From a virus (Duplodnaviria > Caudoviricetes), in IMG/VR virus record IMGVR_UViG_3300035208_003131, positions 20,210-84,209 of that record: DNA of 64,000 nucleotides; one strand, given 5' to 3'. The notes below the pieces were generated by a model that saw nothing but the letters and a program-made list of their open reading frames with translations, was not told the origin of the DNA and searched no databases. Numbering within the stretch: the first letter of the stretch is position 1; each line of letters opens with the position of its first letter. This document shows, in pieces, positions 1 through 64,000 of this stretch. Made by a program: the position numbers and the translations under genes.

Positions 1-165
1 TTGAGGTATAGCTACATCTTGTATCGTAGGTTGTTTAGGTTTGGTTGATTCAAATGGCTCAACCCCACCTAGACCCAAGCTACGCAGTTGACGCTGTGCT
101 TCTTTGGCTTGACGTAATGACGCTAATGATTCAGCATCAAGCATTTGGTTTAAATTATCCGGCAT
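1..165 (-). CDS. Hypothetical protein, N-terminal part (runs off the window edge)
   Basis: Read manually: ATG at 165, AAGGAG SD at 175-180, 55 open codons (MPDNLNQMLDAESLASLRQAKEAQRQLRSLG...). Not in the ORF track. Confidence 0.75.
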   Translation of the reverse strand, partial: MPDNLNQMLDAESLASLRQAKEAQRQLRSLGLGGVEPFESTKPKQPTIQDVAIPQ

Positions 166-169
166 TGTG

Positions 170-886
170 TTATACTCCTTGTAGACATTCCTCGACTACC
201 TTCGCTCGCTTGAGCAGATCAACGATGTCACCCTCGATGTTATATAATTTAACATCTCCAATATCTACATCTTCCATGATCTTATACCAATTATCACCAG
301 TATAGAATTCAGTTAGGTATTGATCTCTAATACCATCCTTTAATCTGTTTATACCTTGAGTTTTCCACGGATGTGTCACAAAAATGGCATTATAGAAATT
401 TTTTGTATTTACTTCAGCAGTTTCTTTACATAATCCAATCAAAAACTTACAGTGATCATTAGGCTCTTTATTCAATTGACTTTGAAGATACTTCATACCA
501 CCTACAGTGATTGCATAAAAATCAATTGGACTTCTATCAGTTAACAACATTACAGGTGTAGTGTGTGTATCTTGGGTTGAAAGAAAAACTTCAGTTGAAA
601 AATCATTAAGTAATTGCATTTGAGATTTAATATACTTTTCATATATCTCATCGATTTTTGTATTAAGTTCATCAGGCGTTGCACCCTCAATAACATCACG
701 ATACGTTTGAAGAAGACCAACCGGATTAACATACGTATTCTTGTTAAACAAATAACGAATAATTCCAGTACTTGGAGAGATTCGATGTCCATTAATTGGA
801 CCTCTTACATTGCGAATGATGGTTGTTTTACCAGCACCCGATTGTCCAAAAAACCCAATAATTTTTAAATTTTTATTTCTATTCAT
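170..886 (-). CDS. AAA_28/NadR-type P-loop nucleotide kinase-like protein
   Basis: N-terminal Walker A GQSGAGKTT and a downstream LLTDRSPID motif typical of AAA_28/dNMP-kinase-like proteins. Confidence 0.6.
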   Translation of the reverse strand: MNRNKNLKIIGFFGQSGAGKTTIIRNVRGPINGHRISPSTGIIRYLFNKNTYVNPVGLLQTYRDVIEGATPDELNTKIDEIYEKYIKSQMQLLNDFSTEVFLSTQDTHTTPVMLLTDRSPIDFYAITVGGMKYLQSQLNKEPNDHCKFLIGLCKETAEVNTKNFYNAIFVTHPWKTQGINRLKDGIRDQYLTEFYTGDNWYKIMEDVDIGDVKLYNIEGDIVDLLKRAKVVEECLQGV

Positions 887-891
887 TTTTA

Positions 892-2394
892 TTACTCCTT
901 AGTGGAATTAGTGATATCAGCTGGTAGGGCTACTTTTGGTGTAGTCACCGCAGCTACCTGCTTGTCTTTTGCGGCATTAGCCTCCGACTCAATCTGTACA
1001 CGAGTTTCAGTTGCTATAGCTTCACGAGCCATTGCTAAATCTCTACCAAGCATGATAACGAAATAGCCTTGAATAATATTTGGAGATGTAATCAAACGAC
1101 CTTCAACATATGGACGATATTTATTATATGCTTCGTTCCAACGAGCAGGAATTTTATGTGATTCAATCATAGCACGAATTTTTTTAGCTGGGGTATCTTT
1201 ACCGAACGTAAGACCAGCACGGAAGCCAAGCATACTAGCTTGCATTTCTTTACGATCATCATCACTTACATAATCAGGGATTAAATGTTCAATTCCACAT
1301 ATAGATAACGCACCATAAGATGTTGAAAATAGAATATCTTCCTCACCAGTAGTTATTTCATATGCATTTCCGTCAAGTGAATCAGGAAGAGTATGAATAA
1401 CAAAATCATATCCAAAGTCACGCTCAATTGCATATGTAGGAAAAATGTTTGATTTATTCACATATGGATTTGCCCAATGATAAATATGTTTAATCTTACC
1501 ACGTTGCATTAATCCTAAAATATGTTCATTTACCTCATCAACAGAACTTAATGTAATTTCCATCTTGCGATAGTTTTCCATAATAAATTCTTCAACATTA
1601 GCGGGTATACTCACACCTTTAACAAGAACTTTTGGTTTTTCCATTGTAAGCATAGTCATGTTTTTATTATCACGTGTAAAGTTTTTATACACTGGTGAAA
1701 ATTCTGCATTCATTGCAGTTGGAATTACAGCAATTGGTTTATCTACATCAAGAACTAACGGACGAATATTTTTTGAACGTGCTTGATCCGATAAATGTCT
1801 AATCATATCTTTTAATTCGACAGTTGGGACCACTATAATATCCGCAATGTTCATGAATGTTTCCATGATTTGCATAGTTTGAATATCATGTGAACGTCCT
1901 ACAGGACCTTCCCATATGAATTCATCTAGTGCATACACAATACGAATTTTATTTTCACGTTTAACACTAAGTTGTTTAACATACGCAAATGCTTTATCTT
2001 TATCTTCAGCCTCAAGAGTCGCAATTGTTTCTTTCCAGTTAGGATCGATTTCACCAAGAAATTCAGGATGAATTTCAGATAATTTTTTAGCTGCTAAATA
2101 ATCAGTTGCATTATCAACCCAAAGGATATTAATACCTTTTAGATCTTCCATAGTCATTTTTGCTAACTTAGATGATGGAGCTGTCATATATGTAATGTCA
2201 GCTTGCTTCGTATAGAATTCAGCAAAATTTCTAAGTGCAGTTTCACCACGGAATGGACGCAAACGAGAGTTTCCATCGGTGATATATAGAATGTTAAAAA
2301 CTGGACGTTTCGATGCCAGTTCTCTTAATTCATCGGTTAATACAAAATCGGACTTTACGTCTTCTACTTCTATTTCATTAGGTTCCACAGACAT
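892..2394 (-). CDS. Divergent GT-B-fold glycosyltransferase-like protein
   Basis: IVYALDEFIW...ADIIVVPTVELKDMI...IAVIPTAMN resembles the GT4-type N-terminal lobe pattern (vyDiDD..w / AD.vtvst..L / v.viPN). The donor-binding lobe is not clearly recognisable. Confidence 0.45.
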   Translation of the reverse strand: MSVEPNEIEVEDVKSDFVLTDELRELASKRPVFNILYITDGNSRLRPFRGETALRNFAEFYTKQADITYMTAPSSKLAKMTMEDLKGINILWVDNATDYLAAKKLSEIHPEFLGEIDPNWKETIATLEAEDKDKAFAYVKQLSVKRENKIRIVYALDEFIWEGPVGRSHDIQTMQIMETFMNIADIIVVPTVELKDMIRHLSDQARSKNIRPLVLDVDKPIAVIPTAMNAEFSPVYKNFTRDNKNMTMLTMEKPKVLVKGVSIPANVEEFIMENYRKMEITLSSVDEVNEHILGLMQRGKIKHIYHWANPYVNKSNIFPTYAIERDFGYDFVIHTLPDSLDGNAYEITTGEEDILFSTSYGALSICGIEHLIPDYVSDDDRKEMQASMLGFRAGLTFGKDTPAKKIRAMIESHKIPARWNEAYNKYRPYVEGRLITSPNIIQGYFVIMLGRDLAMAREAIATETRVQIESEANAAKDKQVAAVTTPKVALPADITNSTKE

Positions 2395-2402
2395 TTATAC
2401 CT

Positions 2403-3521
2403 CTATGAGTTAATGGTTTCATCAAAAATATTGATTTGGTTCATGATAGCAGCTTTTACATCTGCTTGTAATTTTAATTTTGGAAGGTCTTCAGTATTTT
2501 GTTCCATGTAAATTTCAGACAGACTTACAGTATTCATTTTCATGATCTGATTCGCTTCTCTTTGCTCTTCAGGTTTAGATTCATCATCGACTCTATCATC
2601 ACTATATGGCATAGTCCTAATTAAGATAGGTTTTTTATTTTCAATTTTCAATCTTATTTCAAATTCTTCTTCTTTAGAATGAGTGTCACATATATGTAAA
2701 CGGACAAAACTATTTTCTAAACTTTCTATTGCATCTATATCGTCAGTATCCCATATATCTTTAAAATTGGGTGAGATAGTGTTCTCAATATATTCCATGT
2801 TCATATCTTCATCTAAAATCCATACACCATGACTTTGATCCGCATTTGCAAATGTCATTGGATATGGCGAACCTAAATATATTAATTTATCCGAACCCTT
2901 TTCAGTAATTGACTGTCCATGATAATGTCCACTAAATACATGTGCAGCTGCATTCATATATAAATTTGGATCAAGGCCGAAAGTTGATACACTCTTACCT
3001 TCCATATTAATTCCGAACATTTCAAAGTGACCAAACATTACTGTGTTATCTCGAACCTTACGTGAATTACCAGACATTTTATTTAAAAATTCAACTACCT
3101 TGGTTTCACGATCAGCTATAATCCAAGGAAATATATACCATTTTTTATTTAGGAATGTTTTAACTGTAACATTCTTACGATATACAGTTACATTTGGAAT
3201 ATCTTCAAAAAGTTCAAGTGCTGTAATATCATACGCATTTTCATGGTACATATCATGATTACCAAGAATTATATGAATATCAAAATCTTTCATCTTGGTT
3301 TGGAATAATCGTTTAGTATTGACTAATGCTTCTACATTAATCGACTGACGTGTGTCATGGATATCACCAGTAAATAAAACTGTTTTAATATTACGCTCAT
3401 TTAATTCCCCAATTAAGTAATCGAAGAACGCCAATTGACCTTCTTTAATGTTCTTTTTTATTAGGGGATGTTCCGCTTTTCTACTAAAATGCGTATCACC
3501 AATTAAGCATATCTTATCCAT
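2403..3521 (-). CDS. gp47: Mre11/SbcD-like recombination nuclease (T4 gp47)
   Basis: Metallophosphoesterase motifs GDTHF, TGDIHD, GNHD and SGHYH, followed by YLGSPY. Confidence 0.93.
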   Translation of the reverse strand: MDKICLIGDTHFSRKAEHPLIKKNIKEGQLAFFDYLIGELNERNIKTVLFTGDIHDTRQSINVEALVNTKRLFQTKMKDFDIHIILGNHDMYHENAYDITALELFEDIPNVTVYRKNVTVKTFLNKKWYIFPWIIADRETKVVEFLNKMSGNSRKVRDNTVMFGHFEMFGINMEGKSVSTFGLDPNLYMNAAAHVFSGHYHGQSITEKGSDKLIYLGSPYPMTFANADQSHGVWILDEDMNMEYIENTISPNFKDIWDTDDIDAIESLENSFVRLHICDTHSKEEEFEIRLKIENKKPILIRTMPYSDDRVDDESKPEEQREANQIMKMNTVSLSEIYMEQNTEDLPKLKLQADVKAAIMNQINIFDETINS

Positions 3522-3560
3522 GCTTAATAATGTACTATAAAAATGTTTTAAATGGTGGAT

Positions 3561-4154
3561 TTATTTAAAATCTTGTTCAATTATTTCAATCACATCTTCA
3601 TCAGTTGTAGAAGGGACATCAGGTAACGAATCAAGAATAGTATCATCATCTCTAGCTTCTTTAACAAAAGCAATCCAATCCTTTGGTGACATGGTTTTAG
3701 ATGTAGACTCATCGTCTCCCATAAGAGTAAGACCTTTCATCTCTTCTTCTTGTTTGAACTTAAGAATCATATTTGTTAATTTATCAATACTACCAGTAAC
3801 AGAATCAATAAGTTTTGCACCAGAAGCCCACATACGATCATTTGGATTTACAGATTGATCAATCTGATCTCTAAATCGATTTAATAATGAACGACTAATA
3901 TCATATACTTCAAATGCCTCAGTCTTAATGCGGATTTTATCTTGCTCAAGCTCTTCGAGATCAAATCCACTCTTAACTAAATCACTGGCTGACATTTCAT
4001 CCAACACATCCATCTGCTTGGTTTTATTAACCAATTCTTTCGTTTTTGCTTTAACCCCATCAACTAGCACCGGACGCAAATTATCTTCACTCTGTGCTGT
4101 GGATCCTTGGGGTAATCCTAATAATCTTTCAATTCCTGCGTATTTTTCTGACAT
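3561..4154 (-). CDS. Probable terminase small subunit (T4 gp16-like)
   Basis: Helix-loop-helix NPNDRMWASGAKLIDSVTGSIDKLTNM parallels the gp16 pattern (sPra.EV...liks.....kL..l). A one-mismatch late promoter (TATACACTA, 4168-4176) lies upstream. Confidence 0.5.
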   Translation of the reverse strand: MSEKYAGIERLLGLPQGSTAQSEDNLRPVLVDGVKAKTKELVNKTKQMDVLDEMSASDLVKSGFDLEELEQDKIRIKTEAFEVYDISRSLLNRFRDQIDQSVNPNDRMWASGAKLIDSVTGSIDKLTNMILKFKQEEEMKGLTLMGDDESTSKTMSPKDWIAFVKEARDDDTILDSLPDVPSTTDEDVIEIIEQDFK

Positions 4155-4229
4155 AGATAGTATATTTTAGTGTATAACCTTTAATGAATAATATATGCAA
4201 TTTAAATTGCTTAAATGGAGTTTTTTATT

Positions 4230-4688
4230 ATGGCAGTCCCTAGACCACCAATTAATATTGAAAGTAACAAAATTAAAGAACTACGTGATTGGATTAATCA
4301 GTACTTAAATGCCGAAGATACAAACGGAGAACTTGATCTTAATAGAGCACAGCGTAACATTAATTATTGTGCTGGTGATTTCTACACAAATCTTAACGGA
4401 ATTTACATGCAAGAAGAATTTAAATTACGACAACTCGAAAGTGATCTATCTAAAATTAAAGCAATACAATATGATAAAATCAAACGATTCACCGATTATG
4501 TAGTTGAATCCGCTGGTATAAAAATATTACTTGATGGAAATGAAGAAGTTCGTAAAAAACAACTTGAACTAGATAAACAAGAAGCCTATTTAGATTTCCT
4601 TGACCGATCACTCAAACAATTCAGTTTCTATTCAAATAAAGTAGAAATAATGTTAAAGGCTCGTGAAGCTCAAGAAAGATATGGATAA
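4230..4688 (+). CDS. uvsY: Recombination mediator UvsY-like protein
   Basis: Coiled-coil pattern IKILLDGNEEVRKKQLELDKQEAYLDFLDRSLKQ matches UvsY in size and pattern. Start moved to 4230 because a GGAG SD lies inside the longer ORF call. Confidence 0.65.
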   Translation: MAVPRPPINIESNKIKELRDWINQYLNAEDTNGELDLNRAQRNINYCAGDFYTNLNGIYMQEEFKLRQLESDLSKIKAIQYDKIKRFTDYVVESAGIKILLDGNEEVRKKQLELDKQEAYLDFLDRSLKQFSFYSNKVEIMLKAREAQERYG

Positions 4689-4718
4689 AAAAAAGGAGCA
4701 ATTAAGCTCCCTTTATTA
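4687..4718. terminator. Bidirectional intrinsic terminator
   Basis: GGAGC-AATTAA-GCTCC stem (4695-4710) with an A-run upstream and a T-rich tail, between the convergent uvsY and tail tube genes. Confidence 0.7.
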
Positions 4719-4719
4719 T

Positions 4720-5400
4720 TTAAAGTCCAGTTGTATAATCTTCTGGAATCTGAATTGTCCATCTATCAGCATGTAATGTAAACTTGAAGTTTGCAATATC
4801 ACCTTGCTTATAATTAAGATCAAAACCTGCAACCGAAGTTGGATATGCATTAATAAGATTCAATCTCATAATGACATCACCACGCATCCAGTTATATAGT
4901 TCAATTTTAATATTAGCATTACGAAGAACTTGTTGTGTAGGATTCTCAATATCTTTATGATTACCAAGACCAAGACGCAACCCAGTTTGATTCATTCTAT
5001 CTTTACCTTGTGAATCCACAAGAATACCTGTATTTAAACAGGCTTGTTCCCAACCTAACATTGCTTCATAACCTCTCATATCTTCCAAAAGAATACTTTC
5101 GAAATCGATATCAGTAGCTATTTGAGCGTTAACAGGATGACTAGAAGGAAACCCCATATAATGATGTTGTCCTTGATCAAGTTTAATAGTTGGAATCTGA
5201 CAACTCTTCACATGAAGTGCAAAGTTATCAGTACCATCTTCACCATTGGTGAATTGATCACCATTAGTTACTTGAATACCACTTGCTGCAAACACCTCAG
5301 AAGGTATTAATACCCTCCAACGTGTAGTTCTTACAGGATCTCTTAAGTTATCAATAGCACTTAAGAAAAATAATTTTGTTTGATTACTAAAATCGGCCAT
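4720..5400 (-). CDS. gp19: Tail tube protein (T4 gp19-like)
   Basis: RTTRWRVLIP, SCQIPTIKL and YMGFPSSHP motifs and C-terminal FKFTLHADRW; directly downstream of the sheath gene. Confidence 0.85.
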   Translation of the reverse strand: MADFSNQTKLFFLSAIDNLRDPVRTTRWRVLIPSEVFAASGIQVTNGDQFTNGEDGTDNFALHVKSCQIPTIKLDQGQHHYMGFPSSHPVNAQIATDIDFESILLEDMRGYEAMLGWEQACLNTGILVDSQGKDRMNQTGLRLGLGNHKDIENPTQQVLRNANIKIELYNWMRGDVIMRLNLINAYPTSVAGFDLNYKQGDIANFKFTLHADRWTIQIPEDYTTGL

Positions 5401-5405
5401 TTGAA

Positions 5406-8400
5406 TTAACCTCCAATTAATTGAGCACTTGCGATAGTCGCAGTGTCACCAGTTCTTTGTACAGTAGTTCTGAGAGTAATAAACTCAGCAGTTCTTGTTG
5501 GTTGTAGATAAATATCAACGATCAATTGATTAGTATCAATTATATCAGTAGTATTATTTGTTTCATCACAAACACAGATACCTTCTGTTAAACCAGCAGG
5601 ATTAGCTGATTTAATTAACTCAAGTTGTGCTTGAAGTTCAGAAGTAATTCCATTTCTTAATGCACTAGTATTCAATTGGAATACTTTACGATCTAAGAAG
5701 TTAGCGAATCTTTTATGAATACCAGCCACCAACATGATTACATTTAATCTGTTTAATGCAGTTGAACGTTTCAACATAGTCTTTTGACCATAAATGAATT
5801 GTCCTTGATCATTAACACGTGTTGGGTTAATATTTGCATCGTAAAGGCGAGCAATATCAGAAGTCGCATCATCAGCATAATTATATGAACGGCTATATTT
5901 TTGTTTACTTGAAAGTGATGCTGGTATTGCACCTGTTTCATAACCAGCAGGTGGCAACCAATAAACATTTGCAGCTCTATTAAGACTAATAATTGCCGCA
6001 ACTTCAATTGATTTTACAACTTCAACATTAAGTTTTGTGTAAACACTATCATAGAAAATTGAACGACCATCAAATAATGCACCCCAACGAGCAAGGTCAC
6101 CTTGAGAACCAATACCAACCATTTTTTTAAGTGCGTTGTTAACTTTCGCTTCATCAACACCATCAAAAATAGCAAATATATCTTTTCGTTTTTCACAAAT
6201 ACCAAGCATTACATCCATTACGTTATAGTTAATCTGTTCAAGATTTTTAACGAATAAATTACTAATTGCAGTACCAGCAGATATTAGCATATCAGCACTT
6301 GCTGTATCTTTATCAAGAAATAACTCCCAAGCAGTAGCAAGCATTGCAGAACCATTATTATTACGAGGATCATATTCCCATATTGCATCATAAACGATTG
6401 CGGGATCCTCAGCATTAAATGCAACTTGCGTAAAATCACTTGTTACCGCACCAGCATATACACTTTGAGAAAGATCAAAATTAGGATCTAAAATTGCATT
6501 CTCTAATGACATATTTTCGTTTATAACAAATTCCCAACCATTAGCTACATTATCAGCTTGTTCCTTAATATCAAGGTTAAGGTCACCAAATACATAAGGT
6601 GTGATAGTTCCACTAAAGCTATATAATTCACCAGCAAAATAATACTCTACAAATAGAAAAATTCTTGCAACAGCTTTACCAGTATCAGTTAATGTAAATA
6701 CACGATCTTGACCACCATCAAAATCAATATCTTGATAATCTTCAATAGCAAGACCAAGACTTAAAAATGTTCTACCAATTGTATCATCTAGAACTATACC
6801 AGTTGTAGTTGCATCAATTGTTTTTTCAGGTGATGTTAATAAATCCATATCACCAGGAACGGCCAACGCAGCAATGCTATTTGTATCAACAAATGATGTT
6901 GCTTCATCTTGAGTATCTTCAGGAACACTAAGACCAAATGATCCAATAATGTCTAATCTTAGGTTTTTATAACCATCACTAAGTGATACTGAATTTTTAC
7001 CATCAGTTAAATTAAGAATTGTTAATGTTCCAGTTGGAGTTGAACTCATTACAACCTCTGCACCAGCAGTTGTTTTAAGAGAGATAGTATCATTACCAAG
7101 ATCGACAGTAGCGATTTGATAAATAGTACCAGCGGTGATTCCAGTAGGAAGTGTGATTGTTCCAGATACAATATCTTCGTAATTACTAAGAATAACAGAA
7201 TCATTGACACTGAAGTTAGACGCTCCGCTTAAAGAAAGTTGAATTAAACTAGTAGTTACTAAAGAACCATCAAATGTAGTTTTTGCATTACTGCTACTTG
7301 CATATCCGATATCAACTAAAGCATCTTGAATATTTCTAAGAATTTCAGTTTGGTTAACGATTGTATTAGGTCCAGTTCCATCATCAGTCATTACAACTGC
7401 GGTAGCTGAACCGTCATTAGCAACGATTGTTAAAGTAGTTGAATTAATTTCACTAATAAGATAGTCAGTACTTATCGCTAATCCAGCAGGAAGTGTGTTA
7501 GTTTCAACTAAAGTAACAGAGTCACCAACATTAAATTTAGTAGCATCAGTTACAATCAACTCATTAGCAGCAGTTGCGAATGCAGTAGTGAATGTATCAT
7601 TTACAATATCAATTCCAATATTATCAGCACTAGTTACTACATCACCATTATCAACATCGATGAATTCCAATACGCTTTCTGTATTATCCGAATCAACCAC
7701 AGTAAACGTATCACCACTATTAGCAGGTAAAATTACATTACTACCACCTTTAATTTCAAGGTAGTCATATTTCTTAGTAGCTTTTCCAGTTGCAACAGTT
7801 TTAACATTGATATAATCAACACCACTAGTATCAGTATCTTCATTTCTAAATACAGCACCTTCAGATTCAGTTGCAGTAACCGTAGTAGTAGGAGTATATG
7901 TAAATTGAGTTGAAGTTAAATTTGTTGAAAGAACAACTACATTAGTCTCATTAAAATCAACAGTTCCTGTTATGTTCACTTCATCACCAGCGGTAAATCC
8001 ATGAGCTGATGATGTGTTAACAGTTACATCAACACCCGAAGATGTGATTGTATTAATTACAAAACGATCACCAGCACGGTTAGCCGCAGTTGGATCACTA
8101 TTCATAAGTGCGAATAACGCAACACGATCGGTTCCACCAGAAGCATCATCTTGTCCATCAGCATCAATTTCAAAATTAATGTTAGTATGTTCAGATAGTG
8201 TTTCAGTTATGGTATAAATCTCACGAGTTCCTTTACCAGCTAAACCATCAGCGATGTGACGAGTTGCGGCATAATGATCAATATTAAATGATTTACGTGC
8301 ACCATCAGAAAAATCATATTCAACTAAAAATGTATCAGTTTTCAATTCCTGATTTGTATCATAGTCATCATCATCTTTATCTTCTATGATATCTTCACCA

Positions 8401-8669
8401 TATGGACGAACGTATTCTACGTATCCACCTGCGTTGATAACAGCTCTCGCTGCATATAATCCCTGATTGAATTTTGGGTTGTTATATCCACTACCAAGAA
8501 TAGTATCTTGATCAGCAGTTGATGTAAGATCTATAATCTTATTTAACTCACCTTTAGATGAATATCCAACAACACCTGCTGTAATATTTGGATTAATTAC
8601 CAAATTAACAGCACTTGCGTCTCGCAATCTAATTCTAACGCCAGCAGCACCTTGTCCAAATATTGCCAT
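5406..8669 (-). CDS. gp18: Contractile tail sheath protein (T4 gp18-like), enlarged to 1087 aa
   Basis: N-terminal GVVGYSSKGELNK and C-terminal PPAG, LYDANINP, GQKTML..STALNRLNV and LQPTRTAEFI. The centre is expanded with beta-rich inserts. Confidence 0.93.
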   Translation of the reverse strand: MAIFGQGAAGVRIRLRDASAVNLVINPNITAGVVGYSSKGELNKIIDLTSTADQDTILGSGYNNPKFNQGLYAARAVINAGGYVEYVRPYGEDIIEDKDDDDYDTNQELKTDTFLVEYDFSDGARKSFNIDHYAATRHIADGLAGKGTREIYTITETLSEHTNINFEIDADGQDDASGGTDRVALFALMNSDPTAANRAGDRFVINTITSSGVDVTVNTSSAHGFTAGDEVNITGTVDFNETNVVVLSTNLTSTQFTYTPTTTVTATESEGAVFRNEDTDTSGVDYINVKTVATGKATKKYDYLEIKGGSNVILPANSGDTFTVVDSDNTESVLEFIDVDNGDVVTSADNIGIDIVNDTFTTAFATAANELIVTDATKFNVGDSVTLVETNTLPAGLAISTDYLISEINSTTLTIVANDGSATAVVMTDDGTGPNTIVNQTEILRNIQDALVDIGYASSSNAKTTFDGSLVTTSLIQLSLSGASNFSVNDSVILSNYEDIVSGTITLPTGITAGTIYQIATVDLGNDTISLKTTAGAEVVMSSTPTGTLTILNLTDGKNSVSLSDGYKNLRLDIIGSFGLSVPEDTQDEATSFVDTNSIAALAVPGDMDLLTSPEKTIDATTTGIVLDDTIGRTFLSLGLAIEDYQDIDFDGGQDRVFTLTDTGKAVARIFLFVEYYFAGELYSFSGTITPYVFGDLNLDIKEQADNVANGWEFVINENMSLENAILDPNFDLSQSVYAGAVTSDFTQVAFNAEDPAIVYDAIWEYDPRNNNGSAMLATAWELFLDKDTASADMLISAGTAISNLFVKNLEQINYNVMDVMLGICEKRKDIFAIFDGVDEAKVNNALKKMVGIGSQGDLARWGALFDGRSIFYDSVYTKLNVEVVKSIEVAAIISLNRAANVYWLPPAGYETGAIPASLSSKQKYSRSYNYADDATSDIARLYDANINPTRVNDQGQFIYGQKTMLKRSTALNRLNVIMLVAGIHKRFANFLDRKVFQLNTSALRNGITSELQAQLELIKSANPAGLTEGICVCDETNNTTDIIDTNQLIVDIYLQPTRTAEFITLRTTVQRTGDTATIASAQLIGG

Positions 8670-8707
8670 TATGTAACTCCTATTTTAAGCTATTTTTTCT
8701 TTACTTA

Positions 8708-8716
8708 TAGTTTATA
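8708..8716 (-). promoter_or_regulatory. Late promoter TATAAACTA (sheath/tube operon)
   Basis: Exact motif 39 nt upstream of gp18; recurs upstream of many late genes. Confidence 0.75.
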
Positions 8717-8802
8717 ACTGTGCATTTTTTATTATTTTTTTGACGATAATAAATGTCATATTATAACATGTTTATATATATGTCACAGTTGATTATAATT
8801 TT

Positions 8803-8812
8803 TGCTATATTT
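8803..8812 (+). promoter_or_regulatory. Early/middle extended -10-type promoter TGCTATATTT (dUTPase)
   Basis: The same 10-mer lies upstream of gp43 and rnh; variants lie upstream of other replication genes. Confidence 0.6.
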
Positions 8813-8841
8813 AGACTAAACCCCTTTAAATGGAGATAAAA

Positions 8842-9345
8842 ATGAAAAAACAGAATAGAATTAGAGGATTTGAATTGGTTGCTCGCTGGAAAGATAGTGA
8901 TATTGATTTCATTCCTCCAGCTCGTGGAAGTAAAAAATCAGCATGCTATGACATGTTTAATAACACAGGAGAGGACATTGTTCTCGAACCAAATGAAATT
9001 AGCGGTGCGATTGCGACCGGATATAAATCATACATGTTAGACGATGAAGTATTGAAAGCATATGTAAGATCCGGACATGGATTTTCATATTCAGTTAGAC
9101 TAGCGAATTCTACTGGAATCATTGATTCTGATTACTATGAAGAAAAACCAGTACTGAATAAAAAAGGTAAATGGGTTGAAGGTGAAATATTCATCAAACT
9201 ACATAACCAAGGAACTGAAACATTAACTATTCCAAAAGGTGAAGGAATGGCCCAAGTAATGTTTCAAAAATATTTACTTGCGGATGGTGATTCATTTGAG
9301 ATCGGTGATGATCGAACTGATGGATTTGGAAGTACTTCTAAATAA
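8842..9345 (+). CDS. dut: Trimeric dUTPase
   Basis: dUTPase motifs ACYDM, RSGHG, GIIDSDY, AQVMF and RTDGFGST. Start moved to 8842 (GGAG SD). Confidence 0.93.
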   Translation: MKKQNRIRGFELVARWKDSDIDFIPPARGSKKSACYDMFNNTGEDIVLEPNEISGAIATGYKSYMLDDEVLKAYVRSGHGFSYSVRLANSTGIIDSDYYEEKPVLNKKGKWVEGEIFIKLHNQGTETLTIPKGEGMAQVMFQKYLLADGDSFEIGDDRTDGFGSTSK

Positions 9346-9375
9346 AAAAAGCCCCTGATTGCTCAGGGGCTTTTT
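9344..9375. terminator. Bidirectional intrinsic terminator
   Basis: A7-GCCCCTGA-TTGC-TCAGGGGC-T5: a perfect 8-bp stem between convergent genes. Confidence 0.9.
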
Positions 9376-9384
9376 ATTTCTTAA

Positions 9385-10167
9385 TTATTTTTTAGTAGCT
9401 TTCTTGGTCACTTTTTTAGTGGCCTTTTTTGTAGCTTTTTTCTTAACTACATTTTTTGTAGCTTTTTTCTTAACTACATTTTTTGTAGCTTTTTTCTTAA
9501 CTACATTTTTACTTTTAATAGATATAGGTGGTTGATCGTCTTCATATTTTTTTGTAGCAAATGGCAACCCATGTTCATCAATCTCTTTTTGTAATTTTGC
9601 GGCTTTAGCTTTCATTCGTTGAGCTTCTTCATCTCTACGTTTTCTCTCTTTAGCTTCTTTTAAAAGTAATTGATATTCATCACTCTTGATAATATCATCA
9701 ACATCGTTATCATTAATACCATTCATAGAATCATATATAATAGTGGGTTCAGGTAAATTATTTTCAGAAGATTTTTTTACTTTACCGGTATATTTATCAG
9801 TTACCTTAACACCTGTAATTCTATCTACCATATATCCATTACATGAGACTTCATCACCCAAATAATCTAATTGATCTGGATGGGTTACATTATGTCTCCA
9901 AGGATTAGCTGATCTATCATGTGTGACACATGCATATTTATCTTCATATATAGTAAGTTTCGATTTAAGATCCGATATTTGTTTATTTTGAGCTAATAAT
10001 GTTTTATTAAAATTACTAACAGCAAGTTTATGTACTTTAGCATCTTCAAGCTCTTTAATTATATTGGCAGTTACATCGTTATTTAATAACTGACTTATTT
10101 TATTGATTGAATCAACGTCAAATCCAGCGTCAAATAATGATGTAATTAATTGTTTAATATTATACAT
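9385..10167 (-). CDS. Hypothetical protein with histone-H1-like Lys/Ala/Thr-rich C-terminal tail
   Basis: Ends in (KKKATKNVV)x3 followed by KKATKKVTKKATKK. Start moved to 10167 (AAAGGA SD). Confidence 0.7.
   Translation of the reverse strand: MYNIKQLITSLFDAGFDVDSINKISQLLNNDVTANIIKELEDAKVHKLAVSNFNKTLLAQNKQISDLKSKLTIYEDKYACVTHDRSANPWRHNVTHPDQLDYLGDEVSCNGYMVDRITGVKVTDKYTGKVKKSSENNLPEPTIIYDSMNGINDNDVDDIIKSDEYQLLLKEAKERKRRDEEAQRMKAKAAKLQKEIDEHGLPFATKKYEDDQPPISIKSKNVVKKKATKNVVKKKATKNVVKKKATKKATKKVTKKATKK
9425..9505. repeat. Three perfect 27-bp tandem repeats
   Basis: The unit ttttttgtagcttttttcttaactaca occurs at 9425, 9452 and 9479 and encodes a 9-aa Lys-rich repeat on the minus strand. Confidence 0.95.
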
Positions 10168-10244
10168 ATTAATTCCTTTTAATGAATGTACATATAAAAA
10201 TACTATATTAAAATATAAATGCCCATAACAATAACATAACTTTA

Positions 10245-10253
10245 TATAAACTA
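10245..10253 (+). promoter_or_regulatory. Late promoter TATAAACTA
   Basis: Exact motif 23 nt upstream of ORF 10276. Confidence 0.7.
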
Positions 10254-10275
10254 TGAATAAATTAGGTAGAACATA

Positions 10276-11013
10276 ATGGATAAAAGATATTTTCATAATT
10301 ATTTAAATAAATTAAAAGACTCAAGCCCTGATGATTTTGCTTTAATTGAAAGCATTCAAAATACATTTGAGACTACGGTTGACTGTATTACTGATGATCA
10401 ACGCAGAGCATTAAGAAATCACCCAATTCAATTTATTGAACGCAAATTACAGGAAGATGGTAGTTGGACTACCGATCTACATTTATGGGCTGAAAACGGA
10501 CTACCAGAACTAATTGAATTAGATCCGATGATACTAGCACATAAAAATGGGTACGGTGATACTATACTTATGTCACTTGTTGTTGGTGCGACTGGAGCAC
10601 ACACCGAAGTAGTTAATTATAAATTAATTCAAAAAATTCTTGAAACCGATCTCAATTATGACGACATTGAACGTAATGGCGACGAAGAGAAAATTATACC
10701 ATCTAATGTATTAGATATTGAAGATTTAAATGGTGAAAGCGTTTTAGACTACCTTATAGACTTCGCATATGCAACTGGAGCCTATGAGGGCCAAGAACCA
10801 GATGAGAAGCTTCAGATGCTCTTAAAATACTTTGCTGAGTATGATGGAGAGGAAGAAGATCCCGAACCAGAACCAGTGAAAATTATCATCCATGATGAAC
10901 CTGAGATTAAAAATAAAGATCCCGAAGAATTACAAGAAGATAACAAAGACTTAGATATAAAAAATCACGTTTCTCCTAACTCTTCATCTATAATATCATC
11001 AACAACAGTCTGA
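10276..11013 (+). CDS. Late hypothetical protein, acidic, with degenerate ankyrin-like motifs
   Basis: LAHKNGYGDTILMSLV and LDIEDLNGESVLDYL resemble ankyrin hairpin-helix starts. Preceded by the late motif and an AGG SD. Confidence 0.5.
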   Translation: MDKRYFHNYLNKLKDSSPDDFALIESIQNTFETTVDCITDDQRRALRNHPIQFIERKLQEDGSWTTDLHLWAENGLPELIELDPMILAHKNGYGDTILMSLVVGATGAHTEVVNYKLIQKILETDLNYDDIERNGDEEKIIPSNVLDIEDLNGESVLDYLIDFAYATGAYEGQEPDEKLQMLLKYFAEYDGEEEDPEPEPVKIIIHDEPEIKNKDPEELQEDNKDLDIKNHVSPNSSSIISSTTV

Positions 11014-11165
11014 TATTTAGCTATAAGTCTTTCTTGTTCAGTTTTAATATAACCTGCACGAATATATTGCAGATTTAAGCCTCGGTCAATTATGACTTGG
11101 GCTTTTTTTTCGTCTATATTAAAATACCGCTGTACTAATTCAATGTCTGTTAGTTCTTCATGCAT
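10965..11165 (-). CDS. Hypothetical protein (66 aa)
   Basis: ORF continuing the gp44-gp62 operon; plausible amino-acid composition. Confidence 0.55.
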   Translation of the reverse strand: MHEELTDIELVQRYFNIDEKKAQVIIDRGLNLQYIRAGYIKTEQERLIAKYQTVVDDIIDEELGET

Positions 11166-11180
11166 ATTAACAATATATAC

Positions 11181-11351
11181 CTATTGAGTAAACTTAATAA
11201 GGTAAACTACAAAATTACCGAGCCATACACCAAGTGATAATCCATATACAGCACCCATCTCATAATCAGAGATATAATGTATAAATATACCAAGACCTAG
11301 TGCAATGAGTGCAGCTAATGTTGCAAATCCTAACGCTTCAAAAAATATCAT
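11181..11351 (-). CDS. Small two-TM membrane protein (56 aa), absent from the ORF track
   Basis: Translated manually: MIFFEALGFATLAALIALGLGIFIHYISDYEMGAVYGLSLGVWLGNFVVYLIKFTQ. It has an ATGA overlap with the gp62 stop and fills an otherwise empty gap. Confidence 0.7.
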   Translation of the reverse strand: MIFFEALGFATLAALIALGLGIFIHYISDYEMGAVYGLSLGVWLGNFVVYLIKFTQ

Positions 11352-11785
11352 TTTCGTTTCCTTGCTCGTTGTTTTCTAAAATTGATACTTTTATTGTCAA
11401 ACAATTTAGCATGCAACTCTTCAACTTCTTTCATATCAACAGTTTTAAATTTAATACATGAATCAGCTTCGTTGTATGATAGATCAAATACTTCCATGAC
11501 CATAGATACCTGATCTTTTAATTGTTTTGTACTTCCAGCTTTAGCTTTCTTCCACCGCATATCAAATGCAACACCATCAAATGATGTGAAAGCTAAACAC
11601 TGGATGTTTTTTGGTAGCTTAAAAAACTGTTCTGTATTAATTGCATCACAAATATTATTAAATCTACTATCCATAGATAATGCCATTTGTGTCATATATA
11701 AATTAAATTCCTTAAGATCTTCAGGTGAAGGTTCAACTCCAAACTTTCGGTCTTTAAGAAATTCAAAATGATTAAACTTAGCCAT
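11348..11785 (-). CDS. gp62: Clamp loader small subunit (T4 gp62)
   Basis: FNLYMTQMALS...INTEQFFKLPKNIQ...WKKAK...VMEVFDLSYNEA pattern; immediately downstream of gp44. Confidence 0.8.
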   Translation of the reverse strand: MAKFNHFEFLKDRKFGVEPSPEDLKEFNLYMTQMALSMDSRFNNICDAINTEQFFKLPKNIQCLAFTSFDGVAFDMRWKKAKAGSTKQLKDQVSMVMEVFDLSYNEADSCIKFKTVDMKEVEELHAKLFDNKSINFRKQRARKRK

Positions 11786-11787
11786 AA

Positions 11788-12816
11788 TTAACCTTGGGTT
11801 TTTAGTAACAACATAGTTTTTGCAAGAAATCCATTCATATTAATTTCTTGATCAACAGCAGGAGCCGCAGAACGAAATTGATATTCAGCTAATTGTACAG
11901 CAAAATTTAGACGATACTTTTTATCCATGTTTGTAATTGCAAATTCACCTAGAGGAGCATATACAGATTGAAAATCAACAATTGTACTTGATACAAACTG
12001 TCTCAGTCCCATATAATCATTCTTACATATAAAATCCCAAATGGTTTGAATATGATCATATGTAACAAAGGTAGGTTCGCCATCGATATTACCCTTGTTC
12101 TCTAAAAAATTAATGAACATACTTTGTATAATTGATCTAAAATCGGGATAATAGTAACGAGCCATTTGTTTTAATGTCTCTTGATTTACAGTACCACCTT
12201 TATCTTCAACTTCAACTTTAGCAATATACTTCATACGATTAAATAATTGGCGTTTCACTTCATTATCATTCATATCATATGCAAATGAAATTGGAGCACA
12301 TCGAGACGATATTGATTCAGGTATTTTGTAAAGGTTATTGCACGTAAGAATAAATCTAAGTGTACCCTCAGTTGCTTCAATTAATGAATTAAGCCCGTTA
12401 TAAAACTTACCAGCATCTTGAGCCTTTGGTCTATCAGCTTCATCGATAATTACAAATCGAGGTTTTCCATCCATCGATTTTTGAGCAGCAAATGCACGGA
12501 TATGATCAAATATTTCAGATCCAGATTCAGCACCAGCATAAAAATCATAATCAGCATTTAATTGAGTTGGGATTACTCGTGCGGTTGTTGTCTTACCAGT
12601 TCCAGGTTTACCAGAATGTAAAATCATGTGAGTAAACTCATTCTTAGCTAATCCATATTCAATCATAGATTTAATTCGTGTAGGAAGAATAGTTTCTTCA
12701 ATTGATTGTGGTCTCCATCGTGCGACCCACGGTGATTTTAGCTGTACAACACTTAAAGCTTCTTGACTCATGCTTTCAGTTTCCGCTACGCCTTCACCTG
12801 TAAAAATGTCTTCCAT
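11788..12816 (-). CDS. gp44: Clamp loader AAA+ subunit (T4 gp44)
   Basis: PWVARWRPQSIEETILP, Walker A GKPGTGKT, IIDEAD, SRC and YYPDFR. Start moved to 12816 (GAGG SD). Confidence 0.95.
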   Translation of the reverse strand: MEDIFTGEGVAETESMSQEALSVVQLKSPWVARWRPQSIEETILPTRIKSMIEYGLAKNEFTHMILHSGKPGTGKTTTARVIPTQLNADYDFYAGAESGSEIFDHIRAFAAQKSMDGKPRFVIIDEADRPKAQDAGKFYNGLNSLIEATEGTLRFILTCNNLYKIPESISSRCAPISFAYDMNDNEVKRQLFNRMKYIAKVEVEDKGGTVNQETLKQMARYYYPDFRSIIQSMFINFLENKGNIDGEPTFVTYDHIQTIWDFICKNDYMGLRQFVSSTIVDFQSVYAPLGEFAITNMDKKYRLNFAVQLAEYQFRSAAPAVDQEINMNGFLAKTMLLLKTQG

Positions 12817-12840
12817 TATATAACCTCGTTGTTTAACACA

Positions 12841-12850
12841 AAAGATAGCA
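12841..12850 (-). promoter_or_regulatory. Early/middle promoter TGCTATCTTT (gp44 operon)
   Basis: Variant of the TGnTAT(A/C)TTT motif, 25 nt upstream of the gp44 start. Confidence 0.55.
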
Positions 12851-12878
12851 ACTTTATAGCATAACAGGAACAGAAATT

Positions 12879-12887
12879 TATAAACTA
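12879..12887 (+). promoter_or_regulatory. Late promoter TATAAACTA
   Basis: Exact motif ending 6 nt before the ATG of ORF 12893. Confidence 0.65.
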
Positions 12888-12892
12888 TTACC

Positions 12893-13285
12893 ATGAACAA
12901 ATTTATTACATTTATAGAAAGTTTACGTAATTCGTCAAACGATGAATTAATCAATATAATTAAAGAAGGTTATCATATTATATATGAATCTTTAAGCACA
13001 GACGACGCAAATGGAAAACCAAATGGTAATACCGTTTCAGATCCAAGCGTTGCAAGTGTTGTTGACTATCAACAAAATGATAATAATGAATATTTCCCAC
13101 AAACACTAACCGATACCAAACTAGATAAAGTATCTAAATCATACATCGGTAGTAGAGTAGCTGCATACCCACAAGCTGCACGTACATCTGTGGGTAAAGA
13201 CCCCATAAATAAATTCCAATCTACACCAAATGTAAATGGTGTAGGTGGAGAATATGCAGGTGGTGGATCAGGTGGACTTAAATAA
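12893..13285 (+). CDS. Late hypothetical protein carrying the shared N-terminal helical module (candidate internal head protein)
   Basis: Starts MNKFITFIESLRNSSNDELINIIKEGYHIIYES; late promoter upstream. Confidence 0.6.
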   Translation: MNKFITFIESLRNSSNDELINIIKEGYHIIYESLSTDDANGKPNGNTVSDPSVASVVDYQQNDNNEYFPQTLTDTKLDKVSKSYIGSRVAAYPQAARTSVGKDPINKFQSTPNVNGVGGEYAGGGSGGLK

Positions 13286-13308
13286 AAAATATTTAAGTCT
13301 ATTACCCA

Positions 13309-16170
13309 TTATAAAAACTCAACGAGGTTATCACTCTCATCATGTTCTAAATTTTTACCCCAACCAACAGCTATGAAAATTTTATCCATTGTTTGAGCAA
13401 TATTTTTAAGCCATTGTTCATCCCAATCTGGAGTAAAAATTTCTAATAATCTTGGTGGACATGATTCACCGATATACGCAATAGAGTTGATGTTAAATTT
13501 ATTTGGTGCAACTTTAATAAACTTCACTTTAGCCGATTCAAAAATAGGTTCAAGTGGAAGCTCGGATAGTTGTGGATCTGTTTCAATTAAATAATTCCAT
13601 ACAGATGCCGATCGCAATCTCCAATCAACGGTTTTACGGTCTTCTTCACTCCATGTAATATATTGTTCCCACTTTGGTGGATTTTGCTTTACACCAGACG
13701 GTATTGAAATTTCATAAATTCGGCCTTCATCAATACATTCATAGAACTCAGATTTAATTTTTAAATATTCGGCTCTTATATAACCTTTATCCATATTATC
13801 AAACATTTTATAAATTAAACCTAAGATACGCTCACGAGCAAACGGAGTTGTCGAACTACGAACAATTTCCATACCAGTAATTGCAAACTTAGCTTCTAAT
13901 ACATATTCACCAGTTTTTTTAATAAGTTTTTTATCAAAATATTTAGCATCTTCATTACTCTCAACACGACAGATATATTTCTTTTTTCTTGTTACAATCG
14001 CTTGATGAATACATTTTTCTCGTTTTAAAAAAATTGTATTTTCACGATAATTCCATTTATCGGAGTAACGTTGCATAATATCAGCAAGTGTATCTTCCAT
14101 AAGACCAGCATCAAGTATACGACAGAAATCCGTTAGTAGATTTCTATTATATATAATTCGATATTCACCTGCAACTACAATTCCTTCGGCGAATGCATGT
14201 TTCTTTTTACCATTATCCAACGTAGCCCATTCATCGGAATATTTTATACATGCTGTATTAAATGCTTTCTTAGAATCTAATTCACCATCAGGTAAATCAA
14301 ATGGATACTTTTCAATTATCTGATTACCCTTGAATACAATTACACTAATTTTCTTACCAACTAGTAATGCCGAATCTTTATAGAAATCTTCATACTTTAC
14401 AAAGAACGAATCAGTATCACCATGCGACATACGTCTATATGCAAGATCACCATCTTCATTTTCAAATGTACCACTAAGTGTAGGATCTATAGTTGGTTTA
14501 TGTCCAAACATATTTTCAAATCGTTTATCATCTTTAAAATCATCTTCAAAATATTGATTCAATTCTTTAATAGTTGTGGTGATCAATTCACGACCCAACG
14601 CAGTAATAGTAGCACTGTTATCGATATCATATAACTGAAAATATGGATTGCCTAATAATCCATACAATGAATTACCAAGAATCTTATATGTTTTCTGCTT
14701 CATATCATAGTAATCAGCAAGTACTTGATTACCATCTTTCATAGCTTTGAACATTAATTTTTTAAGTTCAGAACGTCCATCAAATAAAATCTTAACAACT
14801 TGTGGAACTATACCAACTTTATCCTTACGGTAATAAACTTGACGTTGTCCATTTGCAGTCCAAGGGCTTCTTACTAACGTGCGTTTTTCTTCAGCAGTTA
14901 ATTCATAATCCATTGGGAATGTAACTTTAGTTTCAGGACTAATATTTGCTCCCATCATAATTGACGGATACATTGAACGATAATCATATGATACTAAACA
15001 ATCATAATACCCCGGTGTGGAATATACATAAGCCCCAGGAAACCATTCACGTTCATTCTCTCTAAGAGGAGGAAGTGTTAATCCTTGTTTATGTAGATAG
15101 TTTAATAAAAAACCAACTAACATTTTTTTAGCTTCAAAAATAGCTGAAAATGGAACACGAGCCTCAGAACAAGCAGTTACAGTTGTTTCAAACATGCGAC
15201 ACTTGTCTTCAATTAATTTCATTAACTTAACATCTTTAAAATTATATAAAACGAAATCATCCCAATAATTAATCCATGACATATATCCATCAGGTAATGG
15301 AGCTTTGCGTTCACCTACTTCAATTTCACCAATAGTATCTAACTTAAAATTATCACGTTCTGAGAATGTGTATTTTTTATATAGTTGTAAAAAGTCAATA
15401 GTTTCAGTACCACCAATTTCTAACCGATTTGTACGTTTAGAAACATAAGCACTTTTATATTTCACAGGAAGTCTACTTAACGAACGAATATCAACATCAA
15501 GTCTAGCAGCACGATTAATTAAATATGGGAAATCATAAAAATCCGAATTCCACCCAGTAAGAATATCACACTCACTATCACCGATAGTTGAAAACAATTT
15601 ATTAAGTAAATCAGTTTCAGTTTTACAGTTAATATATGCACAATTTTCATCTGCAAGTTTCTTTGCAGTCTCTTCTTTAATCTCTCTATTAAGACCAAAT
15701 GTATAATACGTACCAACTTTTGATAAATAAATAGTAACACAGTTAACCGGATACTCAGCTTTTTCAGCCGTTGGAAATTTACCTTTAGTTGCAACTTCTA
15801 TATCAATAAAACATGTATTAACATCTTTTGGATTAAATCTAATTTCTTCTTGATCTTCGTATTGGTTTTGTAACCAACGAGTTCTAAAATCTACATCACA
15901 TTCTGCTAATTGATTATAACGACCCGCATGCTGACTTCGAAGGTCACCCTCGGTTTTACCATCAGTAATAACTTCATACATTGGTTTGTCATATATATTT
16001 TTCATACCACACGGATATGCCCCATATTCACCACGATTAGGTGTGAAAAAACGATGCTTTACAGGGTATGATAGTCTCTTTCCATCAGTATACCAAACGA
16101 ATACTCTATCCGATCTACGATCATGATGGATTGAACTCCACATTTTCTTCTTTTCTTTTACTTCAGTCAT
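13309..16170 (-). CDS. gp43: Family B DNA polymerase (T4 gp43)
   Basis: Exonuclease motifs DIEV, GWNSDFYD and YNFKDV; polymerase motifs YDYRSMYPSI, KILGNSLYG, GDTDS and KKKY; C-terminal clamp-binding-like NLVEFL. Start moved to 16170. Confidence 0.97.
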   Translation of the reverse strand: MTEVKEKKKMWSSIHHDRRSDRVFVWYTDGKRLSYPVKHRFFTPNRGEYGAYPCGMKNIYDKPMYEVITDGKTEGDLRSQHAGRYNQLAECDVDFRTRWLQNQYEDQEEIRFNPKDVNTCFIDIEVATKGKFPTAEKAEYPVNCVTIYLSKVGTYYTFGLNREIKEETAKKLADENCAYINCKTETDLLNKLFSTIGDSECDILTGWNSDFYDFPYLINRAARLDVDIRSLSRLPVKYKSAYVSKRTNRLEIGGTETIDFLQLYKKYTFSERDNFKLDTIGEIEVGERKAPLPDGYMSWINYWDDFVLYNFKDVKLMKLIEDKCRMFETTVTACSEARVPFSAIFEAKKMLVGFLLNYLHKQGLTLPPLRENEREWFPGAYVYSTPGYYDCLVSYDYRSMYPSIMMGANISPETKVTFPMDYELTAEEKRTLVRSPWTANGQRQVYYRKDKVGIVPQVVKILFDGRSELKKLMFKAMKDGNQVLADYYDMKQKTYKILGNSLYGLLGNPYFQLYDIDNSATITALGRELITTTIKELNQYFEDDFKDDKRFENMFGHKPTIDPTLSGTFENEDGDLAYRRMSHGDTDSFFVKYEDFYKDSALLVGKKISVIVFKGNQIIEKYPFDLPDGELDSKKAFNTACIKYSDEWATLDNGKKKHAFAEGIVVAGEYRIIYNRNLLTDFCRILDAGLMEDTLADIMQRYSDKWNYRENTIFLKREKCIHQAIVTRKKKYICRVESNEDAKYFDKKLIKKTGEYVLEAKFAITGMEIVRSSTTPFARERILGLIYKMFDNMDKGYIRAEYLKIKSEFYECIDEGRIYEISIPSGVKQNPPKWEQYITWSEEDRKTVDWRLRSASVWNYLIETDPQLSELPLEPIFESAKVKFIKVAPNKFNINSIAYIGESCPPRLLEIFTPDWDEQWLKNIAQTMDKIFIAVGWGKNLEHDESDNLVEFL

Positions 16171-16192
16171 ATATTTCCCACGATTCAAATAA

Positions 16193-16202
16193 AAATATAG
16201 CA
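16193..16202 (-). promoter_or_regulatory. Early/middle promoter TGCTATATTT (gp43)
   Basis: Identical to the motif upstream of dut and rnh. Confidence 0.6.
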
Positions 16203-16221
16203 AAAATTAAAACAAATGAAC

Positions 16222-16255
16222 AAAAAAAAACGACACAACACTAGTTGAATCGTTT
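16222..16255 (-). terminator. Intrinsic terminator after ORF 16283-17080
   Basis: Interrupted stem AAACGA..CAAC-ACTA-GTTG..TCGTTT, followed on the minus strand by a long T-run. Confidence 0.5.
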
Positions 16256-16282
16256 AATAATTATTATAATTTATTATTTTTA

Positions 16283-17080
16283 TTATATCAATGGTTTAAT
16301 TGATACCGCATATGCTTCAAGTACACCTTGAATATATTTAGAATTTTCATCATTCTTAATAGATTCTACAAATGCTTCAAACTTATCAGCGTTTTCTTTT
16401 AAAACTGCTTTTGCTTCAGCTTCTGGTTGAGTTTTAGCAACTTCCTCAAATTTCTTATTACCGTCAGCACCCTTTTGCATATCTTTCATAGAACTATCAG
16501 CTTGTTTTTCAACAGTATCATCAGCTTTATGTTCAGTTACACTGTGTTCAGTATTAGTATTTGCTTTATCAAGCTCTTTACTTTCCTTAGAACCAGTTTT
16601 GGCTGTAACGAAATCAGTTTGTTTAACTGCGTCTGCTTTCAAGAATTTTTCTGCACTGTCAACTCCACCCGATGGGTTAGCCGCATTAGCTTCATTGATG
16701 TTTTTCATTTTTTCTTCCTTTTTTATATTAGATTCAACTGTTTTACGTTTATTAGCGATATAAGCATCTTGATCATCGATGTTACCATCATTATTGATGT
16801 CTTCATCTTCTTTATCAACTTTATCCAATTTAGGTTCCGCTGATTCGGTAATACCAAATACTCCATTAACGCTTCGTTCAAGATCCGCAAAGTCTAGACG
16901 ATCATTTACATCATTACCTCTGCTTAGTATACCTTCAATTTCAGCACGAGTGTCATTAATTACGCCCTCGTTAATACTTTGTGTTACTGCGTTATACGCA
17001 GAATCGTCCATTGTTCCTTCTGTGATTCTATCGAACACATTGGCATCTCTCATTAATTTATCGAGGTCAAGCATATCCAT
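16283..17080 (-). CDS. Late protein, candidate prohead core/internal protein with an EF-hand-like loop
   Basis: Many (I/L/V)xE motifs, an EDINNDGNIDDQDAY loop and the shared helical module at the C-terminus; late promoter upstream. Confidence 0.55.
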   Translation of the reverse strand: MDMLDLDKLMRDANVFDRITEGTMDDSAYNAVTQSINEGVINDTRAEIEGILSRGNDVNDRLDFADLERSVNGVFGITESAEPKLDKVDKEDEDINNDGNIDDQDAYIANKRKTVESNIKKEEKMKNINEANAANPSGGVDSAEKFLKADAVKQTDFVTAKTGSKESKELDKANTNTEHSVTEHKADDTVEKQADSSMKDMQKGADGNKKFEEVAKTQPEAEAKAVLKENADKFEAFVESIKNDENSKYIQGVLEAYAVSIKPLI

Positions 17081-17123
17081 CTTATTTAGCTCCGTAACTG
17101 TAAATGATTACTTTCTTTACTTT

Positions 17124-17155
17124 TAGTTTATAAAAGATGGAAAAATTATAAACTT
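17124..17155. promoter_or_regulatory. Back-to-back late promoters (TATAAACTA minus 17124-17132; TATAAACTT plus 17147-17155)
   Basis: Divergent motifs between the two divergent genes 16283-17080 and 17180-17689. Confidence 0.7.
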
Positions 17156-17179
17156 TTTGTAACAACGTAGGTAATACAC

Positions 17180-17689
17180 ATGCAAGTAATTCATACATCA
17201 TACATAAAACGTATGGCAGATCAGACAGGAAAAACATATAGAGACCTTGAAAGTATATGGAAAAAATTTGAACGTGAAGTTCAAAATGAGCGAATGTTCA
17301 ATCCAAATAAATTTAGTCACATGCGTTCGACTGATGGTACAATAGCTCAAGAGATAGCAAAACGGTTTGAAGATTTTTTAGTAAATCCACTTGGAACCGA
17401 AGCTGAAAATCAGAATGAAAAAGTAGACGAAGTTCAAGATGAAATAGCAGCCGACGAAATTCAGGATAATATGGAGGAAGATATTGAATCCGACCTAGAA
17501 GGTGAACTCGTAGGTGACGAGCCTGATGAAGAAAATATAACCGATGAAACAGTAGAAGATACTAGCGATAAAATTGATAATGATATAGAGAAAGAATCAA
17601 CAGACGAAAAAACCTCAGATGAAAAAACATCCGAGGATATTGAACCTGATATTAATATGGACGATTTTGAAGATCTAGAAGAACTTTAA
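17180..17689 (+). CDS. Late hypothetical protein with a ChaB-like N-terminal helix and an acidic tail
   Basis: YIKRMADQTGKTYRDLESIWKK resembles ChaB-like helical motifs; the C-terminal half is D/E-rich. Confidence 0.5.
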   Translation: MQVIHTSYIKRMADQTGKTYRDLESIWKKFEREVQNERMFNPNKFSHMRSTDGTIAQEIAKRFEDFLVNPLGTEAENQNEKVDEVQDEIAADEIQDNMEEDIESDLEGELVGDEPDEENITDETVEDTSDKIDNDIEKESTDEKTSDEKTSEDIEPDINMDDFEDLEEL

Positions 17690-18303
17690 ATTTCATGAAA
17701 TGGATTAATCAGTTCTTTATTTAGAACATATTCTCTAATTTTTTGAACTACCCAATCAACCCTTTCATCTAATGTCGTCTGTTCAACCACTTCAAATGTA
17801 CACGGCTTAAACATTTTAAATAAAGATCTAGTAAACGCATCTGCTTGTGTTCGCCATTTTTTATCTTTAATACATTCATGTCTAACATCATCAAGTAATA
17901 CAGGAATTCCATCTTCTGGTAAATGAAATATGATATCATATGGACTGTCAGCAGTAATTTTTGAAATTTTTTTAAATATATCTGACATCACCATTTGTTC
18001 TTTTGCTGTACCACCGTTTAATTCAGTTGCATATAAAAATGCTAATTGTATTGGACTATCAGCGAGCATTACATCAATTTTAGATTTATCTGCGAGAGTT
18101 TCCCATTCCTGTTGTATATCAACAAGACGATACTGTTCCCATATATTCTCAATTCCACCATACTTGCGTATGTAAGATCGTGCATATTCTGATACTAACT
18201 CAACTCGGTTTAAATCTGTACTCTGTTTAAGAGCAAGATTTACAGCCTGAGTTAATGTGGTTTTACCTGTAGAAGGTAATCCCGAAAATCCAATTTTAAT
18301 CAT
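17686..18303 (-). CDS. NadR-type (AAA_28) nucleoside/nucleotide kinase-like ATPase
   Basis: KIGFSGLPSTGKTTLTQAV...VSEYARSYI and YDIIFHL match the NadR C-terminal kinase-like family. Confidence 0.75.
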   Translation of the reverse strand: MIKIGFSGLPSTGKTTLTQAVNLALKQSTDLNRVELVSEYARSYIRKYGGIENIWEQYRLVDIQQEWETLADKSKIDVMLADSPIQLAFLYATELNGGTAKEQMVMSDIFKKISKITADSPYDIIFHLPEDGIPVLLDDVRHECIKDKKWRTQADAFTRSLFKMFKPCTFEVVEQTTLDERVDWVVQKIREYVLNKELINPFHEI

Positions 18304-19534
18304 TTTTATTTGTCCATTCGATTAGTTTCTGTTTTCTAAAAATAGAAAACTTTTCATGATCGTAGGACATTTTTTTTATAATTAATTGATTTTCAAGTTG
18401 CATATATAATTTCGTAGGTGAAGAATACATAAGCTGAATTGCATCAACTTTAGTTCGACTAACCATTTCTTGGAATATATCCGAATCAATTTCAATTTTT
18501 TCATCTGAAAGCATAGCTAAATCAGTTCGAACTGAAATTGTATATCGACCATCAATTCCACAAGTTAAATCAGCCTCACCATCACTTACTTTTTCAATCG
18601 TGAGCATTGATATATTAGACTGTTTATTGAGTCTATTAATAAGCTTCATTGTCGATTCAAGTAGCTCCGCATCTATGATGAAATAACGTTTATTATTATC
18701 TTCATTAAATGTATAAACTTCATGCTTTTCAGTAAGTCTATAATAAAATTCATAATCATCAGTACTTAACATTACAACATCATTGTCATATAAATTAAAT
18801 ACAAGATCATATATATGACCAGTACTAATCATTAACTGAAAAATATTCATTGGGATGTAAATTGACACATCAGTATCATATACTTCATCGTCGGTTTGTT
18901 TAATTGACAATTCACTTATGAACCCATTATAATCGGCTTGGTATTTAAGTTTACCATTCTCAACTATAATATTTACCCCATCAAGATTATTCTCAACATT
19001 CAATTCACTCATAATAGTATGAAATGTAATTGCGTTCATTGTAATACTTGTAATCTTTTTAGATTTGCATTCAGTGATTGCAGGAGTTGCACCAGTACCT
19101 TGGATCTTAAATCTAATTTCAAGTTCGTCGATACCTTTTTCTTCATTATAAAAACTATTAAGAACAAGTTCGTTGTCCTCTTCATCAATCCAAAATGTAA
19201 TTAATTCATCCGGGCAGTTTTCAATTGCGTTGTATAAATCATACATATTAACAGATACACCCCTTTCAAGAATTGCACCTGATACTTTATCATGTGGATG
19301 TATTTCACTCCACATACCATTATCATCAGTAAACCTAATAACCTTAAGTTCACTACCATCTATTTCTCGTGAGAAGCAATCCATATGGATAAGAGCACAT
19401 TCAGCACTCGATTCATCGGAAAGGCCGCTCGCAAAATGTTTTAATCGATTTGCTATATTACTAAAAGGACTTACAACCATCATAATTGGGTTGAATTCAC
19501 CTTCTACTGTATCATTTTTTTCTATTTCGTTCAT
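18296..19534 (-). CDS. DnaN (beta-clamp)-like three-domain protein
   Basis: A repeated strand-helix-strand register (GVSVNMYDLYNAIENCPDELITF; SITMNAITFHTIM...LDGVNIIVENGKL; FIIDAELLESTMKLIN...MLTIE) parallels DnaN domains 1-3; 412 aa. Confidence 0.55.
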   Translation of the reverse strand: MNEIEKNDTVEGEFNPIMMVVSPFSNIANRLKHFASGLSDESSAECALIHMDCFSREIDGSELKVIRFTDDNGMWSEIHPHDKVSGAILERGVSVNMYDLYNAIENCPDELITFWIDEEDNELVLNSFYNEEKGIDELEIRFKIQGTGATPAITECKSKKITSITMNAITFHTIMSELNVENNLDGVNIIVENGKLKYQADYNGFISELSIKQTDDEVYDTDVSIYIPMNIFQLMISTGHIYDLVFNLYDNDVVMLSTDDYEFYYRLTEKHEVYTFNEDNNKRYFIIDAELLESTMKLINRLNKQSNISMLTIEKVSDGEADLTCGIDGRYTISVRTDLAMLSDEKIEIDSDIFQEMVSRTKVDAIQLMYSSPTKLYMQLENQLIIKKMSYDHEKFSIFRKQKLIEWTNKND

Positions 19535-19575
19535 GTAGACCTCATTTATGTATAATATATTTTTTTATACATAAC

Positions 19576-19610
19576 AAAAAAGAGAGAATTTATATTCTCT
19601 CTTTATTTTT
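19576..19610. terminator. Intrinsic terminator
   Basis: AGAGAGAAT-TTAT-ATTCTCTCT 9-bp stem flanked by A and T runs. Confidence 0.8.
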
Positions 19611-19628
19611 TATATGACACTACTTTAA

Positions 19629-21200
19629 TTAAGCATTAGGAAATTCATTTAATTCCTTTCCATCAACATCAGATTCAACTTCTTTACGTAGTGCGTCGTC
19701 ATCGGCATCCTCATCCTCAGTTGCATCTGATATCTCGGTAAATATATCGTCAATTTCACCGTCATCAGAAGTTGTGTCATCAATGAATTCATCGAACTCA
19801 CCTAGACCATCGAAATCTTTTTCCTTTTCACCACCCATTTCTTCAAAATCATCAAACATTTCATTATCCAACGCATCGCTTACGTCTTCATCGCCACGCA
19901 TACCTGGAAGTTCCGCTTGTAACCATGAATCAAATTGACCATCATCAAGTGAAAGTTTTTCTTCGATTCTATCAAGATCTTCTTCTTTCAATTCAATTGA
20001 ATCAAGTGAAGGATATACTTTCAAAAATTTGTCGATGATTTCTGAATTTGCATCATTTTTTATACCAGCACTTCCGTTAAGAATCTCATCAGATGTAAGT
20101 AGAACACCTTCACCGTCTTGCATTTTAGTTGCAACACTTGCAGCTACAAGTTTTTGCATTGAATCAAGTGATGAATTTAACCAATCACTTTTTTCTCTAA
20201 ATGCCATAAAGTTTACATCTTCTTCAGTTGTGAATTCATCGCCAGTGTCGTTAACACCTTTATCTCCACCTTCATCTCCACCACCGATACCACCGATACC
20301 ACCAGCACCACCAATATCATTAAATCCAGACATATCAACATCCGAACCAAAGTCCATGTCATCGCCTTCCATTGAGAAATCAGCTTCACCAAATTCTTCC
20401 GAGTTTACGTCAGCCGCATCACCACCAACATCACCACCAAGCTCATCAACACCTTCTTCAGCATCTTCTAAGCCAAGGTCCTCTTCATCGTCTGTAGCCT
20501 CTACAAGAGACATTAGAGCGGCCATACGCCTAACATCAACAGATTCACCAATTCCAGCACCAGCAACCCAGTTAGGAGACATATCTGTCATCCCACCGCT
20601 TTTATTACTGATATAGTATTCATCATCATAATCACCTAAACCCATAGCTTCTTTTGATTGAATCATCTCATCAACTTGAGTAAGGATTGAAGCACCGAAG
20701 TTACTAACATATGCTTCGTCTTCTAAAGACAATTCATAAATATTATCATCAACATCATCAACAGATAATTTTACAGTGATTTTATCATTAGCATTTGGAT
20801 ACATTAATTCAATATGTACAGATTCACCCGCACGTGTCATACCTAATTTGGCATGAGTCTTATCAAGAACAAGACTTCCAAGATCTAAACGGAACGCATT
20901 TGGTTGACTATTTTCAAGGATAGCAGATTCAGCAAGTAATTTCGTACTGATATCTTTCATATCACTTTGTTGTGGCTTCCAAGTACTTTCAAATTTGATT
21001 GTAGAACCTGGATTAGCTAAACTTGTATTCAAGTTTTTACGAGAGTCATCAAGCAATTGACCCTTTCCATCCGGAGTAGGCATAAAATTACCAATTTTCT
21101 TAAGAAAATCGGTTTTCTCAAATGCGTGATTATTTTTAGGGCCATTGTCAATCTTTTGATTTTGCAACGCACCTAATATATCATTTTTATTCATTTTCAT
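19629..21200 (-). CDS. Late, highly acidic protein (candidate prohead core/internal head protein)
   Basis: Very D/E/G-rich, with LAES, ILEN, IGES and LVEA motifs; late promoter at 21230-21238. Confidence 0.5.
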   Translation of the reverse strand: MKMNKNDILGALQNQKIDNGPKNNHAFEKTDFLKKIGNFMPTPDGKGQLLDDSRKNLNTSLANPGSTIKFESTWKPQQSDMKDISTKLLAESAILENSQPNAFRLDLGSLVLDKTHAKLGMTRAGESVHIELMYPNANDKITVKLSVDDVDDNIYELSLEDEAYVSNFGASILTQVDEMIQSKEAMGLGDYDDEYYISNKSGGMTDMSPNWVAGAGIGESVDVRRMAALMSLVEATDDEEDLGLEDAEEGVDELGGDVGGDAADVNSEEFGEADFSMEGDDMDFGSDVDMSGFNDIGGAGGIGGIGGGDEGGDKGVNDTGDEFTTEEDVNFMAFREKSDWLNSSLDSMQKLVAASVATKMQDGEGVLLTSDEILNGSAGIKNDANSEIIDKFLKVYPSLDSIELKEEDLDRIEEKLSLDDGQFDSWLQAELPGMRGDEDVSDALDNEMFDDFEEMGGEKEKDFDGLGEFDEFIDDTTSDDGEIDDIFTEISDATEDEDADDDALRKEVESDVDGKELNEFPNA

Positions 21201-21229
21201 AACGTAACCTAAATTATAACAGTTATTAT

Positions 21230-21238
21230 TAGTTTATA
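21230..21238 (-). promoter_or_regulatory. Late promoter TATAAACTA
   Basis: Exact motif 30 nt upstream of ORF 19629-21200. Confidence 0.7.
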
Positions 21239-21289
21239 AATAACTGATTTTGGCGTATTATTAAATGATTTTAAAATGAATTTGGTGTA

Positions 21290-22141
21290 TTATTCAATGA
21301 TGTCGAAATTATTTTGACTTTGTGATGTACTTTCAGTTGCTCCAATAAACACTTCAATATCATCTTTACCATCAACGGCAACTTTACCAAAAGCTTTGAA
21401 CCCAACTAAATTACGATTCTCACCAGTATATCTAAGTTCAACCTCGAAATCTATTTTAAAATATGACATAAAATTAAAAATACGAGCGGGAAACTGTCTA
21501 AATTTATCAATACCATCAGACGCAAGTACCGTACTGTTATTAATCTTACATTTCACAGGATCAATCTGACGGGTAACTTGTTGACGTTCAATACCACGCA
21601 TATAGAATGATACATCAGTGTTTACAGTTACTCCGAAAAATTCACAACCTTTCATTAATTTAATATCATTAGTTAATTTATCCAAATCATCTTGAGTTAC
21701 AATAAAAGATGATACTAATTCCATTGGATCTTTATCACGAGAAATAGGAACTTTTTTGTCTCGTTTAGTTTCAAATCGAGTGGGGTCAGCCACAATCATG
21801 CGATACTTAACATACTCATCATTCAGCACAACACATTCAAATGATTTACCTTTAGTCGAAGTTTCAGTAGCAATATTGATATCACCAACTTTCGGATAAT
21901 TAATGGCTTTGATATAATCCATTAATTCACCAATATTAGCAACACCGAACTCATTTTGATATGTAGCATGTTGGTCACTTGTTTTTACATGAACCAACGC
22001 TCCCATATCCATCAAAGATATCATTGATGAATTATCTTCTTTAAAAAAAAGAATTTCATTTTTCTTTGTACCTTTAGATACTTTTAGAAAATTTTTTAAA
22101 ACTTCAATATATTCATCCGAGAATTTTATTCCATTTGACAT
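21290..22141 (-). CDS. gp45: Sliding clamp (T4 gp45)
   Basis: N-terminal IKFSDEYIEVLKNF and FGVANIGELMDYI match the gp45 pattern (MKLSk.tl.iLKNF; F.IyDl.efL). Confidence 0.8.
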   Translation of the reverse strand: MSNGIKFSDEYIEVLKNFLKVSKGTKKNEILFFKEDNSSMISLMDMGALVHVKTSDQHATYQNEFGVANIGELMDYIKAINYPKVGDINIATETSTKGKSFECVVLNDEYVKYRMIVADPTRFETKRDKKVPISRDKDPMELVSSFIVTQDDLDKLTNDIKLMKGCEFFGVTVNTDVSFYMRGIERQQVTRQIDPVKCKINNSTVLASDGIDKFRQFPARIFNFMSYFKIDFEVELRYTGENRNLVGFKAFGKVAVDGKDDIEVFIGATESTSQSQNNFDIIE

Positions 22142-22162
22142 ACAAACTCCTTATATGTCTGT

Positions 22163-22172
22163 AAATATACCA
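22163..22172 (-). promoter_or_regulatory. Early/middle promoter TGGTATATTT (gp45)
   Basis: Motif variant 22 nt upstream of the start. Confidence 0.5.
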
Positions 22173-22194
22173 ATTCATTTGGAAAATTGGGAAT

Positions 22195-22224
22195 AAAAAA
22201 AGCGACCTTCGTGCGAAAGTCGCT
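22195..22224 (-). terminator. Intrinsic terminator after ORF 22266-22856
   Basis: AGCGAC...GTCGCT stem with an inner TTCG/CGAA pair, followed by T6 on the minus strand. Confidence 0.7.
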
Positions 22225-22265
22225 ATAAATATATTATATTGTGTAGCATAGAATAATTTATTATA

Positions 22266-22856
22266 CTATTTATTATACTTTGCTTTATTTTTTACTTCAT
22301 TTATCAATTCACGAACACCAGTAATATCATATTCAGATATAAATGCAGATATACCAGAAATTAAATTAGTTAATTCATCATCAGGTAAGTTTTTAAATAA
22401 TTGTTTAAGAACAGTTAAAAATTTAGATTTGTCTTTAATAGTAATTTCAGTTGCAAGTTGTGGTACTTTACGAGACCCATCCATTGCACTCTTTAATTCA
22501 TCACCACTTACATCATCAAGCCCAAGAGCCGAATTAATATGAGGAATTGTATCAACTGAATTAGACATAGAATCAGCTTCATTAATTTTTTTTAACTGTG
22601 ATGTTAATAATTTATCAATCATACCGATATTACTATTAATTTGATTGATATCATAAGTACGATCAACACTTTCATTCATAGAAACTTGATGATCCCCATA
22701 AGTATATAAATCGTTTACAGCACGATTGTACATTCCAATTCCATCATCGATAGGAGCATTTACATTATTTCCTAAATGAGTAGACATTTCACCTTGAGTA
22801 TTGTCTTCAATACCTAGACTTAGATCTTTAAGATCTTCAAATCCATTAATATTCAT
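22266..22856 (-). CDS. Late hypothetical protein with the shared helical module near its C-terminus
   Basis: MNES, INEA and INEV motifs, plus KSKFLTVLKQLFKNLPDDELTNLISG; late promoter at 22880-22888. Confidence 0.55.
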   Translation of the reverse strand: MNINGFEDLKDLSLGIEDNTQGEMSTHLGNNVNAPIDDGIGMYNRAVNDLYTYGDHQVSMNESVDRTYDINQINSNIGMIDKLLTSQLKKINEADSMSNSVDTIPHINSALGLDDVSGDELKSAMDGSRKVPQLATEITIKDKSKFLTVLKQLFKNLPDDELTNLISGISAFISEYDITGVRELINEVKNKAKYNK

Positions 22857-22879
22857 ATTTAATTACCTGATATTTTATA

Positions 22880-22888
22880 TAGTTTATA
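22880..22888 (-). promoter_or_regulatory. Late promoter TATAAACTA
   Basis: Exact motif 24 nt upstream of the ORF 22856 start. Confidence 0.7.
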
Positions 22889-23971
22889 TTAACTAAAGAT
22901 TGAACGAGGTAACATACTTTGCCACTTAGATGTAAAATATGATTGATCATTCATCATATCTTCATCATCTCTATGTCTAGTTACATTATCAAATTGCATG
23001 CATGATGATTTAATCTGAGCTGCAGCCAATCCACGAGACGCACATTGCATTGAAATATCAGCCATGTAATGATAAAACCCACCTACTATATTCTCAGACA
23101 TTTCAGTGAAATCCATTTGCATAAATGTTTCACCACGAACTGCAATAAATGGACCATGGACAATTAGAACTCGATTCTTTGGTTTAGTTTTAAATTCATG
23201 TCCAACGATAAAATCCCAATTGATATCATTGATTGCACCTTGAATATAACATCCACGAAAATTATGTACAGGAAATCCTTCAACATCATACCATCGTCCA
23301 GACGCACGAATTTCTTGGAATCCATATGAACCAGCAATATGAGTAGTTGGGTTAAGTTCTTCAAGTCGTGTGATTAAATTACGGTCATTTAACATCGACG
23401 AGTCATTACTAATAATGATCCACTTCGGTGCATTCGCTGGATTCTCACCACGAGCTGTTTTAATTTTTTCTTGAACTGTAATAAGGTGTTCAAATGCATT
23501 TTTCTTACTTGTATTTCCAAACCCAGGGATACCCATTAATATACGAGGACAAATATCGACACCATCTTTGTAAATTTCACTTCGATGTTGATTCATCACA
23601 ACATGAATAGCTCTATCACTTACAGCTTCAGCAAGGAATGCATGACTTCGTGTACTAAATTTACTTTGTTTACTTGATCTAATACCAAGTTCTTTTTTGG
23701 TTTTATTTATAGTCTTACGTTTCTTTGAAGCTTTCTTTTTCATCTTAGTGATTTTAACTTCTTTTACATCAGCAGCTTCTTCAATTGCTGCATCGAATGC
23801 ATCACCTATAACACCATCACCTTCAAAAAACTCACCATCACCTTCACCCTCGAAAGTATTACCCTCGATAAATTCAGGATTCATGTCTTTATTAGTTCGA
23901 TTGTTTAAAATTTCATCTGCTTGATTATCTATGTCAGCCATTGTTACCTCAAAAATATGGTCGGATTTCAT
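22889..23971 (-). CDS. Protein with a C-terminal StrF/Glyco_tranf_2_5-like GT-A domain
   Basis: WIIISND...IAGSYG...VLIVHGPFIAVR...GFYHYMADISMQ...G parallels this family (l.fvHqD, GvaG, vDg.ll, gfhfYd.d.c). The canonical acidic residues are partly replaced. Confidence 0.5.
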   Translation of the reverse strand: MKSDHIFEVTMADIDNQADEILNNRTNKDMNPEFIEGNTFEGEGDGEFFEGDGVIGDAFDAAIEEAADVKEVKITKMKKKASKKRKTINKTKKELGIRSSKQSKFSTRSHAFLAEAVSDRAIHVVMNQHRSEIYKDGVDICPRILMGIPGFGNTSKKNAFEHLITVQEKIKTARGENPANAPKWIIISNDSSMLNDRNLITRLEELNPTTHIAGSYGFQEIRASGRWYDVEGFPVHNFRGCYIQGAINDINWDFIVGHEFKTKPKNRVLIVHGPFIAVRGETFMQMDFTEMSENIVGGFYHYMADISMQCASRGLAAAQIKSSCMQFDNVTRHRDDEDMMNDQSYFTSKWQSMLPRSIFS

Positions 23972-25184
23972 CCGTTCGTTTACTTTGGATTCTCATCTGC
24001 TCATAACGTTTTTTAAGCTTTTGCTTACGTTTCTTTTCACGATTACCATGAATAAGAGTGAGTAGTATTGATGCACCTTCTGATACCATAATATACTTTT
24101 TTAAATCGTCTGATATAATAAAACCATTATTATCCAATCTAAATTTATTTGTATACATGACAGCATCATTCATATCTTTGATTTTACGTTCTTTCATCAC
24201 ACCATTTTCATCGGTGTAATATTGATATTGAGATAATGGAGTAATATCTCTCCAGTCAAACCACTTAAACCCAAGATCAACAGTTTTCGGAATCTCATCG
24301 TATCCAGCTTCATCATTATCCCATATCACAGTACCATTATGAGCATGTTCAGCAATATGTGGAAATTGGTTTAAAAATGACATTAAATGCTTTGTTCCAC
24401 CAAACGCAACTGAATTACGAACAAATGTAGAATCAATAGAACCTTCAAATAAAAAAAATGGTTCATTTACATTTAAAAAATCTCCGTTATATAATTCTCT
24501 ATCAGCACCTTCAAGGTTTCGATAACGAAGAAATGATTTTTCATTTAAATCACGAGCATCAAATTGAACCCAATCACCACCATATCTATAATATGGAATA
24601 ATTAAACGATTACCATATTCATTTCCAATTGGAATACCTTTATCATTATATATATAATTTCCATCGGGTCCTCTTACTATAAACTTAGAATCCTTAAGGC
24701 ATACATACCAGTGACTATAAATTGATTTAGGTATCTTACGACTAATACAATAATTAAGAGCTATTTTAGCAGTTGGGTGGGCATCAGTAATTCCAATCAA
24801 TTCACCTTTTTGGAATTTATATATATTAGTACCTTTAAACGTTGCTTCTTGTTTTGGAATTACTTTTTTAGTTTTTTTCTTCCAATCACTTCGATCAAAT
24901 GCATGAAATAATACATTTCGATAAACATCATTATGTCGCTCTTTAAGGAATTTAAAAAAACTCATTGACCCACATTCATTATGACAATGATATATCCAAT
25001 TACTATCTTTAAACAAAACGTAACCACGTTTAATATGTGGATTCTTTTTTGAATCACCACAAATTGGACATCTGAAATTATATGGAGTTGTACCGGTACC
25101 ACCACTTAAATTACAATCACCAAGTGTTTCCTTTACTGCGTCATGTAAAACGTAGTCAGGTATTTGTTCAAAATTAAACGCCAT
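23949..25184 (-). CDS. gp61: DNA primase (T4 gp61)
   Basis: Zn ribbon CPICGDS...HCHNECG; TOPRIM motifs LFEGSID, WDNDEAG and KDMND. Confidence 0.93.
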   Translation of the reverse strand: MAFNFEQIPDYVLHDAVKETLGDCNLSGGTGTTPYNFRCPICGDSKKNPHIKRGYVLFKDSNWIYHCHNECGSMSFFKFLKERHNDVYRNVLFHAFDRSDWKKKTKKVIPKQEATFKGTNIYKFQKGELIGITDAHPTAKIALNYCISRKIPKSIYSHWYVCLKDSKFIVRGPDGNYIYNDKGIPIGNEYGNRLIIPYYRYGGDWVQFDARDLNEKSFLRYRNLEGADRELYNGDFLNVNEPFFLFEGSIDSTFVRNSVAFGGTKHLMSFLNQFPHIAEHAHNGTVIWDNDEAGYDEIPKTVDLGFKWFDWRDITPLSQYQYYTDENGVMKERKIKDMNDAVMYTNKFRLDNNGFIISDDLKKYIMVSEGASILLTLIHGNREKKRKQKLKKRYEQMRIQSKRTDEIRPYF

Positions 25185-25407
25185 TTTCTTTTAAATCCTT
25201 AAGAGTATCCTCTATAAACTTTAAATATACAAAAGTTCTTAGATAATTAGAAAATATTCCATCAGATTTTAAAATATGCTTGTTATTATAACCTCGCCCA
25301 TATCGGCGAATTCGTGATAATCCTTCCATCTGGATAAGCTGTTTCGCAATACCATCATAGATGTCAAGTTCATTATTTATAGATTTTTTTATATTTTTAT
25401 GTTTCAT
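25174..25407 (-). CDS. Hypothetical protein (77 aa)
   Basis: ORF overlapping the primase start; no recognisable motif. Confidence 0.55.
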   Translation of the reverse strand: MKHKNIKKSINNELDIYDGIAKQLIQMEGLSRIRRYGRGYNNKHILKSDGIFSNYLRTFVYLKFIEDTLKDLKENGV

Positions 25408-25417
25408 TTATACCAAC

Positions 25418-25447
25418 AAAAAAGGAGAGGAATAATCCTCTCCTTCT
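25418..25447. terminator. Intrinsic terminator after gp32
   Basis: AAGGAGAGGA-ATAA-TCCTCTCCTT 10-bp perfect stem with a T-run on the minus strand. Confidence 0.85.
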
Positions 25448-25469
25448 AAAATATATCATTTATAAATGA

Positions 25470-26543
25470 TTAGAACGGTAAATCATCATCAGCACTATCT
25501 GAAATCTCAGGTGCTGATTCAGTCACAGGTGTAAAATCAGTAGGAGCTGATACACTTGTATCATCACTATTCATATCAAACATATCATCAGACTTCTCAG
25601 TCACCGCAGTGTTTCCACCTTCAGTGCCTTCGAAATATAATGATGCATCACCAGTTGAAACATTTTTCGCTGGAGCCGCAGTATTACCTGGAGCCGCACT
25701 GCGATTAGCTTGAACATCATTTGCAAGAGCGTTACGTTCTTTAGCTTCAACTAGAGCTACAAACTCATTATATTGATTCATTAATTCCTCAGATGTAGGC
25801 ACATCACGATATTCACTAAGATCATGACATTGTTCAAGTACAGCCATTATATCTTCAGACGTTCCAGCTATATCACTTAAACCATCTTCATCCCAATACG
25901 AATTATCGTATGTTGGCATATCATTTGATGGATTACGTTCAACAATAACAAAACGATCACGTCCATTGCGAGGACTATATGGAACAAATTTTTCTTTTGC
26001 TTTTTTAAATTTAGGTTTATCTTCACCGGGTTTAGACTCATCATCACGAAGAGGATCCATTAAAGTACTATTGATATGATCAGTGTGATCCCATTTTAAT
26101 ACTTTACCATCATTAACAGGTTTAGTCAAATCTTCACGAACAAGAATATTAATTACATGTCGAGTTGATGGAAGTCTACTCTTACCAAGATCCATTAAAA
26201 CTTTGTTGTTTTTATCTTTTCCCGCATTATAAATAGCCCATGCTGCTTCGCATATAGGACAAGCTTCATCAATAGTCTTACGACACGGTACGTTTTTATA
26301 AATTTTATTTACAGGATCTTTAAGATAATGCATCATATATGATACAGATGCTGGGAGTTTATTTTTAACTCCGTTTAAACCCTGTGGTAGTAAACGAATC
26401 TTAGCTTCATATTCTTTTACATCTCTTCCAATTGTTGGTTTCCATAATGTAGGGTCTATTTGTTTACCGTTTCCAGAATCAGCGTTCTGTGCCTCGATAG
26501 CGGCAGCTTGATCAGTATCGATCGTTAAAAAATCTTCAGACAT
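25470..26543 (-). CDS. gp32: Single-stranded DNA-binding protein (T4 gp32)
   Basis: LWKPT...AKIRLLP, Zn site CRKTIDEACPICE, INILVREDL, YDNSYW and an acidic tail ending DDDLPF. Confidence 0.93.
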   Translation of the reverse strand: MSEDFLTIDTDQAAAIEAQNADSGNGKQIDPTLWKPTIGRDVKEYEAKIRLLPQGLNGVKNKLPASVSYMMHYLKDPVNKIYKNVPCRKTIDEACPICEAAWAIYNAGKDKNNKVLMDLGKSRLPSTRHVINILVREDLTKPVNDGKVLKWDHTDHINSTLMDPLRDDESKPGEDKPKFKKAKEKFVPYSPRNGRDRFVIVERNPSNDMPTYDNSYWDEDGLSDIAGTSEDIMAVLEQCHDLSEYRDVPTSEELMNQYNEFVALVEAKERNALANDVQANRSAAPGNTAAPAKNVSTGDASLYFEGTEGGNTAVTEKSDDMFDMNSDDTSVSAPTDFTPVTESAPEISDSADDDLPF

Positions 26544-26614
26544 TTTGTACTCCTTAGTGGTTGTATTTAACCGATTTATTTGTCATTTGTTTTTGTAAGT
26601 CTTAATTATAAGAC
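26544..26614 (-). promoter_or_regulatory. Candidate gp32 translational autoregulatory leader
   Basis: 5' hairpin GUCUUA-UAAU-UAAGAC, then an A-rich ACAAA-repeat tract, a small GGUU/AACC hairpin and an AAGGAG SD. Confidence 0.4.
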
Positions 26615-26620
26615 ATAAAG

Positions 26621-26630
26621 AAAGATACAT
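26621..26630 (-). promoter_or_regulatory. Early/middle promoter ATGTATCTTT (gp32)
   Basis: Variant of the recurring TAT(A/C)TTT motif upstream of the gp32 leader. Confidence 0.45.
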
Positions 26631-26678
26631 CATTTGAAGTGACTTTATGAACTTTTTTTATGTCTTTATTAAATTTAA

Positions 26679-27332
26679 TTAGAGATTCATCTTAGCCTTC
26701 GTGGACGCAATTTTTAATTGTTCCGCATTAGCTTGTTCTTGTTTTTTCTGTTCAATGAACAAAACTTTTGATTCTTCAATTATATTCGAAATATTGATCG
26801 AAGTTTCATATGAATTATCACCATGATATGCTTTCATTGCTCTATTTGCTTCATCGACAATCTTAGATTCAGGTAATGATAAATAACGTTTAGTCATATT
26901 TTCAATAATAGATAAATCAATAAATTTCTTATCATGTTCATTATCACCTTTAAGTGCTTCACCATAATCTTCAACTTCATCTCCATATGAAGAATTTGGA
27001 TTGAAATCAGCCGCACCTAAATTAGCTTGATTCATAAACTCAGATGCTGCTGCCTCATCTAACACCTCGTCATCATTAAGTTTAACCTCTTCCGTATACT
27101 CTTCAGGTGCAGCCGTAACATGTTTCCCGATAAATGGATTGTTAGCACGATGAGCATCAAGCCATGATCCAAATTCTTTAGTTTTAACCGGAAGATTATT
27201 AATTGAACCTCCAGCATGTTCTACTATGTCAAACTTATCTACATCAGTTTGTACAGATTGACGTTCAATTTCAATCTCTTTATTGATTGAAGCAAATGCT
27301 TCCCCTTTTTTAATTACTTTCTTTCGGGCCAT
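26679..27332 (-). CDS. Hypothetical acidic protein (217 aa)
   Basis: ORF in the gp41-gp32 operon; no recognisable motif. Confidence 0.6.
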   Translation of the reverse strand: MARKKVIKKGEAFASINKEIEIERQSVQTDVDKFDIVEHAGGSINNLPVKTKEFGSWLDAHRANNPFIGKHVTAAPEEYTEEVKLNDDEVLDEAAASEFMNQANLGAADFNPNSSYGDEVEDYGEALKGDNEHDKKFIDLSIIENMTKRYLSLPESKIVDEANRAMKAYHGDNSYETSINISNIIEESKVLFIEQKKQEQANAEQLKIASTKAKMNL

Positions 27333-27657
27333 CGTTCATTTTCCGTGCTGCTGTGTTCATATGGTATGCCTCTTCCATTTCGGACTTAATAAGTATGGTA
27401 AGTTCAGGATCAAGCACATTTTGTACAAGTGGTTCCATATCAAAAAACTCTTGTAATGCTAAAATAATATGAAATAGTTTAACATCCTGATCTTTATATC
27501 GATTATATACAATAGTAAGAGCGTAATTAAACTTTTCAGCATTTTTCTTAAATTTATGTTCTGGCATATATAATGTAAAGGGATCAATGTCATCCGGTGA
27601 CCTTTTAGTCATCAAAATTTCATTAATTTCTTTTACATAGTTGCGATCTAATGGCAT
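27310..27657 (-). CDS. Possible late-transcription coactivator (gp33-like)
   Basis: FNYALTIVY...IILALQEFFDMEPLVQNVLDPELTILIKSEMEEAYHM loosely follows the gp33 helical pattern (li...Lk.kik.Ea); size and position near gp32 agree. Confidence 0.35.
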   Translation of the reverse strand: MPLDRNYVKEINEILMTKRSPDDIDPFTLYMPEHKFKKNAEKFNYALTIVYNRYKDQDVKLFHIILALQEFFDMEPLVQNVLDPELTILIKSEMEEAYHMNTAARKMNDGPKESN

Positions 27658-29246
27658 TAGAATGGACTCCCAGTCTCTTGTGGAGACTGTGTTTGCAACG
27701 GTGGGTTTTTGTTACCGTTTTCATTACTATCTAATATAGTTTCTTGTACAGGTAAAATTTCAACTTCCGTTATTTTTTCAGTTTTTAGATCTTTATTTTT
27801 TAACTCGTTCATTTTTTCCACCTGTGCTTCAATCTCTTCTCTACTCTTTGAAGGAGCTTTAATCGAACCACGTAAATCACTTGTACGAGAGGTAAATGAA
27901 TCCGCATTACCATCTTGTGATATCTGCATTTCACTATATTGTTTAATATCATTATTAGACGCACTACGAACACGCATATGTGAATAATCACACTTAGACA
28001 TACTATTTATCATATTTGGACCAAAACGATTCTTAAGAATCATATGATAAAATAAATGATGTTCTTTTAATAGTGGATCTTGTGTAATAGTAATCATTAA
28101 ATCAGCTGTATCATTTAATCCAGCACTACCAGCAACATTTTCCATCGAAGCTTCTTTACTACCATAACCATCACGATTTAATTGTGATGCAGTTACAACA
28201 GCGATTTCACGAGCCTTTGCCATATCACGTAGTTGTTCGGCAATCTCTTTACCCATTGTATATAGAGTATGACTGCCTATTCCATTCGCACGTTTAGCAG
28301 GTTTCATAATACCAATATAATCAACTACTAACATATCAATATCAAATCCTTTAGTGCGTTTTATTTCAATAATTTCATTTTCGATATCAACAACAGTTGC
28401 AGTGGTAGGTAATGCTTTAACAACTAGATTACCGACATCATGTACATCCTTATCGGGTACAGTGGTTAATAATCGTTTTAAATCAGCCCCATTTGAAACA
28501 CGAACTTCATTCATTGGTACATCAGTAATATTTGACGTAATACGTTCCCATATTAATTCTTCGGCCATTTCTAACGTAATATACATAACATTGTATCCAC
28601 GTTGAAATGCAAATGCAGCTTCATTACATAACACAATAGATTTACCAACGTTAGGCATACCCATAAAAATGGTTAACGCTTTCCTATAATGACCACCATA
28701 TCCAGTTCCATTCGATGTAAATGCACGAATATCTTCTAATGCTGATGGTATTGCTCTCATAGATTCATTTAATCGCCTCAATGCTTCATCCGTGTCAGCA
28801 ACTACATCTAACGCACCATCAATATGTAAACTAAAATTAACCGCATTTTGCAATCCTTTGATTAATGTGTTAATGTTTGTAAAATCTCGTTCATGTATGG
28901 CCTCAGCAGCATCTGTTAAAATATTTGTTGTTTGTTGTACTTGAAAAAATGTTTCAATTTGATCGATAACGTAACTGTTTTCCATCGGTTGTATATCACG
29001 ATTACATATGTTAATCAATTTAGTTCGCTGAGTACAAGCAGGTAACGCAGTGACCAATTCTTGAGCACTGGGGTATCGATTATACTTCTTATGGTATCGT
29101 AAAATCCACTCACATATTTTTTTATTAGCAGGATCTTTAAAAACATCCTCCGAGAAATGTGGTGCGATTCGATGTTGTAAAGTAGTATCTTCGAAAAATT
29201 TACGTATTACTAAATCTTCATTAGATATGTCATAGACTTTTTGCAT
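27657..29246 (-). CDS. gp41: Replicative DnaB-like helicase (T4 gp41)
   Basis: GMPNVGKS, YITLEMAE, VVDYIGIM, TASQLNR and LKNRFG. Start moved to 29246 (GGAGA SD). Confidence 0.95.
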   Translation of the reverse strand: MQKVYDISNEDLVIRKFFEDTTLQHRIAPHFSEDVFKDPANKKICEWILRYHKKYNRYPSAQELVTALPACTQRTKLINICNRDIQPMENSYVIDQIETFFQVQQTTNILTDAAEAIHERDFTNINTLIKGLQNAVNFSLHIDGALDVVADTDEALRRLNESMRAIPSALEDIRAFTSNGTGYGGHYRKALTIFMGMPNVGKSIVLCNEAAFAFQRGYNVMYITLEMAEELIWERITSNITDVPMNEVRVSNGADLKRLLTTVPDKDVHDVGNLVVKALPTTATVVDIENEIIEIKRTKGFDIDMLVVDYIGIMKPAKRANGIGSHTLYTMGKEIAEQLRDMAKAREIAVVTASQLNRDGYGSKEASMENVAGSAGLNDTADLMITITQDPLLKEHHLFYHMILKNRFGPNMINSMSKCDYSHMRVRSASNNDIKQYSEMQISQDGNADSFTSRTSDLRGSIKAPSKSREEIEAQVEKMNELKNKDLKTEKITEVEILPVQETILDSNENGNKNPPLQTQSPQETGSPF

Positions 29247-29282
29247 TGAGTTCTCCTTACATAGAAAGATACGCAAAAAAAT

Positions 29283-29308
29283 AAAAAATCGGGAAAGTTT
29301 TTTCCCGA
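29283..29308 (-). terminator. Intrinsic terminator after uvsX
   Basis: TCGGGAAA-GTTT-TTTCCCGA stem with T6 on the minus strand. Confidence 0.8.
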
Positions 29309-29338
29309 CTATTTATTAAAAAAAGTAGTTGACCTAAC

Positions 29339-30577
29339 TTAATCATTCATGTCAAACTCATCCATTTTACCAGCTTTCACAGCTTTACTTACGACGGTCT
29401 CAGCATCTTCAAGGTTTTCACTATCGATATCAATACCTTGTTCTTCTTCATCGTCATATTTAAAATCAATTGGTTTCACAAGTTGTAATTTATTTTTAAT
29501 ATATTCATTGATCTCATCAAAAACAGTTCCAATGGTAGATTCCATATGAATATCTTTTTCTTTACAAACAATCCATTCAGATTCAGGTTTTTTTGGATCT
29601 TTAATTACATAAAAATTTGCACCGCCAGTTTTTTCAGGACCGACAACACCTTTTTTATCAAATTTAGCAGCCGACCACTTTTCAAGTAATTTAGCTTCCA
29701 CAGCCCATTCATGCATTCCATACCATTTATTTAGACCACGCTCCCAATTCAAATAAATCTGAGCCTTCTGACCATCAATACAGAATCTACTTTTAACATT
29801 TTTAGCGGTGATGATAGTACCTTTACGGATCGTACCTTCTTTATACTGCTTTTTAGTCATATGTAGAATTACAGATGATGCATATAACCCACCACTACCA
29901 CCAGCAACGGTCGTAGGATCACCGTAGCCGCCAATATTAGCATATACATGATTAGTGATAAGCATTGGAATATCAAGCGTTCCTAGACGCACTAGAACCG
30001 ATTTATAAAAGCTCTTCAATTGTTTTTGAGCAGTCATATCGTTAACATAATTACTGTTCTGAATATCAGTTCTACTCTTCAATGTATCAAGCATACCTTG
30101 TGAATCGATTACAAATGCACACTTATTTGGGTTCTCAGCCTTTCTTCCCATAGCATCTTCAAGTTGCTCTAGAATTTGGTCGAAGTTACCTTTCAGTTTT
30201 TCAACAACAGATTGACTAATAAGTTTAAATGATCCTTCAGGTAATCCAAAATTAATTAGATCAGAATCACATAGTGAGTTTTCAGTGTCAATGTAATAGA
30301 TAAAATAACCCTTCTCAACGAGTGGACGTGCAAATGCAAACATAGCGAAAAAAGTTTTACCTACCGCTTGTTCTCCTGCAAACATAAATGCTCTATTACT
30401 TGGGAATCCTTTTGTCATGTCGCCCGACATGATTGCGTTCAATGTATATGAACCAGTATCGATCCAATCTTTAACTTCACGCTTGCGACCGCTATCAGCC
30501 ATTTTGTCTCCAGTCTTCACAGAACTGAAAAAACTAAAATCAGGTGCGGTATTCGTTTTCTTCTTTTTTGGTGGCAT
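29339..30577 (-). CDS. uvsX: RecA-like recombinase (T4 UvsX)
   Basis: WIDTGSYTLNAIMSG, GEQAVGKT, VIDSQGML, ITNHVY and GGSGGLYASS. Confidence 0.95.
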   Translation of the reverse strand: MPPKKKKTNTAPDFSFFSSVKTGDKMADSGRKREVKDWIDTGSYTLNAIMSGDMTKGFPSNRAFMFAGEQAVGKTFFAMFAFARPLVEKGYFIYYIDTENSLCDSDLINFGLPEGSFKLISQSVVEKLKGNFDQILEQLEDAMGRKAENPNKCAFVIDSQGMLDTLKSRTDIQNSNYVNDMTAQKQLKSFYKSVLVRLGTLDIPMLITNHVYANIGGYGDPTTVAGGSGGLYASSVILHMTKKQYKEGTIRKGTIITAKNVKSRFCIDGQKAQIYLNWERGLNKWYGMHEWAVEAKLLEKWSAAKFDKKGVVGPEKTGGANFYVIKDPKKPESEWIVCKEKDIHMESTIGTVFDEINEYIKNKLQLVKPIDFKYDDEEEQGIDIDSENLEDAETVVSKAVKAGKMDEFDMND

Positions 30578-30638
30578 TTTTTATTCCTCTTATATTAATA
30601 TTTAATAAGATACACGAAAAAATACGGGATTACCATGT

Positions 30639-31562
30639 TTATTTTAGAAGATTTATACCACCTTTCATTTCACGTAAAATTTTATCAGAATTAAAAATTA
30701 GAGGACTAATAAATACCGGAATTCCACGATGAGATACCACGGTATATGGCATTTTTTGATTCTTAAGTTTAATTGGCTTAGTAGTCATTAATATGTATGG
30801 ATTAGGAGTACTAGTAAGTGTACTGGTATCCTGTAAAAAACCATGCATTTTAAGTTCCAATACTGATATTCCATTACGAACACCAATTACATTCACACGA
30901 GCCTGTGAATGTCGATCATCCATTTTTATAACATAATCAGCGTCAATTTCAGAATCTATTTTATTAAATAATCCCTTTGTTGGTATCTGAAGCATTCGAA
31001 GATAACTCTCAAGTTTTGCATATCCTGTTAATAGACTTTTATTACCTTTAAATAGATGAATTGTATTTAAATACCGCTGTAAAATTGGTGCTAACATACG
31101 CCCATTATCAGTAGATAATCTATGAATCATTTTATGTACAAGAGGTAACTCACTCACACCCATATCGCCAAATGAAATCACTTTACCATTATCATCACGC
31201 ATGGTATTTTTTATTTCTTTAATTGCACCTTTAAATTCAACACCATCAATCTGAAGAATATAATTTTCACCGAATGTTTTTAATGCATTTACAACATTAT
31301 GTGGATTTTCAGACGACATTGTAAAATCATGTGAATCCGAAATTATATATGTATTAATTCCCTTTGCTGAAAATTTAACACACGGAACCGAACCATTACC
31401 GCCTTTAACATAATACACCTGTGAATATTCAACCTGTACGTATTTATATAGATTTCCATCCTTCTTAGTATAATTTAAATCACGGGCTATATTTCTATAA
31501 TCCGCACTAGGTTCACGTGTAAATACTACCTGTGTAGTACTATCAATATTTTGTACTATCAT
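30639..31562 (-). CDS. Hypothetical protein (307 aa), probably late
   Basis: Translationally coupled (ATGA overlap) to the gp25 fusion gene. Confidence 0.6.
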   Translation of the reverse strand: MIVQNIDSTTQVVFTREPSADYRNIARDLNYTKKDGNLYKYVQVEYSQVYYVKGGNGSVPCVKFSAKGINTYIISDSHDFTMSSENPHNVVNALKTFGENYILQIDGVEFKGAIKEIKNTMRDDNGKVISFGDMGVSELPLVHKMIHRLSTDNGRMLAPILQRYLNTIHLFKGNKSLLTGYAKLESYLRMLQIPTKGLFNKIDSEIDADYVIKMDDRHSQARVNVIGVRNGISVLELKMHGFLQDTSTLTSTPNPYILMTTKPIKLKNQKMPYTVVSHRGIPVFISPLIFNSDKILREMKGGINLLK

Positions 31563-34500
31563 ATATTGGCCTCGCCATTTGAAATTGATTTAAGTGTAAT
31601 ACCAATAACTCGAACATTTCCAGTTGGTACTAATAAATATAATACAATCATTACATCATTTATAGCATCATTAAAAAATACATATGAATCTTCTTCTACT
31701 ATAGATACACGTGGTTCGTATCGCTTAACAGATTCAATAATTTCAGTTAACGCACGTTTTTGAAAACCATCAATGTCATCAACAATTGAATGAATATAAT
31801 CTTCAATTCGAGTACCGAAATCAGGATTAAATATTCTTTCACCAGCACGAGTTAGAATAATACTATACACATTCTGTACCATACTATTCTCATCAGTAAC
31901 CTCAGAAAATCCAGAATATCCCATATCTCGATTATATATAGCTGTTATATCAGAGTCACGACCAAATGGACTAATTAATCCAGAACCAGTTGTAAGTGTT
32001 TTTCGCTTTTGATAATCACGAGTTAATTTATCACGTTCTGGATCAAACTCTTCATCATCAAATAATAATGTATATATATCAATATTACTTAATGAACAGT
32101 TTTCATATCCAGTATTAGTAGGGCCAGTTTCAACTTGAACTGGCCCCGTTGTTGCACCAAATGGAACAACAACTTGAATTGCATTTCGATCACCACCAAT
32201 TACCGTACCAACAATTCCATTAAACGTAACAACATTATTAATTGGAATTGGATTTAGTAATCCAACCGTTGCCGATACCGTAACAGTATCACCTACATAA
32301 CCTTGCGTTGGATTAACTTCAATATATACAGGACATCCAGTTACAACATTTATTGTACGAATTGCGGCATTTTCATTTCCACATGGATCACTTACAGTAT
32401 ATAGGATTAAATAAGTACCAAGTGTATTTGAATCAACTGCACCCTGTATTAAAATATCGGCGGTAACATCACCAAAAATATTATCAATTGCAATAGCACC
32501 TTCCTCTATATATGATTCACCTTGAATTACTTCCATGACCTGATCACCATTAATTGATATGATAGGAGGAGTATTATCTAAAATATTAGTAATTGTATTT
32601 GTAAATAATGTAACATTATTATGTACCATACTCATAACAAAATCCATCTCACCATCAGGAGTTCCAAATCCATAATATACTGTAACCGATGTCATAGTCG
32701 CATTCGTAATATTTAAATTTGAATTTAAAAACGATCTACTTGATGTTTCATCATGATTTAAATTGATACCAGTCAAAGTCAATACTGAATCATTATTAAA
32801 ACATTCAGGTGTTACACTAGTTAATACCGGAGGTATTATTGATGTAGTATCATTACCCTCAGTATTCGCATAAACAGTCAATACTCCATTAACCAACCCA
32901 TCCACTTCAATATCAAATGTCATCTCATCAACACTTGCTACTAAATTACTTATAACACCATAACTTGTATCAGAAACTTCACCTTCAGCAAATATACCTG
33001 GAGATGAACTATTACTCGCTATTATAGCACTAACTGGATCAAGTGGATTAAATGTAACATGCATGTTTAATATAAAATGATCAGCATCAATAATTGTATA
33101 TCCATCAACCGAAATAGCAAGTGTGTTGGTAGTAGGTATAGGTTCAGTTGCAAATGCTAAATTACCAACCTCATCCGCAACATCAACACGTAATATACCT
33201 GTACCTGTAACATTAACTTCATATATTAATATTCGAGGATCTGTTGAATTACTTAAAGAACCGGTACCATTAATAAACGATACACTAGATTGATTAATCG
33301 GAGAAATATCAGTAATAGTCACATTAATTATATCGCCAGTACCCACAATAGTTGGAATTTCAATCATAGGTGCATAATCATCAACAATAATAGACACCTG
33401 ATTATTATAATCGCTTGTTATAATACCATCTTTAATTACATATGCAGGTGATACATAATTATACATCTTCATATTCATATCATCTGTATGATCTAAATCA
33501 ATTGCAGATCCACCAGTTGAATATGAAATCTGAATCTCTACATTAAATCCAATTTGAGTTGCCGCAACAATGTAATATAAATCACCAATTACAATAGGTG
33601 CATTTGTGTGATTACCTAATGAATTAAATGATACAATATCACCAATTTTAAATGAGCAGTTTTCAACTAATATTGTATCCGCAACATCATCCACACTTAA
33701 TACATTATACTTACCTTGAATACCAGATGGTAATGTAAATGTAAATAAATTATTTGGAGCATCTATATCAACAAGACCTATACTTTGAGTTAATCCACCT
33801 GAAACGGTACCACCAATAAGTGTATCATCAGCAATATTAAGTGTTAATGGGTCTTCTACATTGAACCCAATAATATCAACTATATCACCTGAACGAACAA
33901 CCGCTGATACTTGTTCAGTTGAATGTTTACGATAATACATTAGAATTGGAGCTGTTAATCTAGCACTCTGATTACCAATCTCGTCTTTGACAGCAATATC
34001 ATAATATCCATCACCAATCCCACTTAATGTGAAATCAAACGATAAATTTGTTGATGGTGATTTTACAATATTAGATGGTGTTACATTTGTCAACGACGAA
34101 GTCTTACGTATTTCAATATCCAACGAGTCATCAGATATCTCACTATCATCAATCCCAAGAGCCGATACGTCAACAACAGTCTGTCTAAGTGATATACCAC
34201 CAACATCAGTAACTGTTGATGTATTTCCGGGTATATTAATTGTATATGTAAATGCAGTTGGTGTAGTAAGTACAACAGCACTACGTACATTATAATTAGG
34301 TGAAATAATATTAACTAGATCCCCAACATTTAAATTACTAGAAGTTGTCGATGTAATAGTAACTTCACCAAATCCATCACCAATCGCACTATCAACGATT
34401 AATGCATTATTTGTATTAGTTAATTGAACCGTAGGAGGCTCTTCATCATCAACAACACCAGAACTAATAACAATATACGGTTTATATTCAATTGTTTCAG

Positions 34501-36061
34501 TACTCCAATATACATTTTCAATTGAGTTCGATTCCTGAGTTTTAACAAATCCAACATCAGGAACCTCAATACCATCTAACCACTTAGTTAGTTTATCTGT
34601 ACTTACAGTAAATTTAGTATATGCATCATTTTCACCACTACCAACATTAATAAAATTATAATACCCGATTGGATCACCCATATCAATTAATGGATTAATT
34701 GTATCCCATGTATCAGAATCAGACCATGAATCATCCACCATTTGAAATAATCCCATTTGAGCATCACCATCAGTACCACTTTCATATACAGCATTAATTT
34801 CAGCAAATAATAATTGTGATAATGGTATACCAGCAATCGGAAATCTAAACACCATACGTTGATAATTTGGAGGTGAATTAGTACTAAAATTTCTTACTTT
34901 CAATTGCGTTGATGAACCAAAATCATTAGCTACATTATTATCAATATATGTATCTTTATCAGCATATCGAAGATATGTAAATAGCGTATGATCTTCAAGT
35001 ATTTTTGCTTCATACCCACTTACATAATTAACTGCGATTGCAGCCGAAGGTGGACGACTTGAATATTTAATTGAGCCTACTAATTCAAGTGTTGTTGACG
35101 TATTTCCAGTTAATTTACATTCAACTGAGTTTGTACTAAGGCGACTAGTTATAATTAATTGATTGCCGTCATAATTAGTAGTACCTTCAATTGCAATGAT
35201 ATCATTAACTTGTAAATCATGAGATCTAGTTGTGTTAATTGTTATTGTACCCGAACCATCGCCTGAAATTGAACTAATTGATTGTTCATTTACAACAACT
35301 TCCCAAAATTCTACAGTTCCGCTAGTATGAGTACTTGCAGTCACAACATGTTTTGTGTGATATGTGAATGTAGTAGGACCTGTAACCGTAATTTTAAATG
35401 TACCTTCATACCGTTCACCCGAACTACCAAACGAACGAACTCCACTACTAATGTCAGTAATGCGAACTGCATCACCTGAATTATATGAATGAGCTGCACT
35501 TGTTGTTACAGTTACGGTATTTCCCAATGATGTAATATTAGAAATAGTTTCAGTTTTACTATTATCTCGGTGTTCAAATACCCAGTTCATTGGATTAGTA
35601 ATATTTTCACCATTCAATCCAATATATGAGTATGAATCTTCACAGTCATTATATCGACCTAAACGTTCTGTATTATCCCACATCCCACGTAGATTGAACC
35701 TACCTTGATTTGCAAGGGTTGCACTACTACTAAGAGTTCGAGTTGGCATATATAATAATATTTCAGATGAGAATTTGTTCTCATCAATACGAGGTGGGCG
35801 AATATTATTCATCCAGTCATCATACCCTTCTGTCATTGTACCACCAACACCTTGAAATGGCTGTATATCGTTAATTGCATAATAACCACTGTTATCTAAT
35901 ACAGTCAATACATAATGATGATTGAAAAATCCACGGACACGATAATCCTGTAACGCATATGACCCACCGGAAATACACTCTAGAGATAGCTCCAATGAAT
36001 ATCGAGTTACTCCATTAACAGTAGTTGAACTACCATCTTCTTTAATTCTAAGTTCTAACAT
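31559..36061 (-). CDS. gp25: Baseplate wedge gp25 fused C-terminally to a roughly 1370-aa multi-domain beta-sandwich array
   Basis: C-terminal IILTRAGERIFNPDFGT...RYEPRV is GPW/gp25. Upstream are E1-FCCH-like repeats (AHSYNSGDAVRI, SHDLQVNDIIAI), a DNRLRE/CBM96-like domain (DKDTYI..NDFGS...RMVFRF), a DUF5011-like Ig domain (DNTPPIISINGD...YTVSD..GN) and an IPT/TIG domain. Confidence 0.85.
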   Translation of the reverse strand: MLELRIKEDGSSTTVNGVTRYSLELSLECISGGSYALQDYRVRGFFNHHYVLTVLDNSGYYAINDIQPFQGVGGTMTEGYDDWMNNIRPPRIDENKFSSEILLYMPTRTLSSSATLANQGRFNLRGMWDNTERLGRYNDCEDSYSYIGLNGENITNPMNWVFEHRDNSKTETISNITSLGNTVTVTTSAAHSYNSGDAVRITDISSGVRSFGSSGERYEGTFKITVTGPTTFTYHTKHVVTASTHTSGTVEFWEVVVNEQSISSISGDGSGTITINTTRSHDLQVNDIIAIEGTTNYDGNQLIITSRLSTNSVECKLTGNTSTTLELVGSIKYSSRPPSAAIAVNYVSGYEAKILEDHTLFTYLRYADKDTYIDNNVANDFGSSTQLKVRNFSTNSPPNYQRMVFRFPIAGIPLSQLLFAEINAVYESGTDGDAQMGLFQMVDDSWSDSDTWDTINPLIDMGDPIGYYNFINVGSGENDAYTKFTVSTDKLTKWLDGIEVPDVGFVKTQESNSIENVYWSTETIEYKPYIVISSGVVDDEEPPTVQLTNTNNALIVDSAIGDGFGEVTITSTTSSNLNVGDLVNIISPNYNVRSAVVLTTPTAFTYTINIPGNTSTVTDVGGISLRQTVVDVSALGIDDSEISDDSLDIEIRKTSSLTNVTPSNIVKSPSTNLSFDFTLSGIGDGYYDIAVKDEIGNQSARLTAPILMYYRKHSTEQVSAVVRSGDIVDIIGFNVEDPLTLNIADDTLIGGTVSGGLTQSIGLVDIDAPNNLFTFTLPSGIQGKYNVLSVDDVADTILVENCSFKIGDIVSFNSLGNHTNAPIVIGDLYYIVAATQIGFNVEIQISYSTGGSAIDLDHTDDMNMKMYNYVSPAYVIKDGIITSDYNNQVSIIVDDYAPMIEIPTIVGTGDIINVTITDISPINQSSVSFINGTGSLSNSTDPRILIYEVNVTGTGILRVDVADEVGNLAFATEPIPTTNTLAISVDGYTIIDADHFILNMHVTFNPLDPVSAIIASNSSSPGIFAEGEVSDTSYGVISNLVASVDEMTFDIEVDGLVNGVLTVYANTEGNDTTSIIPPVLTSVTPECFNNDSVLTLTGINLNHDETSSRSFLNSNLNITNATMTSVTVYYGFGTPDGEMDFVMSMVHNNVTLFTNTITNILDNTPPIISINGDQVMEVIQGESYIEEGAIAIDNIFGDVTADILIQGAVDSNTLGTYLILYTVSDPCGNENAAIRTINVVTGCPVYIEVNPTQGYVGDTVTVSATVGLLNPIPINNVVTFNGIVGTVIGGDRNAIQVVVPFGATTGPVQVETGPTNTGYENCSLSNIDIYTLLFDDEEFDPERDKLTRDYQKRKTLTTGSGLISPFGRDSDITAIYNRDMGYSGFSEVTDENSMVQNVYSIILTRAGERIFNPDFGTRIEDYIHSIVDDIDGFQKRALTEIIESVKRYEPRVSIVEEDSYVFFNDAINDVMIVLYLLVPTGNVRVIGITLKSISNGEANI

Positions 36062-36081
36062 ATGAAACGCTTGTTTTCCTA

Positions 36082-36090
36082 TAGTTTATA
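36082..36090 (-). promoter_or_regulatory. Late promoter TATAAACTA
   Basis: Exact motif 21 nt upstream of the gp25 fusion gene. Confidence 0.75.
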
Positions 36091-36123
36091 AAGAAAAATA
36101 GGTTTCTTTGTGGAGTATTTTAC

Positions 36124-36909
36124 TTAAAATTGAATTTTACTACGATATATATCAGAAACCGCTTTATATCGATCAATAGAGGACTTTGCATACTGCTTCC
36201 AATTATCAGTTTTTAACAAACTAATAATACCATCACCCATTTTTTCATATTCAAGTTCAATAATAGAATTACCCATATAATTCTGAGGACTTTTTTCACT
36301 AACAACACATCGTCCATTAATTATTGGATAATACATACGAGCTTGCTCTTGTTTAGATTGTTCACCTGAATGCAAATTTAAAACAATTTTACTTCGCTGG
36401 ATATATGAATCAAGTTCTTTACCCCAAACCCCATATAAATCAAATACTTTATATTTCCCAGCAAATTTTTGTTGTAAATAAAACAATAATTTCGCACGTC
36501 TTTCATGCATATAACCATAAAACAATACATCGATATCACAATCAACTTCATCCACAGATGGAAGAATATTAAGTGTATTAGTGTACATAAGAGGAACAAA
36601 TTTTGCATTTAAATTATAGTTTTTTCGAATCCATGCAATATTTGATTGATCATAATCCCATATTTCATCAGCAGCACGTAAATTATAAAATGATTGACGA
36701 TTAACCCAATGAGATCCATCATACAATTGTTCTAGTTGATATACAATTACTTTATAACCAGGATACTTAGATTTGATATCATTTAAATTTTTCAAAACAT
36801 TATAACCAAGAACAAAAACCGTAGTATCATATTTAGGATTATTTCCTACTAACTCACGTAATGTAATTTCAACATGATCAAATACTCTATTAAATTTAAA
36901 TACTTCCAT
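36124..36909 (-). CDS. Glycosyltransferase, CgeB/Glyco_trans_1_2-like
   Basis: ADEIWDY, DIDVLFYG..HERRAKL, GKELDSYIQRSKIVLNLH and GRCVVSE. Confidence 0.75.
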   Translation of the reverse strand: MEVFKFNRVFDHVEITLRELVGNNPKYDTTVFVLGYNVLKNLNDIKSKYPGYKVIVYQLEQLYDGSHWVNRQSFYNLRAADEIWDYDQSNIAWIRKNYNLNAKFVPLMYTNTLNILPSVDEVDCDIDVLFYGYMHERRAKLLFYLQQKFAGKYKVFDLYGVWGKELDSYIQRSKIVLNLHSGEQSKQEQARMYYPIINGRCVVSEKSPQNYMGNSIIELEYEKMGDGIISLLKTDNWKQYAKSSIDRYKAVSDIYRSKIQF

Positions 36910-37039
36910 TATCTTATACCTTTATTTTATATTTTAGATGACCTAAATATGGATGTAAACATAATTATAACAATACATATTATTACATCAAACCTAAATT
37001 TTAAATCATTCCACACATTATATAATCGATTAAACTTCA

Positions 37040-37693
37040 TTATCTAACACCCTCAGCATAAACAACTAAATGGTTTTTCCGAAAACATGATATTGCATAT
37101 GTATTAGTATAGTCTTTACTTTTTAATCCACCAACCAACTTCCATTCAACTGGTCGAGTCAACATAACACCATTACCGAATCCATCACCATTAAGTGATC
37201 TAATGATTATCCAATCATCGACAAACCATCTAATATTATCGGACGTTTTTAACTTATGTGATTTATTATTCGTACATATTGCACCTAATTTACGCTTATA
37301 ATCATATTCGATATGAATATTTAATAAATCGGAAAGCCAATTCAAACTTTCAAATGATATTAAAGGTTCTACAATCGCAACGTAATCAAATGTATCGTTT
37401 GATTCAACTATATCATTCATCATAATAGTTGGATCAAATGTTGAATTATCGTATATAGGAATTATATCATCAAATACAGGATCAATTGCAACTTCTGATC
37501 TTTTACTATACGACGCAATATAATTAGCAAGAAATGATTTATTAAATGATTCTCTTATTCCAGTTATAGGTATATATAATGTTGGTTGAATATTATTATA
37601 ATTACTTCTCATAAGTTGCATCAAACATGTAGCTACCTCTTCATCATGATAATATACAGGAACTAATATTGCAATTTTATACATTACTATCAC
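37040..37693 (-). CDS. Divergent GT2-like glycosyltransferase
   Basis: KIAILVPVYY..EEVATCL start, DYVAIVEP where the DxD would be, and GNGVML..W..VGG. Confidence 0.45.
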   Translation of the reverse strand: MIVMYKIAILVPVYYHDEEVATCLMQLMRSNYNNIQPTLYIPITGIRESFNKSFLANYIASYSKRSEVAIDPVFDDIIPIYDNSTFDPTIMMNDIVESNDTFDYVAIVEPLISFESLNWLSDLLNIHIEYDYKRKLGAICTNNKSHKLKTSDNIRWFVDDWIIIRSLNGDGFGNGVMLTRPVEWKLVGGLKSKDYTNTYAISCFRKNHLVVYAEGVR

Positions 37694-38342
37694 CTAACGG
37701 ACGAGCTTTAGTTAACGGTGCATTTCTAGCCGCACGTCTACCATCATCATCATAAAAATCATTTGAATATGGATTCTCATCAAGACCAGCAACCGCCTCT
37801 TCCAACTCAAATGATCTTTCAACTTGTTGATGGAACCGCTCAATTCGATGTTCTAAATAATCCATTGATATATCAATCATATCTTGATCATCGATATATA
37901 ACATTTCGGGATCATATAATTCATTATTAACTCTATTAATTGCAGCAGCTAAAGCTTTCTTATATGAAAACGCATATATTCCATATGCAAACCCTTTAGA
38001 GTTGCAACATTCACCGATATGAACTACATCAGACTCTTCACCTTCAGCAAACATAGTTTCAAATACATTACCACTCGGAGTTACATCACCACCAGTGACC
38101 ATTAGATTATTATCTAACGTCAATTGGGTTGAATATGGCGTAACAAAAAATAACGCAGTATCATCAAAAATTATACAATATACAATTTCAGTATTAATTA
38201 CATATTCATAATACGATGAAAACATGAATGTATATAATCCATTGTTTCCATCCACAGTTAGTCGATTAAATTCTTCTTTAAATTCTTTTTTTAACTCAAC
38301 TGGATCATCATTATAAAACGCTATAATCTCATTGTCTATCAT
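37677..38342 (-). CDS. Hypothetical protein (221 aa)
   Basis: Coupled ORF in the operon; no motif recognised. Confidence 0.6.
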   Translation of the reverse strand: MIDNEIIAFYNDDPVELKKEFKEEFNRLTVDGNNGLYTFMFSSYYEYVINTEIVYCIIFDDTALFFVTPYSTQLTLDNNLMVTGGDVTPSGNVFETMFAEGEESDVVHIGECCNSKGFAYGIYAFSYKKALAAAINRVNNELYDPEMLYIDDQDMIDISMDYLEHRIERFHQQVERSFELEEAVAGLDENPYSNDFYDDDGRRAARNAPLTKARPLGDSNV

Positions 38343-38671
38343 ATTATTTTTGAAAAATATGTAAGAATATTTTGAAGAAGAACATTTTCAGTATTTTTTT
38401 CCTGGTCAAGTAAATCGACATAACGTTTCATTGCGTTAACTACTTGAGTTGGAAATTTTTCATATTCAACTACATAATCTGGATCATTTGTTATAAATGA
38501 ACCATCCTTTGGATTAATAGTGATCTCATATTTTTCAGCTTCCTCAGGTGTAATTTCGATTTGCTGGTGAAATTGATCAATAGTAAAACGAAGTGATACC
38601 GTACATGGTAATTTACGACTGTACATACTAATATAATATCTATCTTCTAGTGTAAGCTTAGTGCTCATCAT
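38339..38671 (-). CDS. Hypothetical protein (110 aa)
   Basis: Coupled ORF in the operon. Confidence 0.6.
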   Translation of the reverse strand: MMSTKLTLEDRYYISMYSRKLPCTVSLRFTIDQFHQQIEITPEEAEKYEITINPKDGSFITNDPDYVVEYEKFPTQVVNAMKRYVDLLDQEKNTENVLLQNILTYFSKII

Positions 38672-38855
38672 TTACCTTCTTGCGTGTTTTAAATTTAAAA
38701 TCTTTATAAAGTTCATCGAGTAGTGTTATATACATAAGACTAATAATTATAATCGTAGCAACTACCAAAAATATCGGTAACATAATTGCAACAATCATTG
38801 AAAGTATAAATTCTTTTATAATTAATATACTACGCATATTCAACCTCATCAACAA
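38658..38855 (-). CDS. Small single-pass membrane protein
   Basis: Hydrophobic stretch MIVAIMLPIFLVVATIIIISLMYITLL followed by a basic tail; start uncertain. Confidence 0.5.
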   Translation of the reverse strand: MLMRLNMRSILIIKEFILSMIVAIMLPIFLVVATIIIISLMYITLLDELYKDFKFKTRKKVNDEH

Positions 38856-38872
38856 GATACTTTTTTTTTAAA

Positions 38873-39883
38873 TCAATTACCACAATTCCATTCAAGTTCT
38901 CTAAGTTTTTCATATAATTCAATCTCGGCATCGCTTGCATCAGTTGGAACTAACACGGTAAACGTAATAAATAATGAACCATCTTTAATACCATGCTTTT
39001 TTAATTTGAGTTTAGCCGTTGATTTAGTTCCTTTTGGTATTACCGCTTTAATAATTTTACCAAAAACATTAATTTTAATATCAGCACCAAGAACTAAATC
39101 CGAAGGTGATACATCAAACGACATATAAATATCATTACCTTTACGAATAAATTTTGAATCTTCGATAACCTCAATGTAAGCTAGAATATCGCCATTTGCA
39201 CCACCATTACGACCAGCATTACCAGAACCAATAACTTTAATTAAATTACCATCTTCAACACCTGATGGTATTTTTACAGTAATATGTTTAGTTTCAGATA
39301 AAATTGTTTCACCTTTACATAAAGTACATGGTGTCTCGATTACTAATCCAGTTCCACCACAATTATTACAAATATCAACTTGAATTGAATTATCATCTTC
39401 TATTGATGTAGCTTTATGTACCTTCCGAACAACACCTTTACCTTTACATATTGTACACTGTTTTTGTTTACTAGCTCCAGTACCATCACATAATGAACAC
39501 CGTTTTTTACGATTAACTTCTATTACTTTATCAATACCAGTAATAGAAGATTCAAATGTAATAGTAAAATTTACTCTAATATCTTGGCCTTTAATCGGAA
39601 CTTTACGATTTGTTTTTTTATGAAAACTAGCCGCAGTATTACATGTACCAAATGCCTCACCCCAGCGTTTAAAATCATTACTAAATGACATTTTATTATC
39701 ATAGACTTTTTTCTTACCAGCATCACTAAGTATAGAATATGCTTCATTCACTTCTTTGAATATAGATTCAGAATTTGGATTTTTATCAGGATGATATTTA
39801 ACCGCTAATTTTTTATATGCACTTTTTATTTCAGATGTAGATGCGGACCGACTAACACCGAGTGTACTATAATGATCTTTCAT
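38873..39883 (-). CDS. dnaJ: DnaJ (class A-like) co-chaperone
   Basis: J-domain with HPD, four CxxCxGxG-type Zn repeats and C-terminal beta-domains (GNAGRNGGANGD). Confidence 0.93.
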   Translation of the reverse strand: MKDHYSTLGVSRSASTSEIKSAYKKLAVKYHPDKNPNSESIFKEVNEAYSILSDAGKKKVYDNKMSFSNDFKRWGEAFGTCNTAASFHKKTNRKVPIKGQDIRVNFTITFESSITGIDKVIEVNRKKRCSLCDGTGASKQKQCTICKGKGVVRKVHKATSIEDDNSIQVDICNNCGGTGLVIETPCTLCKGETILSETKHITVKIPSGVEDGNLIKVIGSGNAGRNGGANGDILAYIEVIEDSKFIRKGNDIYMSFDVSPSDLVLGADIKINVFGKIIKAVIPKGTKSTAKLKLKKHGIKDGSLFITFTVLVPTDASDAEIELYEKLRELEWNCGN

Positions 39884-39898
39884 ACATGTGAATATAAA

Positions 39899-40393
39899 TT
39901 ATAAACCATCAAATTGTTCTCGATTTATTCCAATAAATTTATCGAGACGATCCCTAATATCAGTATGAAATAAATTAAACACAGGTATATTAAAATTTTG
40001 TGCAATTCGAATACCAAGACCTGTACCACCAGAATCACTGCCATCATGAGTATAACATATTACAAATTTAACAGGACTATTTAAATCACTACCAAGGATA
40101 ATCATTGAATTCCGACCATGTAATTTACGAGCTATAGGACTACATGCATCCCAAGTTGGATGAAAACGTGAAGCTAATTCAATTGCCTCAGTAGTTGCAT
40201 GTTTAGGTCTAAAAATTTCTTTATTGTTATTATATATAACTCCGTTTTCAAACGCTGTATCCGCACCTTGAGCACCACCACTACGTAAAATATAATCAAT
40301 GGATTCGAGTTTAGACGCAACAGATGACATCATATCAAATATGAACGACGGTGTTCGCCCTCTAGAACCTATACCAGCATAATATTTAGACAT
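39899..40393 (-). CDS. SLOG-superfamily (DprA/YAcAr-like) protein
   Basis: YAGIGSRGRTP, LRSGGAQGADTAFE and GSDSGGTGLGIRIA..FNIPVFN. Confidence 0.8.
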   Translation of the reverse strand: MSKYYAGIGSRGRTPSFIFDMMSSVASKLESIDYILRSGGAQGADTAFENGVIYNNNKEIFRPKHATTEAIELASRFHPTWDACSPIARKLHGRNSMIILGSDLNSPVKFVICYTHDGSDSGGTGLGIRIAQNFNIPVFNLFHTDIRDRLDKFIGINREQFDGL

Positions 40394-40402
40394 AATTTAT
40401 AT

Positions 40403-41281
40403 TTATTGTAATTTACGAAAACGCTTACCAACACTACCACCTTCTTGTTCAGTGTAAGTACGCCCAAAAATTGCACCAGTCTTAACAAACCCACGAAATC
40501 CATCAGCCTCGGCTTTATCAGACCATAGATCCCAGTTATCAATTACATTGTCATGGTAATGATATAACCACATTTTAGCTTTAATTTCGTCAGGAAGTTC
40601 ACGTAAACGTTCATAACTTGCATGAACGTTAGAAGGAAATAAACTAGTTTCACAATCATGAAAAATTACATCACATTCTTTTAAATAAGCAGTCATTGCA
40701 TTCACAGGACAAAATTGAGTATCAGTTGTAATATAAATGCGTTCGTTGGTATCAGGATCAGTCCACATCAATCCGTATGAATTCTCAATTTTATATCGAG
40801 CTGATACATGCACAGTCTGTACCATATCAAATTTAATACCTTCCCAAATGAAATGTCCATTTTCCTGCACTGGATTTACATCAAAATATGTATGTAATTG
40901 AGCATCTTCAGTTTCAAGTCCACGAAGCCCACCCTGAAGACTATCACTCCATAGATCACGAGCAAGTCCAGAAGCAAACGATTGATTATCATCTTGTATA
41001 ATATATTGACCTTGAATGAACATTTTAGGTCTTGGAATGGTTGGATTAAAAAAAGTACAAAATGCAAGAGCTTCAAGTCCACCAACATGATCAGCATGAA
41101 TATGACTAATATAAACAGCATCAATATCAACTTCACTTAATCCCATCTCTTCATTTAAAGCCAATGGTGCAAAACTACCACAATCAATCATTAACCATTT
41201 TTTGTTTTGTCTAATTAAAAAATTAGATTGCCAATTCTTTTTTGTAAAAGCATTTCCACTCCCAAGCGTATACAATTCCAT
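40403..41281 (-). CDS. MBL-fold metallohydrolase, Apyc1-like cyclic-nucleotide phosphodiesterase candidate
   Basis: LGSGNAF, IDCG, SHIHADHVGGLE, LWSDSLQGGL, IFHDC, VHA and MWLYHY: the pattern of the Apyc1-related family. Confidence 0.7.
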   Translation of the reverse strand: MELYTLGSGNAFTKKNWQSNFLIRQNKKWLMIDCGSFAPLALNEEMGLSEVDIDAVYISHIHADHVGGLEALAFCTFFNPTIPRPKMFIQGQYIIQDDNQSFASGLARDLWSDSLQGGLRGLETEDAQLHTYFDVNPVQENGHFIWEGIKFDMVQTVHVSARYKIENSYGLMWTDPDTNERIYITTDTQFCPVNAMTAYLKECDVIFHDCETSLFPSNVHASYERLRELPDEIKAKMWLYHYHDNVIDNWDLWSDKAEADGFRGFVKTGAIFGRTYTEQEGGSVGKRFRKLQ

Positions 41282-41376
41282 AATACATACCTTTATTTAT
41301 TATTTATAATACATATAATATAGAATTAAATTAGTACATGTAAACAAATTAAATCTATATAATATTAAAAATGTGA

Positions 41377-42420
41377 TTAACTATACATAGACCTAAAAAA
41401 TTCTACAATTAATACCTCTTCATCAGTCATATTCTCAATACGATCATCTATAAGATCAATGATTTGTTCAAGAAACCCCAATCCATCAGTATTAACCACA
41501 GCCTGTAAAATCTCCTTTAATCCAATTTCACCATCAGTTGACGTAATCGCATAAACAGTTGTATCAATTGCTATACTTCCGGTACCTATTTTTAAATTTA
41601 CATTAAAATTAAGCCTACCAGCAGCATCATACTCACGTACAATGGACTCCAATGGATTAGATTTACCCGCAATTACATCAGCCACATACATCTGTAACTC
41701 ATTATCACTCATTCTACGAATAGCTGCAACTCTTTTTTTGTTCCACGTGAAACATTCCGACTTAGTATATTCAACATTGTTGGTTTTTGGATGATATAAA
41801 TGTAATAATTCTACATCACCTGTACACCGTTTAATTGGTGAGACCAAACGGTTACATTTATCAACGAATGCATCATCTTCACCACCCCAACCTTCAAATT
41901 CTTCATCGAATCCGCCTACAACATCAAATGTGGTTTTATTAAACACATTTATAAGCCCAGTGTACCGATTAATGAACAAATCTTGCTTATGAGCAGATTG
42001 TATTAATGGATTACCTTTAATATATCGTCTAGTGTGAGCCTCATTGAGGAAATTTACACGTGAGAATGGAAAATATACACTATGTTTGATTAATTCTGTG
42101 ATAAAAACTGAATTTTCAATCTTAGGTATAATACAATCAGCATCAGACATCATGATTATATCATAAGTTGCATAATTTCTGATGGTTTGATTAATAACAT
42201 AAGACTTATTGAACCTATCTGACCCAACTTTAATTTGAACATGTTTTAATAATGGATGAATTGGGATCAAAACACTTTTAATATATGTACTATCAGACAA
42301 TTGTTCAGCTATAATTATCTCAAAATCTGGATAATTAAACATAAAATTATCTACAACCGCAGCCAAATTACGTCTACGATAAGAATCTTTATCAAAAAAT
42401 GGAATAATTACAGTTATCAT
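41377..42420 (-). CDS. Glycosyltransferase, GT2/GT7C (galactosyltransferase-like)
   Basis: ITVIIPF, RFNKSYVIN, MSDADC and GGFDEEFEGWGGEDD...LHLYH. Confidence 0.88.
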   Translation of the reverse strand: MITVIIPFFDKDSYRRRNLAAVVDNFMFNYPDFEIIIAEQLSDSTYIKSVLIPIHPLLKHVQIKVGSDRFNKSYVINQTIRNYATYDIIMMSDADCIIPKIENSVFITELIKHSVYFPFSRVNFLNEAHTRRYIKGNPLIQSAHKQDLFINRYTGLINVFNKTTFDVVGGFDEEFEGWGGEDDAFVDKCNRLVSPIKRCTGDVELLHLYHPKTNNVEYTKSECFTWNKKRVAAIRRMSDNELQMYVADVIAGKSNPLESIVREYDAAGRLNFNVNLKIGTGSIAIDTTVYAITSTDGEIGLKEILQAVVNTDGLGFLEQIIDLIDDRIENMTDEEVLIVEFFRSMYS

Positions 42421-42454
42421 TTTACAAATATAATTAAATTTCTATATTAATGGT

Positions 42455-42898
42455 ATGATAGAACATTTTTCATCCGATTTAACTCGTTGGTTAAGTAATT
42501 TTTACCCATGTGATATCACATTTGAAGGTAAAACTTATACATCCATCGAACATGCTTACATGTCTGCAAAATCACTCGATCCAAATTGGAAACAATTCTG
42601 TATTGAAACTGAAGATCCAAGAGCGGTAAAAAAACGTTCTCGTGAAATCAAACTAATACCTGAATGGGAAAACATAAAAGTAGATGTTATGAGAGAGTGT
42701 GTAACTCAGAAATTCTCAAAAGAACCATTCCGTAGTAAATTATTAGATACAAAAAATGAATACATTCAAGAAGGTAACTGGTGGAACGACCGATTCTGGG
42801 GAGTTGATTTAAAATCAAATCCACCAGTCGGTAAAAATATGTTAGGTATTCTAATTATGGAAGTTAGATCTAATTTAATTACGGATGAAATATTATAA
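42455..42898 (+). CDS. NADAR family (YbiA-like) N-glycosidase / ADP-ribose eraser
   Basis: LSNFYPC, YTSIEHAYMSAK, QKF, LLDT, EGNWWNDRFWG and GKNMLGILIMEVR. Confidence 0.93.
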   Translation: MIEHFSSDLTRWLSNFYPCDITFEGKTYTSIEHAYMSAKSLDPNWKQFCIETEDPRAVKKRSREIKLIPEWENIKVDVMRECVTQKFSKEPFRSKLLDTKNEYIQEGNWWNDRFWGVDLKSNPPVGKNMLGILIMEVRSNLITDEIL

Positions 42899-43168
42899 AA
42901 ATCCGTCAAGTTTTTTAATCATCATATCACAATTATGAACCATACTATCATTTTCAGATTTGGAGAATTGTGATCGAAACGTTTCCATCATATATTTCAT
43001 ATGCTTCATTGAACTTTTCGCTTCACGTCGCTCTTTTTGTAACCGAGTTACTAAAGGTTCAACATCTCGTCGCTTTGCATACTTTCCAGATTTGTTAATT
43101 TTTTCTTTAATCATAGAATCATCTCCACCACGGCGAAGAATATTTATGTTATACCAATTAATTGACAT
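42893..43168 (-). CDS. Hypothetical protein (91 aa)
   Basis: Basic helical ORF; no motif recognised. Confidence 0.5.
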   Translation of the reverse strand: MSINWYNINILRRGGDDSMIKEKINKSGKYAKRRDVEPLVTRLQKERREAKSSMKHMKYMMETFRSQFSKSENDSMVHNCDMMIKKLDGFL

Positions 43169-43269
43169 GATAATACTTCCGGTGTTAGGGCCTTCCGACC
43201 ACGTTACTTAAATTGTTTATATTACAATGTTAATTCACCACATCTTCTATTATTAATGTACACTAAAAA

Positions 43270-43524
43270 TTATAAATCTAATGAATTTATAGTATATCCT
43301 TTCGATTTATAAACATCTAAATCACCATTAACCGATTCTTCAGATGCCCAATAGTAACCATAGCAGTTTTCCATTATAGTTCCACTATCAAGTTTAAATA
43401 CAGGTACTTCAATTTCGATACCTAAATCATCATTTTCTACTAATTTATTTTCTTGGAATTCACCGAAGCCAATAAGTGTAACCACTTTATCTTCGACTGA
43501 TTTAATTACGCCTATACGTTTCAT
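43270..43524 (-). CDS. Hypothetical protein (84 aa)
   Basis: GAGG SD upstream; no motif recognised. Confidence 0.6.
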   Translation of the reverse strand: MKRIGVIKSVEDKVVTLIGFGEFQENKLVENDDLGIEIEVPVFKLDSGTIMENCYGYYWASEESVNGDLDVYKSKGYTINSLDL

Positions 43525-43579
43525 ACATAAGTCCTCTTTATGTATAAAAATATATACTACGGGAAGCTAGAATTTTAAA

Positions 43580-44998
43580 TTAATATGCAACACCAGTAAT
43601 TACACCGTTTTCATCAAGGATTTGGTCAAATAAAAATGCAATATCATCAACTTGGTCTTCAGCTACAATCACAGAATCATGTACGGTACAATACGGGACG
43701 TTAAATTCAGTATCAATTCGTGGACATACTTTATTAAAAATCAACTCAGCTTCATTACGTTGTAGTGTATGAGATAATGCTTTATAATCCCCATGTTTAA
43801 GATGATTCATAAGATTAGTTATAACAGGAAATTCAATTTGCCATAATCTATCCATTTTTGTAACTGCTTTACCTTTACCTTGTCCAAACACATATGTAAT
43901 CCACTGTTTCTTAATATATGAACGAGATTTATTTTCTTGATTAATTATATCCCATTTTTCTTGAAAATATTCATATATACCTTCACTACGTAAAATATGA
44001 TTAAACTGCTTCAACTCAATACGTGCTTTAGTAATAATTGTTTCAAGTGTTTCATTTTTAATATACGGAATTGAATCATTTAAATGACCATCATAGATAT
44101 GACCACCAGTATAATTATTACGATTATTTACATATTTATTTCTAACATCCACACGTGGTTGAGATGTATTCATATCCAATAATTCAAACATAGTTTTATG
44201 TGAATGATTCTCTAAATTATCAACATAATTATCCATTAACGTATACAACATAGACGCTTGTGAAGATACAATATCAACACCAATTGCTTTTTTACCATTA
44301 ACATATAAAAAATTCTCACGAATATGTTTTGACAAGTTAGTAAAATTTGTATGGACTCGATTATAACTATCTTTTGATATGAAAATAGCTAAATCCGATT
44401 CATCTTTAGAATTAATGCGTTTACATTTATCTATTTCAATATCCATTTTTGTTTGACTTAAAACACCAGTATCAACTAAATTTTGCATATAAATTTTAGC
44501 ACTATCAATATCAATACTAAAATTTTTCAACATATCATATAACTTACCAAGCATCTCATCATTAACATTATTACCAAGAAATTCCTTTTTCCATTGAAGT
44601 ATTTTACGAAGAATAGTTTTTTTAGTAATTGAATGATCAATTAATTTACATTTTTTATATTTTTTTGTTAATGCATAACATTTACATTTTCCTTCATTTT
44701 CTGGTGAAGAAACAATATAATGGTTATCAGTTTCAAGATAACCATTATCAATTAAATACTCTAAATAGCGTTTGTAATGTTTACCAAGTTCTTTTCGCAA
44801 TATTTTTGAATAAAGCGGAATTTTATTCAGCTTCTCATATTTCCTATTATACATTGGAATTTGAATTATTTTACTTATAATATATAAAAATCCATCAATA
44901 CTATAAGGAAATGATGGTGGTTTTATATTAATCATAATTAATATTTCACTTTTCAATTTTTCAGGTATTTTTATTATAACTTGATTATTATTATTCAT
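43580..44998 (-). CDS. Minimal family-A-like polymerase (TV-Pol/PolA-palm-related)
   Basis: NRVHTNFTNL (RxxT motif), GVDIVSSQ (motif A Asp), KKQWITYVFG (motif B-like), LQRNEA and CTVHDSVIV (motif C). No exonuclease domain recognised. Confidence 0.6.
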   Translation of the reverse strand: MNNNNQVIIKIPEKLKSEILIMINIKPPSFPYSIDGFLYIISKIIQIPMYNRKYEKLNKIPLYSKILRKELGKHYKRYLEYLIDNGYLETDNHYIVSSPENEGKCKCYALTKKYKKCKLIDHSITKKTILRKILQWKKEFLGNNVNDEMLGKLYDMLKNFSIDIDSAKIYMQNLVDTGVLSQTKMDIEIDKCKRINSKDESDLAIFISKDSYNRVHTNFTNLSKHIRENFLYVNGKKAIGVDIVSSQASMLYTLMDNYVDNLENHSHKTMFELLDMNTSQPRVDVRNKYVNNRNNYTGGHIYDGHLNDSIPYIKNETLETIITKARIELKQFNHILRSEGIYEYFQEKWDIINQENKSRSYIKKQWITYVFGQGKGKAVTKMDRLWQIEFPVITNLMNHLKHGDYKALSHTLQRNEAELIFNKVCPRIDTEFNVPYCTVHDSVIVAEDQVDDIAFLFDQILDENGVITGVAY

Positions 44999-45023
44999 TA
45001 ATTCCAAATATACATATTTATTG

Positions 45024-45128
45024 TATAATCAGTAAAATATTTTATTTGATAAAAACGATTTGATCAAATTTGATTAGATTGAAGAAGGGGGGGCATGGGG
45101 ATTACCCCCATTTATGTTTTCCCTTTTT
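45024..45128 (+). other. Structured element at the major strand switch (origin or small-RNA candidate)
   Basis: TATAAT at 45024-45029, four TTTGAT hexamers including the palindrome ATTTGATCAAAT (45058-45069), and a G-rich 41-nt hairpin at 45085-45125 ending in a T-run. Confidence 0.45.
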
Positions 45129-45141
45129 GAAATACGAAATG

Positions 45142-45150
45142 TATAAACTA
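45142..45150 (+). promoter_or_regulatory. Late promoter TATAAACTA
   Basis: Exact motif upstream of the acidic ORF ending at 46164. Confidence 0.7.
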
Positions 45151-45189
45151 AGAATAAATAATGAAATGGAATATCAGATGGAACATCAA

Positions 45190-46164
45190 ATGAAGAAGAC
45201 AACATTAATTGCATATATGGAAGCTCAAAAAACAAAGACTCATACAGATGAGTTTGTATCTGCTATATTTGAAAGTAGACCGGATATAATGCAATTGGAT
45301 GCAGCAACACGTGGTGATCCTAGTGCGATGTATGATATTTCAGATAGGAAGCGTAATGTCAAAAAGAATGAAGAAATGCAAAGGTCTAACTCAGACGAAG
45401 AAGTCGAGGAAGATGAAATCGGCGATATCGAAAGCGATAACGGGGACGGTATCAGGAATGACGAAGACACGGAAATTGAAGAAAGCGAGTCGATAGAAAA
45501 CGATGAGCCGGAGGATGGGTCGGAAGAAGAGGAAAAGAAACCAACCAGTCAGTTAGATATTATTGACAATTCCGGATATAAGCAAGTTGCATTTAATGAA
45601 GCGTTCAATAATATGACTGAAAAAATGTATCCGCAAATTTCTGATATTTTTACAGAAGAAGCAGTTGGATTGATTCAAGAAGGTATTGATTCGGACTGGA
45701 TACCTGTTGAGCGTAGATTATTAATGTGTAACGAAGAAGATTATAAGTCAAGTAAAGAAAAAATGCGATGTTATAATTCATCGAATCCACGTGGTATGGG
45801 AAAAACTAATATTTTTAAACGACAATACCTTGATAAATATTATAAAGCTACTTATTCAGGTAAATTAGAAGCTGCTAGGGGTAAATTTATTATATTTGAG
45901 CGAAAGGATATAAATGAATCAATTGAAATAATGGATATATCACCAAAATTAAATGGGGTTACGTTTGCAATAAATAGTAAATTGAGTTCGGAAGCTGATG
46001 ATTATCTTATGAAAGGTAGTAAATTACATGTTGATTTTATATTTAGAGAAAGTATTATAGAAACCGATGAAGAGTTTGATCCAGCAAATACTAGAGATGT
46101 GTCAAAAAATTTTAATTCGGAATCGTTAGAAGCCGAAGAAAGGGAAACCCAAAGTAATGATTAA
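45190..46164 (+). CDS. Late acidic hypothetical protein (candidate internal head protein)
   Basis: IFES, INES and FRES motifs with a D/E-rich linker. The start is probably at 45190 (or 45166), downstream of the late motif, not 45070. Confidence 0.55.
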   Translation: MKKTTLIAYMEAQKTKTHTDEFVSAIFESRPDIMQLDAATRGDPSAMYDISDRKRNVKKNEEMQRSNSDEEVEEDEIGDIESDNGDGIRNDEDTEIEESESIENDEPEDGSEEEEKKPTSQLDIIDNSGYKQVAFNEAFNNMTEKMYPQISDIFTEEAVGLIQEGIDSDWIPVERRLLMCNEEDYKSSKEKMRCYNSSNPRGMGKTNIFKRQYLDKYYKATYSGKLEAARGKFIIFERKDINESIEIMDISPKLNGVTFAINSKLSSEADDYLMKGSKLHVDFIFRESIIETDEEFDPANTRDVSKNFNSESLEAEERETQSND

Positions 46165-47221
46165 TATTAAAAGGCTCACTGAAAATCTTACAGAGATGAA
46201 AGAGAATGCGTTACTTGAAGATACCTTTAGAAGTTTAAAAGATCAGGTTGATAATGGACGAAAACGTAGTGTAACTAATGCCAAATTTGTAGGTATTGAT
46301 CAAGCTAAAGATGGAGCTGCACGTACTCATTGGAAAGTTCCTAGTGAAAGTAAACCAGGTAAATCATATGATGTAGTTGTTGAAATAGTTATACCTGAAA
46401 AAGGTGGGTTATTTGCGGTTGCTGCTAGTCCATGGAATTTAAAAGCTCATGCACAGACTTTAGCTAAAGCTGATGTTAGAGTTCATTGTTCATGTCCAGA
46501 TTTCTATTGGTCTGGTATGAAATATAATTTAGGTCCGAATGGACCACATAAAGGTTCACTTGCACATGACCAAAAATCGGATGTATCTGAAGAGACATAT
46601 CCAATCAAACCACCAGATATTCGAGATCCTAATCGTGAGAATGTAATGTGTAAGCATTTAAGTAAAGTATGGCGATCGTTTACAACTAGTGGTACAACTA
46701 TAATGAGTCAAGCTCGTAAATATTCAAAAGAAAATGAAATTATTCCGGTTGATTCGACAGTTACTCGTGATAGTGATGATGGTAAAGCTATACTCAATAA
46801 AGATGTTGAGGGTGTATCTGTAACCGAGGGAGATGCTCGACATATTACTGATTCGTTATTTACTAGTATGAAAAATTTTGTAATAGACAAGGTATCGGGT
46901 TTGAAGAAATTATGGAGAAATAAAAAGGATGTAGTTGATACAACCGATGATGAGTTTAATGATCAAGGTGTGGATGAATTTATTGATGAAGAAAATCAAG
47001 ATATTGAGTCAATTGAAGATGAAATTGAAGAGGTTAAAGATCAAGGTGCTGAGGATATCATTGATGAGACAAACGATACTATTGATGTAGATGGGTCTGA
47101 TATTAAAGCTGATGCAATTCTTTCCGAACATGAAAATGAATCTGAAAATGAACCTGAATCTAGTGAAACACTTGATGAGTTAGATAATGAATATTCAGCA
47201 AAGGACATTTTATCACGGTAA
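46157..47221 (+). CDS. SWIM zinc-finger protein with an acidic tail
   Basis: VHCSCPDF...VMCKHL is the CxC...CxH SWIM signature; the N-terminus carries LTEN/LLED motifs. Confidence 0.7.
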   Translation: MINIKRLTENLTEMKENALLEDTFRSLKDQVDNGRKRSVTNAKFVGIDQAKDGAARTHWKVPSESKPGKSYDVVVEIVIPEKGGLFAVAASPWNLKAHAQTLAKADVRVHCSCPDFYWSGMKYNLGPNGPHKGSLAHDQKSDVSEETYPIKPPDIRDPNRENVMCKHLSKVWRSFTTSGTTIMSQARKYSKENEIIPVDSTVTRDSDDGKAILNKDVEGVSVTEGDARHITDSLFTSMKNFVIDKVSGLKKLWRNKKDVVDTTDDEFNDQGVDEFIDEENQDIESIEDEIEEVKDQGAEDIIDETNDTIDVDGSDIKADAILSEHENESENEPESSETLDELDNEYSAKDILSR

Positions 47222-47270
47222 GTTGATTATAAATAACGTATTTTAGTATTAAATATACATTGTACGGTAG

Positions 47271-49049
47271 ATGAATATAAACACGATAAGTAATAAATTA
47301 GAACTTACATTTGATATGCATAATCATAGAGATGCACTGATTAAAATTTCTGCACCTTCTCAGGCTGATATAAATAGTATTAATGGTATTCTATATGCGA
47401 GTTTTTCTTATATGAATGAGAAAAAACGATTTAGTTGGGAATTTGAAGAAGGGTGGGATGATGGTATTGATTATGTTTATAATAAAGCATGTCAGACTCT
47501 CCCATTAGGTCTTATACCGAGGGCGGTTAAATATTTAAAAGAAAGTCGTCCGAATTTAAAAATCAATGTAAGTAATTCGATCAGAAAGATTTATTCGAAT
47601 CCAAATGGTGATATTACGATTGATCAAGTTAAAACATATGCTAATTCGTTAAACATTTATAATCGAATTGAAAATGTAAAGATTACTCCATATGAACACC
47701 AATTACGTTTAGTGCAACAATCATTAAATCGCAGACGAGTATCACTACTTGCGTGTACATCTGCTGGTAAGTCATTATCGATGTATATCAATGTACGGTA
47801 TCTAACTGAGGTTGAACGTAAACAAGTATTGGTAGTTGTGCCATCTACAAATCTGGTTAAACAATTGTTTACTGATTTTCAAGATGATTATGGTTGGGAA
47901 AAAGCTAGAGATAGTTGTACGTTAATCTATGGTCAATCTGAGGACAAACTTACAACCAAACAAAAAGCAGCATTGAAAGAATTGAATCTTGGTGAAGAAG
48001 CAATTTTAAAACCAATTACAATTTCAACATGGCAGAGTCTTCAAAATAAACCACCTGAATTTTTTGATGTATTTGAAGCTGTTATGGTGGATGAGGCTCA
48101 TGGCACTCGTGGTGCGGTTCTTCGTGATATACTTGGATTATGTAAAAACTCTACTGAATTTAAAATTGGATTATCTGGTACATTACCTGATGATGGGTTA
48201 GATGCTGCATGGATTGAAGGTGCATTAGGACAGAAGATTGTAATTGTTCGATTAAAAGAATTAATTGCACTTGGAATTCTTACTCCGGTTGAAATACATA
48301 CAATCAAAGTTCCGTATGAAGAAAAAATACGACCTTATATATGTAAACAAAATTATCAATCAGAATATTCATTACTTACAAATAATGATAGTCGTAAGCG
48401 TGTAATGGATTTACTAATCAAAGCAAAAAAAATTACAACTGATGAAAATACGGTAATGTTGTATAAAAATAAGGGTACTCTGGATGAGATGTATGAATAT
48501 ATGAAAGAAGCTCATCCACAGTTTAAATATCATATTATTAAAGGTGAGATTGATGTAAATGAACGTGAGCGTATTCGTAAAGAGATGGAAAATGGCGGTG
48601 GTAACATTATCATCGCTACTTATGGTACAATGAAACAAGGTGTAAATATTAAATTATTACATAATCTTGTATTTGCTGAATTTTCTAAATCAATGTATGA
48701 GGTTGTACAGTCAATTGGTCGTATAGTACGACCACATAAAGATAAGAAGTTAGCCCGTGTGTTTGATATTGTTGATGATGCGTCATATACAACTAAACCA
48801 CGTAAAGGTGGATTTGGTAAGAGTAAACTTAATTATGGAATGAAACATTATGAAACACGTAAGTTTTATTACGCTGATGATGATATACCTGTAATTGAAT
48901 TAGATTTAACTGGGATTTACGAAGCTACCATAAATGTAGCTGACGTTGAAAAGAAAAAAGAAGCCGCTAAAAAACGAGCGGCTGCTAAAAAATCTAAAAA
49001 GAAATCTACTATTAAAGGTAAAGGGTCCAGGTCTAAATTTCTTAACTAA
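47271..49049 (+). CDS. uvsW: SF2 DNA helicase (T4 UvsW)
   Basis: YEHQ, ACTSAGKS, VVPSTNLV, TWQSL, MVDEAH, GLSGT and QSIGR. Confidence 0.93.
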   Translation: MNINTISNKLELTFDMHNHRDALIKISAPSQADINSINGILYASFSYMNEKKRFSWEFEEGWDDGIDYVYNKACQTLPLGLIPRAVKYLKESRPNLKINVSNSIRKIYSNPNGDITIDQVKTYANSLNIYNRIENVKITPYEHQLRLVQQSLNRRRVSLLACTSAGKSLSMYINVRYLTEVERKQVLVVVPSTNLVKQLFTDFQDDYGWEKARDSCTLIYGQSEDKLTTKQKAALKELNLGEEAILKPITISTWQSLQNKPPEFFDVFEAVMVDEAHGTRGAVLRDILGLCKNSTEFKIGLSGTLPDDGLDAAWIEGALGQKIVIVRLKELIALGILTPVEIHTIKVPYEEKIRPYICKQNYQSEYSLLTNNDSRKRVMDLLIKAKKITTDENTVMLYKNKGTLDEMYEYMKEAHPQFKYHIIKGEIDVNERERIRKEMENGGGNIIIATYGTMKQGVNIKLLHNLVFAEFSKSMYEVVQSIGRIVRPHKDKKLARVFDIVDDASYTTKPRKGGFGKSKLNYGMKHYETRKFYYADDDIPVIELDLTGIYEATINVADVEKKKEAAKKRAAAKKSKKKSTIKGKGSRSKFLN

Positions 49050-49194
49050 GAAGCGGTGTTAGATTTGATTTTTTTTCTTCAGTAACTATACTATTACCCA
49101 GCATCATACGATCCATTAAAATTTTTTGAGCCGCTAAAGGATTATTAGTTGGTAATGCGTTAATTGCTGGTATCATTTTTTTGTTTTGTTCCAT
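49042..49194 (-). CDS. Small late protein (50 aa), absent from the ORF track
   Basis: Translated manually: MEQNKKMIPAINALPTNNPLAAQKILMDRMMLGNSIVTEEKKSNLTPLLS. It has a GGAG SD and TATAAACTA at 49217-49225. Confidence 0.7.
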   Translation of the reverse strand: MEQNKKMIPAINALPTNNPLAAQKILMDRMMLGNSIVTEEKKSNLTPLLS

Positions 49195-49216
49195 GATAAA
49201 TAACTCCATTTTATTA

Positions 49217-49225
49217 TAGTTTATA
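49217..49225 (-). promoter_or_regulatory. Late promoter TATAAACTA
   Basis: Exact motif 23 nt upstream of the 50-aa ORF. Confidence 0.65.
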
Positions 49226-49241
49226 ATATATTTTATTTTAT

Positions 49242-49928
49242 ATGAAAATTTGTGGTATAGATCCTTCCATTAACTCAACTGGGAAGTGTATTCTTGAGTT
49301 AAATGATGATGATTATAATATTATCGGTGTTACTTTTTATGGTTATAATAAGGTAAAAAAACATTGTTTCCCTAGAAGTAGTAGTGTTGAAGTGTTTCAT
49401 GTTGGTACTCAGTATACTAATATGAATATGTTTGATCGTCAGAATATCGTATATGATTATATGATAAAAGATATGGAGGATGTAAGTCATGTTTCGTTTG
49501 AAGGGTATGCATTTGGTGCGGGGTCAACTCGGGCAATATTTCAATTAGGTGAGTTCATCGGTGGAATGAAAAAACTGTATTATGATATGGGAAAGGGAAT
49601 TATAATTTATCCTCCTCGTGCGGTTAAGCGATTTGCTACTGGTAATGGTAATGCTGATAAATCCCAAATGTGTAATGCGTTTAAAGTTGAATATCCACAA
49701 TTTTATCCTAAAGAATTTGAATTAATGAAACAATATAGTGATCCCCATGGTGATTTATGTGATGCGTTTTGGATTGCTGAGACCCTTCGAAATCATTTAA
49801 TTTATGATGTTTTAGGACCTGATCACATGGATGAAGGTACAGTTGCATTACTCGAATCAAAATCAACTAAGAAATCACATTCGATTGTTGAAACTGAGTT
49901 GGTCAGGAGAAAGATTATACATGAATAG
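49242..49928 (+). CDS. ruvC: RuvC-like Holliday junction resolvase
   Basis: ICGIDPS, SFEGYAFG, KRFATGNGNADK and DLCDAFWIA. Confidence 0.85.
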   Translation: MKICGIDPSINSTGKCILELNDDDYNIIGVTFYGYNKVKKHCFPRSSSVEVFHVGTQYTNMNMFDRQNIVYDYMIKDMEDVSHVSFEGYAFGAGSTRAIFQLGEFIGGMKKLYYDMGKGIIIYPPRAVKRFATGNGNADKSQMCNAFKVEYPQFYPKEFELMKQYSDPHGDLCDAFWIAETLRNHLIYDVLGPDHMDEGTVALLESKSTKKSHSIVETELVRRKIIHE

Positions 49929-50235
49929 TGATATTGATAAATTTGTTAATTTGATTATAGATTTGATTGATTTAAATGAAAATATTTTAAGTGTGATTAA
50001 TTATGATAATTTAATGGACAAGCGTGCAGCTATATTGAATTTATATGATGAGTATGAATCTAAGGTGGATAAAAACAAACTTAGTGATATTGAAGTAGAT
50101 TCATTAAAGTTACTTAATTCATATCTTCAACATAGTAATACTAAAGTTATTAAGTTTCTTCAAGTGCGGATTATAAATCTTCGTATAAAAAAACGAATAC
50201 TTGAAGATCGAAAAAAAAATTTAGATTCTCATTAG
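49921..50235 (+). CDS. Hypothetical helical protein (104 aa)
   Basis: The start at 49921 overlaps the ruvC stop; the longer ORF call is unlikely. Confidence 0.55.
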   Translation: MNSDIDKFVNLIIDLIDLNENILSVINYDNLMDKRAAILNLYDEYESKVDKNKLSDIEVDSLKLLNSYLQHSNTKVIKFLQVRIINLRIKKRILEDRKKNLDSH

Positions 50236-50239
50236 AATT

Positions 50240-50249
50240 TGCTATATTT
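50240..50249 (+). promoter_or_regulatory. Early/middle promoter TGCTATATTT (rnh-gp46 operon)
   Basis: Identical to the motif at dut and gp43. Confidence 0.6.
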
Positions 50250-50269
50250 ATCTAAAAGGAATACACTTA

Positions 50270-51634
50270 ATGAAAAATTATGATCCATTAAAAAGTTTCC
50301 CACATTCAAGTAACAGACTTGTTATTATTGATTGGGCTAGTTTATCATATCATCAATGGCATGGTATTAATACTAAATTAAAAAATTCGTATATGACACA
50401 AAACTCAGATGAAGATGAATACGGAAACTCTGGTAGTTTCGAGCGTACTCAAGAAACTGAGCTTGCGATGTGGCGAACTAGTATGTTAAATCGAATGATG
50501 CGGTATGTAAAATTATTTAATCCTATTGATATAGTAATTGCACTAGAGGGTACTGAAGTTTGGCGTAATGGTGTTGTTAAAGATTATTACGGTGAAAACT
50601 GTACGGTTTACTATGATTCATTTGCATACTATCTTCGATATGATAATTTTTTATATAAAGTTACTCAACGAGGCGAAGACATATTTGCTGAGAAAAAAGA
50701 TTTTGTTAAAGATTCGGATCTTATGGATAATAATTTCAAATTATTAAAAGATATGCCAGATCGTGTTCAAAAAATGATGTGGAATGCATACCTCCCGAAT
50801 GGCACGGCTCCACTATTACCTAAATATAAAGGTAAACGTTTAAAACAAGCGTGGGATTTTATTACCGATAAGAAATTCTGGCGTGAATATAAAGAAGAAT
50901 TTGCAAAAGAATTGTCAGGTGTATTTAGGGCTAAGACTGTTCGTAGAATGGATGCTGAAGGTGATGATATAATTTATGTTGCATGTAACTACCTGAAAAA
51001 TAAATATGATTCGGTTGTATTAATAACGGGTGATAGTGATATGAATCAATTATTAACAATTTCTAATTTAACAATTTATAATCATCTACATGACCAATTA
51101 GTTGTATGTAATAATCCTGAAGATTATTTAGAACTTAAAATCCTTCAAGGTGATAGTTCCGATAATATTAATGGTATGGCACTTCCTAATAAGAAAACAC
51201 AGTTAGGTGGAAAAGGGGCTGAAAAATTATTTGAAAGTACTAATAATATATATGCAACTGCACTGGCTGATGGTTGGGATAAACAATATCGCCGAAATCA
51301 AACATTGATTGATTTAAGTTACATACCAACTACAATTCAACGTAATATATGTGAATTGATCGATGATGCAAAAGCTGAGTTATGTGACCTTGAAGATATG
51401 TACAAGATTCAAGTAAATAGAAAAACAATTGATAGTCTTGTTAATATGAAAAATCTTGGATTATATTCGATGTTGGATAAAGAATATGTACAGGAACATC
51501 CTGATATTTTTAATCCAGCTCAATTTGAAGCCCAAGAAAAAGCTGAGGAGATTGCTGTAACGTCAACTAAACGACATTTTGGTGACCTTAGTGATGTATT
51601 CGATGATCCATTGAAAGGTGAGAGTATTTTTTAA
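50270..51634 (+). CDS. rnh: 5'-3' exonuclease / RNase H (T4 rnh, FEN-like)
   Basis: VIIDW, EGDDII, ITGDSDMNQL, LQGDSSDNI and RRNQTLIDL..IP. Confidence 0.9.
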   Translation: MKNYDPLKSFPHSSNRLVIIDWASLSYHQWHGINTKLKNSYMTQNSDEDEYGNSGSFERTQETELAMWRTSMLNRMMRYVKLFNPIDIVIALEGTEVWRNGVVKDYYGENCTVYYDSFAYYLRYDNFLYKVTQRGEDIFAEKKDFVKDSDLMDNNFKLLKDMPDRVQKMMWNAYLPNGTAPLLPKYKGKRLKQAWDFITDKKFWREYKEEFAKELSGVFRAKTVRRMDAEGDDIIYVACNYLKNKYDSVVLITGDSDMNQLLTISNLTIYNHLHDQLVVCNNPEDYLELKILQGDSSDNINGMALPNKKTQLGGKGAEKLFESTNNIYATALADGWDKQYRRNQTLIDLSYIPTTIQRNICELIDDAKAELCDLEDMYKIQVNRKTIDSLVNMKNLGLYSMLDKEYVQEHPDIFNPAQFEAQEKAEEIAVTSTKRHFGDLSDVFDDPLKGESIF

Positions 51635-53904
51635 TGCATACTATATTACTTCGTAGAGTCACATTTAGCAACCTATTGTCATATGGTAATGGTAAACATG
51701 AAGTTCGTTTCGATGATAATGGATTGACATGGATTAGAGGGTCCAATGGTGCTGGAAAGAGTACTTTAATTGAAGCACTTACGTTTGCATTTTTTGGAAG
51801 TGCATATCGTAAGGGTGAGAACGGAACTTTGCAACTTAAGAAACTAATTAATACAGCTAATATAAAAGGTAAGCTTATAGTTGAGGTTGAATTTGAACGA
51901 ATAGATTCCAAATCGCATGAAGTATTTTTACTTACTAGACAGTTAACTAGGTCTGGTACATCTTCGTTTAAATACAAAAAGAAATTATTTACTGATGCTG
52001 AATATGGTAAAGATGAGGCTAAAGGTGCTGGTACAACTCAAAGTAAAATTGAGTCTGAAATACTTGGGTTCAATAAAAATATTTTTGAGAATGTAATATC
52101 ATTGAATACTATACAACGTGATCCAATTATTGAAATGAAACCAGCTCAAAAACGTAAATTAATTGAATCAATACTTACGTTAAATATTGATAAGTTTAAA
52201 GACTCAAATGGTAAAGCTTTAAAGCAAGCTCAAACTAAATTTGATGCTGCTACTAGTGATGTCGAAAAATATTTAAAAGATGTTAACGAACTTCAAGTAA
52301 TTATATCACAGATGGAAAAAGAACGTGCTGATGATATTAAAGAACTTGAACTTGAACTTGAACAAATTAATTCTGATATTGAAGTTCAGTCAAAGGAACA
52401 TGCAATTGCACAATCAGAACTTGATGGTATTATTAACGATGGTAAATGCAAAAAAGCTGAATTTAATGCGTTAGGGGATATAGATTTAAAAATTGCGGAT
52501 TTAGGTGAAATTAAAGTTTTAATTCCACAGTTACATAAAGATGAAAAAAAACTAGTAGACGCAAATAAAACATTAACCATTGTGAATGGTATGTATGCTA
52601 AAATGTGTGAGGTATGTGAGTCATTTAACCAGGATGAGTTGATTAAGTCGTTAGATAAAATTAAGGCTGATATCGTTACATATACTACAACTATTCAAAG
52701 TAAAACTACGGTAAGTGACATGAAAAAAGAATCAATGGATTTAATTCAAAAAAAAGTAACTGAGTTAAAATCTGGTGTTCCTTGTAGTACATGTGGTAAA
52801 CCTTCAACTGATAGTGATATCAAAACAATTAAAGATTCATATCGTTCTGATTGGGTATCTATTAATAATGAGTATAAACAATTACTTATTGAAATTCAAG
52901 CATTAACTGATAGTGTTGATGTTCTTACAATTGAACGAGATAAAGTTGAAACTCAAGTCAATGAGAATATCAAAGTATTTGATGAGCGTAGTGAATATTG
53001 GGGAATGACTGTTCAACCAGCTGAATTTGCGATATCATCAATTGAGAGTGACATTAAAGATAAACGTGATAAAATTGATGCGTATAAAATTGCGTCGGTT
53101 GAAGAAGTTGAAGCAAACATAAAACAACTTGAATTTGATAAAGTTACTAAAGATACACTTGCTACTACATTGAGTGATCTTAGATCTAAAGCATCAACAT
53201 TAACTGAAAGAGTTACCGGATTAGTTACTGCTATTAACACACTTAAAAGTAAACGTGATGTAATGATAAATAGAATCGAAACTAAACGACTTAACACGTC
53301 TAAAGATTCATTCACAGCAACTAAAGATAAATTAGCTGGTGCTAATCATGATTTAGAAACTGCACATAACCGGGTTGATAAATACTCGGATCAAATTTCA
53401 ATTAATCAGTATATCGCTGGTATGTATGCTGATGATGGAATTAAAAAACTTGTTCTTGGTATTTTTGTTCCTAATTTAAATCGAGCAATTGCAGATAATC
53501 TAGTTCGATTTAACCTTCCATATACATTAAAGTTTACGGATTCAATGGATATGGAATTTTCAAGTCGGTTTGGAATGGCGGATAGTTATTATGGTTTATC
53601 TGAGGGTCAGAAACGTAAAATTAATTTTGCAGTTGCATTGGCTCTTCGTGAATTTGTATCAAAAATTGCAGATTTTAAGATGAATGTATTATTTTTGGAT
53701 GAGGTACTTGACATATCAACTGATCCTGAAGCATATGTGGATATGGTTACATTACTTAAAGATAATATTACTATTATTGGTAATGTGTATATGATAACAC
53801 ATCGTGGTGATTTAGTTAAAGAACAGTTCGATGATTGTATCGAATTTACCAATGATGGTCGATACTCAAGTCTACATAAGATTGATCTATCCACCGAAGA
53901 TTGA
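51634..53904 (+). CDS. gp46: Rad50/SbcC-like SMC ATPase (T4 gp46)
   Basis: GSNGAGKST, long coiled coil with Zn-hook CSTCGK, signature LSEGQK, LFLDE and ITH. Confidence 0.95.
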   Translation: MHTILLRRVTFSNLLSYGNGKHEVRFDDNGLTWIRGSNGAGKSTLIEALTFAFFGSAYRKGENGTLQLKKLINTANIKGKLIVEVEFERIDSKSHEVFLLTRQLTRSGTSSFKYKKKLFTDAEYGKDEAKGAGTTQSKIESEILGFNKNIFENVISLNTIQRDPIIEMKPAQKRKLIESILTLNIDKFKDSNGKALKQAQTKFDAATSDVEKYLKDVNELQVIISQMEKERADDIKELELELEQINSDIEVQSKEHAIAQSELDGIINDGKCKKAEFNALGDIDLKIADLGEIKVLIPQLHKDEKKLVDANKTLTIVNGMYAKMCEVCESFNQDELIKSLDKIKADIVTYTTTIQSKTTVSDMKKESMDLIQKKVTELKSGVPCSTCGKPSTDSDIKTIKDSYRSDWVSINNEYKQLLIEIQALTDSVDVLTIERDKVETQVNENIKVFDERSEYWGMTVQPAEFAISSIESDIKDKRDKIDAYKIASVEEVEANIKQLEFDKVTKDTLATTLSDLRSKASTLTERVTGLVTAINTLKSKRDVMINRIETKRLNTSKDSFTATKDKLAGANHDLETAHNRVDKYSDQISINQYIAGMYADDGIKKLVLGIFVPNLNRAIADNLVRFNLPYTLKFTDSMDMEFSSRFGMADSYYGLSEGQKRKINFAVALALREFVSKIADFKMNVLFLDEVLDISTDPEAYVDMVTLLKDNITIIGNVYMITHRGDLVKEQFDDCIEFTNDGRYSSLHKIDLSTED

Positions 53905-53983
53905 TTTAATTAATTAATTATATGCTCATATAAAAAATATCTTAATATTAAGTATGCATCACTTGTGCATGAAGTATTAAGAT

Positions 53984-54961
53984 ATGAACGAATTAACATT
54001 TAAAAATTTAGTTGACCTTAAAGCCGATGAGTGGAACACTCTTGTTGCGGCTGGATATGATATTGATGTTGAAGAATTAAAAGATATTATAACTAGACGT
54101 GAGCTTAGATTACTTGAGAATAAACTTCAACATAATATAACCAAAGATGAAATTGAAGAACTTGCTGTAATACAACAAGACGAAGATTCACTTAATGTAG
54201 AATTATTCAATGAGGGCGATACTTCGATTGTATATGAACCTACTGTAATTGATAAATTTGTTGTTCGTATTACTGATACTGAGGATATAGTTGATTCAAT
54301 TGCGGTAACCGGTAAAATCATTGTTGGTGCTAATTTCAATAAATCTAATTTATCCAATAGTTATTTTTGCGGATGTACTTTTTATAAATGCGATTTAAGT
54401 AATGTTGATTTTGGGAATAGTGTATTTACATCATGTGATTTTGTTTCATGTGATATGGTATCAAGTGATTTTACTGGATCGACAATTGCTCGTACACATT
54501 TTTATGAGTGTCTTTTATCATCATCTACATTTGATTATGTGGCTTTATCTGATTGTATGGTGGTTGCATGTGATTTAAATAAAGTAACCTTCATTCAATG
54601 TAGAGTTTTGTTTACTGGATTTACTGATAGTACATTAATTAACGTTGATTGGAAAGATTCTGACATCGTGCAGTGTACGTTTACGATCTGTAACTGTAGT
54701 GACTCGGATTTTAAACGAGCGGTTATAGTTGATTCAGTTATTATTCGAACTAATTTAATGGGTTGTGATTTAAATTCTCTTTCAGTTACATGTTTAACAA
54801 TATCAAATTGTGAATATGAAGATAAATATAAACATTTTTTTGAGATGGAACATTTACTGTATAGTCCTGCAATATTTGAGTGGGGAAATAATGTTGAATC
54901 TGATGATCCTGATATTGAAGATTATGATGAAGATGATGACGAAGGGAAAAACCTTTGGTAA
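53984..54961 (+). CDS. Pentapeptide-repeat protein
   Basis: About 30 consecutive 5-residue units (ANFNK SNLSN SYFCG CTFYK CDLSN VDFGN SVFTS CDFVS...) with an acidic tail. Confidence 0.9.
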   Translation: MNELTFKNLVDLKADEWNTLVAAGYDIDVEELKDIITRRELRLLENKLQHNITKDEIEELAVIQQDEDSLNVELFNEGDTSIVYEPTVIDKFVVRITDTEDIVDSIAVTGKIIVGANFNKSNLSNSYFCGCTFYKCDLSNVDFGNSVFTSCDFVSCDMVSSDFTGSTIARTHFYECLLSSSTFDYVALSDCMVVACDLNKVTFIQCRVLFTGFTDSTLINVDWKDSDIVQCTFTICNCSDSDFKRAVIVDSVIIRTNLMGCDLNSLSVTCLTISNCEYEDKYKHFFEMEHLLYSPAIFEWGNNVESDDPDIEDYDEDDDEGKNLW

Positions 54962-55608
54962 ATGAGATGAGTGATGACTATTTATACAATGATATCGGAT
55001 ATAAACATGTTTCAATGCACAAACGTGTTTTGGAATATGATCCACGCAATACTAATAATCCTATCATACTAGAGTATTTTAACACAATCGATAGTGATCG
55101 TAATAATACTAATACATATTATAGTATTTTAGATGCTGAACGTTCACGGACGCAGAATAATGCTAACTCACTACCTATATCGTTTCTATCGATGTGGCAT
55201 CAATTTAATATGTCATGGGTAGATGTTATTCATCAGATGATTTTTATTGATAATGTATATGCTACATTTGTAGGTGAATATAAAAATGTAATTGAGAATG
55301 TAATTATATATGATAATATTACTGAAAAGGAAGCCCTTGTGTATCGATCCCATAATACAGGTGAGACTATGTTTCACGTTGCTTCTAAATTATGGTTATA
55401 TCGAAAATATATAGAATCTAAGAATGGATCAATAAATATTAATATCGATAAGGAATTGAAATATCTTTTAGAGTGTTACGAGGAGTTAGAATTTTATTTA
55501 GGTAAAGACCGAAAATTCTGTATCCTTTATTTAATGGATTTCAAAAATAAAACTCTTGTTGATATGCTAACTGAGTTTGTCGAGAGTTTGGAGTTTAATG
55601 ATATATAG
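54955..55608 (+). CDS. Hypothetical protein with weak ankyrin-like motifs
   Basis: HNTGETMFHVASK and MDFKNKTLVDML. Confidence 0.45.
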   Translation: MVNEMSDDYLYNDIGYKHVSMHKRVLEYDPRNTNNPIILEYFNTIDSDRNNTNTYYSILDAERSRTQNNANSLPISFLSMWHQFNMSWVDVIHQMIFIDNVYATFVGEYKNVIENVIIYDNITEKEALVYRSHNTGETMFHVASKLWLYRKYIESKNGSININIDKELKYLLECYEELEFYLGKDRKFCILYLMDFKNKTLVDMLTEFVESLEFNDI

Positions 55609-55627
55609 AGTAAAAACGGAGTAAATT

Positions 55628-56182
55628 ATGGCTAGAAGAAAAAAATTAACAAAAGAAGAGGCAGCTATTGAGGCTAAACGTCAGCGAGAAATGCCCATTG
55701 CGGAGAGATTGCAATCGATGCGTACCGGAAGAATTGATAAAACTTATCTTACGGAACTTGTAGTTGAGTATAAATTTAAAAAAAATATTGATAAAGCATA
55801 TCCAATGCCACGTGAATTGGCTGAAGTTATTCTTATTATCATTGATAAAATGCTCGGCTCGTCGTCATGGCGTAATTATACAGATGATTGGAAAGAAGAA
55901 TTTAGAGGTCGTGCAATTGAACATGTGCTTAAATATGCTCACAATTTTGATCCTGAAAAATCTAAAACTGGTAAAAACGATCCATATAATTATTTTGCAA
56001 TGATTATTAGTAATGCGTTTATTCAAAGTTGGAAGAAGTGTAAAGTATATGCTGATAATAATGTTCTTCTTAATGATGATATATTATACAATGCAAACAA
56101 TTGGGATGAGGTATATGAAGCTAATCCAAATATGGGAGTAATTACACCAAATACAGATGCCATCGATTGGGGTCATTTTTAA
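55628..56182 (+). CDS. gp55: Late-transcription sigma factor (T4 gp55)
   Basis: WRNYTDDWKEEF...AIEHVLKYAHNFDPEK...DPYNYFAMIISNAF matches gp55; aromatic C-terminus IDWGHF. Confidence 0.9.
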   Translation: MARRKKLTKEEAAIEAKRQREMPIAERLQSMRTGRIDKTYLTELVVEYKFKKNIDKAYPMPRELAEVILIIIDKMLGSSSWRNYTDDWKEEFRGRAIEHVLKYAHNFDPEKSKTGKNDPYNYFAMIISNAFIQSWKKCKVYADNNVLLNDDILYNANNWDEVYEANPNMGVITPNTDAIDWGHF

Positions 56183-56204
56183 TATAAATAAGTCGAGTTT
56201 TCTT

Positions 56205-56213
56205 TATAAACTA
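56205..56213 (+). promoter_or_regulatory. Late promoter TATAAACTA (a canonical T4 TATAAATA also lies at 56183-56190)
   Basis: Exact motif 26 nt upstream of the 1463-aa gene. Confidence 0.7.
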
Positions 56214-56238
56214 TTGAAAACGATATTATAGGTCCACA

Positions 56239-59200
56239 GTGAATACAGATTTCAATTATTACGACTTTTTGAAGAAAAAAGAATTTAAGTACGATGTAAA
56301 GGTAGATTTGAGTGGTATTAACCTTCAAGGTGATGCTACGACTACAGAAGTAGATCCTGATACAGGTGAAGCATCTGAAGTTAACCTTAACGAGACAGTT
56401 GATGAAAACGTAAATTATGTGTATAATTTGTATCCGAATCGGAGTATAACATACCCAACTACTGAAGAAAATGCAAATGGGGTTGAAGTATCCACTACTA
56501 TAACTCGATATGATGGACAAGATGTTGTAGAGGTTGAAAATATAGATTTTGATACCTCCGATAATCCGGTATCAATTACTGTTGGTACTGATAATACTGT
56601 AATCCCAATTGTTCCTAGACATACTCTTATGCAGGATCGTATAATTGAAGATAATATTATTATATCAACCGCAATTTTCGGTGAGTTAGAAGATTCACTT
56701 GGTAGTGATTTTAATGGTATTAATATATTAAACATTACAACGGAAACCCCATTATATGGATTTAATATACCTTTCACTGATGAGCGGGTATATCAAGCTA
56801 ACATTAATGAGACTGGATTTATAGGTTATGACCGTGTATATGTAACTATTGAAGGTGCTGACACTGAAAGTATGAATGGTGAGTTTGAGGTATCAGTAAT
56901 AGCAAGTGGAAATAATGCGTTATTTAATATTAGACTAAATGATAATACTATTACTGAAAGTCCAATTGGTAATTTAGGGTCAATTACACAGATTAGAATT
57001 AATTATGGTGGGTATGCAAAGCGAACTGCGTTGATTGATCGTGATGTGTATGCTGCACTTGGATTATGGGATACTAATAATCTTAATGTTAATCAGGGAA
57101 TGGATATTAGTGATAGGCATGCTGCTGGATTTTTAAGTAAGAAAAATTTTTATAGTCGATTAGGTGCTTTAAGTGAAAAGGTAACACCGTTAGGTATTGA
57201 AGTAATAACTAATGAATATAGACGATATGAAGTTGAAATTGATGATACTGATACTTCGGTTGATATAAATGTATCACATTTACCATATAATCGAAATTTC
57301 AGATTTGATACATCTATTACTGCTGGAAATACGTTTATTAATCGAAAAAATATTAATGGTGAATTACTGCCGTTATCGTCCGATGATATTACTCCATTTA
57401 CATTGTCAGTTAAAGATGCGTTTACCGCACAGTTTGCAACTGCTGAAGAATTGAATGCTGAATTTATTGGTAGACTTACATCATTGATTGATGCAATGAA
57501 ATCAAATCCAATTATTTATGCTGCTGTTGATCTAGATAGATTTACAGGTACTGATCCAAGTGCGGAACCGGCTCCTGTGTTAATTAAAAAATATGATCCA
57601 ATTACACCATTAGATTATGGTGGGTTGATTGAATATGCTGAGAATGTGTTGAATATTAATGTAGAAATTGATGGTATCAATGCTGTGGCAGGTGAACTTC
57701 CTGAGGAAAATGCTGATATCGGAGAACTTCAATATAGTGGGATATATACTGCGTCTGAGGATAGTATACGTATAGTTAAGACTGAAAATGTTTTTGGTCA
57801 TAAAACATATGAGCTAGATCCCAATCCACAAAGTGAAGAAAGATATATACGAACTGGATATCGAATATATGAAACTTATAATGATACAACTGAAGATGGT
57901 GAGAATATTGTTAGGTTTATGTATGAGAAAGGTGATCCTACTGGTAATAAAATTATTAAACATACGATCGAATATAATGATTCGGTTGATATATCTGAAA
58001 CACTTGAGTTGGTTGATGGTCTCGAAGATATGATGGGTAATATCAGGGCCGTTGCTGCATTAACTGCTGTTACTGGTGGTGCGTCGGTAGCTGCTCTTGT
58101 GATGACTACTCTTAGAACAATTGAACGTAGGTTTGATGATCTCGATTATACAATTAAGCGTATTCGATGGTTCCAGAAATATACAAATCAATCTGTATTT
58201 GATAATGGTGGGTTTATTTCGGAAAATAGATTAGGTATTGCTGATTTTAATTATAATAGACAAATGAGTCGTATACTAATTCCTGTTGATTTTGGGACTA
58301 AGAAAGTCAAATACAAAAAAAAGAATTTTTTTGGATTTAAATACAATGCATATAAACGAATAGATCTTGGTATTCGTTGGGTAGAATTATCATTCATTGA
58401 TACAAGTACATTTTCAAAATATAGAAAAAATGAAGTATCTACGGGTAAGTCATTTACGTTAAATATTCCATTTACATCAATTGATGTATTACCAACTGGT
58501 GATACTGTTCGTGGTACATTATTGAATGTGTTACCTGATGATATAATGGATCGTGATCAAACTACTGTTAATATAACAATTAGTGATCCTAATATTGATG
58601 AGTTTAATGGTGAATTTGTAGCAACTATTATAGATGATTCGACTATTGAATTTGTAGTTGTAACTAATGTAACGTCAAGTAGTGGTGTTACTTTAGTGTC
58701 ATTACTTGCACCATTAATGCCAACCGAACCAGAAAATGATCCAGAAAATATTCGTGTGACATATAATATGCCACATTTGCCATTTGATGATGAATTGCGT
58801 GATAAGATATTTAATGATTTTGGTCCATTTGATCAATCAGCATATTCAAATAAAAGTCGTGGTGGTGATTATACTGTTAGTGATACAGGTGAGATCATTA
58901 ATGATGATGATATTCCAGGTTGGGAAATATTTAAAGATTCAAGTAAAGAAATTAGTGCTATGCGTGAAGGTATAGATATATACAATAAGACTGAATTTTT
59001 ATTTAAGATTTTACAAGATGAATTTGGTCGAAGCCGAGTTAATATAATTGAAACTAGTCGATCATTTCAAGATCAAGAGTATCTACAATTAGGTGGAAGT
59101 GTAAGTAGTTTTTTATCATGGCATAATTATGGACTTGCAATTAAGATTGTAATAACTCAAGAAGATGGTATTACACCAATTAAAGATGGAACCGCTGATC

Positions 59201-60630
59201 AAATGCGTTTACTTAATGTAGCTGAAGGGTTTTGTGAAGGTGCTAAAAATGGTGCATTTGGAAATCCTATGAATGTTGTGTGGTGTGGTCAATTGGTTAC
59301 AGGCCCAGATTTATTTGGTTGGGAATTTCTACCAATCGGAGTTGATCATAAAGATGCACTTAAATTTCGTGATTCTATATATCAACAGAAGGATCCGGTG
59401 GTTGATAATTCATATGTTAATGTAACTGCTAATAATTATATTATTGAATCCGGTGCTGAGGTACCTGATGATAATAGTCCGTATATTTTAGCTAGTAGTA
59501 AAGGAATTACTGATGGTATTAAAATCAATGATGAGTATTGGGTACATCCTAAATATATTATCAATTATACAATTCCGAGTGAATTGATATTAAAAGATGT
59601 TCAAGAATTTTTATTGCTTGTTAAAGGTAAGATGAATGCAAATGGAACGTCGTTAATTGGGCGAAAGAAAATTTCTGAATGGAAATCTAAAAACCCTAGA
59701 TCATTTACACAGTTAGTATTATTCTATGGATTAACTGGTTCATTATCAACTACTCGTAAATTGTTATCTGGTGATTATATTGAAAAATTTCAGAATATGG
59801 TTAATACATTATCTGAGAAAGATCCGGTTAGATTTGTAAAGCGTTATTTAGGTGATGATCAATATGCAAATATCAAGATTTATTTAGAACAGTTATCGGA
59901 TAGTTCATATATTAATTTAAGTGATGGTACAATGACAACTCCTGTACTTGAAGCACGCTCAAGTCATCCAGAGGGTAGTGGTAATACATTTGGTCAAAAA
60001 CAAGTTGATTATAATTCAGTTGAATTTGGTCAATTTCAGAATGGTGTATTTATCCCTGAGGGGGATGATAGAATTATTGAACTTAAAACAACTGAACCTG
60101 TAATCGATGGTTATGTCGATGGAGTTGCATATGAAAGTGATGCGGTTTTGTTACATACATTAATTGCAAATCAGATTGTAGATGAGTTTGATTCAATCAA
60201 AGAAGCGTTTAATACATTATCAATTAAATTCATGCATGATAAGTTTTTTGAGGGTTCTAATAGTTCATTTGCGAATTTACTTGAAAATGAATTTGGTGTA
60301 ATAAGTACACAAGATGTTATGACATTTGATGCGTTGCGTAAGATGTATAATAGAATTGCTATTAACAGTAAAAAAACTGATAATGATGGTGGTGTCAGAG
60401 GTGCTGGTGCAAATATTGAAGCTCAGAATGAAACTGATGATATTGATAGAAATAAAATACAATCTGTATTTGAAAAGCTTGTATCAAACTCTCAGCTTAC
60501 TGGTATAAAACGTGCTAGTTTAACTAAAGAGAAGCCGCTTATTGAACCATTAGCCAATGAAATTAAAGTTGAAGATGTAATTGAAGACATCCAGAATCGA
60601 AGAATTCCAAAAGTATGTGATATATTATAA
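56239..60630 (+). CDS. Large virion structural protein (baseplate/hub candidate) with a degenerate M15 peptidase-like domain
   Basis: GTG start, late promoter and beta-rich segments; IIETSRSFQDQ...SWHNYGLAIKI...WCG...PDLFGWEF at about 59040-59330. Confidence 0.6.
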   Translation: MNTDFNYYDFLKKKEFKYDVKVDLSGINLQGDATTTEVDPDTGEASEVNLNETVDENVNYVYNLYPNRSITYPTTEENANGVEVSTTITRYDGQDVVEVENIDFDTSDNPVSITVGTDNTVIPIVPRHTLMQDRIIEDNIIISTAIFGELEDSLGSDFNGINILNITTETPLYGFNIPFTDERVYQANINETGFIGYDRVYVTIEGADTESMNGEFEVSVIASGNNALFNIRLNDNTITESPIGNLGSITQIRINYGGYAKRTALIDRDVYAALGLWDTNNLNVNQGMDISDRHAAGFLSKKNFYSRLGALSEKVTPLGIEVITNEYRRYEVEIDDTDTSVDINVSHLPYNRNFRFDTSITAGNTFINRKNINGELLPLSSDDITPFTLSVKDAFTAQFATAEELNAEFIGRLTSLIDAMKSNPIIYAAVDLDRFTGTDPSAEPAPVLIKKYDPITPLDYGGLIEYAENVLNINVEIDGINAVAGELPEENADIGELQYSGIYTASEDSIRIVKTENVFGHKTYELDPNPQSEERYIRTGYRIYETYNDTTEDGENIVRFMYEKGDPTGNKIIKHTIEYNDSVDISETLELVDGLEDMMGNIRAVAALTAVTGGASVAALVMTTLRTIERRFDDLDYTIKRIRWFQKYTNQSVFDNGGFISENRLGIADFNYNRQMSRILIPVDFGTKKVKYKKKNFFGFKYNAYKRIDLGIRWVELSFIDTSTFSKYRKNEVSTGKSFTLNIPFTSIDVLPTGDTVRGTLLNVLPDDIMDRDQTTVNITISDPNIDEFNGEFVATIIDDSTIEFVVVTNVTSSSGVTLVSLLAPLMPTEPENDPENIRVTYNMPHLPFDDELRDKIFNDFGPFDQSAYSNKSRGGDYTVSDTGEIINDDDIPGWEIFKDSSKEISAMREGIDIYNKTEFLFKILQDEFGRSRVNIIETSRSFQDQEYLQLGGSVSSFLSWHNYGLAIKIVITQEDGITPIKDGTADQMRLLNVAEGFCEGAKNGAFGNPMNVVWCGQLVTGPDLFGWEFLPIGVDHKDALKFRDSIYQQKDPVVDNSYVNVTANNYIIESGAEVPDDNSPYILASSKGITDGIKINDEYWVHPKYIINYTIPSELILKDVQEFLLLVKGKMNANGTSLIGRKKISEWKSKNPRSFTQLVLFYGLTGSLSTTRKLLSGDYIEKFQNMVNTLSEKDPVRFVKRYLGDDQYANIKIYLEQLSDSSYINLSDGTMTTPVLEARSSHPEGSGNTFGQKQVDYNSVEFGQFQNGVFIPEGDDRIIELKTTEPVIDGYVDGVAYESDAVLLHTLIANQIVDEFDSIKEAFNTLSIKFMHDKFFEGSNSSFANLLENEFGVISTQDVMTFDALRKMYNRIAINSKKTDNDGGVRGAGANIEAQNETDDIDRNKIQSVFEKLVSNSQLTGIKRASLTKEKPLIEPLANEIKVEDVIEDIQNRRIPKVCDIL

Positions 60631-60659
60631 ACTAAGTGTAAACACATAAAGGCGGTAAC

Positions 60660-61406
60660 ATGAGTACTGGAATATATACAACACGAGACGATTTAGTTGA
60701 GTACGTGAAAGCAAGACTGGGTCATCCAGTAATAGAATTGGAATTAGAATTAGCGGAAAAAGATGGTCTTGGCCATGTCCATATGGCAATAAATGATACA
60801 CTTGATTGGTTTTTTCGTTATAATCAAGATGAGGCTAATTATCATGACTGGATGGTTCTTTATTTAAAAGCTGGTATTATTGAATATGATACACCTGAAG
60901 AGGTAAGTGATGTTATTGATGTAGCACCTTCGTTTGGTAATGGGTTTACACCTTGGACTGCATTTGATGTTGGTGCTGGTGAGTCGCTAGTTGCAACAAC
61001 GGGTTGGTCTCAATTTGATTTGGTTACTTATACTGCTGCACAGCGTTACATTGCTGATGTTAAGAAATTAGTTGGTACTCAATATCAAGTACGTTTTCAT
61101 CCTTTTCAACATAAACTTCGTATTTTTCCAACACCTCGTACCGATCGTGTAGCTATATGTCGTATTTATCGCAAGGCTGTTATCGGTGAAGTATTTGCAA
61201 ATATTTCATTTCGTGATCTTGTTGTTGCTCGTACTAAAATTTTATGGGGTGAAATCTTAGATAGAGATGATTATACACTTCCTGGTGGTGGTAAAGTTAA
61301 TGGTGCTAGACTGCTAGAACAAGCTCGTGCTGATTTAGTTAAATATGAAGAAAAAATATGGGATGAAAGTGCAAAAGCATTTATTTTAACTGATTTGGAT
61401 ATGTAA
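60660..61406 (+). CDS. gp13: Neck / head-completion protein (T4 gp13-like)
   Basis: LVEYVKARLGHPVIELEL...INDTLDWFFRY and TKILWGEIL...LPGGGKVNG..L. Confidence 0.85.
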   Translation: MSTGIYTTRDDLVEYVKARLGHPVIELELELAEKDGLGHVHMAINDTLDWFFRYNQDEANYHDWMVLYLKAGIIEYDTPEEVSDVIDVAPSFGNGFTPWTAFDVGAGESLVATTGWSQFDLVTYTAAQRYIADVKKLVGTQYQVRFHPFQHKLRIFPTPRTDRVAICRIYRKAVIGEVFANISFRDLVVARTKILWGEILDRDDYTLPGGGKVNGARLLEQARADLVKYEEKIWDESAKAFILTDLDM

Positions 61407-61415
61407 GTAATTAAT

Positions 61416-62735
61416 ATGGCAGCAGAATTTGAAATTTATAAATATACAGGTAAAGAATGTGAATTTGGTACACCTGTATCAAGTATTGGTATAAAGAGAA
61501 TTGATGCGGCGGTTCCTGCGGTATACGGCATTCCTATTGTACCAGCTGATGATGTAACTGATGTAAATACATATGCAATTTATCGTCCCGATGTGGCAAG
61601 TGATGATGGGTATTCATTTGAATCTATTTTTAAGTTTATTCTTAAGACACCTCCATCGAACCAGTTAAGTCATATGCGAATTTATCCAGCGACTGAACGA
61701 CCAGATGATCCACATATTCCAATTTTAAAAATTGGATGTTCTCGTTCATTTTCTCGTCCAACTAATACAATGTCGTTGGTAGCAACTCATGATATTTGGG
61801 ATTATACTGAAGAAAGTCCATTCCTTGTAACAGTTGGTAGTAATTATGGTCAATCGGTCGATGAACAAGTTGCTGTAATTAATTATAATATAACTCAACA
61901 TGATATTGGGTTTGGTAACTTGATGTATTTAAATGACGAGCGTCAATTAAGTGTACCTATTGTTATGGGTAGTGGTCCATATACCTTTGTTGATAAAACA
62001 AGTGATGGAATGACATTCCAAATATATGATGTTAATACTAGTTTACCAATCACAGATTCAGCTATAGTAGTTAGTACTAATGGTGCTGGTGAGCGTGTAG
62101 TTACTATTAATCCAACTAATGCATTATTAACATCGTATCCAAATGGGTTTTTGTATGGTGATATAGCTGATGTTAATCTTGGTGGTACTATTGGTTGGTT
62201 AGATCTTACATCAGATCCAATAGAAACTGAGGTATACGATGTAACTGTGGAAAATCTACCTAATGGAAGTAAAGCATTTTTTTTAAATGGTGTGCGTAAT
62301 CCTGTACTTAATTTCAGAGAAAATCGAATATATCAATTTAATAATCCTTATGGTGCAACCGATCCAATTCGGTTTTTAACTGATGCTGCATTAACTCAAG
62401 CTAATGTTGAAGATAAGATTATTATTAAAGGTATTACTGTAACTGATGGTGGTACTGCAAATGAAGTAGTGGTAGTTAATCCATCGGATATTAAGACAGC
62501 TGGTCAATTAGTTAGAGGATATCAATCTACATTTCATTCATGTTATGGAAATATAGTCAATAATACAAATACTGCATTGATTGGTAATTATAATATTAAT
62601 ACTGTTGGTGCTGGTGTAAGTAATCCATTAGCTGCTGGCGAAACTGATTTTATTTATTTACAGCTTAAGGTTACAGGTAATTCCACTGTGGGTCAAACTA
62701 TACCTGAATTAAAAATAGAATATGATGAGAACTAA
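61416..62735 (+). CDS. Virion structural protein, beta-rich, with internal cupredoxin-like inserts
   Basis: YSFESIFKF..PPSNQLSH at the N-terminus, GETDFIYLQLKV...IEYDE at the C-terminus, and the insert FFLNGVRNPVLNFRENRIYQF. Confidence 0.6.
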   Translation: MAAEFEIYKYTGKECEFGTPVSSIGIKRIDAAVPAVYGIPIVPADDVTDVNTYAIYRPDVASDDGYSFESIFKFILKTPPSNQLSHMRIYPATERPDDPHIPILKIGCSRSFSRPTNTMSLVATHDIWDYTEESPFLVTVGSNYGQSVDEQVAVINYNITQHDIGFGNLMYLNDERQLSVPIVMGSGPYTFVDKTSDGMTFQIYDVNTSLPITDSAIVVSTNGAGERVVTINPTNALLTSYPNGFLYGDIADVNLGGTIGWLDLTSDPIETEVYDVTVENLPNGSKAFFLNGVRNPVLNFRENRIYQFNNPYGATDPIRFLTDAALTQANVEDKIIIKGITVTDGGTANEVVVVNPSDIKTAGQLVRGYQSTFHSCYGNIVNNTNTALIGNYNINTVGAGVSNPLAAGETDFIYLQLKVTGNSTVGQTIPELKIEYDEN

Positions 62736-62737
62736 AT

Positions 62738-63835
62738 ATGAAATTATATCACGGTAGTGGAAAAAAATTTGAAAATTTCTCTAATGAGTATGTGAATACT
62801 GGGGAAGAAGTCCAGAAGTATGGTTATGGTATCTATCTCACTAATAGTATTGAGATAGCAAAATATTATGCTGATCGAGCCGCTGGTGTGGGTTATGTAT
62901 ATGCGGTTCAAATACCTAACTCATTAAATGTAGTTGATTGGAATGAAAGTATTGATACATATACTGTATCTGAGATGGCTAAACAGCTCATAGGAGCGGA
63001 AGTTTTTGATGCTGAAATTGATGAGATGGGAGAACATAGAACATTCTTTTTTCAAGACGATAAATTTGAAGAAATAATTGAAACTATTCTTGTTGATGGT
63101 GCTAATATAGAAGCATGGGAAAATTTACAAGAAGAGGTGGAAGATTATGATTTAAGTAATTTTAAATCTCTTATCAATAAATCTGCATTTGAGTTTTATC
63201 TTGATGATGGTATATCATATGAGACTGTTTATGATTTTATTTCAAGTACTCTTGGTGGAGTTACTGCAAGTAAGTTAATGATTAAGAATGGTGTTGATGG
63301 ATTTAAGTTTAATGCAACTGAAGTTAATGGTGGAATTAATTATACAATATTTAATTCAAGTAATATTAAGATTATTAATATGCAATTAGAAAATGATGTC
63401 GGGTTGAATGAGAGTGTTATTCAGTTGAAGGGATTTATTAAATCGCATTTACGTGATGATAATAAGAGTTTAGTTGAAAGTATAATGAAAGGATATGTTA
63501 GTATATTCGAATCTGTTCGTGATGGATTATATTATCATGTAAGTAATGATAAATTTACTAATTTTAATGATTCTGATGGTGGTATTTGGTTTACGTTAAA
63601 TAAAGCAAGTGCTATTAATGGTGAGGTTGGTGCTAGTGGTAATTCTGTATTATATACGGTAAAGTTAAATGTACATAATTTAGCTGGTTGGGATGAATAT
63701 GATAATATGGATTTTTATGAACTAAAACATGCTGGGTTTGACGGGGTTAAATTAGATGATGACCTTGTTGTATTTGATGATAGTCAAATTAATATTATAT
63801 CAGTAGATGAAATTAAAGGGTATAAGGATATATAA
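62738..63835 (+). CDS. Tandem ADP-ribosyltransferase-like (ART-PolyVal-type) two-domain protein
   Basis: Domain 1: LYHGS...YGYGIYLT..IAKYYA...GVDG...YTIFNSSNIKII. Domain 2: YYHVS..F..F...GGIWFT...LYTVKL...GFDGV...VVFDDSQINII. The linker contains the shared helical module. Confidence 0.7.
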   Translation: MKLYHGSGKKFENFSNEYVNTGEEVQKYGYGIYLTNSIEIAKYYADRAAGVGYVYAVQIPNSLNVVDWNESIDTYTVSEMAKQLIGAEVFDAEIDEMGEHRTFFFQDDKFEEIIETILVDGANIEAWENLQEEVEDYDLSNFKSLINKSAFEFYLDDGISYETVYDFISSTLGGVTASKLMIKNGVDGFKFNATEVNGGINYTIFNSSNIKIINMQLENDVGLNESVIQLKGFIKSHLRDDNKSLVESIMKGYVSIFESVRDGLYYHVSNDKFTNFNDSDGGIWFTLNKASAINGEVGASGNSVLYTVKLNVHNLAGWDEYDNMDFYELKHAGFDGVKLDDDLVVFDDSQINIISVDEIKGYKDI

Positions 63836-64000
63836 TGAAATATAATGCGTATCATGGACGAACGGTAAATAGTAGTGAATTTAGTTTAAAATATGTTGGG
63901 CGTGATGAAGCGATTGATCAATTTGGTCCAGGATTTTATTTTACTGATGTTGAGCATGTTGCGGTTGGATATGCTGGTAGTGATGGAATTGTAATTAATG
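63835..64000 (+). CDS. Third ART-like protein, N-terminal part (runs off the window edge)
   Basis: Translated manually from the TAATG overlap: MKYNAYHGRTVNSSEFSLKYVGRDEAIDQFGPGFYFTDVEHVAVGYAGSDGIVIN, with YHG and GPGFYFT motifs. Confidence 0.72.
   Translation, partial: MKYNAYHGRTVNSSEFSLKYVGRDEAIDQFGPGFYFTDVEHVAVGYAGSDGIVIN

Follow-up and report, generated by a model that had tools for sequence, protein, structure and literature searches.

The 472-aa protein encoded at 43580-44998 on the minus strand is predicted, from its modelled structure, to be a minimal superfamily-A polymerase, and its gene is linked to a conserved box of ~22 nt that is single-copy and lies at a GC-skew minimum and strand switch. 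The box is the new observation. The reading favored here, with a probability of roughly 45%, is that the protein acts in the manner of TV-Pol/CCPol, as an initiator or primer synthase specific to an origin, and not as a second replicase. All coordinates refer to the window, which is the whole 64-kb stretch of phage DNA that was analyzed.

The ORF starts with an ATG and its stop codon is located at 43580-43582; an alternative TTG start three codons upstream would give a protein of 475 aa. An earlier note on this DNA had described a 472-aa ORF with five motifs in a given order, and the ORF is real and every motif was located in its translation: RVHTNFTNL at residues 214-222, GVDIVSSQ at residues 240-247, KKQWITYVFG at residues 363-372, LQRNEA at residues 412-417, and TVHDS at residues 438-442. 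An alignment of 40 relatives, down to 24% identity, revealed invariant residues at D210, R214, H216, N218, T220, R227, D242, Q247, K363, F371, Q413, E416, T438, H440, and D441. Judged by this alignment the five motifs are not chance strings, because the residues are invariant across such distant relatives, and nucleotidyltransferase activity is likely to have been retained.

The motifs can be assigned to the elements of a family-A active site. A beta-hairpin (residues 207-217, 44348..44380, minus strand) with modelled strands at 207-209 and 215-217 features the invariant D210, R214, and H216 (the GRvHTNfT motif), and it is followed by I-R227-E-N-F. Motif A (residues 236-247, 44258..44293, minus strand) features a strand that ends in the predicted catalytic D242, and the AlphaFold model places strand 236-243 and then helix 246-266 around it. 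The invariant Q247 is located at D+5, which is the place of the steric-gate Glu in PolA DNA polymerases; in a true PolA alignment D225 and E230 are invariant with the same spacing as D242 and Q247. Motif B, the O-helix (residues 359-372, 43883..43924, minus strand), reads R359-x3-K363-x7-F371-G372, with K363 and F371 invariant and the Tyr of PolA motif B replaced by Phe (F371). It was paired by hhalign with R-x3-K-x7-Y-G of PolA and with 513-536 of T7 DNAP. LQRNEA (43748..43765, minus strand), with Q413 and E416 invariant, corresponds to the helix that reads "IQSPAA / Q-G-x-A-A-D" in PolA. TVHDS is motif C (43673..43687, minus strand), in which T438, H440, and D441 are invariant and D441 is predicted to be the second catalytic Asp, and hhalign pairs it with PolA HIHDG. 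A clear counterpart of the PolA primer-terminus segment (T-G-R-L-S-S...P-N-L-Q-N-I-P) was not found in the 472-aa protein.

The AlphaFold model of the protein has a pLDDT of 90.1 and a pTM of 0.78. VIA comparison gave a Z score of 14.4 to Klenow (1d9d) over 248 residues at 3.4 A, followed by Pol theta (13.8), T7 DNAP (13.4), yeast mtRNAP (12.8), T7 RNAP (10.6), and N4 RNAPII (8.7), and ranks 1-21 are without exception PolA or T7-like single-subunit RNAPs. The top 50 Foldseek matches in the PDB all belong to the PolA / T7 RNAP class and the top matches are all PolA, and the best match in BFVD (E 7e-20) carries the label "Putative DNA polymerase I". Alignment of the family with a true PF00476 set by hhalign gave an E value of 0.0018; the Q-helix motif is paired there along with motifs B and C, and motif A falls outside the alignment, whereas hhalign against the single T7 DNAP and T7 RNAP sequences was not significant, the local match to T7 DNAP being on motif B. 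The superfamily-A palm claimed in the earlier note is supported by a predicted thumb/palm/fingers fold that keeps motifs A, B, and C and on which Foldseek, VIA, and hhalign agree. Relative to canonical family-A polymerases the fingers and the thumb are strongly reduced.

The claimed absence of an exonuclease domain also holds; none was found by Pfam, and the modelled N-terminus is a winged helix. The N-terminal third had been described as basic and unrelated. It is basic (pI about 9.5 for residues 1-157 versus 6.1 for 201-472), however, it is not unrelated, since it consists of a conserved winged-helix domain and then the thumb. The basic winged helix (residues ~10-125, 44624..44971, minus strand), with a pI of 9.45, is predicted to bind DNA and features invariant S64, G72, and Y75; its VIA matches are Fur (Z 6.3), LexA (5.3), TFIIE (5.2), the ORC winged helix (5.0-5.2), TubR (4.9), and the MDR initiator (4.9). 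The helical thumb (residues ~127-200, 44399..44620, minus strand) consists of helices 127-145, 148-157, 164-176, and 182-199 with an invariant D163, and VIA alignments to PolA enzymes start at model residues 142-147. The fingers contain an insertion (residues ~268-320, 44039..44197, minus strand) in which D-x-R-x-K-Y-V-N is conserved. The ~470-aa forms have this insertion, the ~400-aa and 510-565-aa relatives do not, and most distant matches align in two stretches that jump over it.

Sequence searches of Pfam, PHROG, and the PDB, the last queried with the family profile as well as with the protein alone, returned nothing useful for the 472-aa protein. PF00476 did not match it at E up to 10 and matched nothing in the 84-kb contig at E up to 1. 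The family comprises 7,470 cluster representatives at 50% identity, mostly from phage contigs of 100-700 kb, and its database relatives are auto-labelled putative family-A polymerases. The bacterial relatives come from Bacteroidota and Planctomycetota, and their surroundings resemble mobile elements, with an R-M methylase, AAA_24, and DUF3871. The ~400-aa relatives (L043-L080) have no box and are located in a different operon, between ~440-aa and ~180-aa genes of unassigned function. A 66-aa Gp23-like ORF adjoins the gene in these relatives; a location inside a split capsid gene or intron was rejected, as intact full-length Gp23 genes are found elsewhere on the same contigs.

The gene coexists with a conventional replisome, as the earlier note had stated. 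The window encodes, all on the minus strand, a PolB with an exonuclease (13312-16170), a primase (23952-25184, phrog_47, E 9e-35), a gp32-like protein (25473-26543), a DnaB-like helicase (27660-29246), and a UvsX/RecA-like protein (29342-30577). Among the relatives with the gene, five have genomes that are 97-100% complete and 420-600 kb in size, and PolB is present in 4/5 and PolA in 1/5. On the strength of these gene contents the minimal polymerase is not the replicase, because a normal PolB or PolA coexists with it in all five. Directly downstream and co-directional is an 84-aa ORF (43270..43524, minus strand) found only in the four closest loci. Its model (pLDDT 93.7, best Z 5.0) is a five-stranded SH3/Tudor-like beta-barrel plus a helix, and the protein is a possible partner of the polymerase; its identification as an OB-fold SSB was rejected, since the barrel is SH3/Tudor-like with background-level matches only. 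The divergent arm encodes a UvsW-like SF2 DNA helicase (47271..49049, plus strand), which is the commonest co-located replication/recombination neighbor (30-37 of 80 loci), as well as a RuvC-like protein, a FEN/RNase H, and an SbcC/gp46-like ATPase. Further neighbors in the window are a GT2, a NADAR protein, and an Apyc1-like protein. Synteny with helicase, GT2, and SWIM-like genes is kept among relatives of only 26-64% identity, and neither the window neighbors nor neighbor clustering over the 80 loci revealed a D5-like helicase, resolvase, integrase, or transposase partner.

The gene is separated from the divergent arm by an intergenic region (44999..45138) that contains the box, a G/C-rich hairpin on the plus strand (45082-45128), and a TTTGAT repeat/palindrome (45044-45079). 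The divergence at a structured element that had been claimed is confirmed, with plus-strand genes starting at 45139 and the 140-nt gap folding better than shuffled sequence (z -5.2). The box, AAGGGAAAACATAAATGGGG, is located at 45106..45125 on the minus strand, read on the strand of the gene, with its AACAT core 120 nt upstream of the ATG. Across relatives it forms a 22-nt island of 0.86-1.0 identity within DNA that is otherwise about 0.5 identical. The best PWM match in each ~13-kb locus is found 100-530 nt upstream, on the gene's own strand, in nearly all 470-565-aa relatives, and often in two tandem copies. Relatives keep the box and not the G/C-rich stem, so that the hairpin was rejected as a conserved feature. 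The proposal that the adjacent element is the target of the polymerase is strengthened by the box, which is conserved with the gene across distant relatives, single-copy, and at the GC-skew minimum, and it is not strengthened by the hairpin.

There is one perfect site for the box in the 64-kb window and in the 84-kb contig, with looser patterns at chance level, and it is single-copy in two complete relatives' genomes of 419 and 422 kb; a role as a general promoter was rejected on these counts. The box of the 422-kb genome, at 207,644, coincides with the minimum of the cumulative GC skew (205-211 kb) and with a minus-to-plus flip of the gene strand. In the window a local GC-skew minimum is located within about 1 kb of the divergent intergenic region, where the strand switch is also found. 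GC skew follows the coding strand in these phages, so the minimum cannot be taken as independent proof that an origin is present.

These features suggest how an initiator might work. The winged helix would bring the enzyme to the one conserved box, which is located ~100 nt upstream of the polymerase gene where the two genome arms diverge. The polymerase core would then make the first short strand at the box, de novo or by extension from a nick or R-loop, and the conventional replisome (PolB, DnaB-like helicase, primase, and gp32) would take over this strand. We infer the box binding, the priming, the choice of sugar, and the identity of the site as an origin. A preference for dNTPs over NTPs is predicted from two residues, Q247 at the steric gate and F371 where the O-helix of PolA has Tyr. 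Counted in favor of an initiator are the ORC and plasmid-initiator winged helices among the structural matches of the N-terminal domain. Counted against it are the presence of a DnaG-type primase in the phage, the ~400-aa relatives without a box in a different operon, and the PolA primer-terminus segment without a clear counterpart. Additionally, the box could be an operator or promoter element of either divergent gene, which is likewise counted against an initiator; its opposite strand includes TATGTTT, a sequence that resembles a Bacteroidota -7 element. More specific, and held more tentatively, is the proposal that the enzyme begins a new strand of DNA (or of mixed composition) without a primer at the promoter-like 22-nt box, one per 400-kb genome, which is read by the fused winged helix. 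The box would then be the single bidirectional origin of a jumbo/megaphage lineage, and the enzyme a living intermediate between Pol I-type DNA polymerases and T7-type promoter-dependent RNAPs.

The layout of the box also bears on the first rival. An A-run is followed by a specific octamer, ATA(A/T)A, and G, and the sequence 3' of this diverges quickly, which together with the tandem copies is promoter-like. A dedicated single-subunit RNA polymerase, N4 RNAPII/T7 RNAP-like, would use its winged helix to read the box as a promoter and would transcribe either the genome arm that holds the gene or a short RNA. This is an unlikely reading. It is favored by the good scores of the de novo-initiating relatives yeast mtRNAP, T7 RNAP, and N4 RNAPII and by a motif C with H-D-S, as in T7 RNAP, and not H-D-E; a search of five large relatives for PF00940, the control of which was uninformative, gave no match. 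However, the best structural matches are DNA polymerases, and the active site has Q247, which is Glu-sized, at the steric gate and F371 at the position of the 2'-OH-reading Tyr. T7 RNAP features G542 at the steric-gate position and Y639 in motif B to read the 2'-OH. A single box per 420-kb genome is too few for a transcription programme, and no Rfam family was found downstream of the box. Furthermore, a -7-like TATATTTG immediately precedes the ATG (45005-45012, minus strand), which makes a separate promoter of host type probable for the gene and also argues against the RNAP.

The absence of an exonuclease and the closest folds, Klenow, Pol theta, and Pol nu, are what would be expected of a DNA polymerase for repair, gap filling, or translesion synthesis (similar to Pol I, theta, or nu and lacking proofreading) that serves recombination-dependent replication, with the box doing no more than regulating the divergent promoters. 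The recombination and repair genes of the divergent arm, from the UvsW-like helicase to the SbcC/gp46-like ATPase, fit such a role. This explanation is nevertheless improbable, even more so than an RNA polymerase, as the fused DNA-binding domain is of a sequence-specific type, the unique 22-nt box accompanies the gene across large evolutionary distances, and the fingers and thumb are much reduced. The polymerase could finally belong to a selfish TV-Pol-type mobile element inside large phage genomes, with the box as its end or origin, given that TV-Pols are the defining genes of mobile elements, of which one is located within a phage (PMC2579912), and given the R-M methylase, AAA_24, and DUF3871 settings of bacterial relatives and the Gp23-like fragment beside the ~400-aa forms, but this is very improbable for a single-copy gene in conserved synteny, with no integrase, resolvase, or D5-like helicase nearby, no flanking repeats seen, and a position at the genome-wide skew minimum that is unexpected for a random insertion.

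If the protein is an origin-specific initiator, the combination of an initiator polymerase and a single recognition box would make the start of replication in giant T4-like phages of 400-700 kb directly testable, and origins in uncultured phage genomes could be pinpointed from sequence alone. The protein would be the second, independent priming family-A enzyme after CCPol-MP, with a DNA-targeting module fused in cis, and a small, site-directed, exonuclease-free polymerase could serve as a tool. Because neither Pfam nor PHROG has a curated model of this very abundant family, many "hypothetical proteins" would gain an annotation.

Canonical PolA proteins (PF00476, including an exo-less 426-aa megaphage PolA) share with the 472-aa protein the thumb/palm/fingers fold and motifs A (D...Q/E), B (R-x3-K-x7-F/Y-G), and C (H-D) in unchanged order. 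In contrast, the phage protein is below any Pfam threshold and features reduced fingers and thumb and a winged-helix head, and it does not have a clear primer-terminus segment. A true PolA gene is found near the minimal-polymerase gene in L059 and G010, and in L059 the minimal gene is directly upstream of the PolA gene. The two are distinct proteins, because both genes are present in these loci.

The T7-like RNAPs belong to the same fold class (Z 10.6 for T7 RNAP and 12.8 for mtRNAP). They recognize a duplex site of ~20 bp via an added N-terminal domain and start de novo, as is proposed for the phage protein. The primary origin of T7 is located at the tandem phi1.1A/1.1B promoters just after gene 1, and both promoters are annotated in the T7 record. 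The tandem sites beside the polymerase gene, which serve as a replication origin in T7, are a point of likeness. The phage protein differs in that it is about half the size, has no PF00940 match, and features Q at the steric gate and Phe for Tyr639; additionally, there are one or two sites per phage genome versus a promoter set.

The TV-Pols, or Transposon-Virus polymerases, were described by Iyer, Abhiman and Aravind in 2008 and are predicted prim-pols (PMC2579912). Their synapomorphies are a bi-helical thumb, a beta-hairpin with an invariant Arg, two catalytic Asp, and HTH fingers with R-x3-K, and they have no nuclease domain (PMC2579912). The phage protein shows all four, with thumb helices 164-176/182-199, hairpin 207-217 with R214, D242 and D441, and R359-x3-K363, and it has no nuclease. 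Both are minimal superfamily-A cores in proteins of about 400-600 aa, and some TV-Pols also have an extra N-terminal domain. In both cases the hosts are viruses or mobile elements that keep normal replication enzymes, and bacterial relatives come from Bacteroidota and Planctomycetota, as for many TV-Pols. The family profile found nothing at E up to 10 in Microcystis phage Ma-LMM01, which carries a TV-Pol (PMC2579912). The neighbors of the phage gene differ, being a UvsW-like SF2 helicase and T4-type genes and not a D5-like helicase, resolvase, or integrase. The N-terminus of the phage protein is a winged helix, whereas TV-PolN was described as all-helical (PMC2579912), a comparison made by description only. 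The phage gene also differs in its fixed syntenic place at a strand switch in 400-kb genomes, with a dedicated conserved box.

The family-A CCPol with MP is a proven DNA primase of SCCmec, with a preferred start site beside its own operon (Bebel et al. 2020, PMC7581432; Rice 2022, bioRxiv 10.1101/2022.12.02.518924). Like the phage protein, CCPol is an exonuclease-less family-A polymerase, and its element uses other polymerases for bulk synthesis. CCPol makes primers de novo from dNTPs, which is what is proposed for the phage protein. A small beta-barrel protein that binds ssDNA and the polymerase is encoded alongside CCPol, and the phage candidate for such a partner is the 84-aa SH3-like barrel of the closest relatives only. 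CCPol is recognizable as a PolA by sequence, whereas the phage protein has no PF00476 match even at E 10, and the phage operon has no Cch2/D5-type helicase. In CCPol the DNA binding is supplied in trans by MP, whereas the phage protein carries its winged helix in cis.

P0001, the 472-aa product of the polymerase-like gene (window 43580-44998, minus strand), is best read as an origin-specific initiator or primer synthase, a reading that is given a probability of about 0.45. The length is counted from the ATG, and an alternative TTG start is possible three codons upstream. The five motif strings reported in the earlier note are located at residues 214-222 (RVHTNFTNL), 240-247 (GVDIVSSQ), 363-372 (KKQWITYVFG), 412-417 (LQRNEA), and 438-442 (TVHDS). 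A Pfam search of the protein gave only a sub-threshold CoiA_C match, which leaves P0001 outside the Pfam DNA_pol_A and RNA_pol families; PHROGs gave no match, and neither did PDB sequence searches with the single sequence and a 40-sequence profile of the family. A word-indexed search found 70 relatives, of which none features a Pfam domain, and with a full profile search the count is 7,470 cluster representatives at E ≤ 1e-3 (1,420 of these at E ≤ 1e-30). Relatives are carried by at least 176 IMG/VR loci, many on contigs of 100-600 kb, and the annotated phage records that contain them are all unannotated 'uncultured phage' genomes of 595-735 kb. They are also present in Bacteroidota and Planctomycetota genomes and MAGs.

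The superfamily-A fold proposed in the earlier note is borne out by structure searches with an AlphaFold2 model built from a 40-member alignment (mean pLDDT 90.1, pTM 0.78). The top Foldseek matches in the PDB are all family-A enzymes: apicoplast Pol, Taq, Klenow, Bst, T7 DNAP, Pol theta, and mtRNAP. The VIA structure search, which is independent of Foldseek, matched model residues 142-472 to Klenow with a Z of 14.4 (248 residues, 3.4 Å), followed by Pol theta (13.8), T7 DNAP (13.4), yeast mtRNAP (12.8), T7 RNAP (10.6), and N4 RNAPII (8.7). VIA ranks 1-21 are one polymerase class throughout, and the unrelated matches after that fall to Z 5-6. A viral structure library gave matches to ~400-aa phage proteins (E 7e-20, TM 0.6-0.7), one of which is called 'Putative DNA polymerase I', and the nearest ESM Atlas cluster, with mostly Bacteroidota labels, is auto-named 'putative DNA-directed DNA polymerase family A palm domain-containing protein'.

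Residues were mapped with hhalign, using the family profile and a true PF00476 alignment (the 426-aa exo-less megaphage PolA), which aligned 163 columns with an E of 0.0018. This alignment also supports the fold, pairing R359-x3-K363-x7-F371-G372 with the PolA O-helix R-x3-K-x7-Y-G, LQ413RNEA with IQSPAA, and TVH440D441S with HIHDG. It stops short of motif A, which was assigned to D242 because this residue is invariant, ends the strand at 236-243 before a helix in the model, and has the same D+5 spacing to invariant Q247 as D225...E230 in the PolA set. The architecture consists of a winged helix (residues 10-125), a helical thumb (residues 127-200), a beta-hairpin with R214 between the thumb and the palm strand, the palm strand that carries D242, reduced fingers with the O-helix and a lineage-specific insertion at residues 268-320, and the palm strands that carry H440-D441. 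It features no exonuclease, as the earlier note had stated. The N-terminal third is indeed basic (pI 9.5 for residues 1-157, 6.1 for residues 201-472), however, it is not unrelated to known domains as had been proposed, since the lower VIA matches place residues ~10-125 among winged-helix domains (Fur, LexA, TFIIE, ORC WH, TubR, and a plasmid initiator).

An alignment of 40 family members, with identity down to 24%, features invariant D210, R214, H216, N218, T220, R227, D242, Q247, Y342, K363, F371, K401, Q413, E416, T438, H440, and D441, along with N-terminal S64, G72, Y75, and D163. The invariance of the catalytic set argues for an enzyme predicted to be active, and P0001 is very probably an active nucleotidyltransferase of the family-A type that has a DNA-binding head. 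The reference residues for sugar selectivity are E710/Y766 in Klenow and G542/Y639 in T7 RNAP. With Q247 at the steric-gate Glu position and F371 where the O-helix has its Tyr, the enzyme is predicted to use dNTPs rather than NTPs. A dedicated RNA polymerase for expression is unlikely: single-subunit RNAPs are among the structural matches, and the predicted dNTP preference speaks against it.

The phage already encodes a T4-type replisome, as the earlier note had claimed, since the same window features a family-B polymerase with exonuclease (PolB, 13312-16170), a DNA primase (23952-25184; phrog_47, E 9e-35), a gp32-like protein (25473-26543), a DnaB-like helicase (27660-29246), and a UvsX/RecA-like protein (29342-30577). 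The source is an 84-kb IMG/VR viral contig, estimated to be 20% complete, so the whole phage is probably near 400 kb. The window also encodes a full-length DnaJ (38876-39883, minus strand) with a J domain, CXXCXGXG zinc centre, and C-terminal domain. A 292-aa metallo-beta-lactamase-fold protein (40406-41281, minus strand) matches the anti-Pycsar Apyc1 family above cut-off (PF23023, E 4e-30); its gene is conserved in loci L001-L003 and L005 and is likely a counter-defence that degrades cyclic nucleotides. A NADAR-domain protein (PF08719, E 2e-22; 42455-42895, plus strand), two genes downstream of the polymerase-like gene, and an ART-PolyVal ADP-ribosyltransferase-like protein at the window's end (62738-63832, plus strand) point to ADP-ribosylation biology.

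Neighbour analysis of 80 IMG/VR loci of ~13 kb (L001-L080) gave three groups and no universal partner gene. The ~470-aa forms (the window and L001-L006) are transcribed divergently from three genes: an acidic ~300-aa one, a ~350-aa one with a C-x-C...C-x-H motif, and a UvsW-like helicase gene. The same divergent neighbours accompany the 510-565-aa forms (L007-L042), and the helicase occurs in 30-37 of the 80 loci. An acidic tail and a C-S-C-P...C-K-H pattern, SWIM-like by eye, mark a 354-aa protein of the window (46157-47221, plus strand) for which Pfam and PHROGs gave no match; its gene accompanies the polymerase-like gene in 21-23 of the 80 loci. The ~400-aa forms (L043-L080) make up a tight co-directional trio with two genes of unknown function and no Pfam or PHROG match, one of ~440 aa on the upstream side (27 loci) and one of ~180 aa on the downstream side (28 loci). 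Directly upstream of ~400-aa relatives, 10 loci feature a 56-67-aa ORF that resembles an inner segment of the major head protein Gp23 (PF07068, E 1e-5; phrog_138; e.g. L043 5562-5759, plus strand), with an intact Gp23 gene ~9 kb off on the same contig.

The minimal enzyme is never the sole polymerase, since all five gene-carrying genomes of 420-600 kb (97-100% complete) also encode a conventional one, PolB in four and PolA in one. In L059 the polymerase-like gene is directly upstream of a true PolA gene. This stand-alone, exonuclease-less 426-aa PF00476 polymerase occurs in ~570-600 kb megaphages (L059 7080-8357, plus strand; G010 252280-252861, minus strand). The PolB matches in G009, G011, and G012 (465-600 kb, the genomes behind L053, L058, and L046) are separate distant ORFs of ~370-530 aa, which suggests split or multiple PolB genes. 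Genes for a RuvC-like protein, an SbcC/gp46-like ATPase, a FEN/RNase H, and a UvsW-like SF2 helicase lie on the other arm of the window. These neighbours would suit a polymerase for repair or gap filling, a reading that is improbable and against which the conserved upstream box speaks.

The 140-nt divergent gap (44999-45138) folds more stably than its shuffled versions (z -5.2) and has a G/C-rich stem at 45082-45128. The earlier note had asked whether homologues are also flanked by a hairpin; the stem is absent from relatives and a sequence box is kept instead. No Rfam family was found within these non-coding regions. The box, AAGGGAAAACATAAATGGGG (45106-45125, gene's strand), has its AACAT core 120 nt before the ATG and occurs only once in the window and once in the 84-kb contig. 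A PWM anchored on this core was scanned over both strands of each whole locus, and in almost every ~470-aa and 510-565-aa locus the best match falls close upstream of the polymerase-like gene; the ~400-aa group has no such match. The closest group and the L007 type have the box at about -93 to -120, others at -170 to -530, often as two tandem copies. In the closest group, whose proteins are only 44-64% identical, it is a 22-nt island of 0.86-1.0 identity amid DNA that is ~0.5 identical. Two complete genomes (G006 and G007; 419 and 422 kb) carry a variant in one copy each, 49% of the way along. On the 422-kb genome the box lies at 207,644, where the cumulative GC skew reaches its minimum (205-211 kb) and gene orientation flips genome-wide; the window has its skew minimum at about 43.8-45 kb. 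In these genomes the skew tracks the coding strand, so the minimum marks the master divergence point and is no independent proof of an origin. G006 and G007 are independent assemblies with common ends, which IMG/VR labels direct terminal repeats; no repeat of at least 100 nt was found at the G007 ends.

TTTGAT repeats, including the palindrome ATTTGATCAAAT, lie between box and gene (45044-45079), and relatives have their own, different short repeats there, e.g. CTATTCTGA twice in L003. At 45005-45012 (minus strand), 6 nt before the ATG, TATATTTG matches the -7 promoter consensus of Bacteroidota, TAnnTTTG, and is identical in L003; this hints at a Bacteroidota host and a near-leaderless mRNA.

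As an origin-specific initiator or primer synthase, the enzyme would be targeted to its box by the fused winged helix, the minimal core would start a strand there, and the regular replisome would extend that strand. In T7 the primary origin is a tandem pair of RNAP promoters directly behind the RNAP gene, and in T4 oriF is next to uvsY/uvsW and is switched off by UvsW; both are echoed here by the tandem boxes and the UvsW-like neighbour. All four structural synapomorphies that define TV-Pols are found in P0001, and a search of phage Ma-LMM01, a TV-Pol carrier, with the family profile gave no match at E up to 10. A selfish TV-Pol element is very improbable. Classical TV-Pols occur with a D5 helicase, resolvase, or integrase, and none is present in the P0001 context. 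In the isolate Draconibacterium orientale, the relative lies beside an R-M methylase, AAA_24, and DUF3871, a setting that looks like a mobile element. TV-Pols have been predicted to be prim-pols (PMC2579912), and CCPol-MP is a demonstrated DNA primase with a preferred start site by its own operon (PMC7581432). Unlike CCPol, P0001 features its DNA-binding module fused in cis. A downstream 84-aa ORF, found only in the closest relatives, is a small beta-barrel reminiscent of MP, with fold matches at background level. The family-A fold assignment is already known from the automatic names 'family A palm' and 'DNA polymerase I'. Added here are the winged-helix head of the minimal polymerase, its coexistence with either PolB or PolA replisomes, and quantitative evidence for a single conserved box per genome that accompanies the gene and coincides with the skew minimum.

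Follow-up and report, generated by a model that had tools for sequence, protein, structure and literature searches.

A two-domain ADP-ribosyltransferase-like protein with a candidate capsid-targeting module in an uncultured giant T4-like phage

An open reading frame close to the 3' end of the window (the whole 64,000-nucleotide stretch analysed here) encodes a 365-aa protein whose two ADP-ribosyltransferase (ART) domains, D1 and D2, are both of ART-PolyVal type and are joined by a linker of two predicted helices. The linker is a real, portable and conserved module common to other late proteins. On balance, it is probable that the product is a two-ART effector with a propeptide resembling the capsid-targeting sequence (CTS) of T4, which would be loaded into the head, cut and injected; packaging, cleavage, ejection, catalysis and the targets of the ART domains are all steps that we infer. 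The DNA is a fragment of an uncultured giant phage distantly related to T4. Searches of GenBank phages by tblastn and megablast with the region, the 365-aa protein, D2 and an IP-like protein carrying the same module returned a sole match of 41 residues, and no cultured relatives with the module or D2 were found among them. The features of the locus are as follows:

60626..60634, + strand: TATAAACTA box, candidate late promoter
60660..61406, + strand: gp13-like head-tail adaptor (neck) gene; PHROG 211 'head-tail adaptor Ad2', E 1.8e-13; BLASTP against T4 gp13, E 3e-7
61416..62735, + strand: gene of a 439-aa protein, function not assigned
62738..63835, + strand: gene of the 365-aa protein with two ART domains
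62738..63391, + strand: ART domain D1, residues 1-218; ART-PolyVal core and a helical insert of ~100 residues
63404..63412, + strand: L-N-E, residues 223-225, candidate upstream protease site LNE/S (the slash marks the putative cut)
63413..63511, + strand: portable module, residues 226-258, with candidate sites LVE247/S and IFE258/S
63512..63832, + strand: ART domain D2, residues 259-365; compact, ~100 residues, with H267, W284 and D342
63835..64000, + strand: ART domain D3, first 55 residues; ART-PolyVal 22.7 bits, E 1.9e-4; cut by the contig end

The TATAAACTA box heads a string consisting of the gp13-like gene, the 439-aa gene, the two-ART gene and the gene of D3. The motif TATAAAYTA has 17 matches against 8.2 expected, a number reached in none of 100 shuffles, and a second TATAAACTA box at 12879 lies directly 5' of the IP-like gene. 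The late string to which the two-ART gene belongs is led by gp13 and shows translational coupling: the ATG of the second ORF, at 63835, shares one nucleotide with the stop codon of 62738-63835. Since the window ends where the contig ends, this second ORF is truncated and open at its 3' end. The placement of gp13 upstream of the ART genes in the original prediction agrees with both the PHROG 211 and the BLASTP assignments of 60660-61406. The 439-aa protein occupies the same position in the related loci L003 and L004 and had no match in Pfam and PHROG searches; it is not similar to T4 gp14, and its identification as gp14 is not supported.

Three YH(G/V)x domains in a row had been predicted, and they are present as YHGS...GIYLT in D1, YHVS...GIWFT in D2 and YHGR...GFYFT in D3. 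The ART-type domains are indeed in tandem; the word 'array' overstates a window holding two and a half of them. D1 scores 32.4 bits (E 1.8e-7) against Pfam ART-PolyVal (PF18760) in hmmscan and 29.7 bits with the same profile in a six-frame search, making the match borderline at a gathering cut-off of 31.2 bits. D2 alone gave only noise in Pfam (Vgb_lyase, E 0.08), and its profile found no relative among PDB sequences. With phmmer D2 has 602 relatives, and 26 of the 30 short ones match ART-PolyVal; the relatives occur in polyvalent proteins of 1-5 kaa, beside DUF5661, LPD22 and PBECR5. An hhalign comparison of D1 with the D2 family, run on cut sub-alignments, gave 94% probability (E 2e-8).

The anticipated ART fold is borne out for D1 and D2 by structure prediction. 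AF2 models of D1 and D2 (pLDDT ~85 and ~95) were compared by VIA-align with known structures, and the 40-50 best rows for each domain, including all of the best 50 for D1, are ART folds. The top match of both is 9k3a_B (Z 10.2 for D1, 8.2 for D2), followed for D1 by diphtheria toxin (Z 9.7) and for D2 by PARPs, MbcT, diphtheria toxin, ParT, RES and Arr; PARP, diphtheria toxin, RES and ParT are the classes represented by the structural neighbours of the two domains. Similarity to AcrIF11-type and PARP/diphtheria-toxin ARTs extends to the strand-1 His, a G-I-Y-F-like strand 2, the Tyr-X10-Tyr spacing in D1 and D3 and an acid or its substitute before a Y-I-V-F-like strand 5, although these matches are distant (Z 5-10, 10-17% identity). 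The AcrIF11 structure is presumably 6kyf. DarT (7yk3_C) has Z 4.9 for D1 and is absent from the D2 matches listed, and Pfam DarT had no match in searches of D1-D3; a specific relationship to DarT is not favoured. Membership of the Alt/ModA/ModB (R-S-E) clade was rejected, all three domains starting with the Y-H-G/V that characterises the first strand in the H-Y-[D/E] clade. T4 Alt belongs to a different ART clade, though D1-D3 possibly work like it.

The active site of ART-PolyVal consists of H in strand 1, Y in strand 2 and D in strand 5 (PMC5512222). The HYE-class signature named in the original prediction holds as far as ART-PolyVal-type folds are concerned, while the family triad is H-Y-D rather than H-Y-E. 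Among D1, D2 and the orthologue of D3, D2 alone has Asp at the catalytic position. None of the signature residues of its own subfamily is missing from it, Asp342 (a D in 120 of 160 members) among them, and W284, at the position of the first Tyr, is the norm there (153 of 160). D2 is the likeliest of the domains to be an active enzyme. D1 departs from the classic family in its helical insert and in having Asn in place of Asp at the acid position (N201, which aligns with the catalytic-position Asp of D2), with a Glu (E195) six residues upstream; H5, Y33, Y44, E195 and N201 are invariant among D1 homologues. With H-Y-N and this upstream Glu, D1 may work as a variant enzyme or may have no activity, and it could represent a catalytic form of the ART fold not recognised before, in which the Glu is relocated.

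The D3 fragment is 36% identical to the D1 N-terminus and has the H and Y, the third catalytic residue lying past the contig end. Its syntenic orthologue, L004:10424-11368, has Ile at that position and consists of ART-PolyVal (61.1 bits), the module and DUF5661 (65 bits), so that the gene of D3 is probably built likewise. The Asn of D1 and the Ile of the D3 orthologue mean that the predicted 'arsenal' stands as a set of ART folds, and that three active enzymes are not established.

These substitutions also fit an alternative in which packaging and processing do take place while the ART-like domains are largely inactive, serving as bulk internal proteins or as binders of NAD, ADPr or nucleic acid. 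Such a role would also fit the Trp that the D2 subfamily has at the first Tyr of PARP and diphtheria toxin, and the searchable literature is without a biochemically characterised ART-PolyVal member. It is nevertheless rather improbable, given the complete subfamily signature of D2 with Asp342 and the invariance of H5, Y33, Y44 and E195 in D1 homologues. Moreover, PARPs with Ile, Leu or Tyr as the third residue are active mono-ARTs.

The linker sequence quoted in the original prediction is present, with its three (I/L)xE-S sites. They fall within 38 aa, where about 0.5 would be expected from the background of 1.25 [LI]xE-S per 100 aa in the contig (Poisson P ~0.01). At the LNE site, five of six homologues have [LIVM]xE with Ser as the next residue. 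Three further [LI]xE sites lie inside D1, so the motif by itself is not specific. The module, of ~33 residues, is predicted to form two helices (pLDDT 67-77) and occurs in only ~28 database proteins, where it either starts the chain or separates domains that can be swapped. In all 20 matches of its profile the last residues are (I/L)(F/Y/I)E and the next one is S, G, N, A or D, and internal copies have a further [LIVM]xE-S site ahead of them. Its carriers comprise ARTs, a domain termed cargo X, DUF5661, a 239-aa charged protein and the IP-like family. As stand-alone genes, P0167, on a 457-kb contig, consists of the module and cargo X, and P0014 of the module and a D2-type ART; in P0007 the order is a different ART, the module and D2.

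Within the window, the module had been claimed for several late orphan proteins. The claim holds for one of them, which belongs to a conserved family of ~130-aa proteins:

12893..13285, + strand: IP-like protein, 130 aa, whose residues 1-33 are the module (MNKFITF...GYHIIYES/LSTDDAN)

The linker profile matches this N-terminus with E 8e-6, and 4e-13 after iteration. The C-terminus of the 16283-17080 product matches weakly (E 0.06), and the module was not detected by the profile in 22266-22856 even at E 10. In the IP-like family, as in the neighbouring 239-aa protein of L004, the module is the exact N-terminus; the middle LVE site is absent from the IP-like family.

The arrangement is reminiscent of the T4 CTS system (IPI, IPII, IPIII, Alt and gp21; reviewed in PMC9026906), where a leader ending in (L/I)-x-E also precedes unrelated cargo. 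The parallel extends to a gp21-family protease in a relative, to an ART among the cargo (Alt in T4) and to a small IP-like family with the leader. The T4 CTS differs in comprising 10 residues and being N-terminal, whereas the module has ~33 residues in two helices and is also used internally. There is no detectable sequence homology between them, the 10-residue CTS being too short for a statistical test. A loose M-x-K-F-x-x-F resemblance exists to what we take to be the T4 sequence.

In the proposed mechanism, 62738-63835 encodes a small 'polyvalent' effector in which the module between the two ART-PolyVal-type domains would act as an extended T4-like capsid-targeting sequence that binds the scaffolding core, so that the whole chain would be built into the prohead and D1, upstream and leaderless, would ride along. 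A gp21-type prohead protease would then cut after Glu at LNE225/S and IFE258/S, and possibly at LVE247/S, yielding D1 (~25 kDa), D2 (~12 kDa) and a short peptide. At infection the freed domains would leave with the DNA and modify host targets using NAD+. The more specific proposal, that the module is an internal capsid-targeting propeptide which pulls in a leaderless upstream enzyme and is afterwards excised by head-protease cuts at its two ends, is tentative and falls somewhat short of even chances.

A protease of the required type is encoded by the related contig G002, where a Peptidase_S77 of the T4 gp21 type (E 4e-25) sits in a block in T4 order (portal, protease, scaffold, capsid), with the equivalents of His85 and Ser140 conserved. 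The protease gene lies at L014:8730-9506 and that of an adjacent scaffold-like protein at L014:7868-8716, both on the minus strand. The capsid protein of the same phage has FLPE/S at the site of FLTE/A in T4 gp23, thus keeping L-x-E. No Peptidase_S77 was found in G001, and no protease or head genes were found in the window's own 84-kb contig, since this is only a fragment, about 20% complete.

The same domain organisation could alternatively belong to late two-domain enzymes that act in the cytoplasm and are never packaged, with the module as a conserved spacer of helical structure or as a helix that docks onto a common partner (a host protein, for example, or a chaperone or oligomerisation interface), and with structural Glu residues. 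The two predicted helices would suit such a role, and [LI]xE within D1, the missing homology to the T4 CTS and a middle LVE site that is not universal all point in this direction. A spacer, however, is not expected to form the very start of small proteins that are unrelated to one another, nor does this alternative fit the terminal (I/L)xE and small residue of 20 out of 20 profile matches or the use of the module as an N-terminal leader on the same cargo in P0167 and P0014. That the genes are flanked by neck and head genes, in phages of a clade possessing an S77 protease, also speaks against it, and we regard it as unlikely, although it is the less improbable of the two alternatives in which packaging or activity is given up.

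The phage NADAR (42455-42898) is genuine (80.5 bits), and it had been proposed as an eraser of the modification introduced by the ARTs. A writer/eraser pair on the same substrate would be consistent with its presence and with some DarT-like toxin-antitoxin systems having NADAR in the place of Macro (PMC9503650). However, the gene lies 20 kb away in the opposite arm, the ART genes of L003 and L004 show no conserved NADAR linkage, and the structural similarity to DarT is remote. Iyer et al. 2022 (PMC9503650) argued that phage NADARs act mostly on soluble ADPr derivatives, which further disfavours a shared substrate. The pairing is therefore highly improbable, and the eraser role finds no support in the distance and linkage of the genes.

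Packaged ARTs have already been predicted by Iyer et al. 2017 and 2022 (PMC5512222, PMC9503650), and what is added here is an increment to that idea, not a principle of its own. As in the polyvalent proteins described by these authors (PF18760; PMC5512222), ART-PolyVal is combined with DUF5661, several effector domains share a polypeptide, and the genes lie near virion genes, with delivery alongside the DNA predicted. Classic polyvalent proteins are single giant chains, many of which include a zincin-like MPTase to process themselves, whereas short two-domain chains are found here, joined by a dedicated conserved module with an end of the head-protease type. If the proposed packaging and processing are correct, Aravind-type polyvalent effectors would be linked with T4 capsid targeting and gp21 processing, which have been treated apart. 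A T4-like clade of ~450 kb would have turned giant polyvalent proteins into tag-plus-cargo cassettes ready for shuffling, one reusable tag would let a giant phage load several host-modifying enzymes, and the module would provide engineers of large phage heads with a portable tag for loading them.

The structural comparison also flags an ART-like domain in a protein of solved structure from the interior of the cyanophage A4 capsid. The best match of both D1 and D2 is to residues ~1420-1610 of chain B of the cyanopodophage A4 pre-ejectosome (9k3a), aligned over 158 residues of D1 and over 100 residues of D2 (rmsd 2.6), with no match at the sequence level. The protein is located physically inside the A4 capsid (PMC12002296); the text of that paper contains 'ADP-ribosyl' 0 times and does not discuss an ART domain. 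Unlike the small chains described here, 9k3a chain B is part of a very large podovirus ejection protein.

The window forms the final 64 kb of an 84,209-bp IMG/VR viral contig, for which CheckV gives a completeness of about 20%, and the two end at the same position. The features next to this end are:

60626: TATAAACTA box, a candidate late promoter, immediately before the gp13-like gene
60660-61406: gp13-like neck/adaptor gene, upstream of the ART gene (PHROG 211, E 1.8e-13; BLASTP against T4 gp13, E 3e-7)
62738-63835, + strand: ART gene, 365 aa, comprising domains D1 (residues 1-218) and D2 (residues 259-365)
from 63835: ORF of the third domain, D3, overlapping the stop codon of 62738-63835 by one base and cut off after 55 codons by the contig end

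The motif TATAAAYTA has 17 matches against 8.2 expected. The same arm also encodes a gp55-like late sigma factor, SbcCD-like nucleases, a RuvC-like resolvase and a helicase, which is consistent with a distant T4-type phage. The 439-aa gene upstream of the ART ORF had no family match; its assignment as gp14 was rejected, as it is not gp14-like. Directly upstream of the gp13-like gene lies a 1463-aa late protein (56239-60630) with no Pfam or PHROG match, conserved in the related phage locus L003, where it is seemingly split into ORFs of 967 and 511 aa.

The presence of three ART-like domains, claimed in the original prediction, is borne out by Pfam, family relatives, hhalign, the predicted folds of D1 and D2, and an orthologue of D3. 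D1 matches Pfam ART-PolyVal with 32.4 bits (cut-off 31.2) but with 29.7 bits in the six-frame search, and is thus borderline by sequence. D2 alone had no Pfam match; phmmer against 1.8 billion representatives retrieved 602 relatives, many within proteins of 1-5 kaa. ART-PolyVal is matched by 26 of 30 short relatives (best E 7.8e-15), and the large ones join it with DUF5661, LPD22 and PBECR5, the vocabulary of polyvalent proteins. In hhalign, the D1 alignment matches the D2 family with 94% probability (E 2e-8; C-terminal part separately, E 1e-7). The 55-aa D3 fragment shares 36% identity with the beginning of D1 and matches ART-PolyVal (E 1.9e-4); its syntenic orthologue (L004:10424-11368) encodes, in order, ART-PolyVal (61.1 bits), the module that also links D1 to D2, and DUF5661 (65.4 bits). 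This gene is whole (314 aa) in L004, on a related 36-kb contig, and is broken by a frameshift or TAG at L003:11353-12298 (G001:C1:117585-118518), on a related 131-kb contig; the split probably reflects a recent break or an error in assembly or sequencing.

The proposed fold check by AlphaFold and Foldseek was run for D1 and D2, and both models match ART folds. The D1 model is confident (pLDDT about 85), and its best 50 VIA-align rows are exclusively ART folds, headed by the cyanophage A4 pre-ejectosome chain 9k3a_B (residues 1422-1606; Z 10.2, 158 aligned), then diphtheria toxin (Z 9.7), followed by PARPs, RES, ParT, MbcT and Arr; the Foldseek results are consistent with this. The D2 model (pLDDT about 95, 70-sequence alignment) also matches 9k3a_B best (Z 8.2, rmsd 2.6, 100 aligned), with PARPs, MbcT, diphtheria toxin and ParT among its further matches. 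The entry 6kyf is presumably AcrIF11. The region of 9k3a chain B matched best by both domains (residues about 1420-1610) belongs to a capsid-internal protein; since the A4 structure paper never mentions ADP-ribosylation (PMC12002296), this part of a solved virion protein may be an ART-like domain that has escaped notice.

According to Iyer et al. 2017 (PMC5512222), the family triad is His-Tyr-Asp, located in strands 1, 2 and 5 respectively. The equivalent residues were obtained from profile alignments.

Residues at the triad positions of the three domains
D2: strand 1, H267; strand 2, W284; strand 5 acid position, D342
D1: strand 1, H5; strand 2, Y33, with Y44 eleven residues on; strand 5 acid position, N201
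D3 and orthologue: strand 1, H; strand 2, Y; acid position past the contig end, Ile in the orthologue

Among 160 aligned domains of the D2 subfamily, H is found in 156, W in 153 and D in 120 (N and T at the acid position in 12 each); D2 keeps these positions, as well as the GA and W-x-E-Y signatures, and is therefore a typical member. N201 is invariant in six of six D1 homologues, as is E195, six residues upstream; in the D3 orthologue, a Glu precedes the Ile by four residues. Given Asn in D1 and Ile in the D3 orthologue at the acid position, the alignments allow catalytic activity to be expected, with some confidence, for D2 only, and D1 and D3 may be inactive. The Tyr-X10-Tyr spacing of D1 is the arrangement of PARPs and diphtheria toxin. 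PARPs act as mono-ARTs when Ile, Leu or Tyr occupies the third position; by analogy, D1 and D3 may be variant enzymes of this kind.

The linker had been described as a module shared with several late orphan proteins. The sharing was confirmed by one further significant copy in the window's contig, the first 33 residues of the 130-aa ORF 12893-13285 (E 8e-6); "several" was not, as no others in the contig were significant. Iterated over three related contigs and fetched proteins, the module profile gave 20 matches, and a search of 5.8 billion proteins with the module alignment returned 28 proteins only, confining it to a narrow clade. Its position is either the very N-terminus of a protein or the junction of two domains. 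All D1 homologues (451-515 aa, 57-64% identical over D1) carry the same segment of about 38 residues followed by unrelated C-terminal domains, and the related protein P0007 consists of a different ART, the same segment and a D2 copy 92% identical. N-terminal carriers are an IP-like family starting M(N/D)KFITF...GYxxIYES|LSTDDAN, a 239-aa protein adjoining the ART genes in L003 and L004, and P0056. Two stand-alone genes, P0167 (228 aa, 457-kb contig; module plus cargo X, the C-terminal domain of the 451-aa homologues) and P0014 (136 aa; module plus D2-type ART), show that the module and its downstream cargo are one unit, and hence that D1 and D3, starting straight at strand 1, have been joined to the front of such units.

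ORF 12893-13285, with the TATAAACTA box only 6 nt before its ATG, and P0159-P0180 form a conserved family of about 130 aa with the 33-residue module, an invariant LSTDDAN and a low-complexity Gly/Asn-rich body, and would seem to be this clade's equivalent of the T4 internal proteins (IPs). Cargo X (C-terminal part of the 451-aa L004:9072-10427) has no Pfam match; its glycine-rich, VYK-like and HxLK-like motifs, in that order, are reminiscent of a small kinase-like fold.

The three (I/L)xE-S sites predicted in the linker are present: 38 residues of the 365-aa protein contain three [LI]xE, each followed by Ser, the background in the contig's long ORFs being 1.25 per 100 aa. The remaining three [LI]xE lie in helical parts of the D1 insert, where the next residue is Met, Thr or Glu. 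In 20 of 20 copies the module ends with (I/L)(F/Y/I)-E followed by S, G, N, A or D; internal copies have an extra [LIVM]-x-E-S site a few residues upstream, and a middle L-V/I-E-S/A site is frequent, though the IP-like family lacks it. No gene of the prohead protease family Peptidase_S77 was found in the window's contig, itself a fragment. The 36-kb contig, which shares gene order with the window (ART identity 62%), has a match (E 4.2e-25) within a portal, protease, scaffold-like and major head protein block in T4 order; this protease shares 34% identity with T4 gp21, and residues equivalent to His85 and Ser140 are conserved in it. In the alignment of its capsid protein with T4 gp23, FLPE|S replaces FLTE|A, which we take to be the maturation site at E65, suggesting that L-x-E specificity is kept in the clade.

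The best-supported model is a mini polyvalent effector; as all the functional steps are inferred, confidence in this model is little better than even. The module of the effector, resembling the T4 capsid-targeting sequence (CTS), would load it into the prohead, cleavage of the chain would yield D1, D2 and an intervening peptide, and the products would be ejected along with the DNA. Judging from the structural models, a cut at IFE258|S would leave D2 beginning five residues before strand 1, resembling the natural N-termini of stand-alone ARTs, and one at LNE225|S would leave D1 ending eight residues past its last strand. In T4, gp21 removes the 10-residue N-terminal CTS that brings IPI-III into the core, the ART Alt is trimmed at both ends and gp23 loses a 65-residue propeptide; giant-phage propeptides contain redundant cut sites (PMC9026906). 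Unlike the T4 CTS, the present module has about 33 residues and is both N-terminal and internal.

For the module, AlphaFold predicts two helices with modest confidence (pLDDT 67-77). That it is a structural or docking helix of an unpackaged cytoplasmic enzyme appears rather unlikely beside the conserved [LI]xE-type module ends, and that the domains are packaged yet catalytically inert, as the acid positions of D1 and of the D3 orthologue, but not of D2, might indicate, less likely still. The proposed eraser, a NADAR protein (42455-42898), is genuine (Pfam 80.5 bits), but lies 20 kb off in the company of anti-defence genes, and neither L003 nor L004 links it to the ART genes, so that its pairing with them is very improbable.

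ART-PolyVal domains and their predicted head packaging have been published (PMC5512222, PMC9503650); no biochemical study of ART-PolyVal was found in the searchable literature. Specific to the packaged effector proposed here are the long two-helix, clade-restricted module in both positions, the splitting of the polyvalent vocabulary (ART-PolyVal, DUF5661) into small cassettes, and a D1 subfamily with invariant Asn at the acid position.

In the related phage, L004:17148-18701 (minus strand), close to the head genes, encodes an extremely acidic 517-aa protein with poly-Glu and AGELDTE repeats, differing in repeat number between L003 and L004; it may have a scaffold or internal role. An IS200/IS605-type TnpB-like ORF (L003:19705-20769, L004:18789-19841; zinc-ribbon and RuvC-like motifs, by eye) is situated between the ART cluster and the head genes in these phages, and L004:14137-15060 is an HNH-like ORF of 307 aa.
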